This document shows positions 1 through 64,000 of a stretch of 64,000 bases of DNA, one piece after another. Positions within the stretch are counted from its first letter, which is position 1; every line of letters begins with the position of its first letter. Source of the stretch: a virus (lineage: Duplodnaviria; Heunggongvirae; Uroviricota; Caudoviricetes). The stretch is from positions 29,173 through 93,172 of the IMG/VR virus record IMGVR_UViG_3300021399_000107, one strand, 5' to 3'. The translations under genes were made by a program, and so were the position numbers. The notes below the pieces were generated by a model, which was not told where the DNA came from, made no database searches, and worked only from the letters and a program-made list of their open reading frames with translations.

Positions 1-14
1 CAATCGGCGAGCTT

Positions 15-271
15 ATGGTGTACTATGGAAAGAAAGGGTGGCATCCAAAATGGCACACCGAGCCGCAAGATAGCATCGACTTTATGATGCGCGACATCCA
101 GTCCTACTTGCGGCGGCTTGTGCAAAACGAAGGCAACATCGCCGAGCAAGTAGAGGACAGGAAACAACGCTACAACCTAAATGAACGTTTAGAAGACCTT
201 CCGTCCGAATCGGATAGCGACACTACTGTTGAATACGAAGACGAAGCCGCCTTTGACGAGGAGGTGCGCTA

Positions 272-272
<1 letters not shown>
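15..272 (+). CDS. Hypothetical protein upstream of terL (probably 5'-truncated by the window edge)
   Basis: Frame is open back to position 3 (IGEL-MVYY...); acidic C-terminus; stop overlaps the terL ATG (TAATG), which indicates translational coupling. Confidence 0.6.
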
Positions 273-4018
<3,746 letters not shown>

Positions 4019-4033
4019 GGTAGGTGAGGTTGA

Positions 4034-5554
4034 TTGGGTCAGCCACATAACTTTGAAGCCTTTAAAAAGGCTGCACGTGAAAAGCGCCCGAAGGGCTTAG
4101 CGCCAATCGACGCTCGCACAATTAGGACTCATTCCTATTATAAAAATGAACCAGTAGCTCGAGATTTTACCCTCGATCAAATTCTTGACATTATTCGTTC
4201 TGGCGACCTAGAATTAATGAGGGAGTTATCTCGCTATTATTATAGAACCAACGGTGAATATCGTAATAATGTAGATTTTCTCGCGCATTTACCATTATAC
4301 GACACCGTGGTAGTACCTCTTGTTTCTGACAAAGGATCAAAAAATAGTCACCTAAAAAGTTTTCAACAGGCTTGTACGTTTATTGAAAACCTCGATCTTC
4401 CTAACACCCTAGCCCGCATTACCACCGAATGGCTAAAGGTGGGTGAGTATAATGGGATTCTAAGAACTGATGGCGTGCGCGCCACTATTCAAGATCTGCC
4501 TCTTGAATACTGTCGTAGTCGCTTCAAGGATTTAAACAATCTTAACGTTCTTGAATTTAATGTCACCTATTTTGACCATATTTTTGATGAAAAATTGCGG
4601 GCTGACCTGTTAGCGACTTTTCCAGAAGTAGTGCAAGTAGCTTATCGGCGTTGGTACAAAAGTGACCGCAAGCTGGACCCTTGGGTCATCATTCCAGCGG
4701 CAGATGGTGGTATAAGTTTCTTCTTCGCTAATGATCGCACTCCTCTTTTGCTGGCTTCCATTCCTGACTTGAAAAAGCTCCAGGATGCGGTGGCGCGCGA
4801 AGAGAAGCGTGACGAAAACGAACTCTATAAATTGCTTATTCAACGTATGCCAATAGATAAGCAAGGTGAGCTTGTTTTTCAACTAGATGAAGTTGCAGAA
4901 ATTCACTCGTCTGTTGCCGATATGCTGTCCGATCTCGATACGGTAGACGTTCTTACTACTTTCGGTGAAGCATCACTTGAAAGTTTGCAAGAGACTTCTG
5001 CCGCGACACAATCTGCTGATCGTATTGCAAAATACAAGAATAATGCGTATGATGCTTTAGGCCGTAGTTCTCTTATCTTTAATGCGGACGGCAGTTCTGC
5101 CCTAGCCTATGCCATAAAGAAAGATGAAGCATTAATGATTGCATATCTTAATGTTTATGAAACGTGGCTAAAGTTTCATCTAAATGATAAGTTCGCGCGC
5201 ACAGGCATTAATTTTGATTTTACAATCCTATCTACAACTGTTTTCAATCGAGAAGACTTGCAATCTACTTATTTCCGTGGCGCACAATACGGATATTCAA
5301 AAATTTTTGCTGGAGTTGCAATGGGTATTAAGCAGCAAGATCAACTTAGTCTCATGGAATTTGAGAATGATTATTTAAATATGTCAGAAAAAATGATTCC
5401 CTTGCAGTCGTCTTATACCACGTCTGGTTCAACAGTATCACAAGAAGCGCAAGGTAAAACTCAAGTTAATGGTAACAATACGGGCGGTCGCCCTGAACTC
5501 CCCGATGAAAAAAAGTCTGAAAAAACTCAGGCAAACATTGCGGCCGCAGGATAA
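4034..5554 (+). CDS. Portal protein (506 aa)
   Basis: Directly follows terL; RBS GAGGT with TTG start; size and N-terminal LRELSRYYY...YRNNVDFLA segment fit phage portals. Confidence 0.8.
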   Translation: MGQPHNFEAFKKAAREKRPKGLAPIDARTIRTHSYYKNEPVARDFTLDQILDIIRSGDLELMRELSRYYYRTNGEYRNNVDFLAHLPLYDTVVVPLVSDKGSKNSHLKSFQQACTFIENLDLPNTLARITTEWLKVGEYNGILRTDGVRATIQDLPLEYCRSRFKDLNNLNVLEFNVTYFDHIFDEKLRADLLATFPEVVQVAYRRWYKSDRKLDPWVIIPAADGGISFFFANDRTPLLLASIPDLKKLQDAVAREEKRDENELYKLLIQRMPIDKQGELVFQLDEVAEIHSSVADMLSDLDTVDVLTTFGEASLESLQETSAATQSADRIAKYKNNAYDALGRSSLIFNADGSSALAYAIKKDEALMIAYLNVYETWLKFHLNDKFARTGINFDFTILSTTVFNREDLQSTYFRGAQYGYSKIFAGVAMGIKQQDQLSLMEFENDYLNMSEKMIPLQSSYTTSGSTVSQEAQGKTQVNGNNTGGRPELPDEKKSEKTQANIAAAG

Positions 5555-5566
5555 AGGAGCATACAA

Positions 5567-6775
5567 ATGGATAGACAAATTCCTATTTATTTTGATAGTG
5601 TCCTTATTGCTGATGCTCCCATGCAAGAAATTCCAAATACAAATTCAACCACTTTTCGCCTACGCGTAGGTGCGTTTTATAAGTATAAAAACCGCAATGG
5701 TTCTTACATAACTGATGAATATGCCGAAAAGCTGATTCAATCGGCCACCAGAGGTAATGTTCCAGTAATTGGTTTTTTCGACCCTGAGACGCAAGATTGG
5801 GCTTCACATACTGGTCCAACATTAGCTAGCGCCTATGGTTATGTAGAAGATTTTCTTGGTTGGGAGCCAATGACAGACACGGATGGAGAGACGCGGGAGT
5901 ACGCAGTATTCTCGGTTGTTATCTTCTCCGATTATTACGAGGAAGCGCGCAAGATTAAAGGTCAGAATCAAAGCATGGAAATCAATCCGGATACGATTGA
6001 GGGCGCATGGGCTGATTTTGATGGCGAACCCTATTTTGTGTATACACAGGGTGATATGTTAGGATTTTGCGTTATTGGTTCTCATGAACCTTGCTTCTCT
6101 GTCTCTTCTTTCTTCTCTAAGAAGGATGATGAATATAAAACTCAATACGACAAATTCTCTTCACTTCTGTCTGAACTCAAGGCACGAGTGAACGAGGCAG
6201 AAAAAGGAGGGGAACATCCAATGGATGAGACTCAAGTTGTAGTAGAAGAGGAATCTACTGCTGTGGAAGAAACTCCTGCTACCGAAGTCGTAGAAGAGGT
6301 TGTAGAGCCTGCTGCCGAAGAGGACACTCCTGTGGTAGAAGAGCCTGCGACTGATTTTGAAGCCATGTATAATCAGCTGCGCGCCGATTTCGATGCGCTT
6401 CAAACCAACTACGATGCCGCTCAGGCCCGCATTGGAGAACTTGAAACCTTTCAGGCGGAAAATGCTGACCTCCATGCGCAGATTGACACCCTACAAGCGA
6501 CTATTGATACTTATGCGGCTCAAGCACTAGAAGCCGAGAACGCGCGCAAGGCGACTCTTCTTGACACCTATGAGAGCCGTATTACCGATACAGACGCTTT
6601 TAATATAATTAAAGAGGGCGCAAGCGATTTCTCCTATGAGGTTCTTGAAAGTAAGCTTGCTATTCTCTTTTCTAACGAACAGCTTAATAAAGCTGCTGAT
6701 GAAACTATTGTTCCGCTTCCTGAGCAACCAAAATCAAGTTTTGCTCTACTAATGGAAAAATATAAGAAAAAGTAA
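5567..6775 (+). CDS. Putative prohead protease/scaffold protein (402 aa)
   Basis: Between portal and capsid; globular N-terminus, then E/T-rich linker and coiled-coil C-terminal half; RBS AAGGAG. Confidence 0.65.
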   Translation: MDRQIPIYFDSVLIADAPMQEIPNTNSTTFRLRVGAFYKYKNRNGSYITDEYAEKLIQSATRGNVPVIGFFDPETQDWASHTGPTLASAYGYVEDFLGWEPMTDTDGETREYAVFSVVIFSDYYEEARKIKGQNQSMEINPDTIEGAWADFDGEPYFVYTQGDMLGFCVIGSHEPCFSVSSFFSKKDDEYKTQYDKFSSLLSELKARVNEAEKGGEHPMDETQVVVEEESTAVEETPATEVVEEVVEPAAEEDTPVVEEPATDFEAMYNQLRADFDALQTNYDAAQARIGELETFQAENADLHAQIDTLQATIDTYAAQALEAENARKATLLDTYESRITDTDAFNIIKEGASDFSYEVLESKLAILFSNEQLNKAADETIVPLPEQPKSSFALLMEKYKKK

Positions 6776-6793
6776 TAAAGGGAGGAAACTATT

Positions 6794-7351
6794 ATGGCAC
6801 TAACACGCTTTCCTCGAGAGCAGTATGCTTCTCTCGAGCTAAATCAGGTAGCCTTTCCTCAGAATACTCTAGTCGTGTCTCAGACTCCTCTGGGCAACGA
6901 GTATACTGCGGCGGCTCCTTGTGAAAATGGTATGTGGGTACTAGCTGATAAGAGCCGTGGATATATTGGTTCTATTGCTGCTGTTACCGATAAGCCCCTT
7001 GGCATTGTTTACACTGCTGAAAAGGAATATGATTATGACCACTATGGCCTAAAGACCTTTGGTCGCAAGATTAAGGGCGACTATCCTCGCGTTGGCATTC
7101 TATCCGTAGGCGATACCGTAACTACCAACTGCCTCCAGTATGACGATACCGAGTTCGCTACTGTGGATGCTCTTTATGCTGCTCTTGCGGCTTGGGAGAC
7201 CAAGGCTGTTTACGTTGTTCCTGTAGCTGGTTCTTCTGTTCCTAAGCTAACCTGGGCTAAGCCCAATTCTGGCGCTTATGCAAAGGTTACTAAATTCTAT
7301 ACTGTACCTAACGGCGAAAAGGGCGTTAAGTATCAGATTATCAATCTATAA
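6794..7351 (+). CDS. Putative head decoration / minor capsid protein (185 aa)
   Basis: Immediately before the capsid gene; strong RBS GGAGG; highly expressed codon pattern. Confidence 0.55.
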   Translation: MALTRFPREQYASLELNQVAFPQNTLVVSQTPLGNEYTAAAPCENGMWVLADKSRGYIGSIAAVTDKPLGIVYTAEKEYDYDHYGLKTFGRKIKGDYPRVGILSVGDTVTTNCLQYDDTEFATVDALYAALAAWETKAVYVVPVAGSSVPKLTWAKPNSGAYAKVTKFYTVPNGEKGVKYQIINL

Positions 7352-7365
7352 TGGAGGTGCGAACT

Positions 7366-8436
7366 ATGAATACACTACAGATTCTAATGAATGGTGTTTT
7401 CGGTCGTGCGGTTCCTGCTGAGTTCGCAGCCGAAAATTATGATTATGAAGCCGCCCTTCGTGACGAAATCGCTAAGCTAGTGTGTGACGAACGCGGCAAT
7501 ATCAATCGCTATAAGTTTATGCGCAATCAGTATGATCTATTTGAGCTACTTTCTCAGAATCTAGAGGAAGTCCTACCTCAGAGTGTAGGCGCGGCCCTAG
7601 ATATGTTCACTGAGATTATTCGTGTGCCCCAGGGCACTCGCCTTGAGTTCCGTGTTACCCGTGGCAAGCAGCGCGGCAAGCAGTTTGTTACCCGTGCTAC
7701 CGAGTCTGGTAACTACGAGACCTTCCGTCTAGACCGCGATAAGTTCGATGTCTATCCTATGGCTATCGGTGGCGCCGGTCGTGTTGATTTCGAGCGCTAT
7801 CTTGATGGCGTTGAATCTATTACCGACATTTATGAAGTTATCAATGATGGTATTGTAGATCGTATTTTTGAGCTAGTGCAAGAAGTTCTACTGGCTTCTT
7901 GGAATCTAGCGGGTCGTCCGGCGCGCAATAAGGTTGCCGTTACTGCCTTCGATCCTACTGCTATGCGTCAGCTTTGCAACACCGTTGCGGCTTACGGTGC
8001 TCCCGTAATTTATTGCTCTCCTGAGTTTGCGTCTGAAATGGCTAATGCTATTGTCTATCAGACTGCTATTAAGCTATCTGACGCTGATATGGCTGACGTG
8101 CGCGAACGTGGTTACATTGGTAAGTTCTATGGCACTCCTGTTATTGTAATGCCTCAGTCCTTTACTGACGAGACCAATACCAAGACCGTTATGAATCCTT
8201 GCTTTGCTTACGTTATTCCCGCTGGTCGTGAGAAGCTTCTAAAGCTAGCCTTTGAAGGCTCTCCTTATTTCCGTGAGTGGGATGACCACGAAGGCGACAA
8301 TTCTATTGTCCTACAGGCTTATGTCAAGGTTGGTGTTGGTATTGTTTCTACTCCTAACTATTGGGGTATCTATTACAATAGCGGCATCGACGATGGCGGC
8401 TGGGCCGCTTATAACACCGCTCTAATTGGTGGCTAA
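7366..8436 (+). CDS. Major capsid protein (356 aa from ATG 7366)
   Basis: Position in the head module, size, strongest codon bias in the window, RBS GGAGGT, followed by a terminator; C-terminal GYIGKFYGTPVIVM segment fits HK97-fold capsids. Confidence 0.8.
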   Translation: MNTLQILMNGVFGRAVPAEFAAENYDYEAALRDEIAKLVCDERGNINRYKFMRNQYDLFELLSQNLEEVLPQSVGAALDMFTEIIRVPQGTRLEFRVTRGKQRGKQFVTRATESGNYETFRLDRDKFDVYPMAIGGAGRVDFERYLDGVESITDIYEVINDGIVDRIFELVQEVLLASWNLAGRPARNKVAVTAFDPTAMRQLCNTVAAYGAPVIYCSPEFASEMANAIVYQTAIKLSDADMADVRERGYIGKFYGTPVIVMPQSFTDETNTKTVMNPCFAYVIPAGREKLLKLAFEGSPYFREWDDHEGDNSIVLQAYVKVGVGIVSTPNYWGIYYNSGIDDGGWAAYNTALIGG

Positions 8437-8445
8437 TTTAATATA

Positions 8446-8483
8446 GGGTGGATGGATTTACATCCATCCACCCATTTTCTTTT
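8446..8483 (+). terminator. Rho-independent terminator after capsid gene
   Basis: GGGTGGATGGA-TTTACA-TCCATCCACCC hairpin followed by a T-rich tract. Confidence 0.8.
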
Positions 8484-8509
8484 ATGGAGTTAAAGGAGGA
8501 AAATTTTAT

Positions 8510-8962
8510 ATGGGTAAGATTACTGTTAAGAACATCAGTTCTGCTAAGATTGTACTACTGGCTGATGGTGGCAAGTTCCGCCGCGAACTAATGCCTGGAC
8601 GTATTGTCCCTCTTAGTCGTATGGATTATGAAAACCTTATGTATGAGCCGGGCGTTAATGTCCTTCTAGATGGCCATTACATTTGCTTCAATGGTGTTGA
8701 GGATGAAGAAGCCGTCAATGATACTAGTCGTCAGACGAATGTTGTGACACGCGATGAAATTCGTGATATGCTCGTGAAGCGCGATATTGCATCCTTCATT
8801 AAGTTTTTGCCCGGCGCACAAGCGGCAGAAAAGGATACCGTCGTGGAACTTGCAACTGAATTGAATGTTACCGATGCGGCTTTTGTTGGACCAATCAACA
8901 AGTATTGCGGTGTTGATATTATCCAAGCTATCGCTGTAAAGCATCAAGTGGAAGAGAAGTGA
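8510..8962 (+). CDS. Hypothetical virion-module protein (150 aa)
   Basis: RBS AAGGAGG; position after capsid. Confidence 0.7.
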   Translation: MGKITVKNISSAKIVLLADGGKFRRELMPGRIVPLSRMDYENLMYEPGVNVLLDGHYICFNGVEDEEAVNDTSRQTNVVTRDEIRDMLVKRDIASFIKFLPGAQAAEKDTVVELATELNVTDAAFVGPINKYCGVDIIQAIAVKHQVEEK

Positions 8963-8968
8963 TAACTT

Positions 8969-9445
8969 ATGGCAACTCCATGTGTGGCAGTTTATGATGC
9001 CTTTTTAGCGCGAATAACCGCCGATGAATGGACTTTGGAAGAAGAATTGTCAATCGTTGAGCGCGATTGGCAAGAGTTGCTTCGTATGGCAGTTTTTCGC
9101 TTTAAGTATCCCCGCATTGGGTTAGAAATTGAGGAAATTACATCCGAAGATGGTAATGTTGTTCAGTACCAATTTAAGAATGACATTACGGATGATGAGA
9201 TACAAGTACTTGCGATTTATATGAAGCATGAGTGGATTAAAAGATGTATCGCAAGTTGGGAGAATATTCGGCAACTTTACGCAGATTCAGATTTCTCACA
9301 GGCGAATCATTTAGATAAGCTTCTAAAACTAGAAGCAACTACTGAATTGGAAGCTCGGCGCGCGCTCGGTATCTATGATCGCGCAAGAGAAAAACGTCCA
9401 GCAGACCTTTTTAAGAAATTGGCAGGTAAGAAAAATGCCCTGTGA
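8969..9445 (+). CDS. Putative head-tail adaptor (158 aa)
   Basis: Helical protein in the head-tail block with a DFSQANHL motif; function inferred from position. Confidence 0.5.
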   Translation: MATPCVAVYDAFLARITADEWTLEEELSIVERDWQELLRMAVFRFKYPRIGLEIEEITSEDGNVVQYQFKNDITDDEIQVLAIYMKHEWIKRCIASWENIRQLYADSDFSQANHLDKLLKLEATTELEARRALGIYDRAREKRPADLFKKLAGKKNAL

Positions 9446-9716
9446 TGAAATGTTTGAAGGCTATTGCCGCAAACTAAAAGGTCGCCTATATGGACTGCTT
9501 TGTGAGAAAGAGAAAAATGGCGAGTGGGAAAAATTTCTTGATTCTATCATTATTGAACTCATTGGATTCAATAGTGCGTATCCCTCAATTAACTATTGGC
9601 CGCTAATAGGTAAACTACAATCATTACGTATGCTTTCTTACGATTATTTTCGTAAGACCGTATTTGAATGTATGAATCTTGTTGGCGGACTGGAGCCGCC
9701 TAATGAATTATCTTGA
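9435..9716 (+). CDS. Hypothetical protein (93 aa from ATG 9435)
   Basis: Overlaps both neighbours, consistent with a coupled operon. Confidence 0.65.
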   Translation: MPCDEMFEGYCRKLKGRLYGLLCEKEKNGEWEKFLDSIIIELIGFNSAYPSINYWPLIGKLQSLRMLSYDYFRKTVFECMNLVGGLEPPNELS

Positions 9717-11273
9717 CGTTTATCAGTCTCGCTTAAACCATTTAGGAGAAACAGTTGCCGAAAGAATCCGTAATGGCGGTTCGCGCTCTTTTGAAAAATG
9801 GAAGGCAGAATCGCCGCATACAATTCGTAACTTGTCTGTGGAACGTGGTATTTATTTTGACGGTATTCTTATTCGTAGTAAGGATAAGGAATATGAAAAA
9901 ATTTTGTTCCTGCATGTGTCCAACAATATCCCGCTGCTAATTGGGGATATTATGACTTGGACGCAAGATGATGGCACAGATGAGAAATGGATTATAGTAC
10001 AAGAAGAAAAGAAGGTAAATGGTACTTATCGTTCTTTTTGGGTTATTCGTTGTAATTATGAGTTAAAATGGATTGATGAACAAGGGCACTTGCAGAAATC
10101 ATGGGCGTATGTGGTGAGTTCTGTAGATTCTAAAATTAAAGGAAACTATAGAACGTGGCACAACCTAAAGTAATTGGGCATATAGCTTGCAAGAGTTATA
10201 TGAAAAGCTACTGAATTGCTGGGAAGTTCTAATGCTTTTTACACTACAGCATAAAATTTATGTGATAAATTTAGGTGCGATAGTAATGAAAATAAAAAAA
10301 GTAAAAAGATGGTATATGCTGAAAAGCTAAGTATCGTAGAATGAATTATCAGCAGCCAAGCTCGAAAGAGAAGGTTCAGAGACTATCCAAATGGAGTAGG
10401 GATTATCCCGAAGCGGTAGCCTTCCTAAGGGAAGAAGATATAGTCCGAAAAAGAAACGCTTCTTTTTGAATTACGCCACAGCCTAACAAGTATGCCGAAA
10501 TTCTGATGCCTCGTTATCCAATTGCGCGCTCAACTAACTTCATTATTGAAGATGAATCTTGGGCTGTTATTGAATACGATCATACAAGTGTGCCCGGCAC
10601 AATTTATCTATCCCTTACTGAAAATAAAATCAATCGATATTATGATGATACGGTTGCAAATATTGCTGATACAGATAGACGCGCAGTATATAAAGCCGTA
10701 TTTCCAGATATACCTCATTCATTTAGCGTTGGGGAACCTATTGTTCCAATTCATTATACTTTAATGAAGAATGGCGTTGAGTGTGATACTGTTGAGGTTG
10801 AGTTTGATTCTACTGATAAAACTATTGCGCGAAAAGTTAATGGTGTGCTAACTGCTATTAAGGAAGGCGATGTAGATTTACATCTAACGTTAGTAGGCAT
10901 CAATGAGCCTATTGATCCTGAGTACATTAGCATCCATATCGGTGAAGATTTTACGCCTAGCGCCTACATTGATGGCCCTGATTATATTAGAGTTTCCGAA
11001 GATGGGCAATTTAGGTGCGTCGCCACAGATAGAGTTGATTCTAAGGGCGATGAATCAGAAACAGAAGTTGTACCGATGGAAGTTTCATTTAAACTTGGCG
11101 CGCAATCGGAGCCTAATTTGGTAAAATTGAAAAAAGATACCGATAATCCTTTACAAAATAGTTGCACTATTTATGCGAACAAGAAGGGGAAACTTGGTAC
11201 GTTTGAATTAATTATGACTTACGAAAATGTTGATTATATAAAAACCATTTCCGTAGTGCCATTGTGGCGGTGA
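9703..11273 (+). CDS. Putative head-closure/neck protein with C-terminal Ig-like region, split by 1 group I intron; spliced 422 aa
   Basis: Exons 9703-10166 and 10469-11273 total 1269 nt; join gives RTWHNL|ITPQPNKYAEILMPR in frame. Function inferred from position. Confidence 0.75.
10167..10468 (+). ncRNA. Group I intron 5, ORF-less, 302 nt
   Basis: P1 CCT|AA...TTGGG; P10 AATTA/TAATT; AATTGCTGGGAA, ATCAGCAGCC, TTCAGAGACTA, GATATAGTCC; ends in G10468. Confidence 0.9.
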
Positions 11274-11788
11274 TAGTTATGTACGATATTAAAGACCCTA
11301 GCCAAAGACGTTTTGCTGTTATGGGCACGAACATTTTCCATATTGCGGAAAAACTTGTTCATAATCAAACTATTTGCCGTCTTTTAAAATATCCAACCAA
11401 AGATGCTTTAGATACAAACAAGTATCCAAATGTTGATGGTGTAGAATTAATTAATAAACAAATTCTTATCGTTCCTAAAATTTATGACGATGAGAATACA
11501 AAAATGTCATATGTTGTCGCGCTATTTAATAACTTTTCGGTGAATCCGTTCAACAGTGATTTTAAATATTCCACGATTCGTTTTGATATTGCATGTCCTT
11601 ACGATGAGTGGATTTTGGATAACGAATCCTTGCGGCCTTACTTAATAATGCAAGAAATTGACCGCGAATTTAATGGCGCAAAAATTGGAGGTATTGGAAA
11701 TCTGGCTTTTATCTCTGCGGACGCATTAACATTGTCTCCGTGGATTGGCGGTTATACTATGAGGTATCAGGTTAATGAATTTAACTGA
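11264..11788 (+). CDS. Putative tail terminator/completion protein (174 aa)
   Basis: Position upstream of the tail tube gene; start codon uncertain. Confidence 0.45.
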   Translation: MAVIVMYDIKDPSQRRFAVMGTNIFHIAEKLVHNQTICRLLKYPTKDALDTNKYPNVDGVELINKQILIVPKIYDDENTKMSYVVALFNNFSVNPFNSDFKYSTIRFDIACPYDEWILDNESLRPYLIMQEIDREFNGAKIGGIGNLAFISADALTLSPWIGGYTMRYQVNEFN

Positions 11789-12542
11789 TGATGATATTCT
11801 CAAGTTTCAACGCGGTACTCCAATACTTTTAGACGACATATGCGCGATACATAATCATACAATAGGCGAAATAATTGATATTGGTTATGACAAGTTTCAA
11901 CAGTACTTAAATGTTATACTAATGCACAAACCAGTGATTAAAGATAAAACGCCTATTGCCGAAGTAATACAATCCTTAACGGATTTTCAATATTTGTTAA
12001 TGCTAGTTGAGACCGACATTCAGATGCGCGATTTGGTCAAAGAAGCTTTTTACTTCTTTCTCCAAGATGATGTTACATTTTCTTTGGAGCCAGCGCAAAT
12101 TATAGTCGGGCCGCTAAGCGAAAAACACTTTCTCGACGAAGGCAAATTCTATGACTTACAGAAGATTGTGCGTCATATGTATTTCATAGATTTGGACAAG
12201 GATGACATCATTATTGATCCTAATGATAGTCCTGCTGTCCGCGCCCTAAAAGAAAAAATGCGCGAAAACCGAGAAAAACTACAAAAAGCAAAGGCCAAAA
12301 AGGCGGCGCAATCTAAGAATGAATTAAAATTTTCTGACTTAGTGGGCAGCGTTGCTTTGGTTTGCGGCTTGCAGAATACTTGGAACATGACCTATTATTT
12401 TTTTAACGATCAGTTAAAACGAATGGGTTGGCGCGAACAGTTCGATATTAATAATCGAGCCGCTATGGCCGGAGCGAAGTTAAAGAAAAGTCAGTTGAAA
12501 CATTGGATTCGTTCGATTGACAGTGTAGATAATAAATCATGA
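11775..12542 (+). CDS. Hypothetical tail-module protein, possible assembly chaperone (255 aa)
   Basis: Coupled to the upstream gene; basic helical C-terminus with WNMTYYFF motif. Confidence 0.5.
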   Translation: MNLTDDDILKFQRGTPILLDDICAIHNHTIGEIIDIGYDKFQQYLNVILMHKPVIKDKTPIAEVIQSLTDFQYLLMLVETDIQMRDLVKEAFYFFLQDDVTFSLEPAQIIVGPLSEKHFLDEGKFYDLQKIVRHMYFIDLDKDDIIIDPNDSPAVRALKEKMRENREKLQKAKAKKAAQSKNELKFSDLVGSVALVCGLQNTWNMTYYFFNDQLKRMGWREQFDINNRAAMAGAKLKKSQLKHWIRSIDSVDNKS

Positions 12543-12565
12543 TTTATTATTGGAGGTAACTCGTA

Positions 12566-15500
12566 ATGGCTGATGTGAATATTTTTGAGAAGTACGGTAA
12601 ACTAATGCCGCATTAAAATTATTTTAATGAAAAATTTTGTGAATTGCTGGAAAGTCCTAAAGCTTATTTACTACAACACAACGTGTAAACGTAATTGTGA
12701 AAGTTTGAAAAATAATAAGATTGGATAATCAGCAGCCAAGCTAAGTTATTACTTAGAAGGTTCAACGACTAAGAACGAACAAAAGCCTGTTTCGTCTGCG
12801 CAAAACTTTAATGATATTAAAGAAGATATAGTCTGAGCTTTTATGAAAATAAAAGAGATCGTAAAGGTGCGATCGTAACATACTGATTAAAGAGGTGGCT
12901 AACGTCTATTTCGAGGCCCTCGAAACCGACACTGCCGCTGGCGTCTATAAGGACGACATCGTGCTATACCTAGATTCTCTAAAGGTTTCTACTATTGAAA
13001 CCACCGCAGAAGATACTGCGGCCCAGGGCGGTTGGGGTAATCCGCGTCTAGTTGTGTGGGACTTCAATAAGGAAATTAACATCACTCTTGAAGATGCTTT
13101 AATTTCTTTTGAATCTCTGCGTTTCATGGTCGGTGGCGCAATCCATAAGCCGAAGACCAAAGAACCTGTTATTGTACGTCATAGTGAAGAAGTTGTATGT
13201 ACCGCTGGTGGTATCGTACCTAAGCCCAAGGAGCACCTCTCTCTAGTAGAAATGACTCCTAAGGCTACTGTAAATCACCCGATTCGTCTTATTAACCTAA
13301 CTAAGGGTACTCGTACTCAGCTAGTTGCTGCAAGCGCGAGCGACACCTCTAAGGTTATTGACGGTACTACTGCTATTGACTTTAAGAACTCCGCTCTTAT
13401 TGACAATGCTGCGACTTCTGCTCCTACTACTTCCGTAACGACCGCAGAGGGCGACCACATTCGTATTTTCTGGGATGAAATTCTTGTCGGCGACAATGCT
13501 GAGACTGAAAGCGCCGTTGAAGTTACTATTTCTCCCAACACCTTAGAATATGCCTGGTGAGGTGTATAAAAATTATTAATTGCTGGAAACTCCTATTTAG
13601 GACAATCAGCAGCTAGGAGCGTAAAGATAATGAATAAACAATTACCAAAGAATGGTTATGGATATATTTACAAATATACCTCTCCATCTGGTAAGTCATA
13701 TATAGGACAAACCATTACAAGTTTATATAATCGCGCAGGCGGCTCGCGTGGTAAGACTTATATTAAATGTCCTGTATTTTATAATGCAATAATCAAGTAT
13801 GGCTTTTCTAATTTTGATGTTGAAATTTTAGTTGAAGCACCAATTTCACAATTGAACATCCTAGAAAAAAAGTATATTGAAATTTTTAATACTTTGGTGC
13901 CTGATGGATATAACATTCAAGAGGGCGGTGAAGGTGGCAATACCAAAATTGTTTATCAATATAATATGGATGGGCAATTTGTGCGACAGTTTAATAGCGT
14001 GCGCGAAGCCGCTGATTCAATAGGGCGAGAGCCACAAGGAATTAGCGATTGCCTGCATGGGCGCGCACTTAGTTGTGGTAATTATTATTGGAGCCTTCAA
14101 AAATTAGAAAAATATCCAATTGCCGAAAAAACTGATTTTTTAAAGATTCGTAATGATAAAAAACAGGTTCGGATGCTAGATTTAAATGGCAATTTGATTC
14201 GTACTTTTAAGTCGATTGGTGAAGCGGCTAAATTTTGTAATGGTGAACGAAGTGCGATTAAGCGCTGTTGCCGCCATGAATTACATACCTATTGTGGTTA
14301 TAAATGGGAATGTAGCGAAATTTTAGCTGAAAAAAAGTACAATAATAGTGCGCGCGCAATAGAGCAATTAGATAAAGAAACTGGTGAAGCTATTAAAACT
14401 TTTCCTTCTATTAGCGCGGCGGCGCGTGAATTTCATAAGAATGGTACTTCACTTTTTCGACGTGCATTAAATGACATTCATTATTCTGCTTATGGATATA
14501 AGTGGAGATACGCTCAGAGTTCAACGACTATAAGCCTTTAAAATGCTAAAGGTTAATGTAATTCTTTGATGATATAGTCTGAACTTCATAGAGATATGAA
14601 GATGCTTAGCAAGCGATAACATAATGCCCAGGCACGTATCGTGTCATTGGCGATACGTTCATGCGTTCTGAAAAGACTGGTAAGGACGAAGCGTTCCAGT
14701 TCGTCATTAATAAGGCTGAGAGTACTTTGGCCGCTTAATAAGTAATTATTATGAATAAATACACTGTGAAATGCTGGAATTTCTAAAGCTAATTTGACCA
14801 CAACGCAGTTAGACATAACAATCGTGATGGTTTTAAAAACTAAATTAGATGTAACAATGAAAAAATCAGCAGCTATATAGATGATATGTAGTTCAACGAC
14901 TATCTCAAATGAGAGTACGTTTAAGCAAACGGAAGCGCAGTGCTCCACTTCGGTGGATGAAGATATAGTCTAAACTTATAGGAAACTATAAGCCCTATGG
15001 GTAAGATTTAGCGAATCTTATTAAATATAATGAAGGTTCTTTCTGACGTAACTATTACGTTGGAAGCCGAAGGCGATCCTTCCACGAATCTATGGCTTAG
15101 GGCGGCATAATAAATGTGGAAGTAAAAATATGTGAATTGCGGGAACTTCCTGAAACTTTGATTACCAAATTATATTAGCAATAATATAATGGCTTAATTA
15201 ATCATTAAGGTATGGTAAAAAGATTAAAGTTTGGACAATCCGCAGCTAAGAATCTATAAAATAAGCGAGGTCAAATATGAACTACTTAGATTATAAACAA
15301 GCACCAAAAGATGGTTATGGATGGATTTATAAATATACTAGCCCATCTGGGAAAAGTTATATTGGACAAACTATTTATTCTTTATATGATCGAGCCGGAT
15401 TAAATGGTCGATGTTATAAAAATTGTTCTGTATTCTATTCTGCTATTCAAAAATATGGATTAGAAAATTTTACAGTTGAAATTTTAGACCAAGTGCCCAA

Positions 15501-16246
15501 AGCATTGCTAACAGAAACAGAAAGTTATTATATAGAAAAGTATCAGACATTATTACCTAATGGATATAATTATTATCGAAAAGGCAGTGGGCACCGAGAA
15601 TTATTACGAACAAAGACGGCTGTAGATGTTTATGATTTAGATCTTAATTATATTAATACATTTGATAGTTTGATCGAGTGCGCAAAATTTTATAATATTC
15701 CTTATCAAGCCATTTCTAGTTGTATTAATAATAATATAGATCATTATAAAGATAAAATATATACAAAAAAAGGACAATCACCAGTGGCTGCGCATGTTCA
15801 TTTAACACATGGTAGAAAAACAGCTCAGTATTCTTTAGATGGTACTTTAATTGCTATTTATAAATCCGCGAATGAAGCAGCGAGATGTATTGGAAAAAAT
15901 TCTAATGCCGGTAGAAATATTCGTGCTGTTTGTTCAGGAGATAGACAAACCGCTTTTGGCTTTAAATGGAAATTTATAGATTAAAGTTCAACGACTACGT
16001 AAGTTCAAGCGAACTTCAGTGCATATCCCAGTAAAATGGTGATGATATAGTCTCACCTTTATGGAAACATAAAGAAAAAGGCGTAGCGAGCCTTATAAAG
16101 ATAAATGATTTGAAATGTCCCTACAGGTTCTAAAGGCTACTAACGAGCGCGGCGAGCCTGAAATGATGAAGTTCATTCGTTATCAGATGGGTGTTGGTGC
16201 TTCTACTGATGCCGGTAACGATGAAGGTTCCATTCATCAGTCTTAA
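12566..16246 (+). CDS. Major tail tube protein, split by 4 group I introns; spliced 324 aa
   Basis: Exons 12566-12598, 12886-13544, 14627-14717, 15033-15085, 16108-16246 total 975 nt. Joins FEKYG|IKEVA, SPNTF|PGTYR, INKA|KVLSD, GDPST|FEMSL. RBS GGAGGT; highly expressed codon pattern; followed by a terminator. Confidence 0.85.
12599..12885 (+). ncRNA. Group I intron 6 (tube-I1), ORF-less, 287 nt
   Basis: P1 CGGT/GCCG; P10 ATTA/TAAT; AATTGCTGGAAA, AATCAGCAGCC, TTCAACGACTA, GATATAGTCT; ends in G12885. Confidence 0.92.
13545..14626 (+). mobile_element. Group I intron 7 (tube-I2) with GIY-YIG ORF, 1082 nt
   Basis: P1 ACACCTT/GAGGTGT; P10 CCAGGCA/TGCCTGG; full core motifs; ends in G14626. Confidence 0.93.
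13630..14541 (+). CDS. Intron-encoded GIY-YIG homing endonuclease with NUMOD1-like repeats (303 aa)
   Basis: GYIYKY...KSYIGQT motif, E in LEKKYI, three V.Q.d..G..i..F.S..EAA repeats. Confidence 0.9.
   Translation: MNKQLPKNGYGYIYKYTSPSGKSYIGQTITSLYNRAGGSRGKTYIKCPVFYNAIIKYGFSNFDVEILVEAPISQLNILEKKYIEIFNTLVPDGYNIQEGGEGGNTKIVYQYNMDGQFVRQFNSVREAADSIGREPQGISDCLHGRALSCGNYYWSLQKLEKYPIAEKTDFLKIRNDKKQVRMLDLNGNLIRTFKSIGEAAKFCNGERSAIKRCCRHELHTYCGYKWECSEILAEKKYNNSARAIEQLDKETGEAIKTFPSISAAAREFHKNGTSLFRRALNDIHYSAYGYKWRYAQSSTTISL
14718..15032 (+). ncRNA. Group I intron 8 (tube-I3), ORF-less, 315 nt
   Basis: P1 GGCT/GGCC; P10 AAGGT/ACTTT; AAATGCTGGAA, AATCAGCAGC, TTCAACGACTA, GATATAGTCT; ends in G15032. Confidence 0.92.
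15086..16107 (+). mobile_element. Group I intron 9 (tube-I4) with GIY-YIG ORF, 1022 nt; 5' junction probably at C
   Basis: AATTGCGGGAA, AATCCGCAGC, TTCAACGACTA, GATATAGTCT; ends in G16107; in-frame join DPST|FEM requires exon end C15085 (P1 CCAC/ATGG). Confidence 0.82.
15277..15984 (+). CDS. Intron-encoded GIY-YIG homing endonuclease (235 aa)
   Basis: GWIYKYTSPSGKSYIGQT, clearly paralogous to 13630-14541; NUMOD1-like repeats; RBS GAGGT. Confidence 0.9.
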   Translation: MNYLDYKQAPKDGYGWIYKYTSPSGKSYIGQTIYSLYDRAGLNGRCYKNCSVFYSAIQKYGLENFTVEILDQVPKALLTETESYYIEKYQTLLPNGYNYYRKGSGHRELLRTKTAVDVYDLDLNYINTFDSLIECAKFYNIPYQAISSCINNNIDHYKDKIYTKKGQSPVAAHVHLTHGRKTAQYSLDGTLIAIYKSANEAARCIGKNSNAGRNIRAVCSGDRQTAFGFKWKFID

Positions 16247-16262
16247 TTGACTGTATAAATAC

Positions 16263-16296
16263 AATGCCTGCGGCTTTGCCGCAGGCATTTCTTTTT
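16263..16296 (+). terminator. Rho-independent terminator after tail tube gene
   Basis: AATGCCTGCGGC-TTT-GCCGCAGGCATT followed by TCTTTTT. Confidence 0.8.
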
Positions 16297-16308
16297 GAGG
16301 TAAAAATA

Positions 16309-17235
16309 ATGCTTATAGACGAATACGCTGGTCTAAAAGAGTTGTATGAGGTTGTGGTAAAAGCTACCGCACCAATTACAATCAATGGGCGCCAATTTGA
16401 AATTGGTGAGCCAGTGATGTTTTTTGAGCGTGTCAATATGTCATTATTAACTCAATCTGCATCACCCATTTCCGCGCGCGGTGGTTGGGATAATTTGCCG
16501 CGTGTTGTGTGGGAAAATCGTTCTGACGTTAGTTTCATGATAAATGAAGGCGTAGTATCTAATATGAGCTTAAATTTTCTTTTATCTGCTTCAACAGATA
16601 AAAAAGAAAATGATACTAGCTTTTTTGTTCACAAAGTGGATAAAGTGGACGAACCTATTTTTGTCGATATAGATGATGACAACACTATCTGTATTGTGGA
16701 AACTTCCCATGATCCACACTTAAACCCTCCCTCCTACAAAGCTTTTATTTATCGTGACGATAATGATGTATTGCAGCAAAAATATTATGGGAAGCCGCTG
16801 GATGAAGAACATGCGCGTCATGATTTCTCTGGTGCGGTTATTCCTAGTTTTCAATTATTTCGAGATAAGGCATTAACAGAACCGGTTTTACCTGGTGACG
16901 AAGATGCCAGTTCTCCCTATGTTGTGGATTACTATTATTCTTATGGAGAAGGCACGGCTATTATTTACACCGTAAATAAAGAGCGCTTTAATGGAGTATT
17001 TGCTTTAGAAGGAAAGTTTTATTCTAAAGACGAAAACCGTGGCATTAACAGAACGAATTTAATCTATATGCCACGTATGAGAATTGTAAGTGATATAAAC
17101 TTACGTTTGGGAGAAAGGGCCGATCCAACCACCGCGTCATTCCACATTATTGGTATGCCGCAATCTACAACTGACTACAAGAATATGGTATTGCAAATTA
17201 CCTCTCTTGATAAGGATATAGATGAAGAAGAATAA
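16309..17235 (+). CDS. Tail-tube paralog (308 aa from ATG 16309)
   Basis: Aligns by eye with the spliced tube protein: EYAGLKELYEV vs EKYGIKEVANV; ARGGWDNLPRVVWE vs AQGGWGNPRLVVWD; IVSDINLRL..ADPTT vs VLSDVTITL..GDPST. Confidence 0.7.
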   Translation: MLIDEYAGLKELYEVVVKATAPITINGRQFEIGEPVMFFERVNMSLLTQSASPISARGGWDNLPRVVWENRSDVSFMINEGVVSNMSLNFLLSASTDKKENDTSFFVHKVDKVDEPIFVDIDDDNTICIVETSHDPHLNPPSYKAFIYRDDNDVLQQKYYGKPLDEEHARHDFSGAVIPSFQLFRDKALTEPVLPGDEDASSPYVVDYYYSYGEGTAIIYTVNKERFNGVFALEGKFYSKDENRGINRTNLIYMPRMRIVSDINLRLGERADPTTASFHIIGMPQSTTDYKNMVLQITSLDKDIDEEE

Positions 17236-17274
17236 GCCGCTCTCTTAGATGTAAGAGGGCGGCTTTATTTTTTT
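17234..17274 (+). terminator. Rho-independent terminator before tape measure gene
   Basis: AAGCCGCTCTCTTA-GATG-TAAGAGGGCGGCTT followed by a T tract. Confidence 0.8.
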
Positions 17275-17301
17275 ATATGTGTGTAAAAGGAGTGAAAAAC
17301 G

Positions 17302-20300
17302 ATGGCTAATAAAACACGTACCGTGTCTTATGAAGTACAATTAGCGATAGAAGGAGCAACAAAACAAATTGCACGCTTGAAGCAACTTTTGAATGATAGC
17401 GTGCGGCCCGAGAGTAACTCGTACAAAACATTACTGAATATGCTTAGTGCGGCCCAACGGCAAGCTGAACGTCTGCAAATGACGGCAAGCACGTCATTGG
17501 AATCCTCTAAAGGGTCAAAAAAGCTAAGCGCCGATCTATTTAAACTTGGCGATTCTATTGATATTATTGTAACGCGGATGCACCAGATTGCTTCTGGTGA
17601 CATAATTGCATCACCAGAAGAGTTGGCGCGCATTGAAGAAATGAGTAACTCAATGGTGAAGATTCGTCAGCAAATGGACGCCTTACAAAATCTTAGTGTG
17701 GGCGATATGTTTGACGAAGGCACCGCTGAAATGCAACAAATGCAAGAGGTTGCGAAACTTTTGGGGCGCGATCTTGACACCATTAATGCTGATAAGATGC
17801 AAGGTGCCATTGGGCACGCATTGGATAAAATCAATAGTGACATTGACCGCACCTCGGCGCGCATAGATGCCCTACAAAAAGTGCTAGATAAAACTACTGG
17901 CATTAATGGGCCGACCGCTTTAGCTGAGATTCAGGCCACCGGTAATAAGTTTGCAACAACGGTAGCCACGAAGGATCAGCAAGAGCGCCAACGTACAGCT
18001 AATGAGATTAACAAAATACGGACTAGTTTCCGTGATGAAGCTGCTGCTCGTGGTTTCCTTTCTCCACGAGACGCTCGACGCGATGTTACAATTTCAGCAT
18101 CTAGCTTTGATAATAAAAACGACCAAACAATTCTTGAAGATCAAATGAACGCGATAGAAGAGTCTGTTGCTGAGCATACCGCAGAATTACAATCTCGCGT
18201 CCAAAAATATAGAGAAATTGAACAACAGCTGGGTGAAATTTGGAAAAATGCGCCAAGAGGACAGCGCACTGAGTATCTTACTCAATTCGCTCAGAAAGAG
18301 CCGCAATTGGGTGCTATTTTAAATCAATTAGGTTATGAAGGAAATGTTGATGAAATTATTGCTAATCGTGGTGGATTAGGAAATACAAATGCTCTTATTT
18401 CTACGGTTCGTCATCAGTTACTAGAACAGGCAAATAATGATGCACAAACTGTTCAAGAAATGGTACAGAAATTAGATCAATATCGCCAACAGCTTGAAAG
18501 CGCTATTTTTAGTAATTTAAGTGAAACGCAAATATTGGAAAAAGCCAATATTAAACCTTTTATTACAAATTTACAACAGTATGTAAATGATTTGTTTGGC
18601 GAAAATAATCCGCTTTCCCAAAGTATGGGACAATGGTTAAAGGATCACGTACAAGCTGGTATGGATGTCCAACAGTTTTATCGTGATTTCTTACAAGAGA
18701 TTATACAAAAACGTAGCGAAATTGAGCAACAAATTCGTTCTGAATCGGATGCTCTTAATAACTTGGGCGGTCAGAAGAATTTGTTGGAAAGCGCTTCTAC
18801 TTCATTAGATGATCAAGTAAAAAAGTTAAAAGATGAGGTTGAGCAGCTCCGCGAACAAATAAAAAAGTATCAGGAGCAACTTGACGCGCTAACAAAAGGG
18901 AAGAAGGCAAATTTTCAACGTGAGGTTGAGACGCCTGGTTCGCCAAATGAGCCGACGCCGGCTGACACCAGCAAGAGAGTCAAGGATACGGGTAATCTCG
19001 TAGGTGCCAACAGCGACAATCTTGCTAACACCGAAAAAGTTACTTCACAATTAGGTAATATTAAATCAGCAATAACCAACTGGATGGGCTTCTATCAGGT
19101 ACTAAATATGACGCGTAGCGCCATTACTAGCATGAAGAATCACATCCAAGAACTAGATCAAGTCATGACACAAATTGCTGTGGTCACAAGTATGACACAA
19201 GAGGACTTGTGGGCGCAGATTGGTACGTACAGCGAAATCGCCCGTCAATATGGTGTAAGTATTAAGGGAGTGTATCAGGTTTCGCAGATCTTCTACCAGC
19301 AGGGTGGTAGTTTTCTGGAAAAATTTCTTTCATTTTCTAAGATTTGACTTTTTGTGAAATTTCTGCTATAATATTTTTGTAAGGCGAGAGAAGAACAAAT
19401 AAAAACACCAGCCTTACAAGGAGATTTCACAAAATGCAAGAGAAAACAATTTATATCAATGGAGAACCAACTGACTACACCGTTCGAGACGACGGAACCG
19501 TATGGAGCAACAAACGACATCGTGAACTTAAAGGTACCTTGGCGCGCAATGCTTATCATACTGTATATCTTATGTTTCACGGTGAACAAAAATGTTTGAT
19601 GGTACATCGACTTGTTGCTGAAGCCTTTTGTCCAAATCCAAATGGTTATACGATTGTTCATCATAAGGATGAGAATAAGCTAAACAACCGTGCGGATAAT
19701 CTGGAGTGGGTTACGAGTCAAGAGAACGCCGTAGCTAGTGTACCTAGTCGCAAGCCATATAAAGCTTATGATAAGCAGTTAGCTGATCCGCAAAAAGAAT
19801 GGCGCGTACTTTCGTGTAATGAGAATTACCTTATTAATAATGAAGGAGAAGTGGCCAACAAAAAGACGCTTACTCTATTACACCAAGCTGATCGTAATGG
19901 TTATAAAAGAGTAAATCTTCAAGACACTCTTTATAGCGTCCATCGTCTCGTCTATGAAACTTTCATTGGCCCTATTCCCGAAGGCATGAAAGTTGACCAT
20001 ATTGATGGCAATCGTTCCAACAACAATGTTGCGAATTTGCGCCTTGTGACGCAATCGGATAATATGCACGCAGCTATGACTAATGGTCATTCTGGTCAGG
20101 TTCCTGTTCTTCAATTTGATAAAGATTGGAATTTTATTCAGGAGTTTCCCAATATCCAAGCGGCCGCAGATGCGGTGCATCGCACGCATCCCGCTATTCG
20201 TTCAGCGATTGAGCGTGGCGGAAAAAGCGCTGGATACTATTGGAAACGTAAAAATAGTGAGCCTTGTGACACCCTTTAATTGCTGGAACATCCTCTAAAA

Positions 20301-23300
20301 TCATGCTATAGGACAATCAGCAGCCAAGCCCATATATGGGAAGGTTCAACGACTAGCCGACTGTCAAGGTCGGGGTAGGCGCAAGCGCGCCGAAATGGGG
20401 GTGGCGTTTTACACACGTTAAGATATAGTCTGATCTTGTAAGAAATTACAAGCTGGAATAATTCCGCTGGCGGCGCAGCGAACCGTCAGGAACGTAATGC
20501 TACAAACAAATGATGTCATGACGTTAACAACGGAAACGTTGAAGATGGCGCGCATTGCGGGCATTGATTACGCAAAGGCGGCCGATTATATGACAACCGC
20601 TTAACGCAATAGGTGGTTTAAAAGTGTTTTAATTGCTGGAAAACATTAAAGCCCAAATGCCACAAATAAAATCATTCCGTTTTATATTGTGGAACGAAAG
20701 TAGAAACAAGTTTTGGGATGGCGCATGGTATTAAACCTAAACGTTAAAAATATGAAATCAGCAGCCAAGGAGGAATATATATGGCTAATAAATTTTCTCT
20801 TGAAGAATATAAGAATCGTATTGATATGTTTTTTCCTGATTGGAACTATGAGATTTTAGAGTTTAATGGTTATAAGCAAGCGGCTAAAATTTTATGTAAA
20901 AATTGTAATAATATTTTAATTTATAAGAAAGCTTGTGATATTAGCAGAAAATTAAATGTGTGTAAATGTTATCACAAATTTAATAATTATCACGAAAAAT
21001 TAATATATCTTGGACAAGTCAATGGTTTTACTATTCTGCATGATGAACCAAATAATATGATAAAAACAATTCGTTGTGACAAGTGTAATACTATTATGGA
21101 GCGCTCTTTAGTATCGCTTCTTAATACGCCATTTCATTGTGATAAGTGTAATGCTTATCGAAAAGGGCAATTTCATTATAACATTGAAGAAGCTCAACAA
21201 CGTTTAGATACAGCTACTAATAATGAGTATCAATTATTGCAGTATAATGGTATTAATAAAGAAGCCGTTTTGCGACATTTAAATTGCGGTTTTATTTTTA
21301 CTATTCGTGATTTAAATGATATTTTTATTGGTAGAAATCGGGGTTGTCCAAAATGCTATCAATTTAAGTCTAAAGGTGAGCAAAAAATTGCAGCTTACTT
21401 AGATAACAAAAATATAAAGTATATACCGCAAAAAACATTTACACCATTAAATAAAAGTAAATATCGTTTTGATTTTTTTCTACCCGATTATAATTTAGCA
21501 ATTGAATATCAGGGAGAGCAACATTATCGTGACAATTCTTGGTTCAAAGATGATTTAAGTACGATTCAAAAAAGAGATCAAATTAAAAGGCAATATTGTC
21601 AAGAAAATCATATTAATTTATTAGAAATTAGTTATAAAGATTATAATATTATTAGCCAAATATTAGACTCACGGTTCAACGACTATCCTTTTATGGGAGT
21701 AGAGGAAAGCTCCTCGAAATAAACACTACCAGATGGTAAAGATATAGTCTGATCTTATTAGAAATAATAAGCCGTATGTTATACGCGCATAATTTAGCGA
21801 ATTATGTGGAACATTAATGATCCGCGGTTTCAAATTGGAAATGACCGATGCTTCCCACGTTACTGACGTTTGGAGTGCATTGGCAGCAAAGACAGCATCA
21901 GATACAGAAGAGTTGGCAGTCGCTATCAGTAAGACGGCATCGTCCGCCGAAGCTGTGGGCGCAAGCTTCGAAGCTACTTCTGCAATGATTGCAACGATGG
22001 TCTCCGTAACGAGAGAGAGTGCCACGAACATCAACATTTGACTTTTTATTAAATATTTAATAAGGAGTTACCGGTGTCCTTATGAGATAATACATAAATC
22101 ATAAGTGAAAACCTTCTCTGATTGACTTGGAGTTCCTAATAATAGAGGATAACAGGGCGGAAGATTGGTTTAAATACCTTTCACCGTGAACGACTAAGTG
22201 AGAAGGCACCTTTTCTGAAGGTGGTGCGATAGTCTAAACTCCTACTATAACTATTATATTTTTTGAAATAGGGGAAGAAGGCAATTTTGTCTTCTATAAT
22301 GCGGTACGTCACTCAAATCGGTTATCTCACGATACGGAGAAATGACAAGTGATCCCTCAAAGCTAACCGACAGTGAAGGCGAAGCAATGGATCTGAACCG
22401 TGTCGATAAGGCTTTGAAAACAATCGGTATTACGTTGCGTAGTGCCACAGGACAATTCCGTGAATTTGATGACGTCATCCTTGAATTGGGTGAAAAGTGG
22501 AATCAAATTGATGTAAATGCGCAACGTTATATCGCCACGATAATGGCTGGCAACCGTTATGATTTGTTGGCGGTTGCGTGAGCAGCCTTAATAATGAACT
22601 CAAATTAAAATGACGTGAATTGCGGGAACATCCTTAAAACTATTTTCACTAAGCACAAGCAGAAATGTGTTGTGTGGTCACAGTAATGAAGTTGGGTATA
22701 GTAAAAGCAGAATAGTTTGGACAATCCGCAGGCAAGCATCTTTTATGTTTGACTTTTTTCTTTTTTTGTGATATAATAAAAGAAAAAAAGGAGAACAACG
22801 CTAATGTTTAAAAAAATAATCTTAGATGGCGAAGTAACACGATGGTCAGTAAATGAAGAAGGGCAAGTAAGGAATGATGAGACGGGGAAATTTCTTACGG
22901 GTAGTATTCTTCAGACTTATAGATACATAAATTTTAGATGGAATCATAAGCAAAAGAATAAAGCAGTTCATAGATTAGTTGCTGAAGCTTTTCTTCCTAA
23001 TCCTGAAAATTTACCTTATGTACATCATATTGATGGAAATAGGTTAAATAATAATGTAGAAAATTTACAATGGGTTACTCAAGAAGAGAATCAATCTCAT
23101 AGAAAAACATATACAATTCATGCGCCTCAAAATATTATAATTGAAGGCCAGGAAGAGTGGCGTAATTTTAGAGATACGGTTTATCAAGTTTCTAATTATG
23201 GACGCGTGCGTAATACTAAAACAAATAAGATACTTAAAGGTTGCTTAGAGGATTGCGGGTATTATACAATTAAAATTCCGTATAACGAGAAAAAGCGTAA

Positions 23301-26300
23301 ACGTTTTTTCATCCATCATTTAGTTTATGAATGTTTTGTATCTCCTGATTATGATGTGATAAATCACATTAATGGGGATAAAACTGATAATCGTGTAGAG
23401 AATCTAGAAAGTGTTTCTCATAAAGAAAATATGATCAAAGCTGCAAATGAAACTAATGCTTGGCATTTTAGAAAAGTTGCACAATATGATAAAGAAGGAA
23501 ATTATATACAAACTTTTCTTAATGCTTCTGACGCTGGACGTGCCATGGGTATTTTACCTAGCAGTATGCGTAATTGCATTAGATTAAGGGGCGGCCGCCA
23601 TAAAGATTTTATTTTTAAATATATAGAAAATGAAGATGAAGCTTCATCGGCCATCTCAGAATGAGAGTAAAACCGGTAGGGTTTGAAGGACGTCACACTT
23701 ATTTAAGTGATAATATGGTCAAAGCTAAAATGAAAATTTTAGAGACGTATTTATTAATACGTCTTTTTTATATATTGACGCGGAAACGCGTTGAGTGACT
23801 CTGCAACAGAGCCGGTTCCTTGCCCTCGTCAGCAATATTGATCAGTACAAAAATGCACTATCTATTGCACAAAATGCCGAAGGCGCAGGTGAACTACAAA
23901 CTTTAAAGACCTTGGACTCATTGGAGTCTAGGATTGAAAGGCTAAAGGTTACAGTACAAGAGTTCTACACCAGTTCTGGCCTTGAAGCCTTATATAAGAG
24001 CATTATAGATATTATTACTAACGTAGTCGGCGCAATGAATAACTTGCCAAAAATTGGTGAGAAATTCCCTGCGGCGGCTCTTTCTATTGGTTTGGGTATT
24101 ATTGGTAATGTTAAGAATGTATTGACAACATTAATTAATGCGATTAAGCAAACTTTTGATAATATTGAGGAGGAACATAAAAATCACGGAAAGCGTACCA
24201 CAACTCAAGCGTATAAAGATGGTAAAGCATCAGCAGAAGCCTTTGCAAGAGGGCAAAAAGACGGAGCGAGTGGCGTTGAGGGTAGCGCTGAGCCTAGTTC
24301 TGGTGAAGTTGAGAAAGATACGCGTACTTTTTTGCAAAAGTATGGCACGGCGTTGTGGCGGGGTGTTTCGGTCGCTCTTTCTGCAACCAGTATGTCGCTT
24401 AACACAATAGGTCTAAATCAGTATGGTGCTTCGACCAGCATTGATGAAGATTTGTCTGCGGCTAAGAAGCTAGGCTGGGGAACGTTAGTCGGTTTAGGCG
24501 GCGATGTCGCTACTTTTGCTACGCAATGGATAACAAAAGATTATATTGGCGCGATAACCACTGCTGTTACGGGAGTAACAAAAGCCTTTGCTGGATTGTC
24601 TAGTGCAATTTCTATGGCGACGCCCTCAATGGAACGTCAAATTGAGTTAGCAGAAAAGAGAGTGCAATTGGCTCATAATGAAGCAGTTCTAGCTCGTGGT
24701 GAAACAAATGATTTACAACAGGCTATTATTCAGTTAAAGCAATTAGAAAAACAACAATATTCTTCTAACGAAGCCATGGAAGAATATATCAATTATCGTA
24801 ATCAAGTGGCGACACAATTTCCTCAATTAATTGATGGATATGATAATGAAGGTAACGCTATTATAGATTTAAGTGATGATTATTTAATTTTAAATAATAG
24901 TATATTAAAAACTTTACGTTCAGAACAAAAAGAACGTAAATTACGTGTTGAATCGCTAAATATACAACAACAAGCGGCTCAGCAAATGTTAACATCTAGA
25001 CATTTCTTTTCCGGTTCCTCTACCACCCTTCCAGAGGCACTACGAAACGCTTTTTCGTTAAATACTCTTCACAATTATGAGACTGGTATACATTGGAACC
25101 CTGATAATAAATATGCTAGCGTTACAGATATAGATGCGTTTTTAAAATTTTTAAACGATGATTTGGAAGATACTAGTTTAGATGACTCTTCTACTAAGGT
25201 ACAAATTTTACAAACCTTATATCCTGATTTAATGAATGGTATCGCTCTTCCTGATGCGACAGATGCACAAAAGGTTGCTATTGAAGCAATTGCAAGCGCC
25301 AAAACAGATCAAGACAAGGTAGAAGCTGCTGCACGCGCAATTACGTTATTAAATGATAGTTTATCAGAATATTATAAAGTACAATTTGAATTAGCAAATA
25401 AAAATTATGCTATTATAACTGCTGATTTAAATATACAAGAATCTATTAATAATAAAGAATTAGGTAATTTATTAACAACTAATAAAACAGTTGCTGCTAT
25501 ATATCAAGAAATGTTAGATAATTTTTATGAGACGCAAATGTTTTTTAACGAAGCAACCGGATCTTGGAATTTAATAAATGATGCTGAAGGTTCATGGAAT
25601 ATTTTAAAAGATTTAAATATTTCTTATGAAGAGTTTCTTGCAACCCAAACAGAAAGTTTTCTGACGCAATTTGCAATTTTGCCCAAAAAAGCACAAGATG
25701 CTATTGAAAATTTATATAATGAGAGAGATACCTATTCTTCTTTTGATGTTATAGAGGCAGAATTAAAAAAATATAACGTTTCCGAATTATATATTGCATC
25801 TTTTCGTCAATCTTTTATAGACGCTCAAGAAAAAGCAACTCAATATTTACAGAATGTACAAAATTATTATTCTACGCATATGCCTGATCTTAATTTACAT
25901 TTAGATGATATTTTAAATTCAGAATCTGCTGTTTTACAAGGATTACCCGCTGTTATACAGACTTGGATAGGTTCTATTTATGAAAATATTGCTAATCAGG
26001 TGGAAACTGGTGCGTTATCAATAGATGCAGCAAATAATTTAAGTGATGCTTATTTTGATTTATTAGAAAACATTCAAATTATACCAGATGAAAATATTAA
26101 AAAAGCATTATTACAACAGTTGTCCTCGGTTGATATGTTTGATGCATATGCTATAGAAGATTTTGTTAAAAATGCAGAAGGAGTCCCGCAAGAAACTGCT
26201 CAATCTTTATTGGATTGGGCTGGACAAGTAGGCAAAAGTTTTTTAAGTATTCGTGATCGTGCAGAAAAAAATATTAAAGATGCAGCAGAAAAATTAACAA

Positions 26301-29300
26301 AAATTAATCAGCAAGCAATTAATGGCATGGATAGCTATGATGACTTGGATACGTGGTTGCGCGCACTACGGTCACTTAACGATAAGTCATTAGGCATTAT
26401 TAGTATAACTAATTCAGACTTGTTTAATTTTAAAGACGGTAAATTTATTCCAACCGCTAAAGCTGTTGCAGCTTATCGCACTTCTGTTATGGAAAAATTA
26501 AACAAGCAACAGGAAGATTATTTAAGTATACTAGATCGTATTGAACAAGAACCAGAGATTCTTCGTGATTGGAATGATAACGCTGATAGGCCGACAATTT
26601 TAGACTGGTCTGAATCAGCTTCGGAAGCAGAACAGCGAATAGCCGAAGAAGCCGCTAAAGTTTGGAAACAAGTACAAGAAGAAGCGGCAGACAATTCTTA
26701 CTATAACATTCAAGATAGTTTTGAAAAGCTCATGAAAGAGCGTATTCAAGAGTTATCGCTTGGTTTAGACGCTAATTCTATTGAACGTATGCTTAATTAT
26801 GCGTCAGGTATGGCAGTACAGTGGGTTGACTTTTTATCACACAATGGAGTTACAGAAGCTGATTTAAGAGAACAGTTGGGCGTTGCCGGCTATACTGATG
26901 CAATGACTGATGCCTTTATTGCGAGCATTACACAGGGCGGCGAAGCTGCTATACGTGCAGTAGAGGACTTGTATAAAGGCAAGGGTATAAAATTAACTAC
27001 TGACCAACGCCGCACTCTTTATCGCGCAACAATTGACCCTTTGATGTCAGTTTTCGATTCTTTCGATTCTCTGTCTATTGGTCAATTCGTGGATGACGAA
27101 GTAGCTAACGTTATTTCAAAATATGGTCTTGGGAGAGTAAACGGCAACGTAATTCAAAGCCTTATTGCCCCGGCCAAAGCCTATAAGATAATGTTAGATG
27201 CTATTGCAGCTAATGGACAGGCGACTGCTGATGAGGTTTTGAAATCAATAGCATTTGAAAAGACTCAAACAGCGGATAAGCTAGACAAAGTATTATCAGG
27301 CTTAACTGGTGGCTTTGATATTGAAGAGTTCGTAAATATTTTTGGCGCAGATTTAGCTAAACAATTCCAAGATGATGACCTATTTGGTTTTAATGAAGCT
27401 ACGGGAAAAATTGTCGCAAACGCAGGCGTGGATATTAGTGCAATTCTTAGGCAGGCTGGTTTCGACGATAATTTGATCAACACGCAGGCCGTAAAAGACG
27501 CGCGCGCATCTATTCGACAGAGCGCAATAGATACTGCAACTAAGGCTGCGCAAGATGTCGCCTCTGCTATTGATAATTTGGCTGGCGCGCAAAATGGTGA
27601 TTTAGTTGACATTTCTGCTTTAATAGATAAATATGATTTGAAGCTAGACGACAATATTATTGATGGTGTAGTATCTATTCAAAATGGTGCAGTTGAGATT
27701 ATCCGACAAGTTATTGCACAAATAGAGCAAAGTAAGAAAGAAGATGATAAGACAACTGAATTAGAACTATTGAAGTTGAAAGATGCGCTCAATTCTATTA
27801 TCGCTCAGTACACTTCCTTAGTTACTAATGGAATTGCGGGTTCGTTAACGCATGAGGGCTTAGCTCAACTTATGGGCGGCGGTTTTGAAGAATTGAAGAT
27901 TAATCCAGCTGGGCTACAGGTACAAGAAACTGCCGAAGGCTTGAAATTTTCCAATGATTCCTTATTACAAATTTACGATGCCGTTCGTACTACTCATGTA
28001 AAAATTGCCGAAGAAATTAGTAACACGCTTATTCCTCAAATGACGAAGACCGGTGCTGTATGTGAAACCATTGAAAAAACAATGACTCACATGCGCGACC
28101 TCCAGCAAGAAATTGCTAAGGCAGATGACACTCGTAAATCTGCACTGAGCGCGCAATTGGCTATCACAAGAGAAATCGCATCTCAGCAACTTGCTGACCC
28201 CAGTTCCTTCAACTTTATGGATCGTAATCTACCTAATGGTATGCAAAATGCGATCAACTGGTGGAACAGCGGCGCGAAAGCCTATTCAGCGATGAACAAG
28301 GCTTCGGCTTCCGGATATATGGCTGTTGAAGATTACTATAACATGGTTACTACCATGAGCGAACTTATTCAACGGTCTAATTCTGATATTGAATGGATGG
28401 GCATTAGTGCAGAAAATGCTACTACCAAAGCAGCAGAATTGATTCAAGCTGGTTTCAGTTCTTTTACTGCGTTAGATGATGGCGAAGTAAAAATTAGTAT
28501 GCAAAAGTTGGCTGAAGCGATGGGAACCGGCGCAATAGATATGAAGACCGGTTTCGATGAAGCGTTAAAAATTATGGCACAAGAGCAGGTTGATATGCTT
28601 GAAGGCCAAATTAAGATGCTAGAAACTTTTGCAAAGATTGAAGAACTTGGCGAATCCTTAGAAACTGATGGTGTTTTTGATTTTAGTAAACTTTTTACTG
28701 ATGACCGTACAGGTTTCACAGATAAGGGACAGACATTTGTTGATCAGTTGTTACAACTAGAAGGCATCGGAGATATTAAAATTCGTGTTGGCGTAGATGG
28801 CGAAGCAATTTCAATTAAAGATCTAGTTAAAGACATAAGTAAAAATGGTTACGCTGATGCCCTTACTAACTTTATTCGCGTTGCCATATCCGATGGTTTT
28901 GATGGTGATACGATTCAGGCGCAATTAGAAAAGTATACAGATTCAGATGGCATATTAGATGTTAGCGGTTTGGCGCAAGAACTGTCTGCTACTGAAACGA
29001 CTGGAGTAGAAAATTGGACTACGGCAACAGAGAAAGCGCTAGATGCTTATAAAACTACGGTAGATGCACAATTACAAGAGCTGGATACAATTTTAAGTAG
29101 CTATTTTACAAAATTAGAGTCGAATAATCACAAACACCAAGGTGTCGAACCTAGGCCAATAGCATTGGACGATCCTTACGGCGCATCTAACGCAGATACG
29201 TCAGTTTCTTTAGCTCAAGATAATTCTGCTTTATTAAAACAACATGAACAAGATGTTCAAGAAAAAGCTACTTTACAAACTACAATCGGCGATCTTGAAG

Positions 29301-32300
29301 CTGCTGTACAACAACAGCAAATCGAACACGAACATCAAATTCAAACTCTTACAGAAGAAAACGCTGCATTAGCGCAAGAAAAAGCACAAAATGAGGCCGC
29401 TTGGGCGGCTGAAAAAGAAGCTATGGAAACCGAAGCGGCGCAGAGCGCTGAGGCCGCGCAAGCTGCTATAACTAATGTAACTAATAGGTATCTTGAACAA
29501 GAAACAAAAAATCAGGAACTAGAAGAAAATTTAATTAAAGTACAAAATCAGAATCGTGCTCTAAGTCTAACAATTGCCGATCAAGAAAATTTAATTACTA
29601 ATTTAACTGCCGAACGAGACGCAGCAGAAGCGGCGCTATCTGAGTCTCAAGAAGAAGTTATTAAGCTACAGCAAAAATTACAAGAAGCCAAGGAAGACTA
29701 TGCTAGAGCTGAAAGTAATTATGCCGATGCTGAAAGGCAGCTGCAAATTCAAAAAGACCAATTAGGTAATAATTCGTCAAATGATGTTATAATCGCTGAT
29801 TTAAAAGAGCAATTAAATACAGCGCTGAATGATAAAAATAATGCAGAAGCTAGATTACAAGAAACTACGGCATTACTTGATCACATTTATGATCAATATG
29901 ATGCTAAAAATGATGAACTATTAGCGACACAAATTGCTTTGGCTGAAGCAGAAAGTCAATTAAATAATCTGCAACGAATAGTTGCTATGCAGCAATCCGC
30001 AGATTTAAGACAACAACAGCAACAAGAATTTGGAAATGTAGCAACTGAATCGGCGCGCTGGCATCCAAATATTAATACTGCTAATCAGCAACCTACTGTT
30101 ATTGTTAAAGAAGAAGATAATGAAGTGGGTGATGAGCATTTACGTGAAGCGGAGAGAGAGCGTTTAGCGGATCAATTAAGACACAGAGAAGAAGCGCAGA
30201 CAATTAAACAACAGGCTGCTAATAATCTCGAAAGCGCTCAAATAGAACAAGCAATTAGTTATATCATGGATCTGTTTAAGCGCAATCATGATGCTCTTAT
30301 AGCTTCTAAAGATTTATCTAATAAAGAAGCTAAGGAAACATATACTGCCACTTATAAAGAAATTATATCTTTAATGGGACGCGAAACGCTAAGTGCACTA
30401 ACAAAAGAATATAATAGAGTTTTAGACGAAACAGGCAGTGAACAAAATGCGCTTGCAGAAGTTCATAGAACTTATCTTGGTGTTATCGGAAAAGAAAAAA
30501 GCAATTTAATTGCATTAATTAATGCTACAAATAATAGTAATATAGGTATTAATAGAGTAGGTAATGCTTTAAATAATTTAGCTGTAAAAGTTAATTCTAC
30601 CGCTTCTGATATTAGTACTAGTATTAAAGCTCTTAATAAATTAAATCCAGTATTAAATAATCCTACAATGGTTGCGTTTGGAGATACAAGTGCTACTGGT
30701 AATGTTGCTCTTGCCAAAGGCACTCTTATGGGTGAACTTGGCCCAGAGCTTTGGGTATCCAATGGTCACTATCATGTCGCTGGTCAAAATGGCGCAGAGT
30801 TTGTTAATCTGCCAGATGACGCCATTGTATTTAATCATCAACAGACCGCTAACCTACTTAAAAATGGGCACGCGACTCGCGGTAAGGCGATAACTTCTGA
30901 AAAGAACGCTATTGCACAAGCCAAAGGTAATGTTAATGGCGGCCCAGCAATGGTTAGCGCGAAGCAAGCAGCCGCAACCCTGCGCAAGATTCAGGCTGAG
31001 TGGCAAGCTCTTATTGATGCTGATGCCCGCAACCTAGGCTCTCTCGCAGGTCGTGGTGGCGGCGGTGGAGGAGGCGGTGGAAATAAGGATTGGCAACCTA
31101 AAACCACCTCCGGTGATATTCAACGCTGGTATAACCTCTTGCGGCAAATCGCAAAATTAGAGGAGCAAATTACATATCAAGAAACCTTACAAAGCAAGTT
31201 GGAAAGCGACAAAGTTGCGCGCGGTAATGAACTCTATCAAAGCTATCGAAAAGAACTCGATTTGCTTGATGCTGAGATTCGCCGCAATAATTATCTTGCT
31301 GAAATTCAGAAGTCTTGGTATGACGCAAAACGTGAAGAACTGGCGCGTTCTGATTATGGTCGCATCTTCACTTACGACGAAGAAGGGCTTCAGCAGTATG
31401 TGGGTAATAGTAAGCCCGGTAGCGGACTTGGACTCGACATTCTGGAAAACCTAAATCGTCGTGATATTTATGGTAAAGCCATAGACAATGCCGCAACCGC
31501 AGAAGCGCAATTACGTTATCTGCAATCAGTCGGCTTTAATATTGATAACCTAAAGTATAATGATGATGGTACGATGATAGAGACTGTGGGAAAAACTGGC
31601 GAAGAGCTTGCTGATGCCTATGTCTCTATGATGGAAAACTTCTGGACAGCTGTTGACGGCTGGCGCGATGAACTCGACAATTTGTATGATTCTTACCATG
31701 AACAGCAAGAAAAGATTCTGACAAATCAGCAAAAGCAAAACGAACTTATTCAAAAAGTAATTGACAATCAGATTACATTGGAAAATAAGGTTCTCGATGC
31801 TCTTACTGATATGCGACAACGAATGATAGACGAGCTACAAGACCAAAAGGACGCGCTAAGTGATGCCGCGGATAAGTATGTTGATGGTTTAAATGATCAG
31901 CTAAGCAAAGAACGCGACATGTATAGCAATCAGAAAGATCAGGATGAACTAACGAAGTTGCAACGCCAGTTAGCAATTTTGCAACGTTCTGGTGGCTCTG
32001 GTTCGCAAATTCGTAGTCTACAAAGTCAGATTGATAGCAAGATGCAAGACCAATACTTTAATCAGCAGCAACAACAGATTGATGCGATAAAGGAAGCATC
32101 TGATGCACAACTTGAGCGCCTAGATAGACAAATTGAACTCATAACCGAAACCTTAGCTTACGAAAAAGATAATGGTTTACTTTGGCGTGATGTGTATGCT
32201 GTAATGGAGGGGACGCCAGCAGAGATTACGTCATTTATTACAGCCAATGATAAGGAATTGCAAGCTAAATCCGCGCTACAATGGGAAGAAGATACGAGAC

Positions 32301-33253
32301 AGACCTTACAAGAAGCTGAGATATTCAGAGCGCATGTTGTAGATAACATGAACAATAATAATGTCGAAGTTATGCAACAGACTACTGATTTTAGCTTCGA
32401 GATGACAGAACGATTTAATGAACTGATTGATACTACCAGTAGCGGCAATGCTGATATTGTACATGCTGTCGTGAGTGGACAATCGGGCGGCGGCTCTGGC
32501 GGCGGAGGAGGAAGCTATGGTGGCGGCTCTAGTAGCAAAAAAACCGCTCCGATCGTTAACGCTAAACCGGCAGAAAAAAGTTATGATGAAGCAGTAAAAT
32601 TTAGTAACGATTCGGCAAAAAAAGCTACAACAAAAGATAGCAGCGCTGATACCGCGGCATTAGAAACACTTAAACAAAAATATATTAAAGCAACTCAAAA
32701 TTATTATAATGCTATTTTTACAGAATATAGAGGTCGACGTGGCGCAGGCGTGTTATTAAATAAATTAAAGTCAGTGGTAGACTCTGGAGTAAAAACATTA
32801 CAATATTCGACTACGACTCCAATATTAGAAAAGAATTATAAAAATTTATATGAACAGATGGATCAATGGTATAAAAAGTTGTTTGAATTAGATGGTTTCT
32901 CTTCCGGCGGCCTTATCGACTTCACTGGTCCCGCAATGGTTCACGGTTCAAAAACTAAGCCTGAGTCTATTTTCAGCGCAGAAGATACCGAATTTTTACG
33001 TACAGAGTTACTTTCTAACGTAAGAACGTTGCCGTCTATCGTTCGTGGTTTTGAAGCCATTCTAGGAAATTATGTCAATAGTAATAACTATAATACAATC
33101 TCTAGCGGCTCAACCATTGAACATGCGGAAGTAAATATGTACGTACAAAAAATTGATAATGATTATGATGCTCGTCGAGCTGGCGAACGAGCTCTTGATG
33201 CTATGGTTCGCATTGGTCGCAAGACTGGGCCGACAAGTGTTTCAAGGAGGTAA
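17302..33253 (+). CDS. Tape measure protein, split by 4 group I introns; spliced ~4007 aa
   Basis: Exons 17302-19305, 20500-20601, 21820-22031, 22302-22557, 23804-33253 total 12024 nt. Joins FYQQG|LQTND, MTTA|IRGF, ATNI|GTSLKSVISRYGE, AGNR|QQSRFLAL rebuild a TP901-type TMP core. Also coiled coils, GELGPEL motif and C-terminal SGGLIDFTGPAMVHG; upstream of Dit. Confidence 0.92.
19344..19372 (+). promoter_or_regulatory. Sigma70/SigA-type promoter inside intron 10, upstream of HNH ORF
   Basis: TTGACT-N17-TATAAT with extended -10 TG; same motif as four minus-strand promoters. Confidence 0.85.
19434..20279 (+). CDS. Intron-encoded HNH endonuclease with duplicated HNH domain (281 aa)
   Basis: Two copies of VHRLV..AF...P....V.H.D.N..NN...NL; C-terminal NUMOD1-like repeat; RBS AAGGAG. 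Confidence 0.9.
   Translation: [281 protein letters not shown]
20602..21819 (+). mobile_element. Group I intron 11 (TMP-I2) with Zn-ribbon/Vsr-like endonuclease ORF, 1218 nt
   Basis: P1 ACCGCT/GGTGGT; TAA at intron start; full core motifs; ends in G21819. Confidence 0.92.
20781..21722 (+). CDS. Intron-encoded endonuclease, Zn-ribbon repeats plus Vsr/DUF559-like domain (313 aa)
   Basis: FPDWN..L N-terminus and SKGE.KI..YL...YRFDFFLPDYNLAIEYQGEQHY shared with 1463-2452; RBS GGAGG. Confidence 0.8.
   Translation: MANKFSLEEYKNRIDMFFPDWNYEILEFNGYKQAAKILCKNCNNILIYKKACDISRKLNVCKCYHKFNNYHEKLIYLGQVNGFTILHDEPNNMIKTIRCDKCNTIMERSLVSLLNTPFHCDKCNAYRKGQFHYNIEEAQQRLDTATNNEYQLLQYNGINKEAVLRHLNCGFIFTIRDLNDIFIGRNRGCPKCYQFKSKGEQKIAAYLDNKNIKYIPQKTFTPLNKSKYRFDFFLPDYNLAIEYQGEQHYRDNSWFKDDLSTIQKRDQIKRQYCQENHINLLEISYKDYNIISQILDSRFNDYPFMGVEESSSK
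22032..22301 (+). ncRNA. Group I intron 12 (TMP-I3), ORF-less, 270 nt, variant core with expanded P1 loop
   Basis: P1 ACAT/GTGT and P10 CGGTA/TACCG (IGS TACCGGTGT); R GTGAACGACTA, S GCGATAGTCT; ends in G22301. Confidence 0.88.
22749..22777 (+). promoter_or_regulatory. Sigma70/SigA-type promoter inside intron 13, upstream of HNH ORF
   Basis: TTGACT-N17-TATAAT with extended -10 TG; RBS AAGGAG downstream. Confidence 0.85.
22804..23664 (+). CDS. Intron-encoded HNH endonuclease with duplicated HNH domain and NUMOD4-like segment (286 aa)
   Basis: [29 protein letters not shown] and IHHLVYECF...[17 protein letters not shown]; WRNF....[10 protein letters not shown]. Confidence 0.9.
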   Translation: [286 protein letters not shown]

Positions 33254-33258
33254 AAGGA

Positions 33259-35097
33259 ATGGCACAGAATGGACATGACATGGGTGCAATTCACGGTCAA
33301 GCATCGGGCACTCCATTTGTATCCAATTCTGTTGTTTCTTCTCACCCTCAAGTTTATATGGCTACCCATGACGGGGAAGGCAATCGCCTTCCCCTCATGG
33401 AACGCTCATTCATAAGCTTCACATGGGGAGATAAAGCGATAGAGGATTTTGGCGCTATTTCGGTTTCAGACGGAAGCCGCTATACGCGCAACACCGTAGC
33501 TAATTTTGAAGACCACACAACACAATATGAAGCTATTGATGGGCAGCTTTATTGGGGCACCCATTTTACAAATAATGAAATGACTTTTTCGCTAGCGACT
33601 GATGGTATAACAGAAAAAGAGTTGGCCGATTTTAAATTTTGGTTTAAACCAGGAATTTGCCGCGAGCTTATCTTAGCTGAGAATCCTAATCGTGCGATCA
33701 TGGCGCGCCTAGCAGAGCCACCTTCTTTTTCTTTTGTTCCTTTTGATTATGATATCGAACGTACCATAGGCGCGCGCACCTATACCACAAAAACAACTCG
33801 ATATAAGGGCGAAATCACGCTTAAATTTGTTATGGACGAACCGTTTTGGTATGGGAAAAAGGCTTATTTTGATTATGAAGAAAAGAAATATGCAGATGAT
33901 AGCGCGAAAACGACTGTGCTTGATGACCCAGATTTTATAAAGGTTATGGTCGAAGATGGAATCCCGCATGTAGAGGAAATGGGTGATCCATCGAATGTAA
34001 TTATGGCAAATGGCTGCTACATTGATTTTTCTACCGGACAAAACTCTGGTTTGGTAGCCAACGATACAGATACCACAGACTTACATACGCCGAGTTCGCT
34101 AGTTACAACTGACTCCGTAGAGGCCAGCGAAGTTTTTGATGGTAATAACGCATTTGTAGGTGTTGTAGTTAGCACAATGGATGGTAATGATGGTTTCAGG
34201 TTATCGCGCAAGAGTACCAATTTAGGCGACTATCGTTATCTTTATTATGCAGGAACCGCGCCTTCATTGCCAACCAAGCTCGCATTTAGTTTTGTACCTT
34301 ATCCTAATCCAGTAGCAGCAGATCACCATGTTTATTTGCCGGCTAATACAATGGCAAAAAATACTAGATCTTATCCTTTAAATGGTAGAGTTTTTTCACT
34401 TTTAGAAACCGGTAATCCATATAACACTATTCAAATAGGCGATAAACAATTCAGTTTCTCGCTTCCAAATATTTACAAAAGTTATAATGATGTGATACAA
34501 CTTTTTTCTGAATCTACAACCACCTATGCGAATCGTATTGCGACTCAAGAAAAAGTACGTTTACAAATTGCGCATCCGGCTGTAAGAAAGTGGGCGTTGA
34601 ACTGTCTCGAACTAGATACTCACTTATGGAGCGCCGTCAATTATAGGCGTCTTTTATGCGCGCTAATGGCTCCTATGTTTTATGCTTCTGGCTTTACAGG
34701 GGCACACAGTGGGAATACTTTTAATATTCTATTAGACCCAGAAAAAGTTTACGAATGTAGTTGTAATTTTAATTTAAAAATTGGTACTGGTACTTGTACA
34801 TATAAATACAATACTTGGCCTGATGGTATGGCGACAGCGATTGCGAGTGACACTGATTATCAAAATTTTATTGCGGCCTTATCTACAGCCGTTGCCGCTA
34901 CTCTCGTTGAAGAAACCGCCGATTGCTGGGATATGGTAATTAGCAACGATCTTTCTATTGAGCGCACAGGCGAGCCTATCCTTAGCATTGAAAATTGCCT
35001 ATTAGTGACTACTGATTATGTAGCCGCAGATTACATAGACGCAGATCGACAAGGACTTTATAATGTCGCTATCGAGTTTCAGAATTTGTATTATTAA
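33259..35097 (+). CDS. Distal tail protein (Dit), enlarged (612 aa)
   Basis: Follows TMP; N-terminal half fits a Dit-like fold (SFTWG..., G.L.WG...), followed by a long extension. Confidence 0.65.
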   Translation: MAQNGHDMGAIHGQASGTPFVSNSVVSSHPQVYMATHDGEGNRLPLMERSFISFTWGDKAIEDFGAISVSDGSRYTRNTVANFEDHTTQYEAIDGQLYWGTHFTNNEMTFSLATDGITEKELADFKFWFKPGICRELILAENPNRAIMARLAEPPSFSFVPFDYDIERTIGARTYTTKTTRYKGEITLKFVMDEPFWYGKKAYFDYEEKKYADDSAKTTVLDDPDFIKVMVEDGIPHVEEMGDPSNVIMANGCYIDFSTGQNSGLVANDTDTTDLHTPSSLVTTDSVEASEVFDGNNAFVGVVVSTMDGNDGFRLSRKSTNLGDYRYLYYAGTAPSLPTKLAFSFVPYPNPVAADHHVYLPANTMAKNTRSYPLNGRVFSLLETGNPYNTIQIGDKQFSFSLPNIYKSYNDVIQLFSESTTTYANRIATQEKVRLQIAHPAVRKWALNCLELDTHLWSAVNYRRLLCALMAPMFYASGFTGAHSGNTFNILLDPEKVYECSCNFNLKIGTGTCTYKYNTWPDGMATAIASDTDYQNFIAALSTAVAATLVEETADCWDMVISNDLSIERTGEPILSIENCLLVTTDYVAADYIDADRQGLYNVAIEFQNLYY

Positions 35098-35122
35098 AGT
35101 GGAGTAAAAGGAGGAAAACATA

Positions 35123-38100
35123 ATGAAATTAAAACGTAATTACGAACTTTCATTATGGACGCTTCAAGATACATACATAACTGTCTTGAAGCCGTATGAA
35201 TTAGAAGCGCGCAATAGGATACAAGAGCCAGATTTGCATGTAAAAGATGACGGTACGCTGGAATTTTCTTGCAAAATCCCAATGTATATCCACGAGTGCG
35301 CGACCAATGAGATGCAAGAGAATCCAATTTGGTATAACACACAAAATGGAAATCTCATTGCTGATATGCGTAAGCTAAAAGTTATTTTTAATAAAAATAA
35401 TGTTGACCCTGATAAATCAACGGTTTATGAAATTCTTATCACAAAAGTTACCGAAGAACATGAAGGTATGGAAACATGGTGTGAAATCAACGGTGAAGGA
35501 TTGGACTTCCATGAATTAGGAAAAATAGGGTTTAAGACCGAACTCAATGCAGATTTGTATAATTATGATTGGGCCACATGGGCTGATAGCGAAGAGCTAG
35601 TCGCAGATGCAGAACCTATTAATAACATTGACTATTGGGTCAGTAAGCTACGATTAGCTGATATTGGCTGGACATATGAAGTGCGTATGGATTGGAGTTG
35701 CTACCCTGGTGAGCTTGCTACTAATAAGGTGTATGAAGCGCCATATGTTATTGCATGGAATGTAAATACGGATACTAGTGCGGTAACTCCCAGTGATAAT
35801 ACTAGTGCGGTGGAAAAGCGTCGCATAGTGGATACGAACGAAAGTAACTACTATAATATTACGCAAACGATAGCAGAAACATTTGGAGTCTTTTGCCGCT
35901 ATGAGCGTAAATATGATAGTGTTTATCGGTGCATTGAGAAAAAAGTTGTCTTTTACAATAACTTTTTAAATGAAACCGAAGGCCCAATCGACATTAACTA
36001 TTCTTTCGATACAGAACATATAAGTCGAGAAAAGGATAGTACTGATTTGGTCACGAAGCTATTTGTAAAAACACTTAATGATGAAAATATGGAATCAGGT
36101 TGGGCAGCAATAGGTGACAGCGCAGCAAATAAAAGCGGTGAAGACTATATCCTAAATTTTGACTACTTGCGTGCCATCGGAACAATTTCGCAAGATCAAT
36201 ATGACGAGATTGCGGTATATGAAAATCAGATGGCGGTTTATAACAAGATTTTAAATACGCAAAGCACCATCATCCAGAATATAGATACACGTTTGCCAGA
36301 ACTAGAAGCCCAAAAAACAGTTGCAGAAAACGGCATTATATTGGATAAAGAACGTATTTCTGCTGCGGACGACCTCTTGCGCGCCGTTACAAACAATACT
36401 GGCGTAGTTGAAATCACTGACGCACGACCAGCAATCGCATACACAATTGCTGAAGGAACAAGTTCCGTTCCTACTTATATTGTAATTCGGCAGGAAGGCG
36501 TAATTGTAGACGCATCGTTAAAACTATATCAAACGTATAATGCAGCCGGACAAGAGGGCCAAAAACTATCAAATCAAATTTCATCTTATACCTGTGAATT
36601 TGATGAATTTGGTAATTTAAAAAAGATTTCACACCTTAATGTTCAGGCATCTACGCCTGTTTATCTTATATATAAATATGACCCTCAACTTGAGCAAGAA
36701 AATGTTAAGAAAACTTGGACTGATAGGTTAGCGCGCGATGAGGGCGAACTAGCACGCCTGGGAGACCTTATCGAACAATTAGAAACCGACCGCGCGGCAG
36801 CGCAGACATTGTATGACGAAACACATGCACAAAAAGAAGCCGCCATGTTAGCTTTCACTCGACTAATGGGGCCCGCACTTCGAGAAGGATATTGGCAGCC
36901 AGAAGACTCCTATGGAGATTATGGCGATAAATATTATAATACACTCACAAGCTCTGAGCCGCAAAAGAAATTAGCTACCCTTATATTGGATAGCTATCAC
37001 TTTGAGGGAGAACAGCTCGCTTACTATTTGGATGGTGTCAATCAAATTCGTAACTATTATCCTTATATTGACCTATCGCGAGTGACGTTTACGTCTGGAA
37101 AAACATGGTCAGATTTACTTCACGCATCTTTTTGCTTCCGTAGTATTGAGCCAGATACCAGTATCCCGAGTTCAGATAATCGTTATTGGGTGAATTGGCC
37201 AGTCGGCGCATCCAGTCAGCTAGTGTATTTAAAGGTGGGCGCCAATGGCGCACCTTTTCCAGCTCTTCTTCTTACTGGCGTTACATCGCTACCTATGGAT
37301 ATTACTACTGATGATGTAAAGTATGCTGAAACACTTGCGCGCGAAGCTCAGGTGGCTATTGTAGAGACTACTGTAGGACAAACCGGTGTAGAAATGACCT
37401 TAACAAAAGTGTTAAATAGCGTTACGGTTGTAATACCACAGAATCCTACTATTGTTTGCTATCCGCGTGTTCATTTAGATACTCCAAACTTAAAAACAGG
37501 TGACGATGATGTTATTGTAAAAATGGGCACCGAAAAGATTGACCGTTATAGTGGCTATTCATTGCTAAAACAGGGGCGCATTAATCCTGCTGGCACGGTT
37601 ACTGACTACAATAACAACTATTACATTACACTTACGACAGATAACTATATGGTAAAGAGCGAGGGCGGCATCGGTGCTGTTACTGTTGGCTATACGGTTC
37701 CAAATACACCAACGGCAATTTACCTTGACGCGCGCGAAGTTTCGCGTGAAAACGCATTTCCAAAAACCACCTATACTGTTGACCCTACCTTTACGAAAGA
37801 TAGCTTTTTGGATGTTTCCTCTCATTGCCTAGGCCGCATTGTACATATTAACGATACGGACTTGAAGTTTGATCATGTACGAGGCTATATTTCAGAAATT
37901 GAGTTGAATTTAGATAAACCTTGGGAAGACCAAATCACTATTACAAACTATCGTACCAAGTTTGAAGATTTGTTTAGTACTATCGTTGCGCAGACGGAAG
38001 AGATGAAGAAAAGCTCCTACGTGGTGAGTTTGGCTTCTGGTATTTTTACACCTAAAGGCGAAATTGCAGAAGACGCTCTATATGATTCTATGCGTCATGC

Positions 38101-40900
38101 CGACTTAAACTATGCCTTTAATAATGGTACACTCACTATTGATGAAGAGAATGGTATTTGGTGTACTAGTGATGATGGAGTTGTAGCCATTCGCGGCGGT
38201 GGTATCTTTACTGCAACTGATAAAGATGAAAATGACAACTGGATTTGGAATACGGGTATATTACCTATTGGTATCAATGCTGATTTAATTACTACTGGAC
38301 AGTTGGATACTCATCGTGTGCGCGTTTTCGCAGGCGATGATTTGAAGCTAGTGTTGGATGAAAAAGGACTGGTTGCTTATAAAAGTTATGCGGATGAGCA
38401 AGCTCTTGCGGCCGCCTATGATGGCGAGAACGTTACCACCCGTCAAGACTTATTTACAGCTTTTTTGAATAATCATAGTGAATACACAAGTGATAATCCG
38501 CAGTACTTAGATTACAAGCAATACGTGCTACATGACGGACAAGGAATTTTCTTGCGCGCCGTGGGTAATGGCGGAGATACAAACGAAAAAGGTACTATTG
38601 TGTATGACACTAGCACCAATAGTTATAAAATTTTGGCGCAAGATGTTGACCGCGTAGCTATCACATGGGACGGACTAACGTTACGTGATTGGAGCGGCAA
38701 TGAGACACTAAAAATGGATCCCGATACGGGCGCGCTAACGATAACTGGCACGTTAAATGCAACTGGGTTAAATATTCAGACTACCGAAGGCGCGCAACCA
38801 TTTACTTTTGGCGGCACCAACATGATTCGTTTAAGTGAATCGTATGTTGATATTGTTCATGCTGGCAGGTTATCTGATGATGTAAGATATATTGATTATT
38901 TGGATAATCTGGTAGATTATTGTCAGAGTGGTGTTATTTTAAAATTGCGTAACCGTAGCGATTACGGCGCTGCTTCTAACAATTATGGACGTGTTAGTTT
39001 TAATTCTAAGATGCCGCTAACTTTACACGCCAAATACACTCTTTCTTTCTGGTATTGGATGGAAAATCAAAATCCCAGTGAAGATTATACCGGTCGCACG
39101 GTTATTCAGTTTTGGAACTCTGATGGTACGCCGCTGAAACCAGAGCCTCGAGTAGCTTCCTCTTCCGCAAATTTAACAGAAATATATCCAACCACAATAC
39201 CAAAATTTTACTCTTTTGTTTTTAGTATTGAAGGTGCGTCATCATCTGGTGCAACAGTAACGCCACCGTTAGCCGTTAATTTACGCTTTCATGTAACCGC
39301 ACCCGTAGCGAATAATGATAATGGATATATTTGTTTTTCAGATATTAAAGTCGAATCTGGCATTACTCCGAGCGCTTGGAGCGCACATCCAGAAGAATTG
39401 CGTAGTGGTAGTGGTCTAATTCTAAATCAGAACGAAATTTATATGCACTCAGATTTGGTAAGAATAGAGCCGAATAAAAAGGCTACTAATGGCCTGACTA
39501 TTGACGAGCATGGTGCAACAATGGGTAGCTTAGTTGTTACCGAATATTTTACCGCGCCTGGCCTGCCGAATCCGTATGTGGCAAGTAATTTAATGGGAGG
39601 AGACAACAACGAAGCTATTGCAGATATTCCAGAAGATCGTACCATCACTCAGAGCTTAAACGCATATTTTTCTCAGGTTAATAATAAAATAATGACTAAT
39701 AAGACATTCCTATATGTAAATAAAAACATTACTGAATCAGATATTTTAATTAGTGGTATTTCTGGTAGCGCAAATGAATTAATTATTAAGAAAAAGCAAC
39801 AACCCTCATCCACCGGAGAAACTTATAGTGCAATTATCGGTAATATCGAAATAGATAACGTAGCTGTTCCTTTGCGTTTTGAAAACATCATTTTCTCGGG
39901 TCAAGTTACAGTTAACAATTCCTATGTTTATTTTTATCATTGTAAATTTTATGGCCCGGGAAAAAGTGCAACTTGGAACGGTAGCTCTTATACGCAATGC
40001 CTTTATATTGCACGTCGTGGCGGAGTGCAGATGGTTACGTGTGAAATGCACAATGCTGACTCGTTAATTACTGTAAATCATACTAGTGATTTAAGTATGC
40101 ACAACATTACTGGTGGATATACAATAGATGCCAATCATCAAGCAAGCCCTGATTGTTATTATTTTCTTACTGTGAGAGGTGGCAACGCAAAAATTGGTAG
40201 TAAATATCCATATAGTGTGAATCATGCAACGAATTATGGAATTTATCAGCCTAATGCTGCACTCATTGCCTTTATGGATGGCGCAAGCGTGGATACTCCA
40301 CCTTCTACACCAGATCCTTCGCCAACACCCACACCACCAACATCTACAACAAAAACGATTACCTTAACGCCGCAAGATATAACAACTTATTTCAACTATC
40401 AAGAAAATAGTAATTATGTTGAATATAGTGCTGCAAAGGCTAACGGACACTTTGACGTTGGTTATATAAAATATACTAAATATGTTAATGCAGCATTATA
40501 TAGCAAGATGAGCTTTAAGACAAGTGATTTTAGTAATATCACTAGCATTTCTACTGCAAAATTAAAATTAACAAGAACAGGCTCTACACTTGGAGAAAAT
40601 AACCCAACATTACCGTTTAAAATTCAATTATTATCAACGATCGCGCCAAGTTCTAGTCCTAGCGAAACAACGATAAGCGCGACCAGTCAAGCAAAAGGCG
40701 TTACTTTTGAAATAGATATTACTAATATATGTCAACCAAATTTAAATAAGCTACAAAATGGTTATTCTTTTATTTTCTTTAATGATGACAATAGTCTCTA
40801 TCTAAATAAAGATTGGAGTCAAAATTACGGAGGTTTTTATAACTCTGTTCTTTCTGACTATCAACCTCAATTAATTTTAACTTGTACCATTCGTTCTTAA
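35123..40900 (+). CDS. Tal-like baseplate hub / receptor-binding protein (1925 aa)
   Basis: Follows Dit; prophage-tail-like N-terminus (IAETFGVF..Y), coiled coil, GINADLITTGQL repeats, CBM-like NMIR...DIKVESG...AWS segment, beta-helix-like region, Pro/Thr linker, C-terminal domain. Confidence 0.75.
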   Translation: MKLKRNYELSLWTLQDTYITVLKPYELEARNRIQEPDLHVKDDGTLEFSCKIPMYIHECATNEMQENPIWYNTQNGNLIADMRKLKVIFNKNNVDPDKSTVYEILITKVTEEHEGMETWCEINGEGLDFHELGKIGFKTELNADLYNYDWATWADSEELVADAEPINNIDYWVSKLRLADIGWTYEVRMDWSCYPGELATNKVYEAPYVIAWNVNTDTSAVTPSDNTSAVEKRRIVDTNESNYYNITQTIAETFGVFCRYERKYDSVYRCIEKKVVFYNNFLNETEGPIDINYSFDTEHISREKDSTDLVTKLFVKTLNDENMESGWAAIGDSAANKSGEDYILNFDYLRAIGTISQDQYDEIAVYENQMAVYNKILNTQSTIIQNIDTRLPELEAQKTVAENGIILDKERISAADDLLRAVTNNTGVVEITDARPAIAYTIAEGTSSVPTYIVIRQEGVIVDASLKLYQTYNAAGQEGQKLSNQISSYTCEFDEFGNLKKISHLNVQASTPVYLIYKYDPQLEQENVKKTWTDRLARDEGELARLGDLIEQLETDRAAAQTLYDETHAQKEAAMLAFTRLMGPALREGYWQPEDSYGDYGDKYYNTLTSSEPQKKLATLILDSYHFEGEQLAYYLDGVNQIRNYYPYIDLSRVTFTSGKTWSDLLHASFCFRSIEPDTSIPSSDNRYWVNWPVGASSQLVYLKVGANGAPFPALLLTGVTSLPMDITTDDVKYAETLAREAQVAIVETTVGQTGVEMTLTKVLNSVTVVIPQNPTIVCYPRVHLDTPNLKTGDDDVIVKMGTEKIDRYSGYSLLKQGRINPAGTVTDYNNNYYITLTTDNYMVKSEGGIGAVTVGYTVPNTPTAIYLDAREVSRENAFPKTTYTVDPTFTKDSFLDVSSHCLGRIVHINDTDLKFDHVRGYISEIELNLDKPWEDQITITNYRTKFEDLFSTIVAQTEEMKKSSYVVSLASGIFTPKGEIAEDALYDSMRHADLNYAFNNGTLTIDEENGIWCTSDDGVVAIRGGGIFTATDKDENDNWIWNTGILPIGINADLITTGQLDTHRVRVFAGDDLKLVLDEKGLVAYKSYADEQALAAAYDGENVTTRQDLFTAFLNNHSEYTSDNPQYLDYKQYVLHDGQGIFLRAVGNGGDTNEKGTIVYDTSTNSYKILAQDVDRVAITWDGLTLRDWSGNETLKMDPDTGALTITGTLNATGLNIQTTEGAQPFTFGGTNMIRLSESYVDIVHAGRLSDDVRYIDYLDNLVDYCQSGVILKLRNRSDYGAASNNYGRVSFNSKMPLTLHAKYTLSFWYWMENQNPSEDYTGRTVIQFWNSDGTPLKPEPRVASSSANLTEIYPTTIPKFYSFVFSIEGASSSGATVTPPLAVNLRFHVTAPVANNDNGYICFSDIKVESGITPSAWSAHPEELRSGSGLILNQNEIYMHSDLVRIEPNKKATNGLTIDEHGATMGSLVVTEYFTAPGLPNPYVASNLMGGDNNEAIADIPEDRTITQSLNAYFSQVNNKIMTNKTFLYVNKNITESDILISGISGSANELIIKKKQQPSSTGETYSAIIGNIEIDNVAVPLRFENIIFSGQVTVNNSYVYFYHCKFYGPGKSATWNGSSYTQCLYIARRGGVQMVTCEMHNADSLITVNHTSDLSMHNITGGYTIDANHQASPDCYYFLTVRGGNAKIGSKYPYSVNHATNYGIYQPNAALIAFMDGASVDTPPSTPDPSPTPTPPTSTTKTITLTPQDITTYFNYQENSNYVEYSAAKANGHFDVGYIKYTKYVNAALYSKMSFKTSDFSNITSISTAKLKLTRTGSTLGENNPTLPFKIQLLSTIAPSSSPSETTISATSQAKGVTFEIDITNICQPNLNKLQNGYSFIFFNDDNSLYLNKDWSQNYGGFYNSVLSDYQPQLILTCTIRS

Positions 40901-40904
40901 CAAC

Positions 40905-40943
40905 AAAAAGCCCCGCCATAAACAGGCGGGGCTTTATTTTTTT
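40905..40943. terminator. Bidirectional terminator at the convergence of late and replication modules
   Basis: AAAAAGCCCCGCC-ATAAACA-GGCGGGGCTTTATTTTTTT. Confidence 0.85.
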
Positions 40944-40945
40944 AT

Positions 40946-41329
40946 CTACTTCGTGACCCAACTGAGCGCGCGAGCCTCAGTTGGAGTTAGTTTCATACTT
41001 TGATACCATTCGGAGCGCAGGAAAAGACCTTCTTCAATATCTACTTCCATATTGCCGAGTGCAACCATCTCTTTATTTGCGGCTTCTCGATGATCTGGCA
41101 GCAACTTATAGTTTCCATGTCCATCATGAATAGGTAGTCCGTCTTCGTCCTTTTCGCAATGCTTCTGTACAATTTCCATTTCTAGTACAGAATAATCATG
41201 AAAAAGCTTCCCAACTTCATCACCAAGATAAGCGATGTGTAGCGCAATTTCGCCATTATCAAATGACACATTTTGTAGGTTATCTAGTGCGTGCTTTACT
41301 TCAATAACTTTTGAATACGTAATCTTCAT
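40946..41329 (-). CDS. Hypothetical protein (127 aa from ATG 41329)
   Basis: RBS GGAG inside the upstream gene; start overlaps the upstream stop. Confidence 0.7.
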   Translation of the reverse strand: MKITYSKVIEVKHALDNLQNVSFDNGEIALHIAYLGDEVGKLFHDYSVLEMEIVQKHCEKDEDGLPIHDGHGNYKLLPDHREAANKEMVALGNMEVDIEEGLFLRSEWYQSMKLTPTEARALSWVTK

Positions 41330-42069
41330 GTCTTTTCTCCCCAACCGTTAGCGTTGGCTTTAATTTTAGAACAAAAATATTTTCCAATACAAATAGCATC
41401 AGCTTCATCTTGTGTGCAATCTAAACCATACCACAAATGTACTTTATCTTGTGCTGCTTTCTTTTTATTTTCTCGTCCTTTACCCTCATTAATGCCGCAA
41501 TAAGAGCGCCATTCTGTAGCGTAAACGAGATCATGGTCAATAGCTTTTTCATAGAGGGTGTCTACCAATACACCTTGAAGATTGCAGAGCACCCTATATA
41601 GCTCTACTTGGAAAGAAGTAGAATTACCAAAATTTTGCAACTGCACATTCTCGATGCCCACAAAGTCAGGCTCAATTTCGTCAATCAATGTGATTAACCA
41701 TTGTTTTACCTGATTAATACGCGCCGTTGTTTCCAACATACTATTAGTTTTATAAACGCCATAGTATACTAGTTGCTTATCATCATATATCGCATAGCCC
41801 GTGGTGTTGGTTGCAGCATCCAAAGCTAGGATACGAGTGGTATTTGGTGTTTTCTCGGGCGGCCGCGCTCGATTACCTTTGAATGGGTCGCCCGCCATGC
41901 ACTTTTCGCAAGTCACATACTTGCGCCAATGCTTGTATGTTTGTGTTTGTTTGTGTCCTTTTGGACACTCCATTTCTAATTCACTATCTAAATTTTTATA
42001 TTCAGTGCTTAATAGGTGCCAACCTTCCGATTCCAAATGATTTTGCACTGAATAAAAATTAATTGGCAT
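41326..42069 (-). CDS. RuvC-like Holliday junction resolvase with N-terminal Zn-binding module (247 aa)
   Basis: ILALDAATNTTGY (RNase H-like Asp), VGIE, and DEADAICIG motifs; N-terminal ECPKGH...CEKC. Confidence 0.8.
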   Translation of the reverse strand: MPINFYSVQNHLESEGWHLLSTEYKNLDSELEMECPKGHKQTQTYKHWRKYVTCEKCMAGDPFKGNRARPPEKTPNTTRILALDAATNTTGYAIYDDKQLVYYGVYKTNSMLETTARINQVKQWLITLIDEIEPDFVGIENVQLQNFGNSTSFQVELYRVLCNLQGVLVDTLYEKAIDHDLVYATEWRSYCGINEGKGRENKKKAAQDKVHLWYGLDCTQDEADAICIGKYFCSKIKANANGWGEKT

Positions 42070-42857
42070 TACTTTCCTGTACTACCGAAGCCGCCATCGC
42101 CACGCTCGGTGTCATCAAGCGTTTCCACAACTTGCGGCATAAAGTGATAGGAGGGAAAGATTAGAAGTTGGGCGACGCGATCGCCAGCATTAATTGTATA
42201 AGGTGAATCAGAAAGGTTGTCGTAGAGAATACCTAGCCGCCCCCGGTATAGGGAGTCTATCACGCCCATCGAATTGCTCAGACGCAGCGGTGTCTTTGCT
42301 CCCATTGAAGACCTAGGCACAATCATTGCCATCCACTTTTCAGGAAGCGCAATACAGACATTAGATGCAATCTTATTTCCAAGACTGTGCGGTTCAAGCG
42401 TTACTGTCTCTGCTGCATAAAGGTCGGCCGCAGCATCTCCAAAACCATGCGCATAGGTTGGAACGTGTGCGCCTTCGCCAATTGTCATTGGTAGCGTGAT
42501 GTCAGGGCCGGTAAATGCGTTGTAGGCATCTTCATAGAGAGACAACATAATATCGAAAATTGATTGTAGCAGTTGCCGCTTGGCGTCAGACGGCGCTAGG
42601 TCATCCATAAGATTTGCTAGCTCAGTCTTGACAGTATCAATCTCTGCTCGAGCAGTCACGCTTGTAATATTACGCGATTGCCAATCATTAAGGCATTGTT
42701 CAGTGAATCCCTTACGTAGCTCATCGTTTAGGATACCCTTAATCGCGCCATCAATCATATTAATGGCTTGAGGAGTAATGTGTTCATCAGGAATATTCAT
42801 TACACTATCAATAGCTTTAGAAAATTCATTTACTCCGGCATTATTCATTGTTTCCAT
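42069..42857 (-). CDS. dut: Trimeric dUTPase with ~120-aa N-terminal extension (262 aa)
   Basis: Motifs AAADLYA, PRSSMG, GVIDSLYRG, GDRVAQL, RGDGGFGSTG. Confidence 0.93.
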   Translation of the reverse strand: METMNNAGVNEFSKAIDSVMNIPDEHITPQAINMIDGAIKGILNDELRKGFTEQCLNDWQSRNITSVTARAEIDTVKTELANLMDDLAPSDAKRQLLQSIFDIMLSLYEDAYNAFTGPDITLPMTIGEGAHVPTYAHGFGDAAADLYAAETVTLEPHSLGNKIASNVCIALPEKWMAMIVPRSSMGAKTPLRLSNSMGVIDSLYRGRLGILYDNLSDSPYTINAGDRVAQLLIFPSYHFMPQVVETLDDTERGDGGFGSTGK

Positions 42858-42864
42858 TTATTTT

Positions 42865-43101
42865 TCACTCTCCAAAAGTACGTTCAACAACACAGACAAC
42901 CCAACTGTCGATCGTTTCCCCTTTGCTCTTTTTGGTCTTGAGTGCATAACTAGATTTCGTAACAGTATAACCATTGTTTACGCCATTTTCGCGCATAGTT
43001 TCAATTAGCTGGAGAGCTTCGTCTTCTGTATCAACACGATAGGTGTCAGTCGTCTTGAGTAGTTCCTTCATTTTGTGCAATCTCCTTTTCTTTTTCTGCA
43101 T
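42865..43101 (-). CDS. Small hypothetical protein
   Basis: In operon; probable start MKELLK. Confidence 0.6.
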   Translation of the reverse strand: MQKKKRRLHKMKELLKTTDTYRVDTEDEALQLIETMRENGVNNGYTVTKSSYALKTKKSKGETIDSWVVCVVERTFGE

Positions 43102-43405
43102 TTAGTTTACGTAGTTCTTGAATTAAATGAATCATGTTAAGTTTAGTAGCGGTATCGCTAATAACTTCAAAATTGTTTTTGCCCATTTTCTTCTTGAGCG
43201 CACGCTTTTGCTTACGATTCATTGGTGGCATTTGCGCGCGAATCTTGCGCGTCGATAGCTGATTAATTTTTGCCATCATTTCTTCGACTGTATCAGCACC
43301 AACGAGCTGCGTCGCTTCCTCTTCCGAAACCTGATTAACTTCGGCGAAACGCTTTAAAATGTCTTGTGTTGTAAGACCAACGTTCATTTCCGATTCTTGT
43401 ATCAT
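43046..43405 (-). CDS. Hypothetical protein (119 aa)
   Basis: In operon; contains a MNRKQKRA basic motif. Confidence 0.6.
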   Translation of the reverse strand: MIQESEMNVGLTTQDILKRFAEVNQVSEEEATQLVGADTVEEMMAKINQLSTRKIRAQMPPMNRKQKRALKKKMGKNNFEVISDTATKLNMIHLIQELRKLNAEKEKEIAQNEGTTQDD

Positions 43406-43408
43406 TAT

Positions 43409-44377
43409 TTAGCCGCCCTCCCGAATATTGTAACCAAATTGTTGTGTCTTAAAAAAATCTATATAATATTTTTCAAGCTCATTTAATTGTTCTTTATCGC
43501 AATAGGCGATAACTTCAATCGTCCAATTCCATAAGCCAGTTTCAAGCATTGCATGATGTACCTTTTGGTCGGCTACTGTACTAATACCGATCGTAGACTT
43601 GAGGTGATCGCTAATGCGCTTTTTTACATTAGTGCTTTTTCCAATATAGCTTTTGCCGCTATCTATGTTCGTTAGTTTATAAATACCTGGCTGTTCCTTA
43701 ATTTCAATACGTTTGAAAGTATCATCAAGGTTTGGTTTGACATATTCGCTCCAAACTAATTTACTAATGATGTCTGGATGGCGTACCTTTTGTGCAACAT
43801 CTGTAAGTAAAAAGTTTATGTCATTACGATATTCTTCCGGAATTTGAATAGTATAGAAGAAACGCTCTTGTTTTTCTTTTTCGTAAAGTTTGAGCGGTTC
43901 TAGAATGGCATTGTAACGTTCTTGCTCATCCTTAATTTGCTTATTTATTGCATCAATTGTTTCTTCTCGCTGTTGATTGGCAGCTTCGATTGCGGCCAAA
44001 TTTTCATCTTGCAAACGCTTCTGCTCTGCATCTAAATTGGCGCGCAAGGTTTTATAATTTTGTTCGTAATGTAGGTAATCTTGCAACAACTTTTCTTTTT
44101 GTTCTGCATAAAATTTTTCCAGGTTAGTGTCATAGTCTTTGAGCGTTTTATAGTAATCACTTTCCGCTTTTTTGGCTTTATATTGAATCGTTTGTAACGT
44201 TTCTTTCCATACATTAATATCGTCTTGAAGACGTGCTTTTTGGTCAATAAGTGATCTTAGTTTTTCGTCATAGTCACTAAGTTGTTTGGTATCAACAATT
44301 TTTTTCTTATGTAAAAGATACCCTAGGTATCCAATAATTATTAATAATGCCGCAATAATATAGGGCATAGACTTCAC
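43409..44377 (-). CDS. Free-standing GIY-YIG-domain protein with N-terminal transmembrane helix and long coiled coil (322 aa)
   Basis: YIIAALLIIIGYLGYLL followed by HKKK; ~150-aa coiled coil; C-terminal PGIYKLTNIDSGKSYIGKSTNVKKR...LEKYYI...GYN. Confidence 0.8.
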   Translation of the reverse strand: MKSMPYIIAALLIIIGYLGYLLHKKKIVDTKQLSDYDEKLRSLIDQKARLQDDINVWKETLQTIQYKAKKAESDYYKTLKDYDTNLEKFYAEQKEKLLQDYLHYEQNYKTLRANLDAEQKRLQDENLAAIEAANQQREETIDAINKQIKDEQERYNAILEPLKLYEKEKQERFFYTIQIPEEYRNDINFLLTDVAQKVRHPDIISKLVWSEYVKPNLDDTFKRIEIKEQPGIYKLTNIDSGKSYIGKSTNVKKRISDHLKSTIGISTVADQKVHHAMLETGLWNWTIEVIAYCDKEQLNELEKYYIDFFKTQQFGYNIREGG

Positions 44378-44401
44378 TTCCGGTTTTCTTTTTACTATAT
44401 T

Positions 44402-44430
44402 ATTATAACAAAAATTTTAAAAAAAGTCAA
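44402..44430 (-). promoter_or_regulatory. Sigma70/SigA-type promoter
   Basis: TTGACT-N17-TATAAT with TG extension, on the minus strand. Confidence 0.85.
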
Positions 44431-44440
44431 ATATAAAAAT

Positions 44441-44470
44441 AAAAAGGACGAGCATTTTATTGCTCGTCCT
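44441..44470 (-). terminator. Terminator at end of dnaE-nrdDG-FNT operon
   Basis: AGGACGAGCA...TGCTCGTCCT hairpin followed by a T tract on the minus strand. Confidence 0.7.
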
Positions 44471-45026
44471 GAATTAATAGATTAAACTTGGTAAAAATTA
44501 AACCACCAATAATGTTACCAATTATTGTAAATAACCAATTAATAGTAAATTGTTGTCCAGCAAGTAAATAGAAGAAATCGGCAATACAGTGATTGAATCC
44601 AGCAAGAATGAAGGCGAGTACGCAGCAAGAGCTGACCCATAGGGGCGCAGTTGGTGCTGTTGCCAAAGACATCAACATGCCGCATCCAATTCCTTTACTT
44701 AATGCCATTAATATAGGTTGCGCTGCTTTATTTTTAGCAATAATTTGTACCTTTTCAGTACCAATTAGATTGCTACAAATTACAACAATACCAATACCAA
44801 TAAGATTACCAAAAAAGGTAATTAGATAATTTTCTATTGAAAACTGTTGTTGCCATAAAAATTGAGTTTTTCCAGTGAACAAATTTAGTCTATATAAACG
44901 TACTGCAAGTAGGCCACAAGAGAATAAAAAAGCTGCTATAATTGGATTTTCTATGGTAAGAAACAGCCAGCATCCTAATCCAATTGCCAAACCTGCAAAA
45001 ATACTTTTATTTAATACTTTGAACAT
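44457..45026 (-). CDS. Formate/nitrite transporter (FNT/FocA family), compact (189 aa from ATG 45026)
   Basis: KSIFAGLAIGLG, NLFTG, KGIGCGMLM and FILAGFNHCIAD signature segments; hydrophobic; start overlaps the nrdG end. Confidence 0.85.
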   Translation of the reverse strand: MFKVLNKSIFAGLAIGLGCWLFLTIENPIIAAFLFSCGLLAVRLYRLNLFTGKTQFLWQQQFSIENYLITFFGNLIGIGIVVICSNLIGTEKVQIIAKNKAAQPILMALSKGIGCGMLMSLATAPTAPLWVSSCCVLAFILAGFNHCIADFFYLLAGQQFTINWLFTIIGNIIGGLIFTKFNLLIQDEQ

Positions 45027-45507
45027 TACCATTCTCCAAGTAAATAATACGTTGATTACTAGAGCCACGAAGTGGTAGTGTTATATCTCGCTTATCTTGT
45101 TCGTAGCGACCATCAATCAAACAATTAATAGTTTTTAATATATAACGAATATATGGGTCATCTTCATCCCATAATTCTTGAATGGTATATCCAGTCCAGA
45201 CATAAATAATTAAATCAGGATAAGTATCTTTACAATCATGAATCAAGTCTGCAACTGCAATACGATTTTCCTTATTTAATGGTTCGCCGCCTAAAATAGA
45301 CAAACGTCTTGCTACTCCGTTTTTATTTATTTTAACAAGAATTTCTTTAATAAGGTTGGAAGTTAACTCTTGTCCATAATTAAAATCTTGCGCTTCTGGA
45401 TTGTGACAACCGGGGCAATGGAAGTGGCATCCAGAAAAATAAACTGATAGGGAGATACCGGGTGCGGCCGCGGTATCATCCCAATATATTCCAGCAATTT
45501 TACTCAT
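45007..45507 (-). CDS. nrdG: Anaerobic ribonucleotide reductase activating enzyme
   Basis: YFSGCHFHCPGCHNPE (CxxxCxxC), LSILGGEP, LRGSSNQR; start MSKIAG at 45507. Confidence 0.95.
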   Translation of the reverse strand: MSKIAGIYWDDTAAAPGISLSVYFSGCHFHCPGCHNPEAQDFNYGQELTSNLIKEILVKINKNGVARRLSILGGEPLNKENRIAVADLIHDCKDTYPDLIIYVWTGYTIQELWDEDDPYIRYILKTINCLIDGRYEQDKRDITLPLRGSSNQRIIYLENGNVQSIK

Positions 45508-45661
45508 TTTTATATACCTTTGATGATATGTCATTTAATATATCCAATAAATGACGAAAAGTTCCATCAGTGTTTATCATTGATACATTATATTTTTTAC
45601 ATAATTTAAATATAATATCTCCGGTGCCTTGTGTTACAATTTCTGGAACATTTATCATCAT
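45500..45661 (-). CDS. Small ORF (53 aa) between nrdD and nrdG, not in the ORF track
   Basis: RBS GGAGG upstream of ATG; MMINVPEIVTQGTGDIIFKLCKKYNVSMINTDGTFRHLLDILNDISSKVYKNE; stop overlaps nrdG start (ATGAGTAA). Confidence 0.7.
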   Translation of the reverse strand: MMINVPEIVTQGTGDIIFKLCKKYNVSMINTDGTFRHLLDILNDISSKVYKNE

Positions 45662-45672
45662 GTTTTCCTCCG

Positions 45673-48600
45673 TTAATGAATATGTTCAACTCGATCCTCA
45701 GTTTCTTTTTGTTTGCCCCAATTAAATGCTTTTTTATATGAACCTGTTAAGTAGCCGGTGACTCTACGTAGCTGAGAAATATTATGGCTGCCGCACTGAG
45801 GACAAGTATCATTCATTTCATCTTGATAGCCACAATCTTCACACATATCTAATTTTACATTAACTGCAAAATAAGGTACATCATGATCCATAGCATAATT
45901 TACAATAGTTTCAAGTGCCTCTAAATTATTTTTTATACCAGTAGGCAATTCAACATAAGTAATACATCCTGCGCTTGAATATCCAGTTAACTGACTTTCA
46001 ATATCAATTTTATCAAATACGGAAATATCATGCCAGACTGGAACATGAATACTGTTAGTAAAATATTCACGATCGCTTACATTTTTAATTTTACCATATT
46101 TCTTTTGGAATTTTTTCATAGCGGTATAGCATAAATTTTCGGCCAATTCTACCCTCGATTTCTCAATATTTATTTAGGGTTTAGACTATATTATCATCTT
46201 ATTATTCTTTTACCAAATAATAAGAGCCTCGTCTTTCGGAATAATTCCTACTCTACTCGTTTATTCACATTAGTTTTTCTCTAATGTTATACTTTCGATA
46301 GTCGTTAGAGAACAAAACCATTAGTTTCATATTCAGAAAGATAGCGGAAATAATAACCGCATCTTGGTTTAGTTTTTACACCGTGGTTACATTGATTTAT
46401 AATTGCTGTTTTTGTAATATGTAATTGCTTTGATGCTTCACTAATTGAACCATATTTGTCAATTAGTTGTTTATCCATATTAAAAACGCACACATGAACT
46501 GATTGACTATCTTCCCAGCTTTTAGCATTAATTTGCAATCCGTCATCAAAAGCGGATTGAGTATTTTGTGAAACTGTTCCCCATTGTAAATTATTTACGT
46601 TAGGGTTTGCTTTATTATTATCCATATGCATTACCACAGGATAATTATTAGGATTAGGTAAATAAGACTCCGCTACTAAAATATGAACCCGTCTCTGTTT
46701 TTGTCCTTCTGGATATGTAATACCACAATATAAATATCCATTATATTTATTTATAAAATTAGCTTTTGGATACATCATATTATTACCATAATCTTTGTAT
46801 ATTTTACCGCTTGGAGTAATATAATCAGTTTCACTACCAACGATAAGCCGCAATTCTTCTATAATACTTTCTTTGGGAATTAGTTTATCTGTCATTTTTC
46901 TTTGTGCCATATCGAAGCACCTCCTTCTATATTATTAGTAGTAATGCTTCTATTGCACACAGGTAAAAACTGCTGTTCTAATAATTTTATCCTACGGGAT
47001 TACCATGCCAAATAATTGGTTTAGGCTTTCTTATCATCTTATTACGATTGCCCGTTTAACGAGGTAATTTTAACACATAATCACTTATGCGACTCCCAAT
47101 CCGAAAAGTTTAGGAGTATAATATACTCCAAAATTCAACTTATATTCCTTTTTAAACTCTGCGCATCTATCTTTAAATAATTGTTCAATGCGCTTAGCCA
47201 ATTCCATACCTTTATCAGTAGTATGATCACATCCAATTAGAATTTGGAGTGTTTCTGCTAAACCTAATTCGCCAATAGCTAAGGTGCCATGACGTAATGC
47301 AGAACGAATACCTTCTTCTGGATGGTAGCCAAGCATTGTACCGTTTTCGTACATAAATTTAGCTGATGCAGGAGACTGAGAACAAATCCATTCAAATCGT
47401 TCAAGGAGCATATCCTTTGCTTCGTGGATTTTTTTATCTAATAAAGTCATAAAATTCTCTACACGATCATCTTCTCCATAATCCATTATTATGTTAGTTG
47501 TAGTTTGTTCTTTCGCTTCCATAGCAAGTGTTGGCATAATAATTGTAACTGGACAAATATTGCCGCGACCATCTTTCATCTGTGGGTTAGTACCAGGTTC
47601 TGCATTTATATCTGCGAGATTAGCTGTTCTACAACCCATTGTTGACATAAAGGTACGTGGATCGTTTGGATCGTATCCTTGTGCATTGCTCCAATCAACG
47701 TTAACATAATTTGGATAAATACGTTTGGCAGTGGACTCTAGCGCTAGTTTAAACAAATCATAGTTTGGATCCCCTGGCTTACGATTTACACCTTTCATAC
47801 ATTGAAAAATTCCACAAGGGAATATTGGAGTTTTATGATATTTACCTACACCTTTAATAGAACCTTCAAGCAGCGCGCGAATTACCATACGACCTTCAGG
47901 GAGAGTGCAAGTTCCAAAATTTATTGATGTAAATGGTAGCTGATTCCCTGACCTACTTTGCAATGTATTTAAATTGTGGAAGAGTCCTTCTACTGCCTGT
48001 TGCAGCTCTCGTTCAGTCATATCAATCGCATATTTATAAGCTTTTGTTTCTTTTGCAGTTTGCACCAAAGGAAGCGCGTCTTCATTAATTGTTAAATTAT
48101 GATAAGGTTCAATAGGCATTTTAGAAATATCTACATTTAAGAAATAATGATTTTCATTGCCTTCTCCAAACCATTTTAATCCGTCTTTAAAATGCTTCCA
48201 AAAACTTTTTCTTACATAAGGCACCATAGTCCAATCCAAATGCGTGGCGCTAACGCCCCCAAATTGCATTAGAGATTGTAGCTGAAAAATAACTGCGACG
48301 AGTTGAAAAGCAGTATTAATTGAATTAGCTGGTCGCACGTCTGTTTGACGTGTAGTAAAGCCCTCAGCTAAGAGCTTATCAAAAGGAATACTTAAACAGT
48401 TGTGCATACCAACTGCGTATGCGCTGAGGTCATGAATGTAGATTTCATTATTTAAATGATTGTTACGCGACATTTTTGACATACAAAAATCAAGCGCATA
48501 ACGTTTCATCATTTCATCAGAGGCTTCACCAACTCGCCCACCAAAGGAATGTTCATCTACGTTTGCGTTTTGATTTTGAACATCATTTGCCATTAGTTTA

Positions 48601-48914
48601 GATTTAATCGAAGCAATAAAATCAGCATTAAATGATCTTGTAACTTCATGTTTATATCTATATCTTATATAACTGCGGGCTACTAAGAAATCATAAATAG
48701 CAAGCTGTTGTTCTACTAGATTCTGAATTTCTTCAACTGAAAAAATCTTATCAGTTTCATCAACTTTCGTTTGTATATATTCGGCAATTCTTTCAGCATA
48801 ATCTGGTACGCAATCATTGCCCGTAACGTCATAATATGCACCATAAATTGCGTTTATAATTTTTTGTTTATCAAAAGGAACTAGCATCCCATTACGTTTA
48901 ATAACTTGTTTCAT
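45673..48914 (-). CDS. nrdD: Class III (anaerobic) ribonucleotide reductase, split by 1 group I intron; spliced 757 aa
   Basis: Exons 48914-47112 and 46143-45673; join YYTP|AENLC; ATP cone (VIKRNG), HNC, TMGCR, CEDC...CPQC, RRVTGYL glycyl loop. Confidence 0.96.
46144..47111 (-). mobile_element. Group I intron 14 (nrdD) with HNH ORF, 968 nt
   Basis: P1 ACTCCT/GGGAGT; P10 CCGAAAA/TTTTCGG; CTCTAACGACTA, AATATAGTCT; terminal G at 46144. Confidence 0.92.
46305..46910 (-). CDS. Intron-encoded HNH endonuclease (201 aa)
   Basis: RRVHILVAESYLPNPNNYPVVMHMDNNKANPNVNNLQWGT; C-terminal NUMOD1-like; RBS GGAGGT. Confidence 0.9.
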   Translation of the reverse strand: MAQRKMTDKLIPKESIIEELRLIVGSETDYITPSGKIYKDYGNNMMYPKANFINKYNGYLYCGITYPEGQKQRRVHILVAESYLPNPNNYPVVMHMDNNKANPNVNNLQWGTVSQNTQSAFDDGLQINAKSWEDSQSVHVCVFNMDKQLIDKYGSISEASKQLHITKTAIINQCNHGVKTKPRCGYYFRYLSEYETNGFVL

Positions 48915-48924
48915 ATTATCACCA

Positions 48925-49134
48925 TTAAAAAATTTTCCCGCAAAAAGGACATTCATGTTCAAGACTATAATTCACCGTACCATCATTATGTGGACACTCA
49001 TGCTGTAAATTTATTAGTCTTGTATGCAAAAGTGTAATATTAGGATTAAGCTCCATGCGGCCCAGTGCCGCATTGAGCTCCTTTTCTAGCGAAATACGTT
49101 CGCTTCTAATTTCCTTTACTGTCATAATTGCCAT
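48925..49134 (-). CDS. Small hypothetical protein with C/H motifs (69 aa)
   Basis: ECPH...ECPFCG; sits between the 357-aa gene and nrdD. Confidence 0.55.
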   Translation of the reverse strand: MAIMTVKEIRSERISLEKELNAALGRMELNPNITLLHTRLINLQHECPHNDGTVNYSLEHECPFCGKIF

Positions 49135-50195
49135 CTTCCCTTCTTTTGAATAGAATTGTATGACTCTTGGAATAAATGTTTGGCTGTGGGCTGTCGCGCG
49201 AGCAACATATTCAGTTCTTCGCCAGCTAATGTAATCCCATTCTTTTTTGTCACTCGCTCCAATATCGTCCTATCTTTATTCTTTAAATAAGACCAAGTTT
49301 CTAGCAGGTGCGAAAGATTTATCAGAGGATTAATTTTACCCAGAAAAGGTTCTATAACACGTAGCTTTATCAGAATACCACAGCTCCAAAAAGAATACAG
49401 AAGATTTAGTTTGTAAATTAAATCTTGACAATATTCATGCCGTGTAGGCAAGTTCCCGCCAATAGGTAGGAAGACATTGGAAGAAGAGTTAATATCCGCT
49501 AGAAATAAGTTTTTATACTGCTTAAACATATATGCAACTTCATTTAACGGAATATTAATGTCAAGAATAATATCATTGGAGCGCGCTATTCTAGGATAAG
49601 CGCGCACTTGAAAATACTCGGAGAGCTTGTGACATACTATTGGATGGATACGTACAATAGATGCTACATTACGTTCCGTAGCCTTTTCTACCATTTCTTC
49701 CCAGTCATCATAAAAAAAGTCACGATCATAAAGAATTAGTCGCTTGTGCGGCTGAATGGCTGGCATCGGCAACCGATGAGCGCCAGCATAATGCCTGTAA
49801 TAGGTATCATCTAGCACATGAGAAATGACGTTCGGCTTAATTCCGTCATCATATTTCTGTTTTAAAAACTCCTTATAGATATTTGGCTTTGGCAAAGTAG
49901 AATCAATAATAGAATTTTCAAAAGGAACATATTGACGTCGAGTAAAGGCTGAGCCGCCATAAATAACATTTGGATGCTTTAAAAATGCTTCTGGTATGGG
50001 CGGCGGATTATCTTGTTCACTGAAAAAATAGATAACATCATTGCTCGCCAAATCTACGGCATCCAAGGATAGAAGACGGCAAAATTGCCGTTCCTCCATC
50101 CTGTAATAAGTAGCCAATTTCATGATTTCCAAATTGGGTACGAGTTTTGTTGTGCTAGTTGAAACGCACCAGTCATAATCAACTAATCCAATCAA
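49122..50195 (-). CDS. Hypothetical protein with N-terminus resembling phage radical-SAM-associated proteins; no CxxxCxxC (357 aa)
   Basis: MIGLVDYD...PNLEIMKLATYY...YGGS pattern; overlaps dnaE stop. Confidence 0.5.
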   Translation of the reverse strand: MIGLVDYDWCVSTSTTKLVPNLEIMKLATYYRMEERQFCRLLSLDAVDLASNDVIYFFSEQDNPPPIPEAFLKHPNVIYGGSAFTRRQYVPFENSIIDSTLPKPNIYKEFLKQKYDDGIKPNVISHVLDDTYYRHYAGAHRLPMPAIQPHKRLILYDRDFFYDDWEEMVEKATERNVASIVRIHPIVCHKLSEYFQVRAYPRIARSNDIILDINIPLNEVAYMFKQYKNLFLADINSSSNVFLPIGGNLPTRHEYCQDLIYKLNLLYSFWSCGILIKLRVIEPFLGKINPLINLSHLLETWSYLKNKDRTILERVTKKNGITLAGEELNMLLARQPTAKHLFQESYNSIQKKGRWQL

Positions 50196-53100
50196 TTCTC
50201 ATCATCTCCCAATCTTTCATATTGGAACGTTAAGTTACCCTGTTCATCTATGCTGGTAATCTTAGAAATTATCGGCAACGTAGACGAACTTCGCTTCTTT
50301 GGTATAAAAGTGTTTTCACGTCTTATACCTTGAATCATGAGTTTGTTACCACGCGTTAACCAACTCTTTTCCAGAACATGCTTCTTACCATCTTCGCCAA
50401 TTTGTGAAATTTGCTTATCATACATGGCGAATTGGTTCTTATAGATTTTTACTGTAACTACACCAGTTGGCGTTAGTAGCGTTACGGTATTATGAATCTT
50501 ATCTTTATCAATTACTGTGCCAATAATTTGATGAAGACGCCAAATTTTTACTTCATATCCTTTATCAGTAATAATACTACGTTCCAATTCTGGCGTTTCG
50601 GGCAGGAGATAAAAATCATCATACTTGCGCGCCGCCTTGGCTAGTTCATGCGTGTGGTAATAGAAACTAATTGAATCCATTTCCCACTTACTAATCGTAC
50701 CTTCTGTATACTTTTCAGCAACTTCATCATATAATGATTGATTCAGTGCCGCAAGCATGGTATCCTGATGCTCCTTTAGGTAGGCGCGCATGGGTTCCAT
50801 AGCTTTCTTATAAAAGTTATCCCATGTTTTTTGCAGAATTTTGTCTCCATCTTCTGTCATATTAGCATCAAAATGAGACGCGATAAAGTCAAAAGCGGCC
50901 GCATTGAGTTGATAATAAACCCCATTCTTTTGCGTCTTTAAGAACTTATTGAATAAGAAGAGCTTCTTATATTCAATCATTTCATCAGGAATGAGATTTT
51001 TATCAATAAGCATCTGCATATTTTGTAAGGTTAGGCGCGTTTTCTTATCGGCGATAGACTCCAAATAGTCGTGCATAATTTCTTCTCGCGGCTTATTTTC
51101 AACGTGATCAAACGCCCCTGACTTAATTAGGTTTAGGGTTTGTAGCTTATTCGTTTGATTCTTTGCGAGAAAATCATTTAGTGACGTATAAGGACGATTG
51201 TCAATGATTTGATGGATTAGTGCTACCGGGATACGAGTGATACCTCGTAGGCCATAAATAATCACGTTGTTCTTTGCATCCGGTACAAAAGTAAAGCTAG
51301 ATTGATTGATGTCTGGCGGCATTACGGTGATGCCGCGATTCTGGAAATTACCAATCGCTGACGCAATTTTTCCATAATCTGTATTCTTCGTCTTTACTTT
51401 CTTGCGGCCTTCCTCTTCATCGCTTTCATCCTCATCGGTTATTGTTTCTTCATCATTATCTTGATACTCATCTCCACCGCTATTGGTAATAAGACAAGCA
51501 GTGTTCCAATAGATAATGGGATAGTAGGTGGTAAGAACAAGAATCTGGATTGCAATAAAACTGTAAGCAAGTGCGTGCGTTTAGATTCTAAACTGACTAT
51601 TTCTTACGGGTCATTATTTTGAAGTGCCACTTCAACACCCGCACACCGTTTCGAGCAACGTATCAATAATTGCTCTACTCTCCCTCTAACAGGAGATAGT
51701 CGATACAACTTTTATTCAAAACTTTTTGAATCTTTGTCACGAGATTTTACCCTCGTTAGCTATATACTACCTTATCTGGCTAGGATTTAGGCATACTTGT
51801 ATATAACCCCATTGATGAAATGGTTAGGTGTGTAAGCCCCATCACAAGGCTCTGCAAAAGCATATGATAGCTGCGGTTCTATTGCACTAAACCAAACATA
51901 TTCTCCAAATTCTTTACGCGGACATTGAGAAACGAATCTTTCTTTTAGTTCAGGAATTTTATTAATCAATTTTTTGGAGCACACCTTACGCGCAGCATTA
52001 GCTTCTGCCAGAGTGAAATGCGCGATGTGCTCATCCATACACAATAGCATCAACTTTTCCTGCGTAGTTGGTACTCCCGATACAGGAAGGTAATACGGTT
52101 CTAGAACCTTAATCTCCTCATCCGTCAAACCCCAACTTCTACATTCCTGATACCAAAGTTGCATATCGTTCTTGAAGCGAACATATTTTTCAATCGGTCT
52201 TTCTTGACCAGGTTCGCCCGCAAGACGCGTAAGCGCGTTTGCCATCATTAATTGAAGTGGATTGCGTGGTAAAATTGATTGAATGGCTTGGCCGCCAACC
52301 TGCGAATCAAATTGAAACAAATCGACAACTTGACGACTAGCAAGAGTATCCCAAATCTTGTCATCTTCAATATTTAAAACATCAGGATGCAAATACCGAT
52401 TATAAATGTCACGAAGATTCGTACATTCACTAAAATACCCATCATTGCGAAGAAGCGTAATTGCGTTAATGAGTTTATCACAAATTTCCGTGACTAGGAA
52501 ATCAAATTTCGTGTCCAGTGATTCCATTGTTTCCAATGGCCTTGACTATCTCTTACTCTCATAGTGAGAGAACACCATTTCGAACCGCGTATCAATAGCG
52601 GCCCTACTTCCCTTCGCGGGAATAGTCGATACACACATACTACTAATTAGTATTTGGCTCGGGATTACCATATTTAAAAACTTAGGTTTCCCCGATAGCT
52701 ATTTATTATCTAAATAACCCCGCTGATAAACGGTTAGATGTTAGGCGGCAATGTCACTTACCGCATGCTTCAGCCGCATGTAGCGAAAACTGCGTAGTCA
52801 AATCGCCATTCGGGCTCCTCATTACTGCATCGCTATTCCAAGGATCGTCATTATAAAGAATAACACCAGATGCGTGCTGGCTCCTTTTATTTACAATTCC
52901 TTCAATACCAAATGCAATATCCAAGAGACCCGGATACTTATTCATTTCATCAATGAACTGTTGCGATGGCTGTCTGCCTTTTTCTTCATTACCATAAATC
53001 ATATCATGAAGCGGCCACAAAAAACCTCGCTCCTGAGGAATAAGACTTGCAATATACTGCGCCGTATCGTTATCAATACCGTCAGGAAAATCGTCCGAAC

Positions 53101-54840
53101 GATAACCACGACAAGCCGCAAGAATACCACTCTTCGTTCCTTCGGTGCCAAAAGTTGCAACTTGCAGCACGCGAAGTTCGCCACGCTCTTCTCGAATCTT
53201 TTTAAGAATCAGAGGACGCTTCGATGGTGCAAGGTCGATATCAATATCCTTATTACTACCTTTAATTTCTTAAAGGAATAGACTATCTCTTCACATTACG
53301 TGACTGGCGCTACGAAATGGTGCTTATCTCCATTTCTCTCGACGAAAGTCATTTAGTCGTTACACCTTTTTTCTTGGCACGGTATTGTCTTGCTCTTTCA
53401 AGTTTAGATTTCCACCGTTAGCACGCTTGCGCGCACACCGTTAAGCAACGTTCACCAGTTTTTACTTGCCCAATATTGTTTAGGCAACTCAATTCTTTCC
53501 TTATTCAGAAAACGCCAATAATTTAGAGTCCATTTTACCGGGTCTAGCTGTGTAATTCCGAGTAACATATTCGATAAGAAACAAACGCTACTGCCGCGAC
53601 CTGGCCCGACAATGCTTCCGCACTCCCAAAACAGATTGATGAAATGGTGAAATGTATTGAAATACTCGAAAAGACAAACATCCCACTTCGTTCCAATTGT
53701 TTGAATAACATCGGCTTCGGTTTCAAGTCTTTTCACATATTTCACGTCAGTATTGAAACCGCGTCTTACCATTTCAGCCCAACATTCATTGATCCAATAG
53801 CGCTCCTGCACGTTTTCCGACATAAACAATGAATGAAGAACAGGATATTCACTAAGCGTATCTTTTTGCGGCCAAACCTTTACATCAACGTGAGGAATGA
53901 TAGGATTATGAAAGATTTCATATGACTGAATCTTATCATAAATTTCCATTGAATTGGCACACATTTGCGCGCAAAGTTCATCATCATAACCTGCTTCAAA
54001 AAGATAACCAAACGCTTCATTATTGTCCATTAGGTGCGAAAATTCATAAAAAGAGTCAACTTCACGCTCACCCTCCTTTGAATTTAGATATGCCTTATGA
54101 ACAAATCGGTCGCTCTTCTTTAAATAATGAGCATCTACACCATAAATCATCTTGATGCCAAAATGGCGCGCAATAGATACTACTCGTTTATTATAATAAA
54201 CTTGTTCCTTACTAAGGCCAGGCGCAACTTCAATATAAAAGTCAGAACCAAAAAGCGAGAGACAAAATTCAAGAAAACGATTAACATTATTGCGGCACTG
54301 CGCAATCATCTCTTCATCTTTACGATTCTCGGCTTGCTGCAACGCTAAAATATTTGATTGCAGTTCGCCCGCAAGACACGCATTTGTGGCGATTAAATGA
54401 CCGGGATTTTCGCGCACAATAGTTTCCAGTTCTTTCTTTAACGTTGGCACTCGTTCCATACCACGATCATAATAAGAATTATACCAACTTTGAGAAGAAA
54501 GCTTGCACAGCTGACGAAAACCAATTGTGTCTTTTGCAATCAGAATAAAGTGATAATAGGATTGCTTTTGTGCGCGTTCATTCACCAGATAGATTTCATT
54601 GCCAAGGCCGCATTTAAAATCCTTTGGAATAATCTCTTTTTCTTTTAATTCTTTTTCAAATTGTAGCCATTCCACGGCTCCGCTCAGACATTCATGATCT
54701 GTCAAACAAATGCCTTTTAGATTCAATTCTGCGGCCGTCGTAATCATATCACGCGGCCGACAGATAGAATCAAGAAGTCTGAGATTGCTATAAAATGAGT
54801 GCGCATGAGTTTCCATTCGAGGAATATCATTATAATTCAC
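50192..54840 (-). CDS. dnaE: DNA polymerase III alpha subunit (family C), split by 3 group I introns; spliced 1300 aa
   Basis: Exons 54840-53482, 53248-52760, 52515-51847, 51577-50192. Joins ERIELP|DIDID (catalytic Asps), EACG|DTKFDFL, YAFAEP|HALAYS. PHP motifs HAHS, TDH, GNEIY, DAHY; GPGRGSS; HASGV. Confidence 0.96.
51578..51846 (-). ncRNA. Group I intron 17 (dnaE-I3), ORF-less, 269 nt
   Basis: P1 AGCCT/GGGCT; P10 CACG/TGTG; CTAACGAGG, AATCTCGTG, GTATCGACTAT, AAATAGTCA. Confidence 0.92.
52516..52759 (-). ncRNA. Group I intron 16 (dnaE-I2), ORF-less, 244 nt
   Basis: P1 GCGGT/GCCGC; CTATCGGGG, AATCCCGAG, GTATCGACTAT, AGATAGTCA; terminal G. Confidence 0.92.
53249..53481 (-). ncRNA. Group I intron 15 (dnaE-I1), ORF-less, 233 nt
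   Basis: P1 TTGCCT/GGGCAA; P10 GATATTG/CAATATT; CTAACGGTG, AATACCGTG, GTAACGACTA, AGATAGTCT. Confidence 0.92.
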
Positions 54841-54863
54841 TCAACCCCTCCTTTTCTACAACT

Positions 54864-54892
54864 ATTATAACTCAATTTTACTAAAAAGTCAA
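54864..54892 (-). promoter_or_regulatory. Sigma70/SigA-type promoter for dnaE operon
   Basis: TTGACT-N17-TATAAT; RBS AGGAGG downstream. Confidence 0.85.
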
Positions 54893-54893
54893 A

Positions 54894-57170
54894 TTAAAAT
54901 TCGTACTTGCTATTATCTGAATGAAGGTCATAATCATCAATAAAGAGTTGGAGACTTTCGCGCCCATTAAATTCATTGAGATTTACGCGCCCATAGACAT
55001 CAAGACGTTTGAGCCGATTAGACATAATTTCATTGACAAAGTTTTCATCCTTAAAATGGACATAATCAATACCATTATAAGAAATTTTTAGGCTATCTTT
55101 GTTTGCGCCCATTGCCATGACATTTGCCAATTCAATGTCCTTGACAACAATTTTTATTTCATCAATATGATTACCGAAATATTCAGGATGAGCCGCAAGA
55201 GTGTAAATAAGTTTGGTGTTATCTTGACGTCCATCAAGAATATAGTCAACAATATAACAATTTTCAAAATCGGCGGCATTGAGTTGCTCATTACCATATT
55301 TTAGCAAAGCATCTAGATTTTTTTCGTTAACTCCAAATCCGGCTGCTGTATCATGCAGTTTGCCCAACTTGTTTCCAAGTGGCTAGACTATTTCTTACTT
55401 CTTATGATTAAGAAGAACACCCTTTTCAAACTATGTATCAATAATAGTTTTACTCTACAATTTGTAGATAGTCGTTACAGGTTTAAACGTAATACGCTTT
55501 TTTCCCACGAGATTCCCATATTTTCACTTAGGGTTCCTCGTTAGCCATTTTCATGACCCCAGTGATTACTGGTAAAGGTGTTATGGGCCATAATGTTAAC
55601 CCGCTACATACTCCATAATGCCGCTTTGTTCCAAGAACGTCTTAAAACTAGGCAAGCCGCCAAAATTACTATCGCTTCTAATGCTTCCTTGTATATCATT
55701 TTTGCTATTTCTGCGACCAATCATACAAGGACGATGATACTTATTGACTACGCCCATTGCAATTAGGCCAGTCATCTCTTGCGGGATGTCGCTATTGCGA
55801 TCTAGCTCAATAAATAAAATATTATTGGCGGCTAGGTCGTTTTTTTGAATTAGAAAATCAATGTATTCTAAAGCCTTATCACGAATACGATTCTGTTTGC
55901 TTTTTGCGTTGGCGCCTACGCGCGCCGTTTGTTCAGCGGCAGTTTCTGTCTCTCCAGGTTTAGCGCCTCTTTTTGTGCTAGGAACCTCACGATCAGGCTC
56001 GATAAAGCAATAGAATAGTGTGCGCTTATCCTCAAGTGTGCCAACACGAATAATGGCATTGATGAGTGGAGCAATATAGAAGGCTACGTCAATTGGCGTA
56101 AGACCGCAATAAGGGTAAACGGCTTTTTGCTTTAAAGAAAAGGATTGTGATTCAATTAGTGTCTTCAATCCTTTATTCCGTACGTTACGTAGTCCTTCGG
56201 TCATAATATAGTTTGTTTCTGTATTGGTTCTATCCATTACATCTGCGATTTCTCCAAGGGCGGCTAAATCAAGATACTCTTGGGCCTTATGGATTTTAAG
56301 AATATCATCCAATACTTCACAAAATTTATAAACCACGCCAGCTCCACATAGCGTCTTGTTGGCATAATTAGGTGATAGCTGATTGTTGACGATAATGGTG
56401 TTAGCTGCTGTAGACACTACTGGATTACCGCCATTATCATAAAGTTGACTGTGGTGATCTAGGACAATAACATCGCATCCTATTGCGCCTAAACGCTTAT
56501 GCTCGTCAACATCAAATGACCCCGCATCAGGCACTAGAACTAAATCGTAACTGGCATCTTCTTCTAGCCAGTCAATTTTGTCATTTAAGCCGTGCTGCTT
56601 ATGGTCATGTACAACAAAACTTAGTTGCACATCTGGAAACAAATCTTTTATATATAGCCAAAGTATTGAAGAAGAAGTTACTCCATCTACATCACACATT
56701 AAATACCCCGATTTTCATCGTATTTATAGTTATTGGGATTAGACTATACAATACACTATTACATGTTTGATATTATAGTCGTTGAACGTTCTTCCAGAAG
56801 GAAGCTTCGCTGCGTTTGATTGCCCAATCCTTTATGATTTTACTATACCAAAGCCGTTACTCTTCGCCACATCCATATTACTATAAATGTTTAGTTATAA
56901 AGGTTATAAGGGTGTCCCCGCAATTTAATCAATTTAGAGTGGACTATGATGTAATTAATCCACGATACAACAAATTTTGCTATTTTTTTGTAGATGCTCT
57001 AAGAGACGATACGCAGCCTTTTCTATATTCTCCAAATTATATGGATTTAATTCACATGCGGCTGATGGATGTATAAAATCATCAAAATCAGTAACGCCCC
57101 TGTCCTCTAATATTTCTTGTAGTGCATAACTTGGGTCTTGTGTAAATTGTTTCTTAACCTTATATTTCAT
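54894..57170 (-). CDS. recJ: RecJ-like ssDNA exonuclease (DHH/DHHA1), split by 2 group I introns; spliced 590 aa
   Basis: Exons 57170-56958, 56696-55599, 55355-54894; joins IVD|CDVDG and YVAG|HDTAAG; LDHH, LGEIAD, GSIRS. Confidence 0.93.
55356..55598 (-). ncRNA. Group I intron 19 (recJ-I2), ORF-less, 243 nt
   Basis: P1 GGGT/GCCC; P10 CATGA/TTATG; CTAACGAGG, AATCTCGTG, GTAACGACTAT, AAATAGTCT. Confidence 0.92.
56697..56957 (-). ncRNA. Group I intron 18 (recJ-I1), ORF-less, 261 nt
   Basis: P1 GTGGAT/GTCCAC; P10 TGTGATGTA/TACATCATA; AATTGCGGGGA, TTCAACGACTA, GTATAGTCT. Confidence 0.92.
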
Positions 57171-57175
57171 ATTTC

Positions 57176-58300
57176 CTACCTTACCTTTACTCTGTGTTTA
57201 TATAAATATTCAAAAATTTCTTTACCTCTATCATAGGGTGAATCTTTTTCGTTCAAAAGATTATCGTAATCCCATATATATGAAAAACTAGCTTTATAAC
57301 GATGGGGCAAACATAGTGTTTCCAACTTTTTGCGATAAGCCTGCGCTTTATCATTATGCCCGCTCTGATATTCCTTATCCAGCGCCACAATGATTTCATT
57401 TGCGCCCAAAACATCAGTCAAAAGGCTAATTTGATATTTATTAAAAAAGGAGCCGCAACATGCAACAGCTACGCCCCAATCATTGTAAAAGGTGTGATCT
57501 AGCATAACCGACTTTTCAGATTCTACAATTATAGCTACATGTCGCTTTTGAATTGCGGCCTTATGCCAATTTAGACCATATAAATTATGCTGTAATTGAT
57601 GTGTATATAATTTATTGCCTATCTGAATAGGATGATATTTACCATAAGTTTGTATGTCCTCGGGATTTAGAAGTCTGCCACGAATACCAATAAGGCGCTC
57701 GTTTATATCATAGTGAGGAATAATGATGGTATTTCTTAGCGGCCAAAATTTAATATGAAAAGCCGTCATGGTTTCATCCGAAATACCTTCTTTTTTCCAT
57801 GATGGATGATGGTAGTCAGAGAAACAATCTAGAACGGTTGAAGAATACTCGGTTAGCGGCTGAGCCGCATCATGGAACAAATATTTTTCTTTTTCTTCAT
57901 CAAAGGATTCCGTTCTATTTGCTTGCGGCACAAATACGTTGCCGCTCATGAATTGCTTAACGTATTCTAAAGCATCTTCTGAACTAACATCATAGTAATT
58001 TAAGTGCATGAAACGTTTATAGAGTTCAAAAATTGACATTGCTTCATTACATTCTGTAAAGCAGCGAAAGCAGTGATGATTTTGATACCAATAAAGTTTC
58101 ATACTAGCTTCTTCTTCCAAAGAATTATGACAGATGGTTGGACAAATGAGATAACCGCGCGATTGGTTTTCTTCTATTTGTTCCACACCCAAGCTTTCCA
58201 GAAATCTCTTTACGTCATCCAATGATAACGATTGCGCGATTTCTGAAGGCGAAAGAAAATCAATTTCAAATGAATTATCGCCAAAAAGATTAGATTCCAA
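57176..58300 (-). CDS. DNA primase (DnaG-like, Zn-binding plus TOPRIM) (374 aa)
   Basis: CPTICH...CFTEC Zn site; IIPHYD...IGIRGR; IIVESEKSV; IVALD..Y; KDSP; downstream of helicase. Confidence 0.85.
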   Translation of the reverse strand: MESNLFGDNSFEIDFLSPSEIAQSLSLDDVKRFLESLGVEQIEENQSRGYLICPTICHNSLEEEASMKLYWYQNHHCFRCFTECNEAMSIFELYKRFMHLNYYDVSSEDALEYVKQFMSGNVFVPQANRTESFDEEKEKYLFHDAAQPLTEYSSTVLDCFSDYHHPSWKKEGISDETMTAFHIKFWPLRNTIIIPHYDINERLIGIRGRLLNPEDIQTYGKYHPIQIGNKLYTHQLQHNLYGLNWHKAAIQKRHVAIIVESEKSVMLDHTFYNDWGVAVACCGSFFNKYQISLLTDVLGANEIIVALDKEYQSGHNDKAQAYRKKLETLCLPHRYKASFSYIWDYDNLLNEKDSPYDRGKEIFEYLYKHRVKVR

Positions 58301-60131
58301 TTTGATTTCTCCAATCCTTAATTTCTAGCTCCATATTACTCATTATAGTATCTACTTGAATTGGTTCATTATTTGCCGTAGTGACAAACAAATCGCGCCT
58401 TTGACCTGTACCTAGGTCAAGCTGAATCCAAATTCTAACATTCTTGTACTGTCCACGTCGCATTTTATAGATGTCAAGGACATGAGTTGGAAAATAGGAG
58501 CTATCTGTTACATATTTTGCGTCTAAGATATGAGACTGAACCGCTCCGCGCCAAACTGCTAATAGACCTTGAAGGTTCTTTGGGTTGACACGAGACATTA
58601 CAAAACCAATATCGCATTTATCTGCAATGCTTTTCGCCGTTACTTCCATTGTTACCAATGGCACTGACTATTTCTTACTTGTTTTTTGCAAGGAGCCCGT
58701 TTCCAATAACGTACCAATAGTTATTGTACTTCCCGATTAAGGGAATAGTCGATACATCGCTAAAGAAAATTTTTCTTCTATGACACGAGATTATCCAATA
58801 TGGACTTCCTCGTTAGCCGCAAACGCGACCCCGCCGGTCAGCGGTTAGGGACTCTTGGGGCACAACTATCAGAAACCCCTAATGCTCGTCTCATTCTTAA
58901 ACTCGCCATCATCGCCCATAGCATTAACATTTACCTGTGTCGCAGAACAAATAAAGATGTTGTAATCCTTAGCAATCTGCTTTAGTTGGTTCGCCATGAG
59001 CATAAGAATAGTAGCTTCATTTAGATTATTGCGCGCAAATTGATTGACCATACTCGCTGTACTATGAATATAGTCAAAACAAACAAACTTGATGCCCTCT
59101 ACTGTCACATAACGCTTAATCGTTGCTTCTACATTCACAAGGTTAGGGTCACTTATTTCTTCAATAAAAAAGTAACCAGAATAGTCATGTAGAATTTTAG
59201 CCGCAAACCTTACTCTTTGTTCTTCATCTGCTTCATAGCGACCCGTCAGGATGTGCGCTTCGTTGACCCCAGAAAGATAAGCAAGAATAATAGTTTGTAG
59301 TTCCTCTTTATCCATTTCTGTAACAATAAAAAGAACCTTATGTGCGCCGCATAATTGTCCATCTTCATCAACATCTTGCACAAAAATCTGTTTTTCGTGC
59401 GAATATCGTACAGGAAACGCTAATTTACAAGCATCAAAAATCATAGTACGACTTTTACCAGTACTAGAACTAGCTGATTTAAGAAAGAAACAACCCGGGC
59501 GCGCACCTCGACATATACTATTGAATATTTCTCCCTCTAGCGGCAAACCTACATCTGGCGTTTTCTTTAATGTATCAATTAGCTCAAAAATACCATCTGC
59601 TGGATCACCTTTAAGATGGCCGCCATTAAGATAATCATTTCTCACAGTATTATATTTTGCTTCAATAGTATTTAAAATATCTTCAAGCGAAGCGTCATCA
59701 AATTTTTGCTGTATCGCAATTTCTACCTGCGGGTCATCTATATCTTTCGGGTCTTTATAATATTCACTAATGTCATACCCTTCTTTTTTCAGACGCCGCA
59801 AGAGTGAATATTTCTTAACCCGCTCATAATACAAATTAAAGTTATCAAGAACGGCAAATTCGTAGGATGCTTTAAGAAAACCTAATCCATTATCTTTCTG
59901 ATAATGTTGAAAGGCGGCGCCACCTTTTGCAGCAATTTCTTGATCTATCTCATATGGAGTTAGCTGTGCGGCCCCATGTTCATACAAATTTTTAATTGCC
60001 ACAAAACAAATGCGCGCCAAAAGATTATCAAAATCGTATGGCTGGAGATTATCATAATCCAAAAACAGCATGCAATTTTTCATTAGGCATCCAATAATTT
60101 GCCGATAGCCTGTGTTGTCTGAAAGCGTCAA
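58290..60131 (-). CDS. Replicative DnaB-like (SF4) helicase, split by 1 group I intron; spliced 534 aa
   Basis: Exons 60131-58875 and 58637-58290; join SIRG|AKSIADKCD; SSSTGKS Walker A, VTEMD, FDYIH, SATQVN, KMRRG. Confidence 0.9.
58638..58874 (-). ncRNA. Group I intron 20 (helicase), ORF-less, 237 nt
   Basis: P1 GGGGT/GCCCC; CTAACGAGG, AATCTCGTG, GTATCGACTAT, AAATAGTCA; terminal G. Confidence 0.92.
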
Positions 60132-60142
60132 TGTTCTCCCCT

Positions 60143-60634
60143 CTAATCATCTAGAAAATCATTAGGGTCTAGTTCTTTAACGTTATGCGTTGGCGTTTCC
60201 TTCGGTTTCATATAGTATGTCTGTCTATTTTCAAACATTTGCACTGCCGTGACACTTTCTTTTTCAGGTAATGAATGTAAAATTTTGTAACGCTGCATTT
60301 CCTGATAAGTGCTTGTATTAATAAGATACAACGATTCACTCAATTTCTTCATCTTTTTTACATGATAAATGTAATCAAGACATTCGCAAATCATGGCATC
60401 AGTAAAACCTTGCTCCATAAGACGAACGCGTTCTGTCCAAATGCGTGGCCCCGGAGATTTAAGACCAAAAATTTCGCAAACTTTTGTGGAAAATTTATCG
60501 CGCGCCACCCTCTCGTCATAACATGATGGACAATAGTTGTGATAAACGGTACAGAGAGGCGGCGCATAGGAAATAAGCTCATTTTTAGGAAACAATTGTT
60601 TACAACCATAACATTTAAGAGTCTTTTCTGCCAT
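60143..60634 (-). CDS. Zn-finger protein upstream of helicase, possible loader or replisome factor (163 aa)
   Basis: CYGC...HNYCPSC; has its own promoter; function inferred from position. Confidence 0.5.
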   Translation of the reverse strand: MAEKTLKCYGCKQLFPKNELISYAPPLCTVYHNYCPSCYDERVARDKFSTKVCEIFGLKSPGPRIWTERVRLMEQGFTDAMICECLDYIYHVKKMKKLSESLYLINTSTYQEMQRYKILHSLPEKESVTAVQMFENRQTYYMKPKETPTHNVKELDPNDFLDD

Positions 60635-60653
60635 ATCTCATCCTCCTATGACT

Positions 60654-60682
60654 ATTATACCATAGTTTAGGAAAAAAGTCAA
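60654..60682 (-). promoter_or_regulatory. Sigma70/SigA-type promoter for helicase-primase-recJ operon
   Basis: TTGACT-N17-TATAAT with TG extension. Confidence 0.85.
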
Positions 60683-60683
60683 G

Positions 60684-60708
60684 AAAAAAGAGCCTTATTC
60701 AGGCTCTT
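60684..60708 (-). terminator. Terminator after AAA NTPase gene
   Basis: AAGAGCCT-GAATA-AGGCTCTT followed by a T tract on the minus strand. Confidence 0.7.
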
Positions 60709-61952
60709 GTAAGTGTCTTTAGTTCTTCCGAGAAAGCTTCTACAAGCTCGCCCTGTGAAGGAACGGCCGCGCTTAGCTTAAATTCAGATGAACCAAAAAT
60801 GCGTGAGATAATGTCTCGCATAATATTTAAACGTTGATCCTTTTCTTCGTCTGATTGCGCGCCTTCGAGATATGCAACCCAAAGACCCTTGGCTTCATCC
60901 ATAATCTCTTGGAAGCTGCGCTCTTGTAGCAGTTCCTGATGCTCGGCATGATCTACGACCACCGCGCCACCGATACTTTGTTCCTTCTCGATTGCGCGGC
61001 CGATAGCATCAACAAGCTCATTGTAACCAAATGGGATGCGCTCATCAAGATAGCGCCAACGACTACCAGCAAAAATTGTTGGAGTTTGACGAGTATAAAG
61101 CCAACGCTGGGCCTTATTGTTAGCATCAAATTCAACATTGATAAAGGCAATTAGGTCACAAATGGCATTACATACGGTATAGATATTCTTGCTTAGATCA
61201 GGTTCAACGCTTGTGATAGCATTGCCTTCCGAATCAGTATACGGTGACGCCTTTTCCTTACTATGGCAAATAAGGATGAGACCATATCCCATAATGGTGA
61301 TTTCACGAAGAGCTTCTTGTAGCTCCTTCGCTACTAACTTCCACCCTTGCAATTGTTATCTTATAGGCTTTTTATCCTATAATTCTTATATTTTCATATA
61401 AGTTCAGCATATCTTTTCATCCATCTTACTGGATGCCTAGTCTCGTGAGACTTTATATCATTAAAAATGTTTACTAGTCTTATGCGTTGCGGCTGGCTAG
61501 TTTTTTACCACTAACCTTCACCTCTGATTCCCTTAGTTAGGGTTCCAGTTTTTTACTAGGTGTTTCAATAATCTTTACAGATTAAAGCGGCCAAGCGGAC
61601 CGTATGGCACAAGGTTTATCTTTTCCACACCTTCGCGCGCACAAATGTACTTTTCGCAAAGGTCAGCAAGAATAGAGATAGTATCTACAGTTACCGTATC
61701 ATAGAGTTCATGAGCTCGCGGGTCTTTTAGCTCCTTAATGACGTTACGAAAATCAGTCCACTTTAGGATTGGTAGAGCGGTAATACCGCCAATGGCATGA
61801 TAACCAATTTCCGTAGCGAGAATTAGATTCTTGGGAAGCTGTGCGGCAAATGATGTTTTACCAACCTTAGGCTTCGAGTAAATCAGTATATACTTCCCAG
61901 ACAGCGACTTATCAATCACTGTTGGCTTGATATCAAAAATACTGAGCGCCAT
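60699..61952 (-). CDS. AAA_24/Sak4-like P-loop NTPase (putative recombination protein), split by 1 group I intron; spliced 334 aa
   Basis: Exons 61952-61599 and 61349-60699; join LVPYG|QGWKLV; YSKPKVGKT Walker A, VTVDT Walker B, LICHSK, AGSR. Confidence 0.8.
61350..61598 (-). ncRNA. Group I intron 21 (AAA NTPase), ORF-less, 249 nt, divergent P7
   Basis: P1 CGGT/GCCG; P10 CAAG/CTTG; AAAACTGGAA, AATCAGAGG; R CAACGCATA, S GATATGCTG; terminal G. Confidence 0.85.
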
Positions 61953-61987
61953 ATTCTACCTACCTCCGTTTAAAAGTATAACTGGGA

Positions 61988-62908
61988 TTATTCCCAGCTA
62001 TACTTATTGTCGGCAGGAGTGGCAGCGGGGCCTGGCGTAGTTACCTTTGCCTTACCCTTGGCAGAACGATTCTTAGCTTCTAGCTGCATCTGTTCAATTT
62101 CTGCTTTACGCTCATTGAAAGCTCGGTGAATATCATCTGGACTATATGCGAACTCTTCGTCTAGCGGAGGGTTGGCACCAACTACCACTAGCTCACGAAC
62201 GGTTCGTGTAGTAGTTTCTACAATCTCTTCGCCCCAACCTTCGCCGCCAGAAGTGTACGTTTCTTCGCGCGCAAGAACACGCAGACGAACATTTAGCACA
62301 ACGGTATTATTCACTTCAAGAGTACGGCGAGCATTTTCAACGTAATCAGGATCTTCAACCACGAACTCCATAACATTTAGCTTGCCGCCGTATCCAACCA
62401 CGCCGCCCTTAATAATTAGACGGCCAGTTTCGTCGCCCTCACTATTAACCTCATCGTGCATATCCATAATGAAAACCATTAGGCGCGCACGAGCCTTATC
62501 GGCACCATTGGTAATCTTATTTACAAAGGTTGTATTCAGAGCCCAACCTGTGACAACCTGTCCAGAACGCGCAACGAAAGAGTTCTCACGAATCTCGCCC
62601 TTACGCACACCGACCCTCTGCGCGGCGTCAAGACCTACGTTCTGGATAGTATTCATATTCTTTAGTTCTTGAATGGTCTGCCAACCGGGATGCTGCTTAC
62701 CAGTGCTGGTTAGAGGAGTAGCAAATACCTTGACGGAAATAATAGATTGCTCATCTACGCCATTGACATTCTCTGTTACAAGAATGTCTGCGACGGCGCT
62801 TTCCCATGCGCGACCATCACTTAGCTTACCATTATTAAAAGTTACATCACTTAGCTTACCACAAACTGTTACTTCATTTAGTGCCTGCTCATTAATATCT
62901 CGACTCAT
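61988..62908 (-). CDS. Putative single-stranded DNA-binding protein (306 aa)
   Basis: Two OB-fold-like halves (NEVTVCGKL...), low-complexity tail ending in SWE; next to a Sak4-like gene; highly expressed codon pattern. Confidence 0.55.
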   Translation of the reverse strand: MSRDINEQALNEVTVCGKLSDVTFNNGKLSDGRAWESAVADILVTENVNGVDEQSIISVKVFATPLTSTGKQHPGWQTIQELKNMNTIQNVGLDAAQRVGVRKGEIRENSFVARSGQVVTGWALNTTFVNKITNGADKARARLMVFIMDMHDEVNSEGDETGRLIIKGGVVGYGGKLNVMEFVVEDPDYVENARRTLEVNNTVVLNVRLRVLAREETYTSGGEGWGEEIVETTTRTVRELVVVGANPPLDEEFAYSPDDIHRAFNERKAEIEQMQLEAKNRSAKGKAKVTTPGPAATPADNKYSWE

Positions 62909-62973
62909 AAATTTTCTTCTCTCTCCATTTTCTTTCTAAATCACAATTAAAGGCGGGTTGCCCCGCCTATCAC

Positions 62974-63324
62974 TTACTCTTCGGCGTTCTTGGCAGCCCT
63001 CTTCGCGGCCCTCGCAGCCTTCTGCGCGGCATCACGAGCCTCAGCCTCAGCGATAGGATCGTAGCTTAGGCCCTTCTCAGTTAGGGTCTCATGACGGACA
63101 ACCTTAATCTGAGCCTTCTTGGTTTCGGTAGCGGGCGCAACCTCAACTTCCTCTAGGCGCTCAGTAACGCACTCCTTGCGGACTAGCTGATTGATAACAC
63201 CGATAACAGCGGATAGGGAAATACCTAGCGCATCTGCAATTTCCTGCTTGGTGAACTCAGAACCATAATTTGCCTTTAGATAATTTACAACCTTCTCAGT
63301 ATTTGGGGAAACAGTAATAGCCAT
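62974..63324 (-). CDS. Small HTH DNA-binding protein (116 aa)
   Basis: EFTKQEIADALGISLSAVIGVINQLVRK HTH; Ala/Lys-rich tail; strong codon bias; has its own promoter. Confidence 0.65.
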   Translation of the reverse strand: MAITVSPNTEKVVNYLKANYGSEFTKQEIADALGISLSAVIGVINQLVRKECVTERLEEVEVAPATETKKAQIKVVRHETLTEKGLSYDPIAEAEARDAAQKAARAAKRAAKNAEE

Positions 63325-63402
63325 AATTCATTTTTCTCCTTTTTATTAAATGTTTTTTTGAAGATGCGAGTTTTTTCTTTTCCCTCGCTCTTTTATATAT
63401 TA

Positions 63403-63431
63403 ATTATACCAGATTTACGCAAAAAAGTCAA
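63403..63431 (-). promoter_or_regulatory. Sigma70/SigA-type promoter
   Basis: TTGACT-N17-TATAAT with TG extension. Confidence 0.85.
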
Positions 63432-63799
63432 ACATTAGAATTATCAATTGTTTGAAAAATTTCGTTAGCGAGTGTCGCGGCTTCATCGTCGTTCTTTGTC
63501 TCGTTCATAATACGTTCTAGTCTTGGAATTACAACCCTGCCATAATATTGAGCAGTTTCTTGATACTTTAGGATTTCCGTTAGAAGCTGATTCTTAACAA
63601 TCATACAACCAACAAGAATTTGTAGATACTCAGAACGAGTTAGGGTAGCATTTGGGTCAGCTGTGAGCTTATCACGTAGAGCGCCAAATTTTTCGCGCAG
63701 CTCTTCGGCTGCTGGATTATCTTGGTCGCGACTTTCTTCTGCCGCGACTTCGCATTTTGTAACTACTTGCAGAAAAAGATTTGAAAATTGCTTGTCCAT
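63428..63799 (-). CDS. Hypothetical helical protein (123 aa from ATG 63799)
   Basis: RBS GAGG; follows the upstream stop. Confidence 0.65.
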   Translation of the reverse strand: MDKQFSNLFLQVVTKCEVAAEESRDQDNPAAEELREKFGALRDKLTADPNATLTRSEYLQILVGCMIVKNQLLTEILKYQETAQYYGRVVIPRLERIMNETKNDDEAATLANEIFQTIDNSNV

Positions 63800-63800
63800 A

Positions 63801-64000
63801 TTATTCCTCATTTATTACTTGAATAGTATCAACTTCATAATTATTTTTTCGCCCCTTAGAATTGCGTCCAGTTGCGGCAAAAGATGAAATTGAAAGTTTA
63901 TGTTTGCCAAGCTGAATATGAGTGACGCGCTTATTCAGTGCTGTGGCCGCGAGAATGGTATCCGTATCTTCCATTTTCATTGCCTTTACGCCACGCGCAG
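63801..64000 (-). CDS. C-terminal fragment of GyrA/ParC-like topoisomerase subunit (gene starts beyond the window)
   Basis: ARGVKAMKMEDTDTILAA and ATGRNSKG resemble beta-pinwheel blade repeats of the GyrA/ParC CTD; only 65 aa visible. Confidence 0.55.
   Translation of the reverse strand, partial: ARGVKAMKMEDTDTILAATALNKRVTHIQLGKHKLSISSFAATGRNSKGRKNNYEVDTIQVINEE

Follow-up and report, generated by a model that had tools for sequence, protein, structure and literature searches.

The segment from 12566 to 16246 of the window, by which we mean the whole 64,000-nt stretch of phage DNA analyzed here, carries one gene divided into five exons, all on the plus strand. A ribosome-binding site read from the sequence, GGAGG (12552–12556, plus strand), lies 9 nt upstream of the ATG of exon 1 (12566–12598; 33 nt, residues 1–11, last base U), and homologues begin MA..NIFDKYG/IKEVAN, the slash marking the first exon junction. 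Exon 2 (12886–13544; 659 nt, residues 12–231, phase 2) matches phrog_2729 and codes for most of the N-terminal half of a tail tube core together with an inserted beta-sandwich domain; its product is 73% identical to the homologue P0002 and 100% identical to P0001. Homologue alignment places exon 3 (14627–14717; 91 nt, residues 231–261, last base U), exon 4 (15033–15085; 53 nt, residues 262–279, phase 2, last base C) and exon 5 (16108–16246; 139 nt, residues 279–324 plus TAA). The 221-aa ORF of exon 2 is stored in the database as a ‘protein’ of its own.

A five-exon gene had been proposed by a sequence-only reading of this DNA, and our analysis reproduces that model to the base. The exons sum to 33+659+91+53+139 = 975 nt with a single stop at the end, the introns to 287+1082+315+1022 = 2706 nt, or 73.5% of the 3681-nt locus (73% had been given), and the intron phases, recomputed, are again 0,2,0,2. 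Once joined, the exons encode a 324-aa protein that is collinear across all four junctions with uninterrupted homologues of 316–334 aa, and the junction peptides claimed earlier match these homologues (...KYG/IKEVAN, SPDTF/PGTY, INKA/KV and EGDPST/FEM). An in-frame stop lies 6–9 codons inside each of the four introns (6 codons in intron 1); such early stops would release ribosomes that began on unspliced RNA.

The assignment of the product as a tail tube protein, also made by the sequence-only reading, is borne out by protein family, profile comparison, structure search and an SPbeta-like gene order. All homologues carry PF27173, labelled YomU_Tube, and the family profile matches the SPR tail tube protein (8k98_A, 9jgh_A) with an E value of 1.5e-11 over 215 columns; 8K98 is the tail tube protein of Bacillus phage SPR (PMC10973363). 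An earlier structure prediction from 42 close homologues was unusable (pLDDT 47.7) and was replaced by an AF2 model of P0002, the homologue 73% identical over exon 2, computed from a diverse 83-sequence alignment (pLDDT 88). Foldseek searches with this model return two structures of the SPR tail tube protein, 8xkn_B as the best match (8e-14) and 8ygm_A, at ~1e-13 with a target TM of 0.74, followed by the siphophage tail tubes of YSD1, Chi, JBD30 and Mystique. The split gene is thereby predicted from modeling to encode a protein with a tail tube fold. In both the SPR protein and the fold predicted here, a second beta-sandwich is inserted into that of the tube core. The SPR protein is ~18% identical to the window protein, and no introns are reported from the SPR and SPbeta genes.

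The surroundings of the gene follow the same pattern. A portal gene (4034–5554) lies upstream and is followed by head genes; a YomW-like gene (11264–11788) and a YomV-like gene (11775–12542) precede the tube gene, the latter directly. This is the YomW-YomV-YomU order of SPR and SPbeta, whose YomU belongs to the same family PF27173 (PDB 8XKN, 8K98; PMC10973363), and Pfam labels in relatives likewise run YomW, YomV, YomU_Tube. The tube gene lies after the genes for head-tail joining and before the slot of the tape measure gene, and by synteny its place is the one annotated ‘major tail protein’ in Tsamsavirus. Directly 3' of the gene stands a terminator-like hairpin (16263–16289, plus strand; 12 bp, 8 G-C, then a T run). 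A divergent tandem tube paralogue (16309–17235, plus strand) comes next; its ORF opens at 16264, translation probably begins at the ATG at 16309, preceded by GAGG and 60 nt downstream of the tube gene, and hhalign aligns it to the tube family with 96.5% probability at 17% identity. A long coiled-coil ORF runs from 17302, after the paralogue.

All four interruptions, on the plus strand, are group I introns by comparison with the Rfam model RF00028, and each ends in a terminal (omega) G. Intron 1 (12599–12885; 287 nt, without an ORF) matches the full model at 76.5 bits (E 1e-18) and intron 3 (14718–15032; 315 nt, without an ORF) scores 58.9 bits, both above the Rfam gathering threshold of 50 bits. 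Introns 2 (13545–14626; 1082 nt) and 4 (15086–16107; 1022 nt) match through their 3' cores (14424–14601, 30.7 bits, E 5e-5, and 15822–16074, 40.2 bits, E 7.5e-8, respectively) and score under that threshold because their ORFs split the covariance model. The elements GUUCAACGACUA ... GAUAUAGUC are present in all four introns; the P7 strands of intron 1 occupy 12760–12771 and 12825–12833, and P4 of intron 4 shows a compensatory change, GCGG/CCGC versus GCUG/CAGC. The genome as a whole has no fewer than 17 matches to group I introns.

The internal guide of each ribozyme would pair with the last 4–7 nt of the upstream exon to form P1, and the same guide region with the first 4–6 nt of the downstream exon to form P10; in all four introns the P10 helix has 4–6 bp and its intron strand sits directly 5' of the P1 guide. 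For intron 1, P1 joins CGGU, the last four nucleotides of exon 1, to GCCG at 12607–12610, with U.G at the splice site, and P10 joins AUUA (12886–12889) to UAAU (12603–12606). The P1 of intron 2 pairs ACACCUU (13538–13544) with GAGGUGU (13559–13565), again with U.G at the splice site, and its P10 pairs CCAGGC (14628–14633) with GCCUGG (13552–13557). Intron 3 likewise has U.G at the splice site, in a P1 of GGCU (14714–14717) with GGCC (14729–14732), and a P10 of AAGGU (15033–15037) with ACUUU (14724–14728). The P10 of intron 4 pairs AUUUG (16108–16112) with UAAAU (15111–15115). Two guanosine-initiated transesterifications would then remove each intron, presumably without host factors, and the rejoined 975-nt frame would be translated into the 324-aa tube subunit.

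Introns 2 and 4 each carry a plus-strand homing endonuclease gene in the P6 loop, and both ORFs contain N-terminal YIY/YIG motifs. The gene in intron 2 (13630–14541) encodes 303 aa with a GIY-YIG N-terminal domain and three NUMOD1 repeats (phrog_314, 1.9e-24; phrog_5123; PF07453 NUMOD1, 2e-21), and at its 3' end it overlaps the P7 strand of the ribozyme (14519–14530). The gene in intron 4 (15277–15984) encodes 235 aa with GIY-YIG and NUMOD1 regions, supported by phrog and Pfam matches. The family phrog_5123, ‘homing endonuclease with GIY-YIG motif’, matches the two ORFs at 1.8e-5 and 8.7e-10, and Pfam PF01541 matches neither at E 0.01. The two enzymes are 40% identical to each other, and they may drive homing of introns 2 and 4. 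We rejected the idea that the four introns are recent mutual duplicates, as the only stretches they have in common are conserved core segments of ~30 nt and, between the two endonuclease genes, the 5' ends (70% identity over 198 nt).

Intron 4 departs from the other three at its 5' splice site, a point that the sequence-only reading had overlooked. A U.G pair at this position is near-universal among group I introns, with C-G a rare, documented exception, and replacement of U.G by C-G slows the first splicing step in model ribozymes. The P1 of intron 4, formed by CUUCCAC (15079–15085) and GUGGAAG (15116–15122), is wholly Watson-Crick and places C15085-G15116 at the splice site. C15085 occupies the second position of an invariant Thr codon, which forces the C-G pair; here a coding constraint would override the ribozyme's preference for U.G. 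The identical P1 arrangement recurs in the divergent relatives L078 and L079. An alternative exon 4 ending at U15091, which would restore U at the splice site and add two residues (..DPSTNLFEM..), was rejected: homologues read DPST/FEM, no guide sequence pairs there, and the position of the joint in RNA contigs is unambiguously 15085>16108, so the C-G splice site is used. Natural group I introns with C-G in place of U.G are said to have been described by Hur and Waring in 1995 in Aspergillus nidulans mitochondria, where the explanation was reportedly likewise selection on the encoded amino acid. Those cases are fungal and mitochondrial. Intron 4 belongs to a phage, three divergent phages conserve its C-G pair, and RNA contigs confirm that the site is used.

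The sequence-only reading held that four splicing events are needed per mRNA, and all four exact joints are present in public metatranscriptome contigs with 0 mismatches, in three runs from two studies. Runs X2 and X11 derive from one sample, and X18 from the sample that probably yielded the DNA. The joint 12598>12886 lies in an 852-nt contig (X2 record 10, 0 mismatches), 13544>14627 is found in X2 and X11, and 14717>15033 in X2 and X18. A single contig, X18 record 9, spans exons 2-3-4-5 with three joints and bridges exon 4 at both ends. Precise excision and exon ligation are seen in RNA for all four introns. The RNA evidence consists of assembled contigs rather than raw reads; as such it gives no splicing efficiency, strand or single-molecule proof, and contig depths cannot rank expression. 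Parts of the locus are without RNA cover, for example 14142–14543 in X2, and depth is uneven between introns.

The same earlier reading judged ordered splicing likely because very short exons must provide both P10 and P1 sequences, a step that finds no support here. In exon 3 the P10 of intron 2 (14628–14633) and the P1 of intron 3 (14714–14717) do not overlap, nor in exon 4 do the P10 of intron 3 (15033–15037) and the P1 of intron 4 (15079–15085); neighbouring elements are separate, so the anatomy imposes no order of splicing. Its arithmetic of in-frame skipping was correct: E1-E2-E5 (831 nt) and E1-E4-E5 (225 nt) are both open. Exon-skipped joints (12598>15033, 13544>16108 and others) are nevertheless absent from the contigs of the three RNA runs, a kind of assembly that drops rare variants. 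The sole hint of order is X2 record 11, in which introns 2 and 3 are gone and the sequence continues for 417 nt from exon 4 on into a retained intron 4; this contig may have arisen as a chimera when k-mers were assembled across exon 4 (53 nt).

These observations allow other explanations of the RNA to be weighed. The joined forms might be DNA or transcripts of a co-occurring, near-identical strain with an intron-less tube gene, in which case the window allele need not be spliced at all. DNA can occur in RNA libraries, our DNA comparison covers run X3, and the tube gene is uninterrupted in most relatives (69 loci). Over 852, 1083 and 216 nt, however, the joined contigs show no mismatch to the window, while no known intron-less relative exceeds ~75% protein identity. 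The joints also recur across runs and studies, including the probable source sample of the intron-bearing assembly; the contigs of DNA run X3 hold 46% of the locus words and none of the four joints; and ribozyme cores, guides and terminal G are intact in every intron. We consider a strain mixture extremely improbable. Regulated or ordered splicing, with slow removal of intron 4 or skipping of E3+E4 or E2+E3 timing or diversifying tube production, draws on the partly spliced X2 record 11, on the expected slowness of a C-G splice site and on the preservation of frame by both skips. Set against it are the lack of skipped joints in any of the three RNA runs, the possible chimeric origin of that contig, the separation of adjacent P1 and P10 elements, and the loss of invariant core motifs and of the most conserved strands that skipping would entail; we regard such regulation as quite unlikely. 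A related proposal is very doubtful, namely that the intron load is non-neutral, with four ribozymes, one of them slow, gating tube production by cell state (GTP, Mg2+, translation) or yielding exon-skipped variants, and with the endonucleases serving as weapons against co-infecting intron-less relatives.

A further alternative concerns the protein rather than the RNA. The split gene might encode a minor or specialised tube-like protein, such as an initiator or terminator ring or a decorated variant, while the paralogue at 16309–17235 builds the bulk of the tube. Both genes match phrog_2729, the paralogue aligns with the family profile at the high probability given above, and a high-copy protein would be cheaper to make from an uninterrupted gene. 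Yet it is the split gene that closely matches YomU_Tube and the SPR tube protein, whereas a PDB sequence search with the paralogue returns no match and its identity to the family is low. The split gene is moreover strongly conserved (74% mean column identity over 42 relatives) and stands at the Tsamsavirus major tail protein slot, with a strong terminator after it. In L078 and L079, too, a further gene of 288 or 292 aa takes the paralogue's position directly after the split tube gene. We find this assignment of roles unlikely and infer that the split gene, rather than the paralogue, encodes the abundant (major) tube subunit.

Introns are unevenly distributed among the relatives of the split gene. 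The 69 relatives noted above lack introns at these sites, L078 has them at junctions J1, J2 and J4, and L079 at J1 and J4; the occupied sites are at identical codon positions, though the proteins are only 60–67% identical. Such presence and absence at shared sites in divergent relatives is an indirect sign of intron homing. Megablast against phage genomes gives short intron-core matches only and no close sequenced phage. Four independent group I introns would have invaded the tube gene, each within a highly conserved peptide motif.

The closest precedent is orf142 of phage Twort, a tail tube gene that, as reportedly described by Landthaler and Shub in 1999, is interrupted by three group I introns whose ribozymes showed exon skipping. 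It shares with the present gene several self-splicing group I introns and very short exons in a tail tube gene, but Twort is a myovirus with a 142-aa tube protein outside the YomU/SPR family and has three introns versus four here. No ORFs are known from the Twort introns, whereas GIY-YIG endonuclease genes sit in two of the four described here, and against in vitro splicing for Twort the evidence for the present gene is metatranscriptomic. The td intron of phage T4 combines a group IA2 ribozyme with the GIY-YIG homing endonuclease I-TevI (PMC3984707). Its likeness to introns 2 and 4 is architectural, with a ribozyme, a GIY-YIG ORF in a peripheral loop and an early in-frame stop, and all are inserted in a conserved coding motif; the td host gene, however, functions in nucleotide metabolism, while here the host gene is structural and the DNA-binding part of the endonuclease consists of NUMOD1 repeats. 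Cluster J mycobacteriophages have group I introns in capsid and minor-tail genes (PMC3706429), likewise virion structural genes of large siphophages, and there splicing takes place during late expression; each of those genes has one intron, the tail one lying in a minor tail gene, compared with four in the tube gene here. Just over 100 phage introns are known, mostly in genes of nucleotide and DNA metabolism (PMC11878797, 2025).

Taken together, we conclude with a probability of roughly 0.93 that 12566–16246 is the tail tube gene of a ~165-kb SPbeta/Tsamsa-like ruminant-gut siphophage, from which four group I introns are removed to leave one 975-nt frame. Within this reading we count as established the exon and intron coordinates, the ribozyme cores, the spliced RNA, and the family and predicted fold of the protein. 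Selfish elements of this kind are already known; what is unusual is their high density, with an uncultured phage fitting four introns into one 975-nt structural gene. A virion gene presumed to be very highly expressed can therefore tolerate 73% intron and exons down to 33 and 53 nt, and public metatranscriptomes support the precise removal of all four introns in nature. The C-G 5' splice site of intron 4 occurs naturally, is conserved and is verified by RNA, which makes this phage ribozyme a useful case for ribozyme mechanics and for the rules of annotation. Finally, because gene callers split the tube gene into fragments, intron-aware annotation is needed for gut and rumen phages.

The split tail tube gene lies on the forward strand of the window in five exons, E1 (12566-12598), E2 (12886-13544), E3 (14627-14717), E4 (15033-15085) and E5 (16108-16246), with a GGAGG 9 nt upstream of its ATG; the source virus record (165,344 bp, 96% complete in IMG/VR) contributes its bases 29173-93172 to the window. 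Joined, the exons give a 975-nt frame whose sole stop is at its end. The four intervening introns, I1 to I4 (287, 1082, 315 and 1022 nt; phases 0,2,0,2), account for 73.5% of the locus. A search with E2 only returned more than 1500 relatives, and among the best 120 nearly all are uninterrupted proteins of 301-337 aa. Relatives read across the four junctions (marked by slashes) as KYG/IKEVAN, SPDTF/PGTY, INKA/KV and EGDPST/FEM, and the exon model is therefore correct at the residue level; all four junctions fall inside invariant or nearly invariant family motifs. One public 221-aa protein entry (P0001) consists of the E2 ORF plus read-through (window 12895-13560), and P0071 and P0112 are similar truncated entries for relatives.

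Assignment of the gene to a tail tube rests on several lines of evidence. Pfam PF27173, which bears the label YomU_Tube, is present in every homologue, and the two genes upstream in relatives are labelled YomW and YomV, the SPbeta order. Built from 83 diverse members of the family, a sequence profile matches the Bacillus phage SPR tail tube protein (8k98_A, 9jgh_A; E 1.5e-11, ~215 columns), the solved chain being that of the trigger of DSR2 (PMC10973363). An AlphaFold model of the homologue P0002 (pLDDT 88) likewise finds the SPR protein as its best Foldseek hit (E 8e-14, target TM 0.74), followed by the tail tubes of YSD1, Chi, JBD30 and Mystique. Distant tblastn matches are annotated 'major tail protein' or 'tail tube protein' and come from Tsamsa-like siphophages of Bacillus with genomes of 160-170 kb, where they occupy the syntenic slot.

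The locus is present in ruminant-gut runs, three metatranscriptomes among them (X2, X11 and X18), and contigs of the runs holding it were aligned to window 12400-16400. The joint 12598>12886 is carried by X2 record 10 (852 nt), 13544>14627 by X2 record 11 (1083 nt) and X11 record 4, 14717>15033 by X2 record 11 and X18 record 9, and 15085>16108 by X18 record 9. Except for one mismatch in X11 record 4, the joined contigs match the tabulated exon stretches perfectly, and the last three joints have no positional ambiguity. X18 record 9 (216 nt) opens with the last 13 nt of E2 and thus holds E2-E3-E4-E5 in one contig; its sample is probably the source of the window's DNA. This evidence consists of assembled contigs from RNA libraries that may hold DNA, so an intron-less twin strain might be imagined as the origin of the joints. 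The DNA run used for comparison, X3, contains none of the four, though much of the locus is present, and we consider such an origin highly improbable. Removal of all four introns is confirmed in environmental RNA, and the four splicing events per mRNA proposed in the sequence-only reading are supported by the presence of all four joints.

The four gaps are group I introns. Against the Rfam group I model RF00028, I1 scores 76.5 bits and I3 58.9 bits; the 3' cores of I2 and I4, in which an ORF splits the model, score 30.7 bits (E 5e-5) and 40.2 bits (E 7.5e-8). All four end in G, share the P7 strands GUUCAACGACUA and GAUAUAGUC, and contain an internal guide whose 3' part forms P1 with the upstream exon end and whose adjacent 5' part forms P10 with the downstream exon start (P1 and P10, respectively: I1, CGGU/GCCG and AUUA/UAAU; I2, ACACCUU/GAGGUGU and CCAGGC/GCCUGG; I3, GGCU/GGCC and AAGGU/ACUUU; I4, CUUCCAC/GUGGAAG and AUUUG/UAAAU). 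The P4 pairing of I4 also shows covariation. Endonuclease genes lie in I2 (303 aa) and I4 (235 aa); the two products share 40% identity, and each combines an N-terminus of the GIY-YIG type with DNA-binding NUMOD1 repeats. Because I1 to I4 show no relationship beyond core motifs, they represent four separate invasions and not duplications. The I2 endonuclease ORF extends 23 nt into the ribozyme core (window 14519-14541), over the P7 5' strand GTTCAACGACTA, so that translation and ribozyme folding should be mutually exclusive on a single RNA molecule. The 3' 74 nt of I3 (window 14957-15030) are 91% identical to Yersinia phage phiR1-37 (92052-92125), and 39 nt are identical to Bacillus phage vB_BceH_LBC2; near-identical intron core modules thus pass between phages that are unrelated and infect very different hosts.

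A U.G wobble is near-universal at the 5' splice site of group I introns. The last base of E4 is C15085, not U, and the I4 P1 (window 15079-15122) is all Watson-Crick, placing a C-G pair at the cleavage site. Splicing after U15091 is ruled out by homologues, guide pairing and the RNA joint. C15085 occupies the middle position of a Thr codon; the Thr is invariant in 42 relatives, its codon is AC plus any base in 63 of 63 uninterrupted relatives, and a U would change the residue. Natural C.G splice sites were reportedly described in Aspergillus mitochondria by Hur and Waring in 1995, with the same explanation offered, and we know of no other description. In two divergent relatives, L078 (about 3550-3620) and L079 (about 4520-4590), an I4 homologue interrupts the identical codon position and forms the CUUCCAC/GUGGAAG helix too, and the tube proteins of these two phages are only 60% and 67% identical. 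Use of the C-G site in the window is confirmed by the RNA contig joint 15085>16108.

Ordered splicing had been thought likely on the grounds that very short exons must supply both P10 and P1; in E3 and E4 these elements sit at opposite ends without overlap, and the proposal therefore does not follow. X2 record 11 (window 12970-15449) joins E2-E3-E4 and continues into 364 nt of I4, which fits a slower C-G intron, with I4 removed last, but may just as well be a chimera that assembly created over the 53-nt exon. Omitting E3+E4 or E2+E3 would arithmetically preserve the frame, but neither joint was seen in the metatranscriptome contigs, and either skip would remove invariant core strands.

None of 76 related IMG/VR loci has introns at the four sites. 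Four of these (L062-L065) carry a 0.8-1-kb insertion at tube residues 60-70 (about 5020-6000), a fifth site that is empty in the window; at the insertion 3' end L062, L063 and L065 give weak group I matches (E 4e-6 to 1.4e-4), and L064 gives none at the gathering threshold, the sole threshold scanned. In L078, introns occupy junctions 1, 2 and 4, those at the latter two containing endonuclease genes; in L079, junction 1 holds an intron with an HNH gene and junction 4 a second intron. The same conserved sites are thus invaded repeatedly in divergent phages, as homing predicts. Further occupied sites are suggested by truncated 'proteins' in the databases whose first or last residue is 12, 231, 262, 279 or one of several other positions, though many of these could be mere contig ends. 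Split tube genes are mis-annotated by gene callers.

The window's tube gene has the largest intron set among the loci compared, and the phage is exceptionally intron-rich. Its genome holds at least 17 RF00028 matches (16 listed genome-wide plus the I4 core from a separate scan); matches in the window beyond the tube gene lie on the forward strand at 435-697, 2374-2476, 2744-2953, 3193-3405, 10157-10468, 20197-20452 and 21610-21771, and on the reverse strand at 52523-52739, 53259-53491, 55365-55627 and 56767-56932. The window also has ORFs for HNH-type endonucleases, at 1463-2452, 19434-20279 and 20781-21722. One passage of PMC11878797 puts the known introns of all phages at 'over 100'.

Downstream of the tube gene stop lies a strong terminator-like element, a hairpin of 12 bp that is rich in G+C and trailed by a T run (window 16263-16289), and directly 3' a divergent tube-fold paralogue (16309-17235; hhalign 96.5%, 17% identity). 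Its annotated ORF start, 16264, falls within the hairpin; the start is probably the ATG at 16309, preceded by GAGG. L078 and L079 have a 288- or 292-aa gene in the same position. Most of the tube is probably built from the product of the split gene rather than from the paralogue.

That phage genes can harbour group I introns encoding GIY-YIG endonucleases is textbook knowledge from T4 td/I-TevI (PMC3984707), and introns in siphophage structural genes were already known (PMC3706429). Twort orf142 comes nearest as a precedent: PMC11878797 describes a tail tube gene that three group I introns interrupt and in which exons are skipped. Both are tail tube genes with multiple group I introns, but the window's gene belongs to an unrelated tube family and has one intron more, two endonuclease genes, a conserved C-G splice site and confirmation in environmental RNA. 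The split tube gene is thus a striking and well-supported example of an ordinary mechanism.

Follow-up and report, generated by a model that had tools for sequence, protein, structure and literature searches.

A giant phage tape measure gene divided by four group I introns within its conserved core

Interrupted tail genes in described phages

Split tape measure protein (TMP) genes have already been published, from Bacillus cereus-group prophages and from Vibrio phage ICP1, and the gene described here is a dense case. The TMP genes of the B. cereus group carry the group I introns TMP-IVS1, IVS2 and IVS3, and within TMP and tube genes it is the best conserved regions that introns target (Tourasse and Kolsto 2008, PMC2504315). 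As at the present locus, these group I introns, there of IA type, lie at several sites in the conserved part of the TMP, include related introns retargeted through their guides to different sites as well as different introns sharing one site, and form a mosaic of presence and absence among related phages (PMC2504315). The B. cereus genes, however, hold at most two introns each, at three sites, and encode TMPs of about 1,200 aa, whereas the gene analysed here holds four, belongs to a family with at least six sites and encodes 4,007 aa; unlike the B. cereus TMP introns, three of the four also contain intact endonuclease genes.

The TMP gene of ICP1 is interrupted by HNH-3 homing-endonuclease introns whose splicing was demonstrated by RNA-seq (Barth, Dunham and Seed 2023, PMC10448857). 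The same study presents the TMP as a frequently interrupted gene, spliced in ICP1, in which endonuclease content varies while the insertion site stays (PMC10448857). The HNH_3 endonuclease class within TMP introns is common to both systems, but ICP1, a myovirus, infects a Gram-negative host and has one or two endonuclease inserts, and its splicing has been shown, whereas that of the introns described here is predicted.

Exon skipping by phage group I introns, which the earlier note on this DNA had cited as a precedent, is indeed documented. In the available text of two reports, it is described for orf142 of Staphylococcus phage Twort, a tail tube gene with three group I introns (PMC3073962, PMC11878797), and for Bacillus phage SIOphi, where it affects 47% of transcripts (PMC11878797); within that text, a functional role for the skipped product is shown for neither phage. 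These systems resemble the present one as late structural genes in which several group I introns enclose short internal exons. They differ in that skipping was observed there, while here it is hypothetical, and in that the three Twort introns are mutually similar, whereas the four described here have just short core motifs in common.

In size, the closest counterparts are the TMPs of Thermus phages P23-45 and P74-26, with 5,002 aa and a tail of approximately 0.8-1 µm (10.1101/2022.12.01.518664, PMC10034513), a likeness of order of magnitude without a shown sequence relation. The P23-45 TMP has an N-terminal RNA polymerase, while Pfam found no extra domain in the 4,007-aa protein, and the TMP gene of the Thermus phages is not reported to be split by introns.

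Gene structure and the four introns

The TMP locus occupies positions 17302-33253 (15,952 nt, + strand, as are all features below) of the window, by which we mean the whole 64,000-nt stretch of DNA that was analysed. Each of 30 uninterrupted homologues, 3,400-5,300 aa in length, aligned by tblastn to this locus as five collinear pieces. The corresponding exons measure 2004, 102, 212, 256 and 9450 nt, and when joined they form a single 12,024-nt frame encoding 4,007 aa with one terminal stop. The homologues read without interruption, gap or insertion across all four junctions (YQQG/LQ, MTTA/IR, ATN(I)/GT and AGNR/QQ, the slash marking the junction), so that precise removal of the introns restores the host gene residue for residue. 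Exon/intron boundaries and the restored conserved protein are shown by this mapping. The earlier note had described a TMP of about 4,007 aa with four introns clustered in its conserved core, and this is supported; its 15.9-kb locus with introns 10-13 confined to 4.5 kb in phases 0,0,2,0 likewise agrees with our coordinates, in which the introns span 4,498 nt.

Exon 1 (17302..19305, 668 aa) shows approximately 27% identity to the homologues in its N-terminal part, while its last 70 or so residues form the start of the conserved core and end in an invariant YYQQG. Exons 2 (20500..20601, 34 aa), 3 (21820..22031, 212 nt) and 4 (22302..22557, 256 nt) match the PF10145 profile in order, at profile positions 31-64, 67-130 and 135-198, and exons 3 and 4 also match TMP PHROGs. 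Exon 3 ends with the AT of a split ATC codon and exon 4 with AGNR, and TMP phrog_4211 continues over the junction of exons 4 and 5 (profile 840 to 842). Exon 5 (23804..33253, 3,149 aa and stop) was placed by homologue mapping, and large parts of it have no alignable counterpart among the homologues. Exon 3 alone scores 39.8 bits against PF10145 (cut-off 33.2), and the uninterrupted homologue P0007 scores 103.7 bits. We found 55 giant TMP homologues, nearly all of which carry PF10145, a core domain of PhageMin_Tail type that is expected of a TMP.

The position of the gene within a tail module is also that of a TMP, with tube genes before it and tail-tip genes after it. The gene order (tube, tube-like, TMP, tail tip) is syntenic with that of a relative, L073, whose genes identified the upstream pair (12886..17235) by tblastn together with phrog_2729. 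The first is a YomU-type (SPbeta-like) tail tube gene at 12886-16234, itself in at least four pieces, and it is followed by a 323-aa tube-like paralogue at 16264-17235; the SPbeta-like assignment rests on the tblastn comparison with L073, whose annotation is precomputed. Downstream (33259..40900), the tail-tip genes are recognised by faint or sub-threshold Pfam matches: a 612-aa protein with a faint match to Sipho_tail (PF05709, 15.1 bits, E 0.027) and a 1,925-aa protein with a match below threshold to Prophage_tail (PF06605, 29.5 bits). A frameshifted chaperone pair was not identified, and the genome yielded no match to a sheath family. The phage, which comes from ruminant guts, is probably a large SPbeta-like one with a non-contractile tail, 165 kb in length and approximately 96% complete. 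Neither megablast of 17302-24000 nor tblastn of exon 1 gave a match in the GenBank phage collection, and exon 1 found no relative in IMG/VR; the TMPs of Enterococcus VRE9_2 and Staphylococcus phi575 (tblastn) were too distant for placing junctions. At 0.15 nm per residue, 4007 aa would correspond to a tail of about 600 nm, in line with the 5,002 aa for about 800 nm in P23-45, so the several hundred nanometres proposed earlier are a reasonable inference under this rule.

All four introns follow an exon-final T and end in G, and P1 pairings were found for introns 11, 12 and 13, as is characteristic of group I introns. Intron 10 (19306-20499, 1194 nt, phase 0, ending TAATG) is a group I intron scoring 86.1 bits against RF00028. 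It contains an ORF (19434-20279) for a 281-aa HNH_3/NUMOD4/NUMOD1 homing endonuclease (Pfam/PHROG), and its ribozyme core at 20197-20452 is separated from the 3' splice site by another 47 nt; no convincing P1 was found for it. A 3' splice site at 20452, where the Rfam model ends, was rejected: its use would shift the frame, and every homologue speaks against it. Intron 11 (20602-21819, 1218 nt, phase 0, first codon TAA, ending TTAATG), also group I, scores 33.4 bits against RF00028 (E 8e-6), short of the gathering score of 50. A 7-bp P1 links its guide, GGTGGTT (intron positions 11-17), to the end of exon 2, and its ORF (20781-21722) encodes a 313-aa homing/HNH-type endonuclease (phrog_559).

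Intron 12 (22032-22301, 270 nt, phase 2, ending ATAATG) has no ORF, and Rfam returned no match on this intron alone even at E 10. The group I core order is nevertheless visible (P3, P4-P6, P7 as GACTA/TAGTC, P3', P8, P7'), and the guide ACCG-GTGT forms a 4-bp P10 and a 4-bp P1. An orthologue lies at the identical site in relative L074, with a core 73% identical, in which 10 of the 44 predicted pairs keep pairing through changes on both sides. Intron 13 (22558-23803, 1246 nt, phase 0, ending CTCTG) is of group I type, with a non-significant 18.4 bits against RF00028 (E 0.28). An 8-bp P1 joins its guide GCGGTTGC (positions 13-20) to the end of exon 4, and a 6-bp P10 joins TTGTTG to the start of exon 5. 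The ORF within it (22804-23664) encodes a 286-aa HNH_3/NUMOD4/NUMOD1 protein, and the site is occupied by orthologous introns in L073, with an endonuclease 69% identical, and in another relative, L052 (42%).

We infer from these features that introns 10-13 are self-splicing and homing. RF00028 has 17 matches genome-wide, and the TMP gene is therefore not singled out. Contigs of a sheep-gut metatranscriptome (run X7) covered small pieces of exon 1 and of introns 10, 11 and 13 and contained no spliced or skipped joint within the TMP gene; being contigs only, with DNA carry-over possible, they are uninformative on splicing and isoforms.

Intron mobility and clustering in the conserved core

Endonuclease genes in introns 10, 11 and 13 are accompanied by presence/absence polymorphism at a fixed site, as expected of homing introns. 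In a DNA contig from a bovine-gut relative (run X4), intron 11 is exactly absent and introns 10, 12 and 13 are present: position 20601 is joined to 21826 with just the six exon bases ATTCGT between, which also confirms the boundaries of intron 11. Only this bridging contig was used, and parts of the stretch left uncovered in runs X4 and X5 were not taken as evidence.

The same sites recur in other phages, in which truncated TMP ORFs stop at YQQG/, ATNI/ and AGNR/. The TMP gene of L073 has its sole intron at the intron-13 site, that of L052 has a LAGLIDADG insert and an HNH insert, and in L074 an intron resembling intron 11 is retargeted to QRY/, one intron lineage having been redirected via its guide sequence. 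Rfam at E 0.01 returned nothing on L052 and L064, though L052 clearly has two endonuclease-bearing inserts. Across the phage family, at least six insertion sites fall within the TMP core of about 250 aa.

The four introns are not close copies of one another and lack the mutual similarity seen in Twort orf142: only 37-nt core motifs are in common, the endonucleases of introns 10 and 13 are 33% identical as proteins, and intron 12 has no match elsewhere in the genome. The possibility that introns 11 and 13 are paralogues was dropped: although their guides and target sites are alike, the two introns are otherwise unrelated, as are their endonucleases. Introns 10-13 look like independent mobile elements.

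All four introns lie inside the PF10145 core, which is the conservation peak of the TMP. Over residues 601-950, the 30 homologues show an identity of 0.57-0.77; the rest is mostly at 0.1-0.3 or unalignable, with smaller peaks near 3151-3250 and 3551-3650, and the insertion sites are flanked by invariant columns and adjoin motifs invariant over 26 relatives. Four random insertions in the 12-kb coding sequence would fall within 570 nt with p ~4e-4, and the clustering is therefore not chance. Mobile introns that home to invariant sequence account for it more simply than tail-length tuning does. We consider it highly probable that separate mobile group I introns entered the TMP gene on four occasions and that its frame-preserving exon combinations are incidental. 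Each intron would have settled where the PF10145 core has an invariant motif, since introns and homing endonucleases spread best through sequence common to all relatives. All four would be removed from the late transcript to give one 4,007-aa frame, and in-frame stops, which occur 0-13 codons inside each intron, would halt ribosomes on unspliced RNA.

Exon skipping and tape measure length

Skipping of exon 2 (34 aa), of exons 3 and 4 together (156 aa) or of exons 2-4 (190 aa) preserves the frame, which is shifted if exon 3 or exon 4 alone is skipped; this arithmetic and the 681-aa ORF on retention of intron 10 stand as first reported. The further suggestion that the arrangement serves tail-length tuning, regulated skipping of these exons yielding shorter functional tape measures and varied tails, is not supported, and we regard it as very improbable. 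Besides the three preserved frames, it could draw on the Twort and SIOphi precedents (PMC3073962, PMC11878797) and on the guide of intron 13, which, shifted by one base, pairs 8/8 with the end of exon 2 also, making ligation of exon 2 to exon 5 (a loss of 156 aa, in frame) chemically conceivable. However, at least three of four introns share a phase by chance with p = 1/3, so the frame pattern is not special. The skippable exons are also the most conserved part of the protein and form helices of a predicted compact helical domain (pLDDT 90, pTM 0.87, for a monomer whose fold may not hold inside the tail tube) rather than a ruler-like spacer, and the logic of 0.15 nm per residue need not apply there. 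Foldseek found no match for this core model in the PDB at E 0.001, the weak top rows being designed helical repeats. The skippable segments are present in all of the approximately 66 relatives whose core is fully covered. Intron 11 is optional at the DNA level in a close relative, so exon 2 is not a conserved module, and the differing intron sets of other relatives extend this to the exon modules in general. Moreover, the four introns are dissimilar, unlike the three of Twort, and the skips would change the length by 0.85-4.7%, or 5-29 nm in about 600 nm.

A special form of this proposal, in which exon 2 is joined to exon 5 via the intron 13 guide and the TMP lacking 156 core residues is incorporated or acts as an assembly regulator, giving two tail forms, seems to us very improbable. 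If true, it would mean that ribozymes drive alternative splicing in a bacterial virus, with a phenotype in virion structure, and with tail variation by exon skipping, alternative ribozyme splicing would have its first structural phenotype in a phage; our findings point the opposite way.

Low-level exon skipping in the TMP gene is possible. That it reaches a measurable level without function, ribozyme cross-reaction giving core-deleted or frameshifted transcripts whose products are wasted or mildly harmful, we consider somewhat unlikely: the cross-complementarity of the intron 13 guide to the end of exon 2, the short internal exons (102-256 nt) between ribozymes and the precedents of Twort and SIOphi (PMC11878797) speak for it, but the earlier-transcribed introns probably splice before intron 13 exists, and the introns are dissimilar. 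An expression brake or timer, whereby four splicing events limit or delay a protein needed in few copies per virion and the unspliced 681-aa product has a role of its own, is improbable. The 681-aa ORF exists (17302-19347, exon 1 extended into intron 10 up to a stop 13 codons inside), and exon 1 is a separately conserved unit in the homologues, yet most relatives make their TMP from an uninterrupted gene, this phage also has its high-copy tube gene split several times, against a dosage logic, and phage introns in general contain in-frame stops early on. Under the preferred reading of four separate invasions, the frame-preserving combinations would be an incidental outcome of three phase-0 insertions, and any exon skipping would be a splicing by-product leading to a core-deleted, probably defective protein.

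For annotation, the consequence is that gene callers report a 681-aa ORF, three endonucleases and a 3,152-aa ORF and overlook the true 4,007-aa tape measure, and the tape measures of many relatives are likewise missed. The locus is a well-resolved addition to a pattern already known, in which many mobile introns of independent origin settle on one short invariant stretch of a structural gene; across this phage family, that landing pad of about 250 codons offers at least six sites. The analysis also places a family of 3,400-5,300-aa tape measures in ruminant-gut phages, with implied tails of approximately 0.5-0.8 µm.

Structure and identity of the tape measure gene

The earlier note had read window 17302-33253 (plus strand) as a tape measure protein (TMP) gene. 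The ORF list for this interval contains a 681-aa ORF (17302-19347), followed by three ORFs of 281, 313 and 286 aa, by short ORFs of 74 and 79 aa, and by a 3,152-aa ORF (23795-33253), all on the plus strand. Used as a query, the beginning of the 3,152-aa ORF found 55 relatives, mostly 3,400-5,300 aa in length and nearly all carrying PF10145 (PhageMin_Tail), and the 30 of these that we put back on the window with tblastn were each collinear on the same five pieces. Exon junctions, set by alignment and DNA, place exon 1 at 17302-19305 (ending in YQQG), exon 2 at 20500-20601 (LQTN...MTTA), exon 3 at 21820-22031, exon 4 at 22302-22557 (ending in AGNR) and exon 5 at 23804-33253 (starting with QQSRF), all on the plus strand, and intron 12 divides the isoleucine codon ATC as AT/C. 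The five exons join into 12,024 nt encoding 4,007 aa with a single terminal stop. The length of about 4,007 aa, the phases of introns 10-13 (0, 0, 2, 0), the sizes of the segments that skipping could remove (34 aa for exon 2, 156 aa for exons 3+4) and the 681-aa read-through ORF were thus all described correctly in the earlier note.

The PF10145 profile runs across exon 2 (positions 31-64), exon 3 (67-130, above the curated cut-off by itself) and exon 4 (135-198). Tape-measure PHROGs are matched by exons 3 and 4 and by the start of exon 5, with the phrog_4211 match reaching position 840 at the end of exon 4 and resuming at 842 at the start of exon 5. SPbeta-type YomW, YomV and YomU_Tube genes precede the TMP in the syntenic relative contig L073, whose gene order is kept when its genes are mapped onto the window. 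The YomU-type tail tube gene (12886-16234) is unsplit in L073 and lies in at least four tblastn pieces in the window (12886-13545, 14628-14726, 15012-15086 and 16109-16234), with homing-endonuclease ORFs between pieces at 13630-14541 and 15277-15984. The slot directly upstream of the TMP is the usual place for tail assembly chaperones; here it holds a 323-aa distant tube paralogue (16264-17235; 19% identity to L073 YomU; phrog_2729), and no frameshifted chaperone pair was seen. Downstream proteins of 612 and 1,925 aa give faint Sipho_tail and sub-threshold Prophage_tail matches, respectively, and the sheath family PF04984 was not found in the genome. The domain and PHROG matches, the synteny with L073, the tail-tip neighbors and the missing sheath mark this gene as the TMP, as had been proposed, here of a non-contractile-tailed, SPbeta-like phage.

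The source record is a single virus of 165,344 bp, ~96% complete according to CheckV, in which the window occupies bases 29173-93172, and the runs containing this stretch are gut or rumen samples from sheep, bovine and goat. A rumen Firmicute is the probable host. The rule of 0.15 nm per residue is established for lambda-like tails, and its application would predict a tail of ~600 nm, in agreement with the several hundred nm expected previously. The nm-per-residue ratio is similar in P23-45, with 5,002 aa and a ~800 nm tail (10.1101/2022.12.01.518664).

Group I character of the introns

Matches to RF00028, the Rfam group I intron model, number 17 genome-wide, and the TMP is therefore one of several invaded genes. 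The homologue of a 398-aa L073 gene (window 9703-11267) is split at 10167/10470, where an RF00028 match coincides (10157-10468), and is a further structural gene split by an intron.

Within the TMP gene, RF00028 scores 86 bits for intron 10, 33 bits for intron 11 (E 8e-6) and 18 bits for intron 13 (E 0.28), and does not match intron 12 even when this is searched alone at E 10. The true 3' splice sites of introns 10, 11 and 13 lie 47-61 nt past the end of the Rfam model, which would fit extra P9 hairpins. The last base is T in each of the four 5' exons and G in each of the four introns. Guides were identified in three of the four introns: GGTGGTT of intron 11 (positions 11-17) pairs with the end of exon 2; GCGGTTGC of intron 13 (positions 13-20) forms 8 bp with the end of exon 4, and TTGTTG beside it pairs over 6 bp with the first bases of exon 5 (P10); and ACCG-GTGT of intron 12 gives a 4-bp P10 and a 4-bp P1. 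No convincing P1 was found for intron 10. The core of intron 12 follows group I order (P3 CCTTCTC/GAGAAGG, P7 GACTA/TAGTC and a P8 hairpin), and an orthologous intron, 73% identical in the core, occupies the identical split codon in the relative contig L074. In the consensus fold of these two sequences 10 of 44 pairs, including pairs in P3, P8 and a 5' hairpin, stay paired despite changes on both sides. Reading into each intron meets an in-frame stop 0-13 codons past the 5' splice site, the usual situation for phage introns.

Introns 10 and 13 encode HNH_3/NUMOD4/NUMOD1 proteins, the intron 11 protein matches phrog_559 and other homing-endonuclease families, and intron 12 lacks an ORF. None of the four introns is a recent copy of another: they have only 37-nt core motifs in common, and the HNH proteins of introns 10 and 13 are 33% identical, as are the intron 11 protein and an ORF carried by a different intron of this genome. 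Pieces of intron core and HNH gene at window 20310-20355, 19342-19374, 22617-22793 and 22971-23147 reach 5-20x the depth of neighboring sequence in each of the four metagenome runs, where they have many loose ends, and these segments are common to many other elements in ruminant-gut communities.

The conserved core and possible exon skipping

Compared with 30 homologues, the spliced TMP shows an identity of 0.57-0.77 at residues 601-950, and elsewhere mostly 0.1-0.3 or no alignable sequence, with lesser peaks near residues 3151-3250 and 3551-3650. The introns fall at residues 668/669, 702/703, 773 and 858/859. By our own calculation, four insertions placed at random in a CDS of 12 kb would lie within 570 nt at p ~4e-4; the clustering in the conserved core that had been claimed is therefore real. 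In a wider core alignment of 26 relatives, with identity down to 33%, the few invariant columns include YYQQG/L, which is the intron 10 site, G138, which adjoins the intron 12 site, and R222/Q223, which is the intron 13 site.

The earlier note had also suggested that in-frame exon skipping could tune tail length. The arithmetic of frame-preserving skips holds, but the pattern is unremarkable: by chance alone, one set of four introns in three would have at least three in a common phase. The segments that skipping would drop form the conservation peak of the TMP. AlphaFold2, run on the 26-sequence core alignment, gives a 13-helix model (mean pLDDT 90, pTM 0.87) in which the core is predicted to fold into a domain and not to extend as a ruler, although this monomer prediction may not hold inside the tail tube; in such a fold, entire helices would be lost with the 34 or 156 residues. 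No relative without the skippable segments was found among the IMG/VR relatives, which were retrieved by peptide patterns disfavoring split genes, and in a close relative that has no intron 11, exon 2 does not exist as a unit of its own. The computed shortening of a ~600 nm tail would be 5, 23 or 29 nm. We consider adaptive tuning of tail length by skipping very unlikely. Skipping at a measurable level but without function is possible, if rather doubtful: exon skipping is documented for Twort orf142 and SIOphi (PMC3073962, PMC11878797), and when offset by one base the guide of intron 13 (GGCGGTTG) pairs 8/8 with the exon 2 end CAACCGCT, so that an in-frame ligation of exon 2 to exon 5 with loss of 156 aa would be chemically conceivable.

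Insertion sites among relatives

The close relative without intron 11 was recovered from X4, a bovine gut sequencing run. Its DNA contig spans intron 10 and exon 2, passes from 20601 to 21826 through nothing but ATTCGT, the exon codons Ile-Arg, and continues into intron 12; introns 10, 12 and 13 are present in this phage and intron 11 is exactly absent. Short TMP ORFs from other assemblies end with a few foreign residues just after YQQG (P0057, P0060, P0062, P0063), ATNI (P0065) or AGNR (P0058, P0059). L073 has a single intron; it occupies the intron 13 site, and its endonuclease shares 69% identity with that of the window. Contig L052 has an HNH insert at the same site (42% identical to the window's) and, after core position 128, an insert of 963 nt that contains a LAGLIDADG endonuclease ORF (L052:6391-7353), which has no Rfam group I match and is either an unrecognised intron type or another kind of insert. 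L052 is the only one of the 70 IMG/VR relatives found to have an interrupted core, in a search whose peptide patterns disfavor split genes. An L074 intron after QRY (2362-2403) shares its first 11 bases (TAACGCAATAG) with window intron 11 and then has an AATTGCGGGAA core motif, and its guide is changed to GTATCTT; as this guide fits the QRY site, the two introns look like one lineage retargeted by guide sequence. Taken together with the window, these relatives show at least six insertion sites in use within ~250 codons in this phage family.

Related TMPs differ in other features as well. Many relatives' cores contain in-frame TAG, up to 8 in 251 codons, where others have Q (L003 at 6001-6753, L004-L007, L010, L013-L015, L032, L040, L066 and L071, with L059, L065 and L069 also listed), a few have in-frame TGA instead, and P0059 translates from L073 only under TAG=Q. 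These codons show stop-codon recoding to be common in the family; read with table 11, the TMP of the window itself is free of in-frame stops. Several giant TMP relatives (P0004, P0005, P0026, P0027, P0032, P0039 and P0043-P0054) carry cell-wall-binding or related domains, namely choline-binding repeats (PF19127/PF01473), PG_binding_1 (PF01471) and SH3 (PF08239/PF06347), none of which was found in the window's TMP. Such domains suggest that the hosts are Gram-positive and that these TMPs have roles beyond that of a ruler.

The TMP gene has been termed a frequently interrupted gene; in ICP1 it is split by introns with HNH-3 endonucleases and undergoes splicing in vivo (PMC10448857). Prophages of the B. 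cereus group have group I introns at three sites in their TMP genes, up to two per gene, with the same patterns of retargeting and site-sharing as here (PMC2504315). Particular to the window's TMP are four introns in one gene, the size of the protein and the well-resolved mosaic of sites. Introns and their homing endonucleases would persist at sequences common to all potential recipients, for which there is precedent (PMC2504315), and such persistence probably accounts for their clustering in the conserved core.
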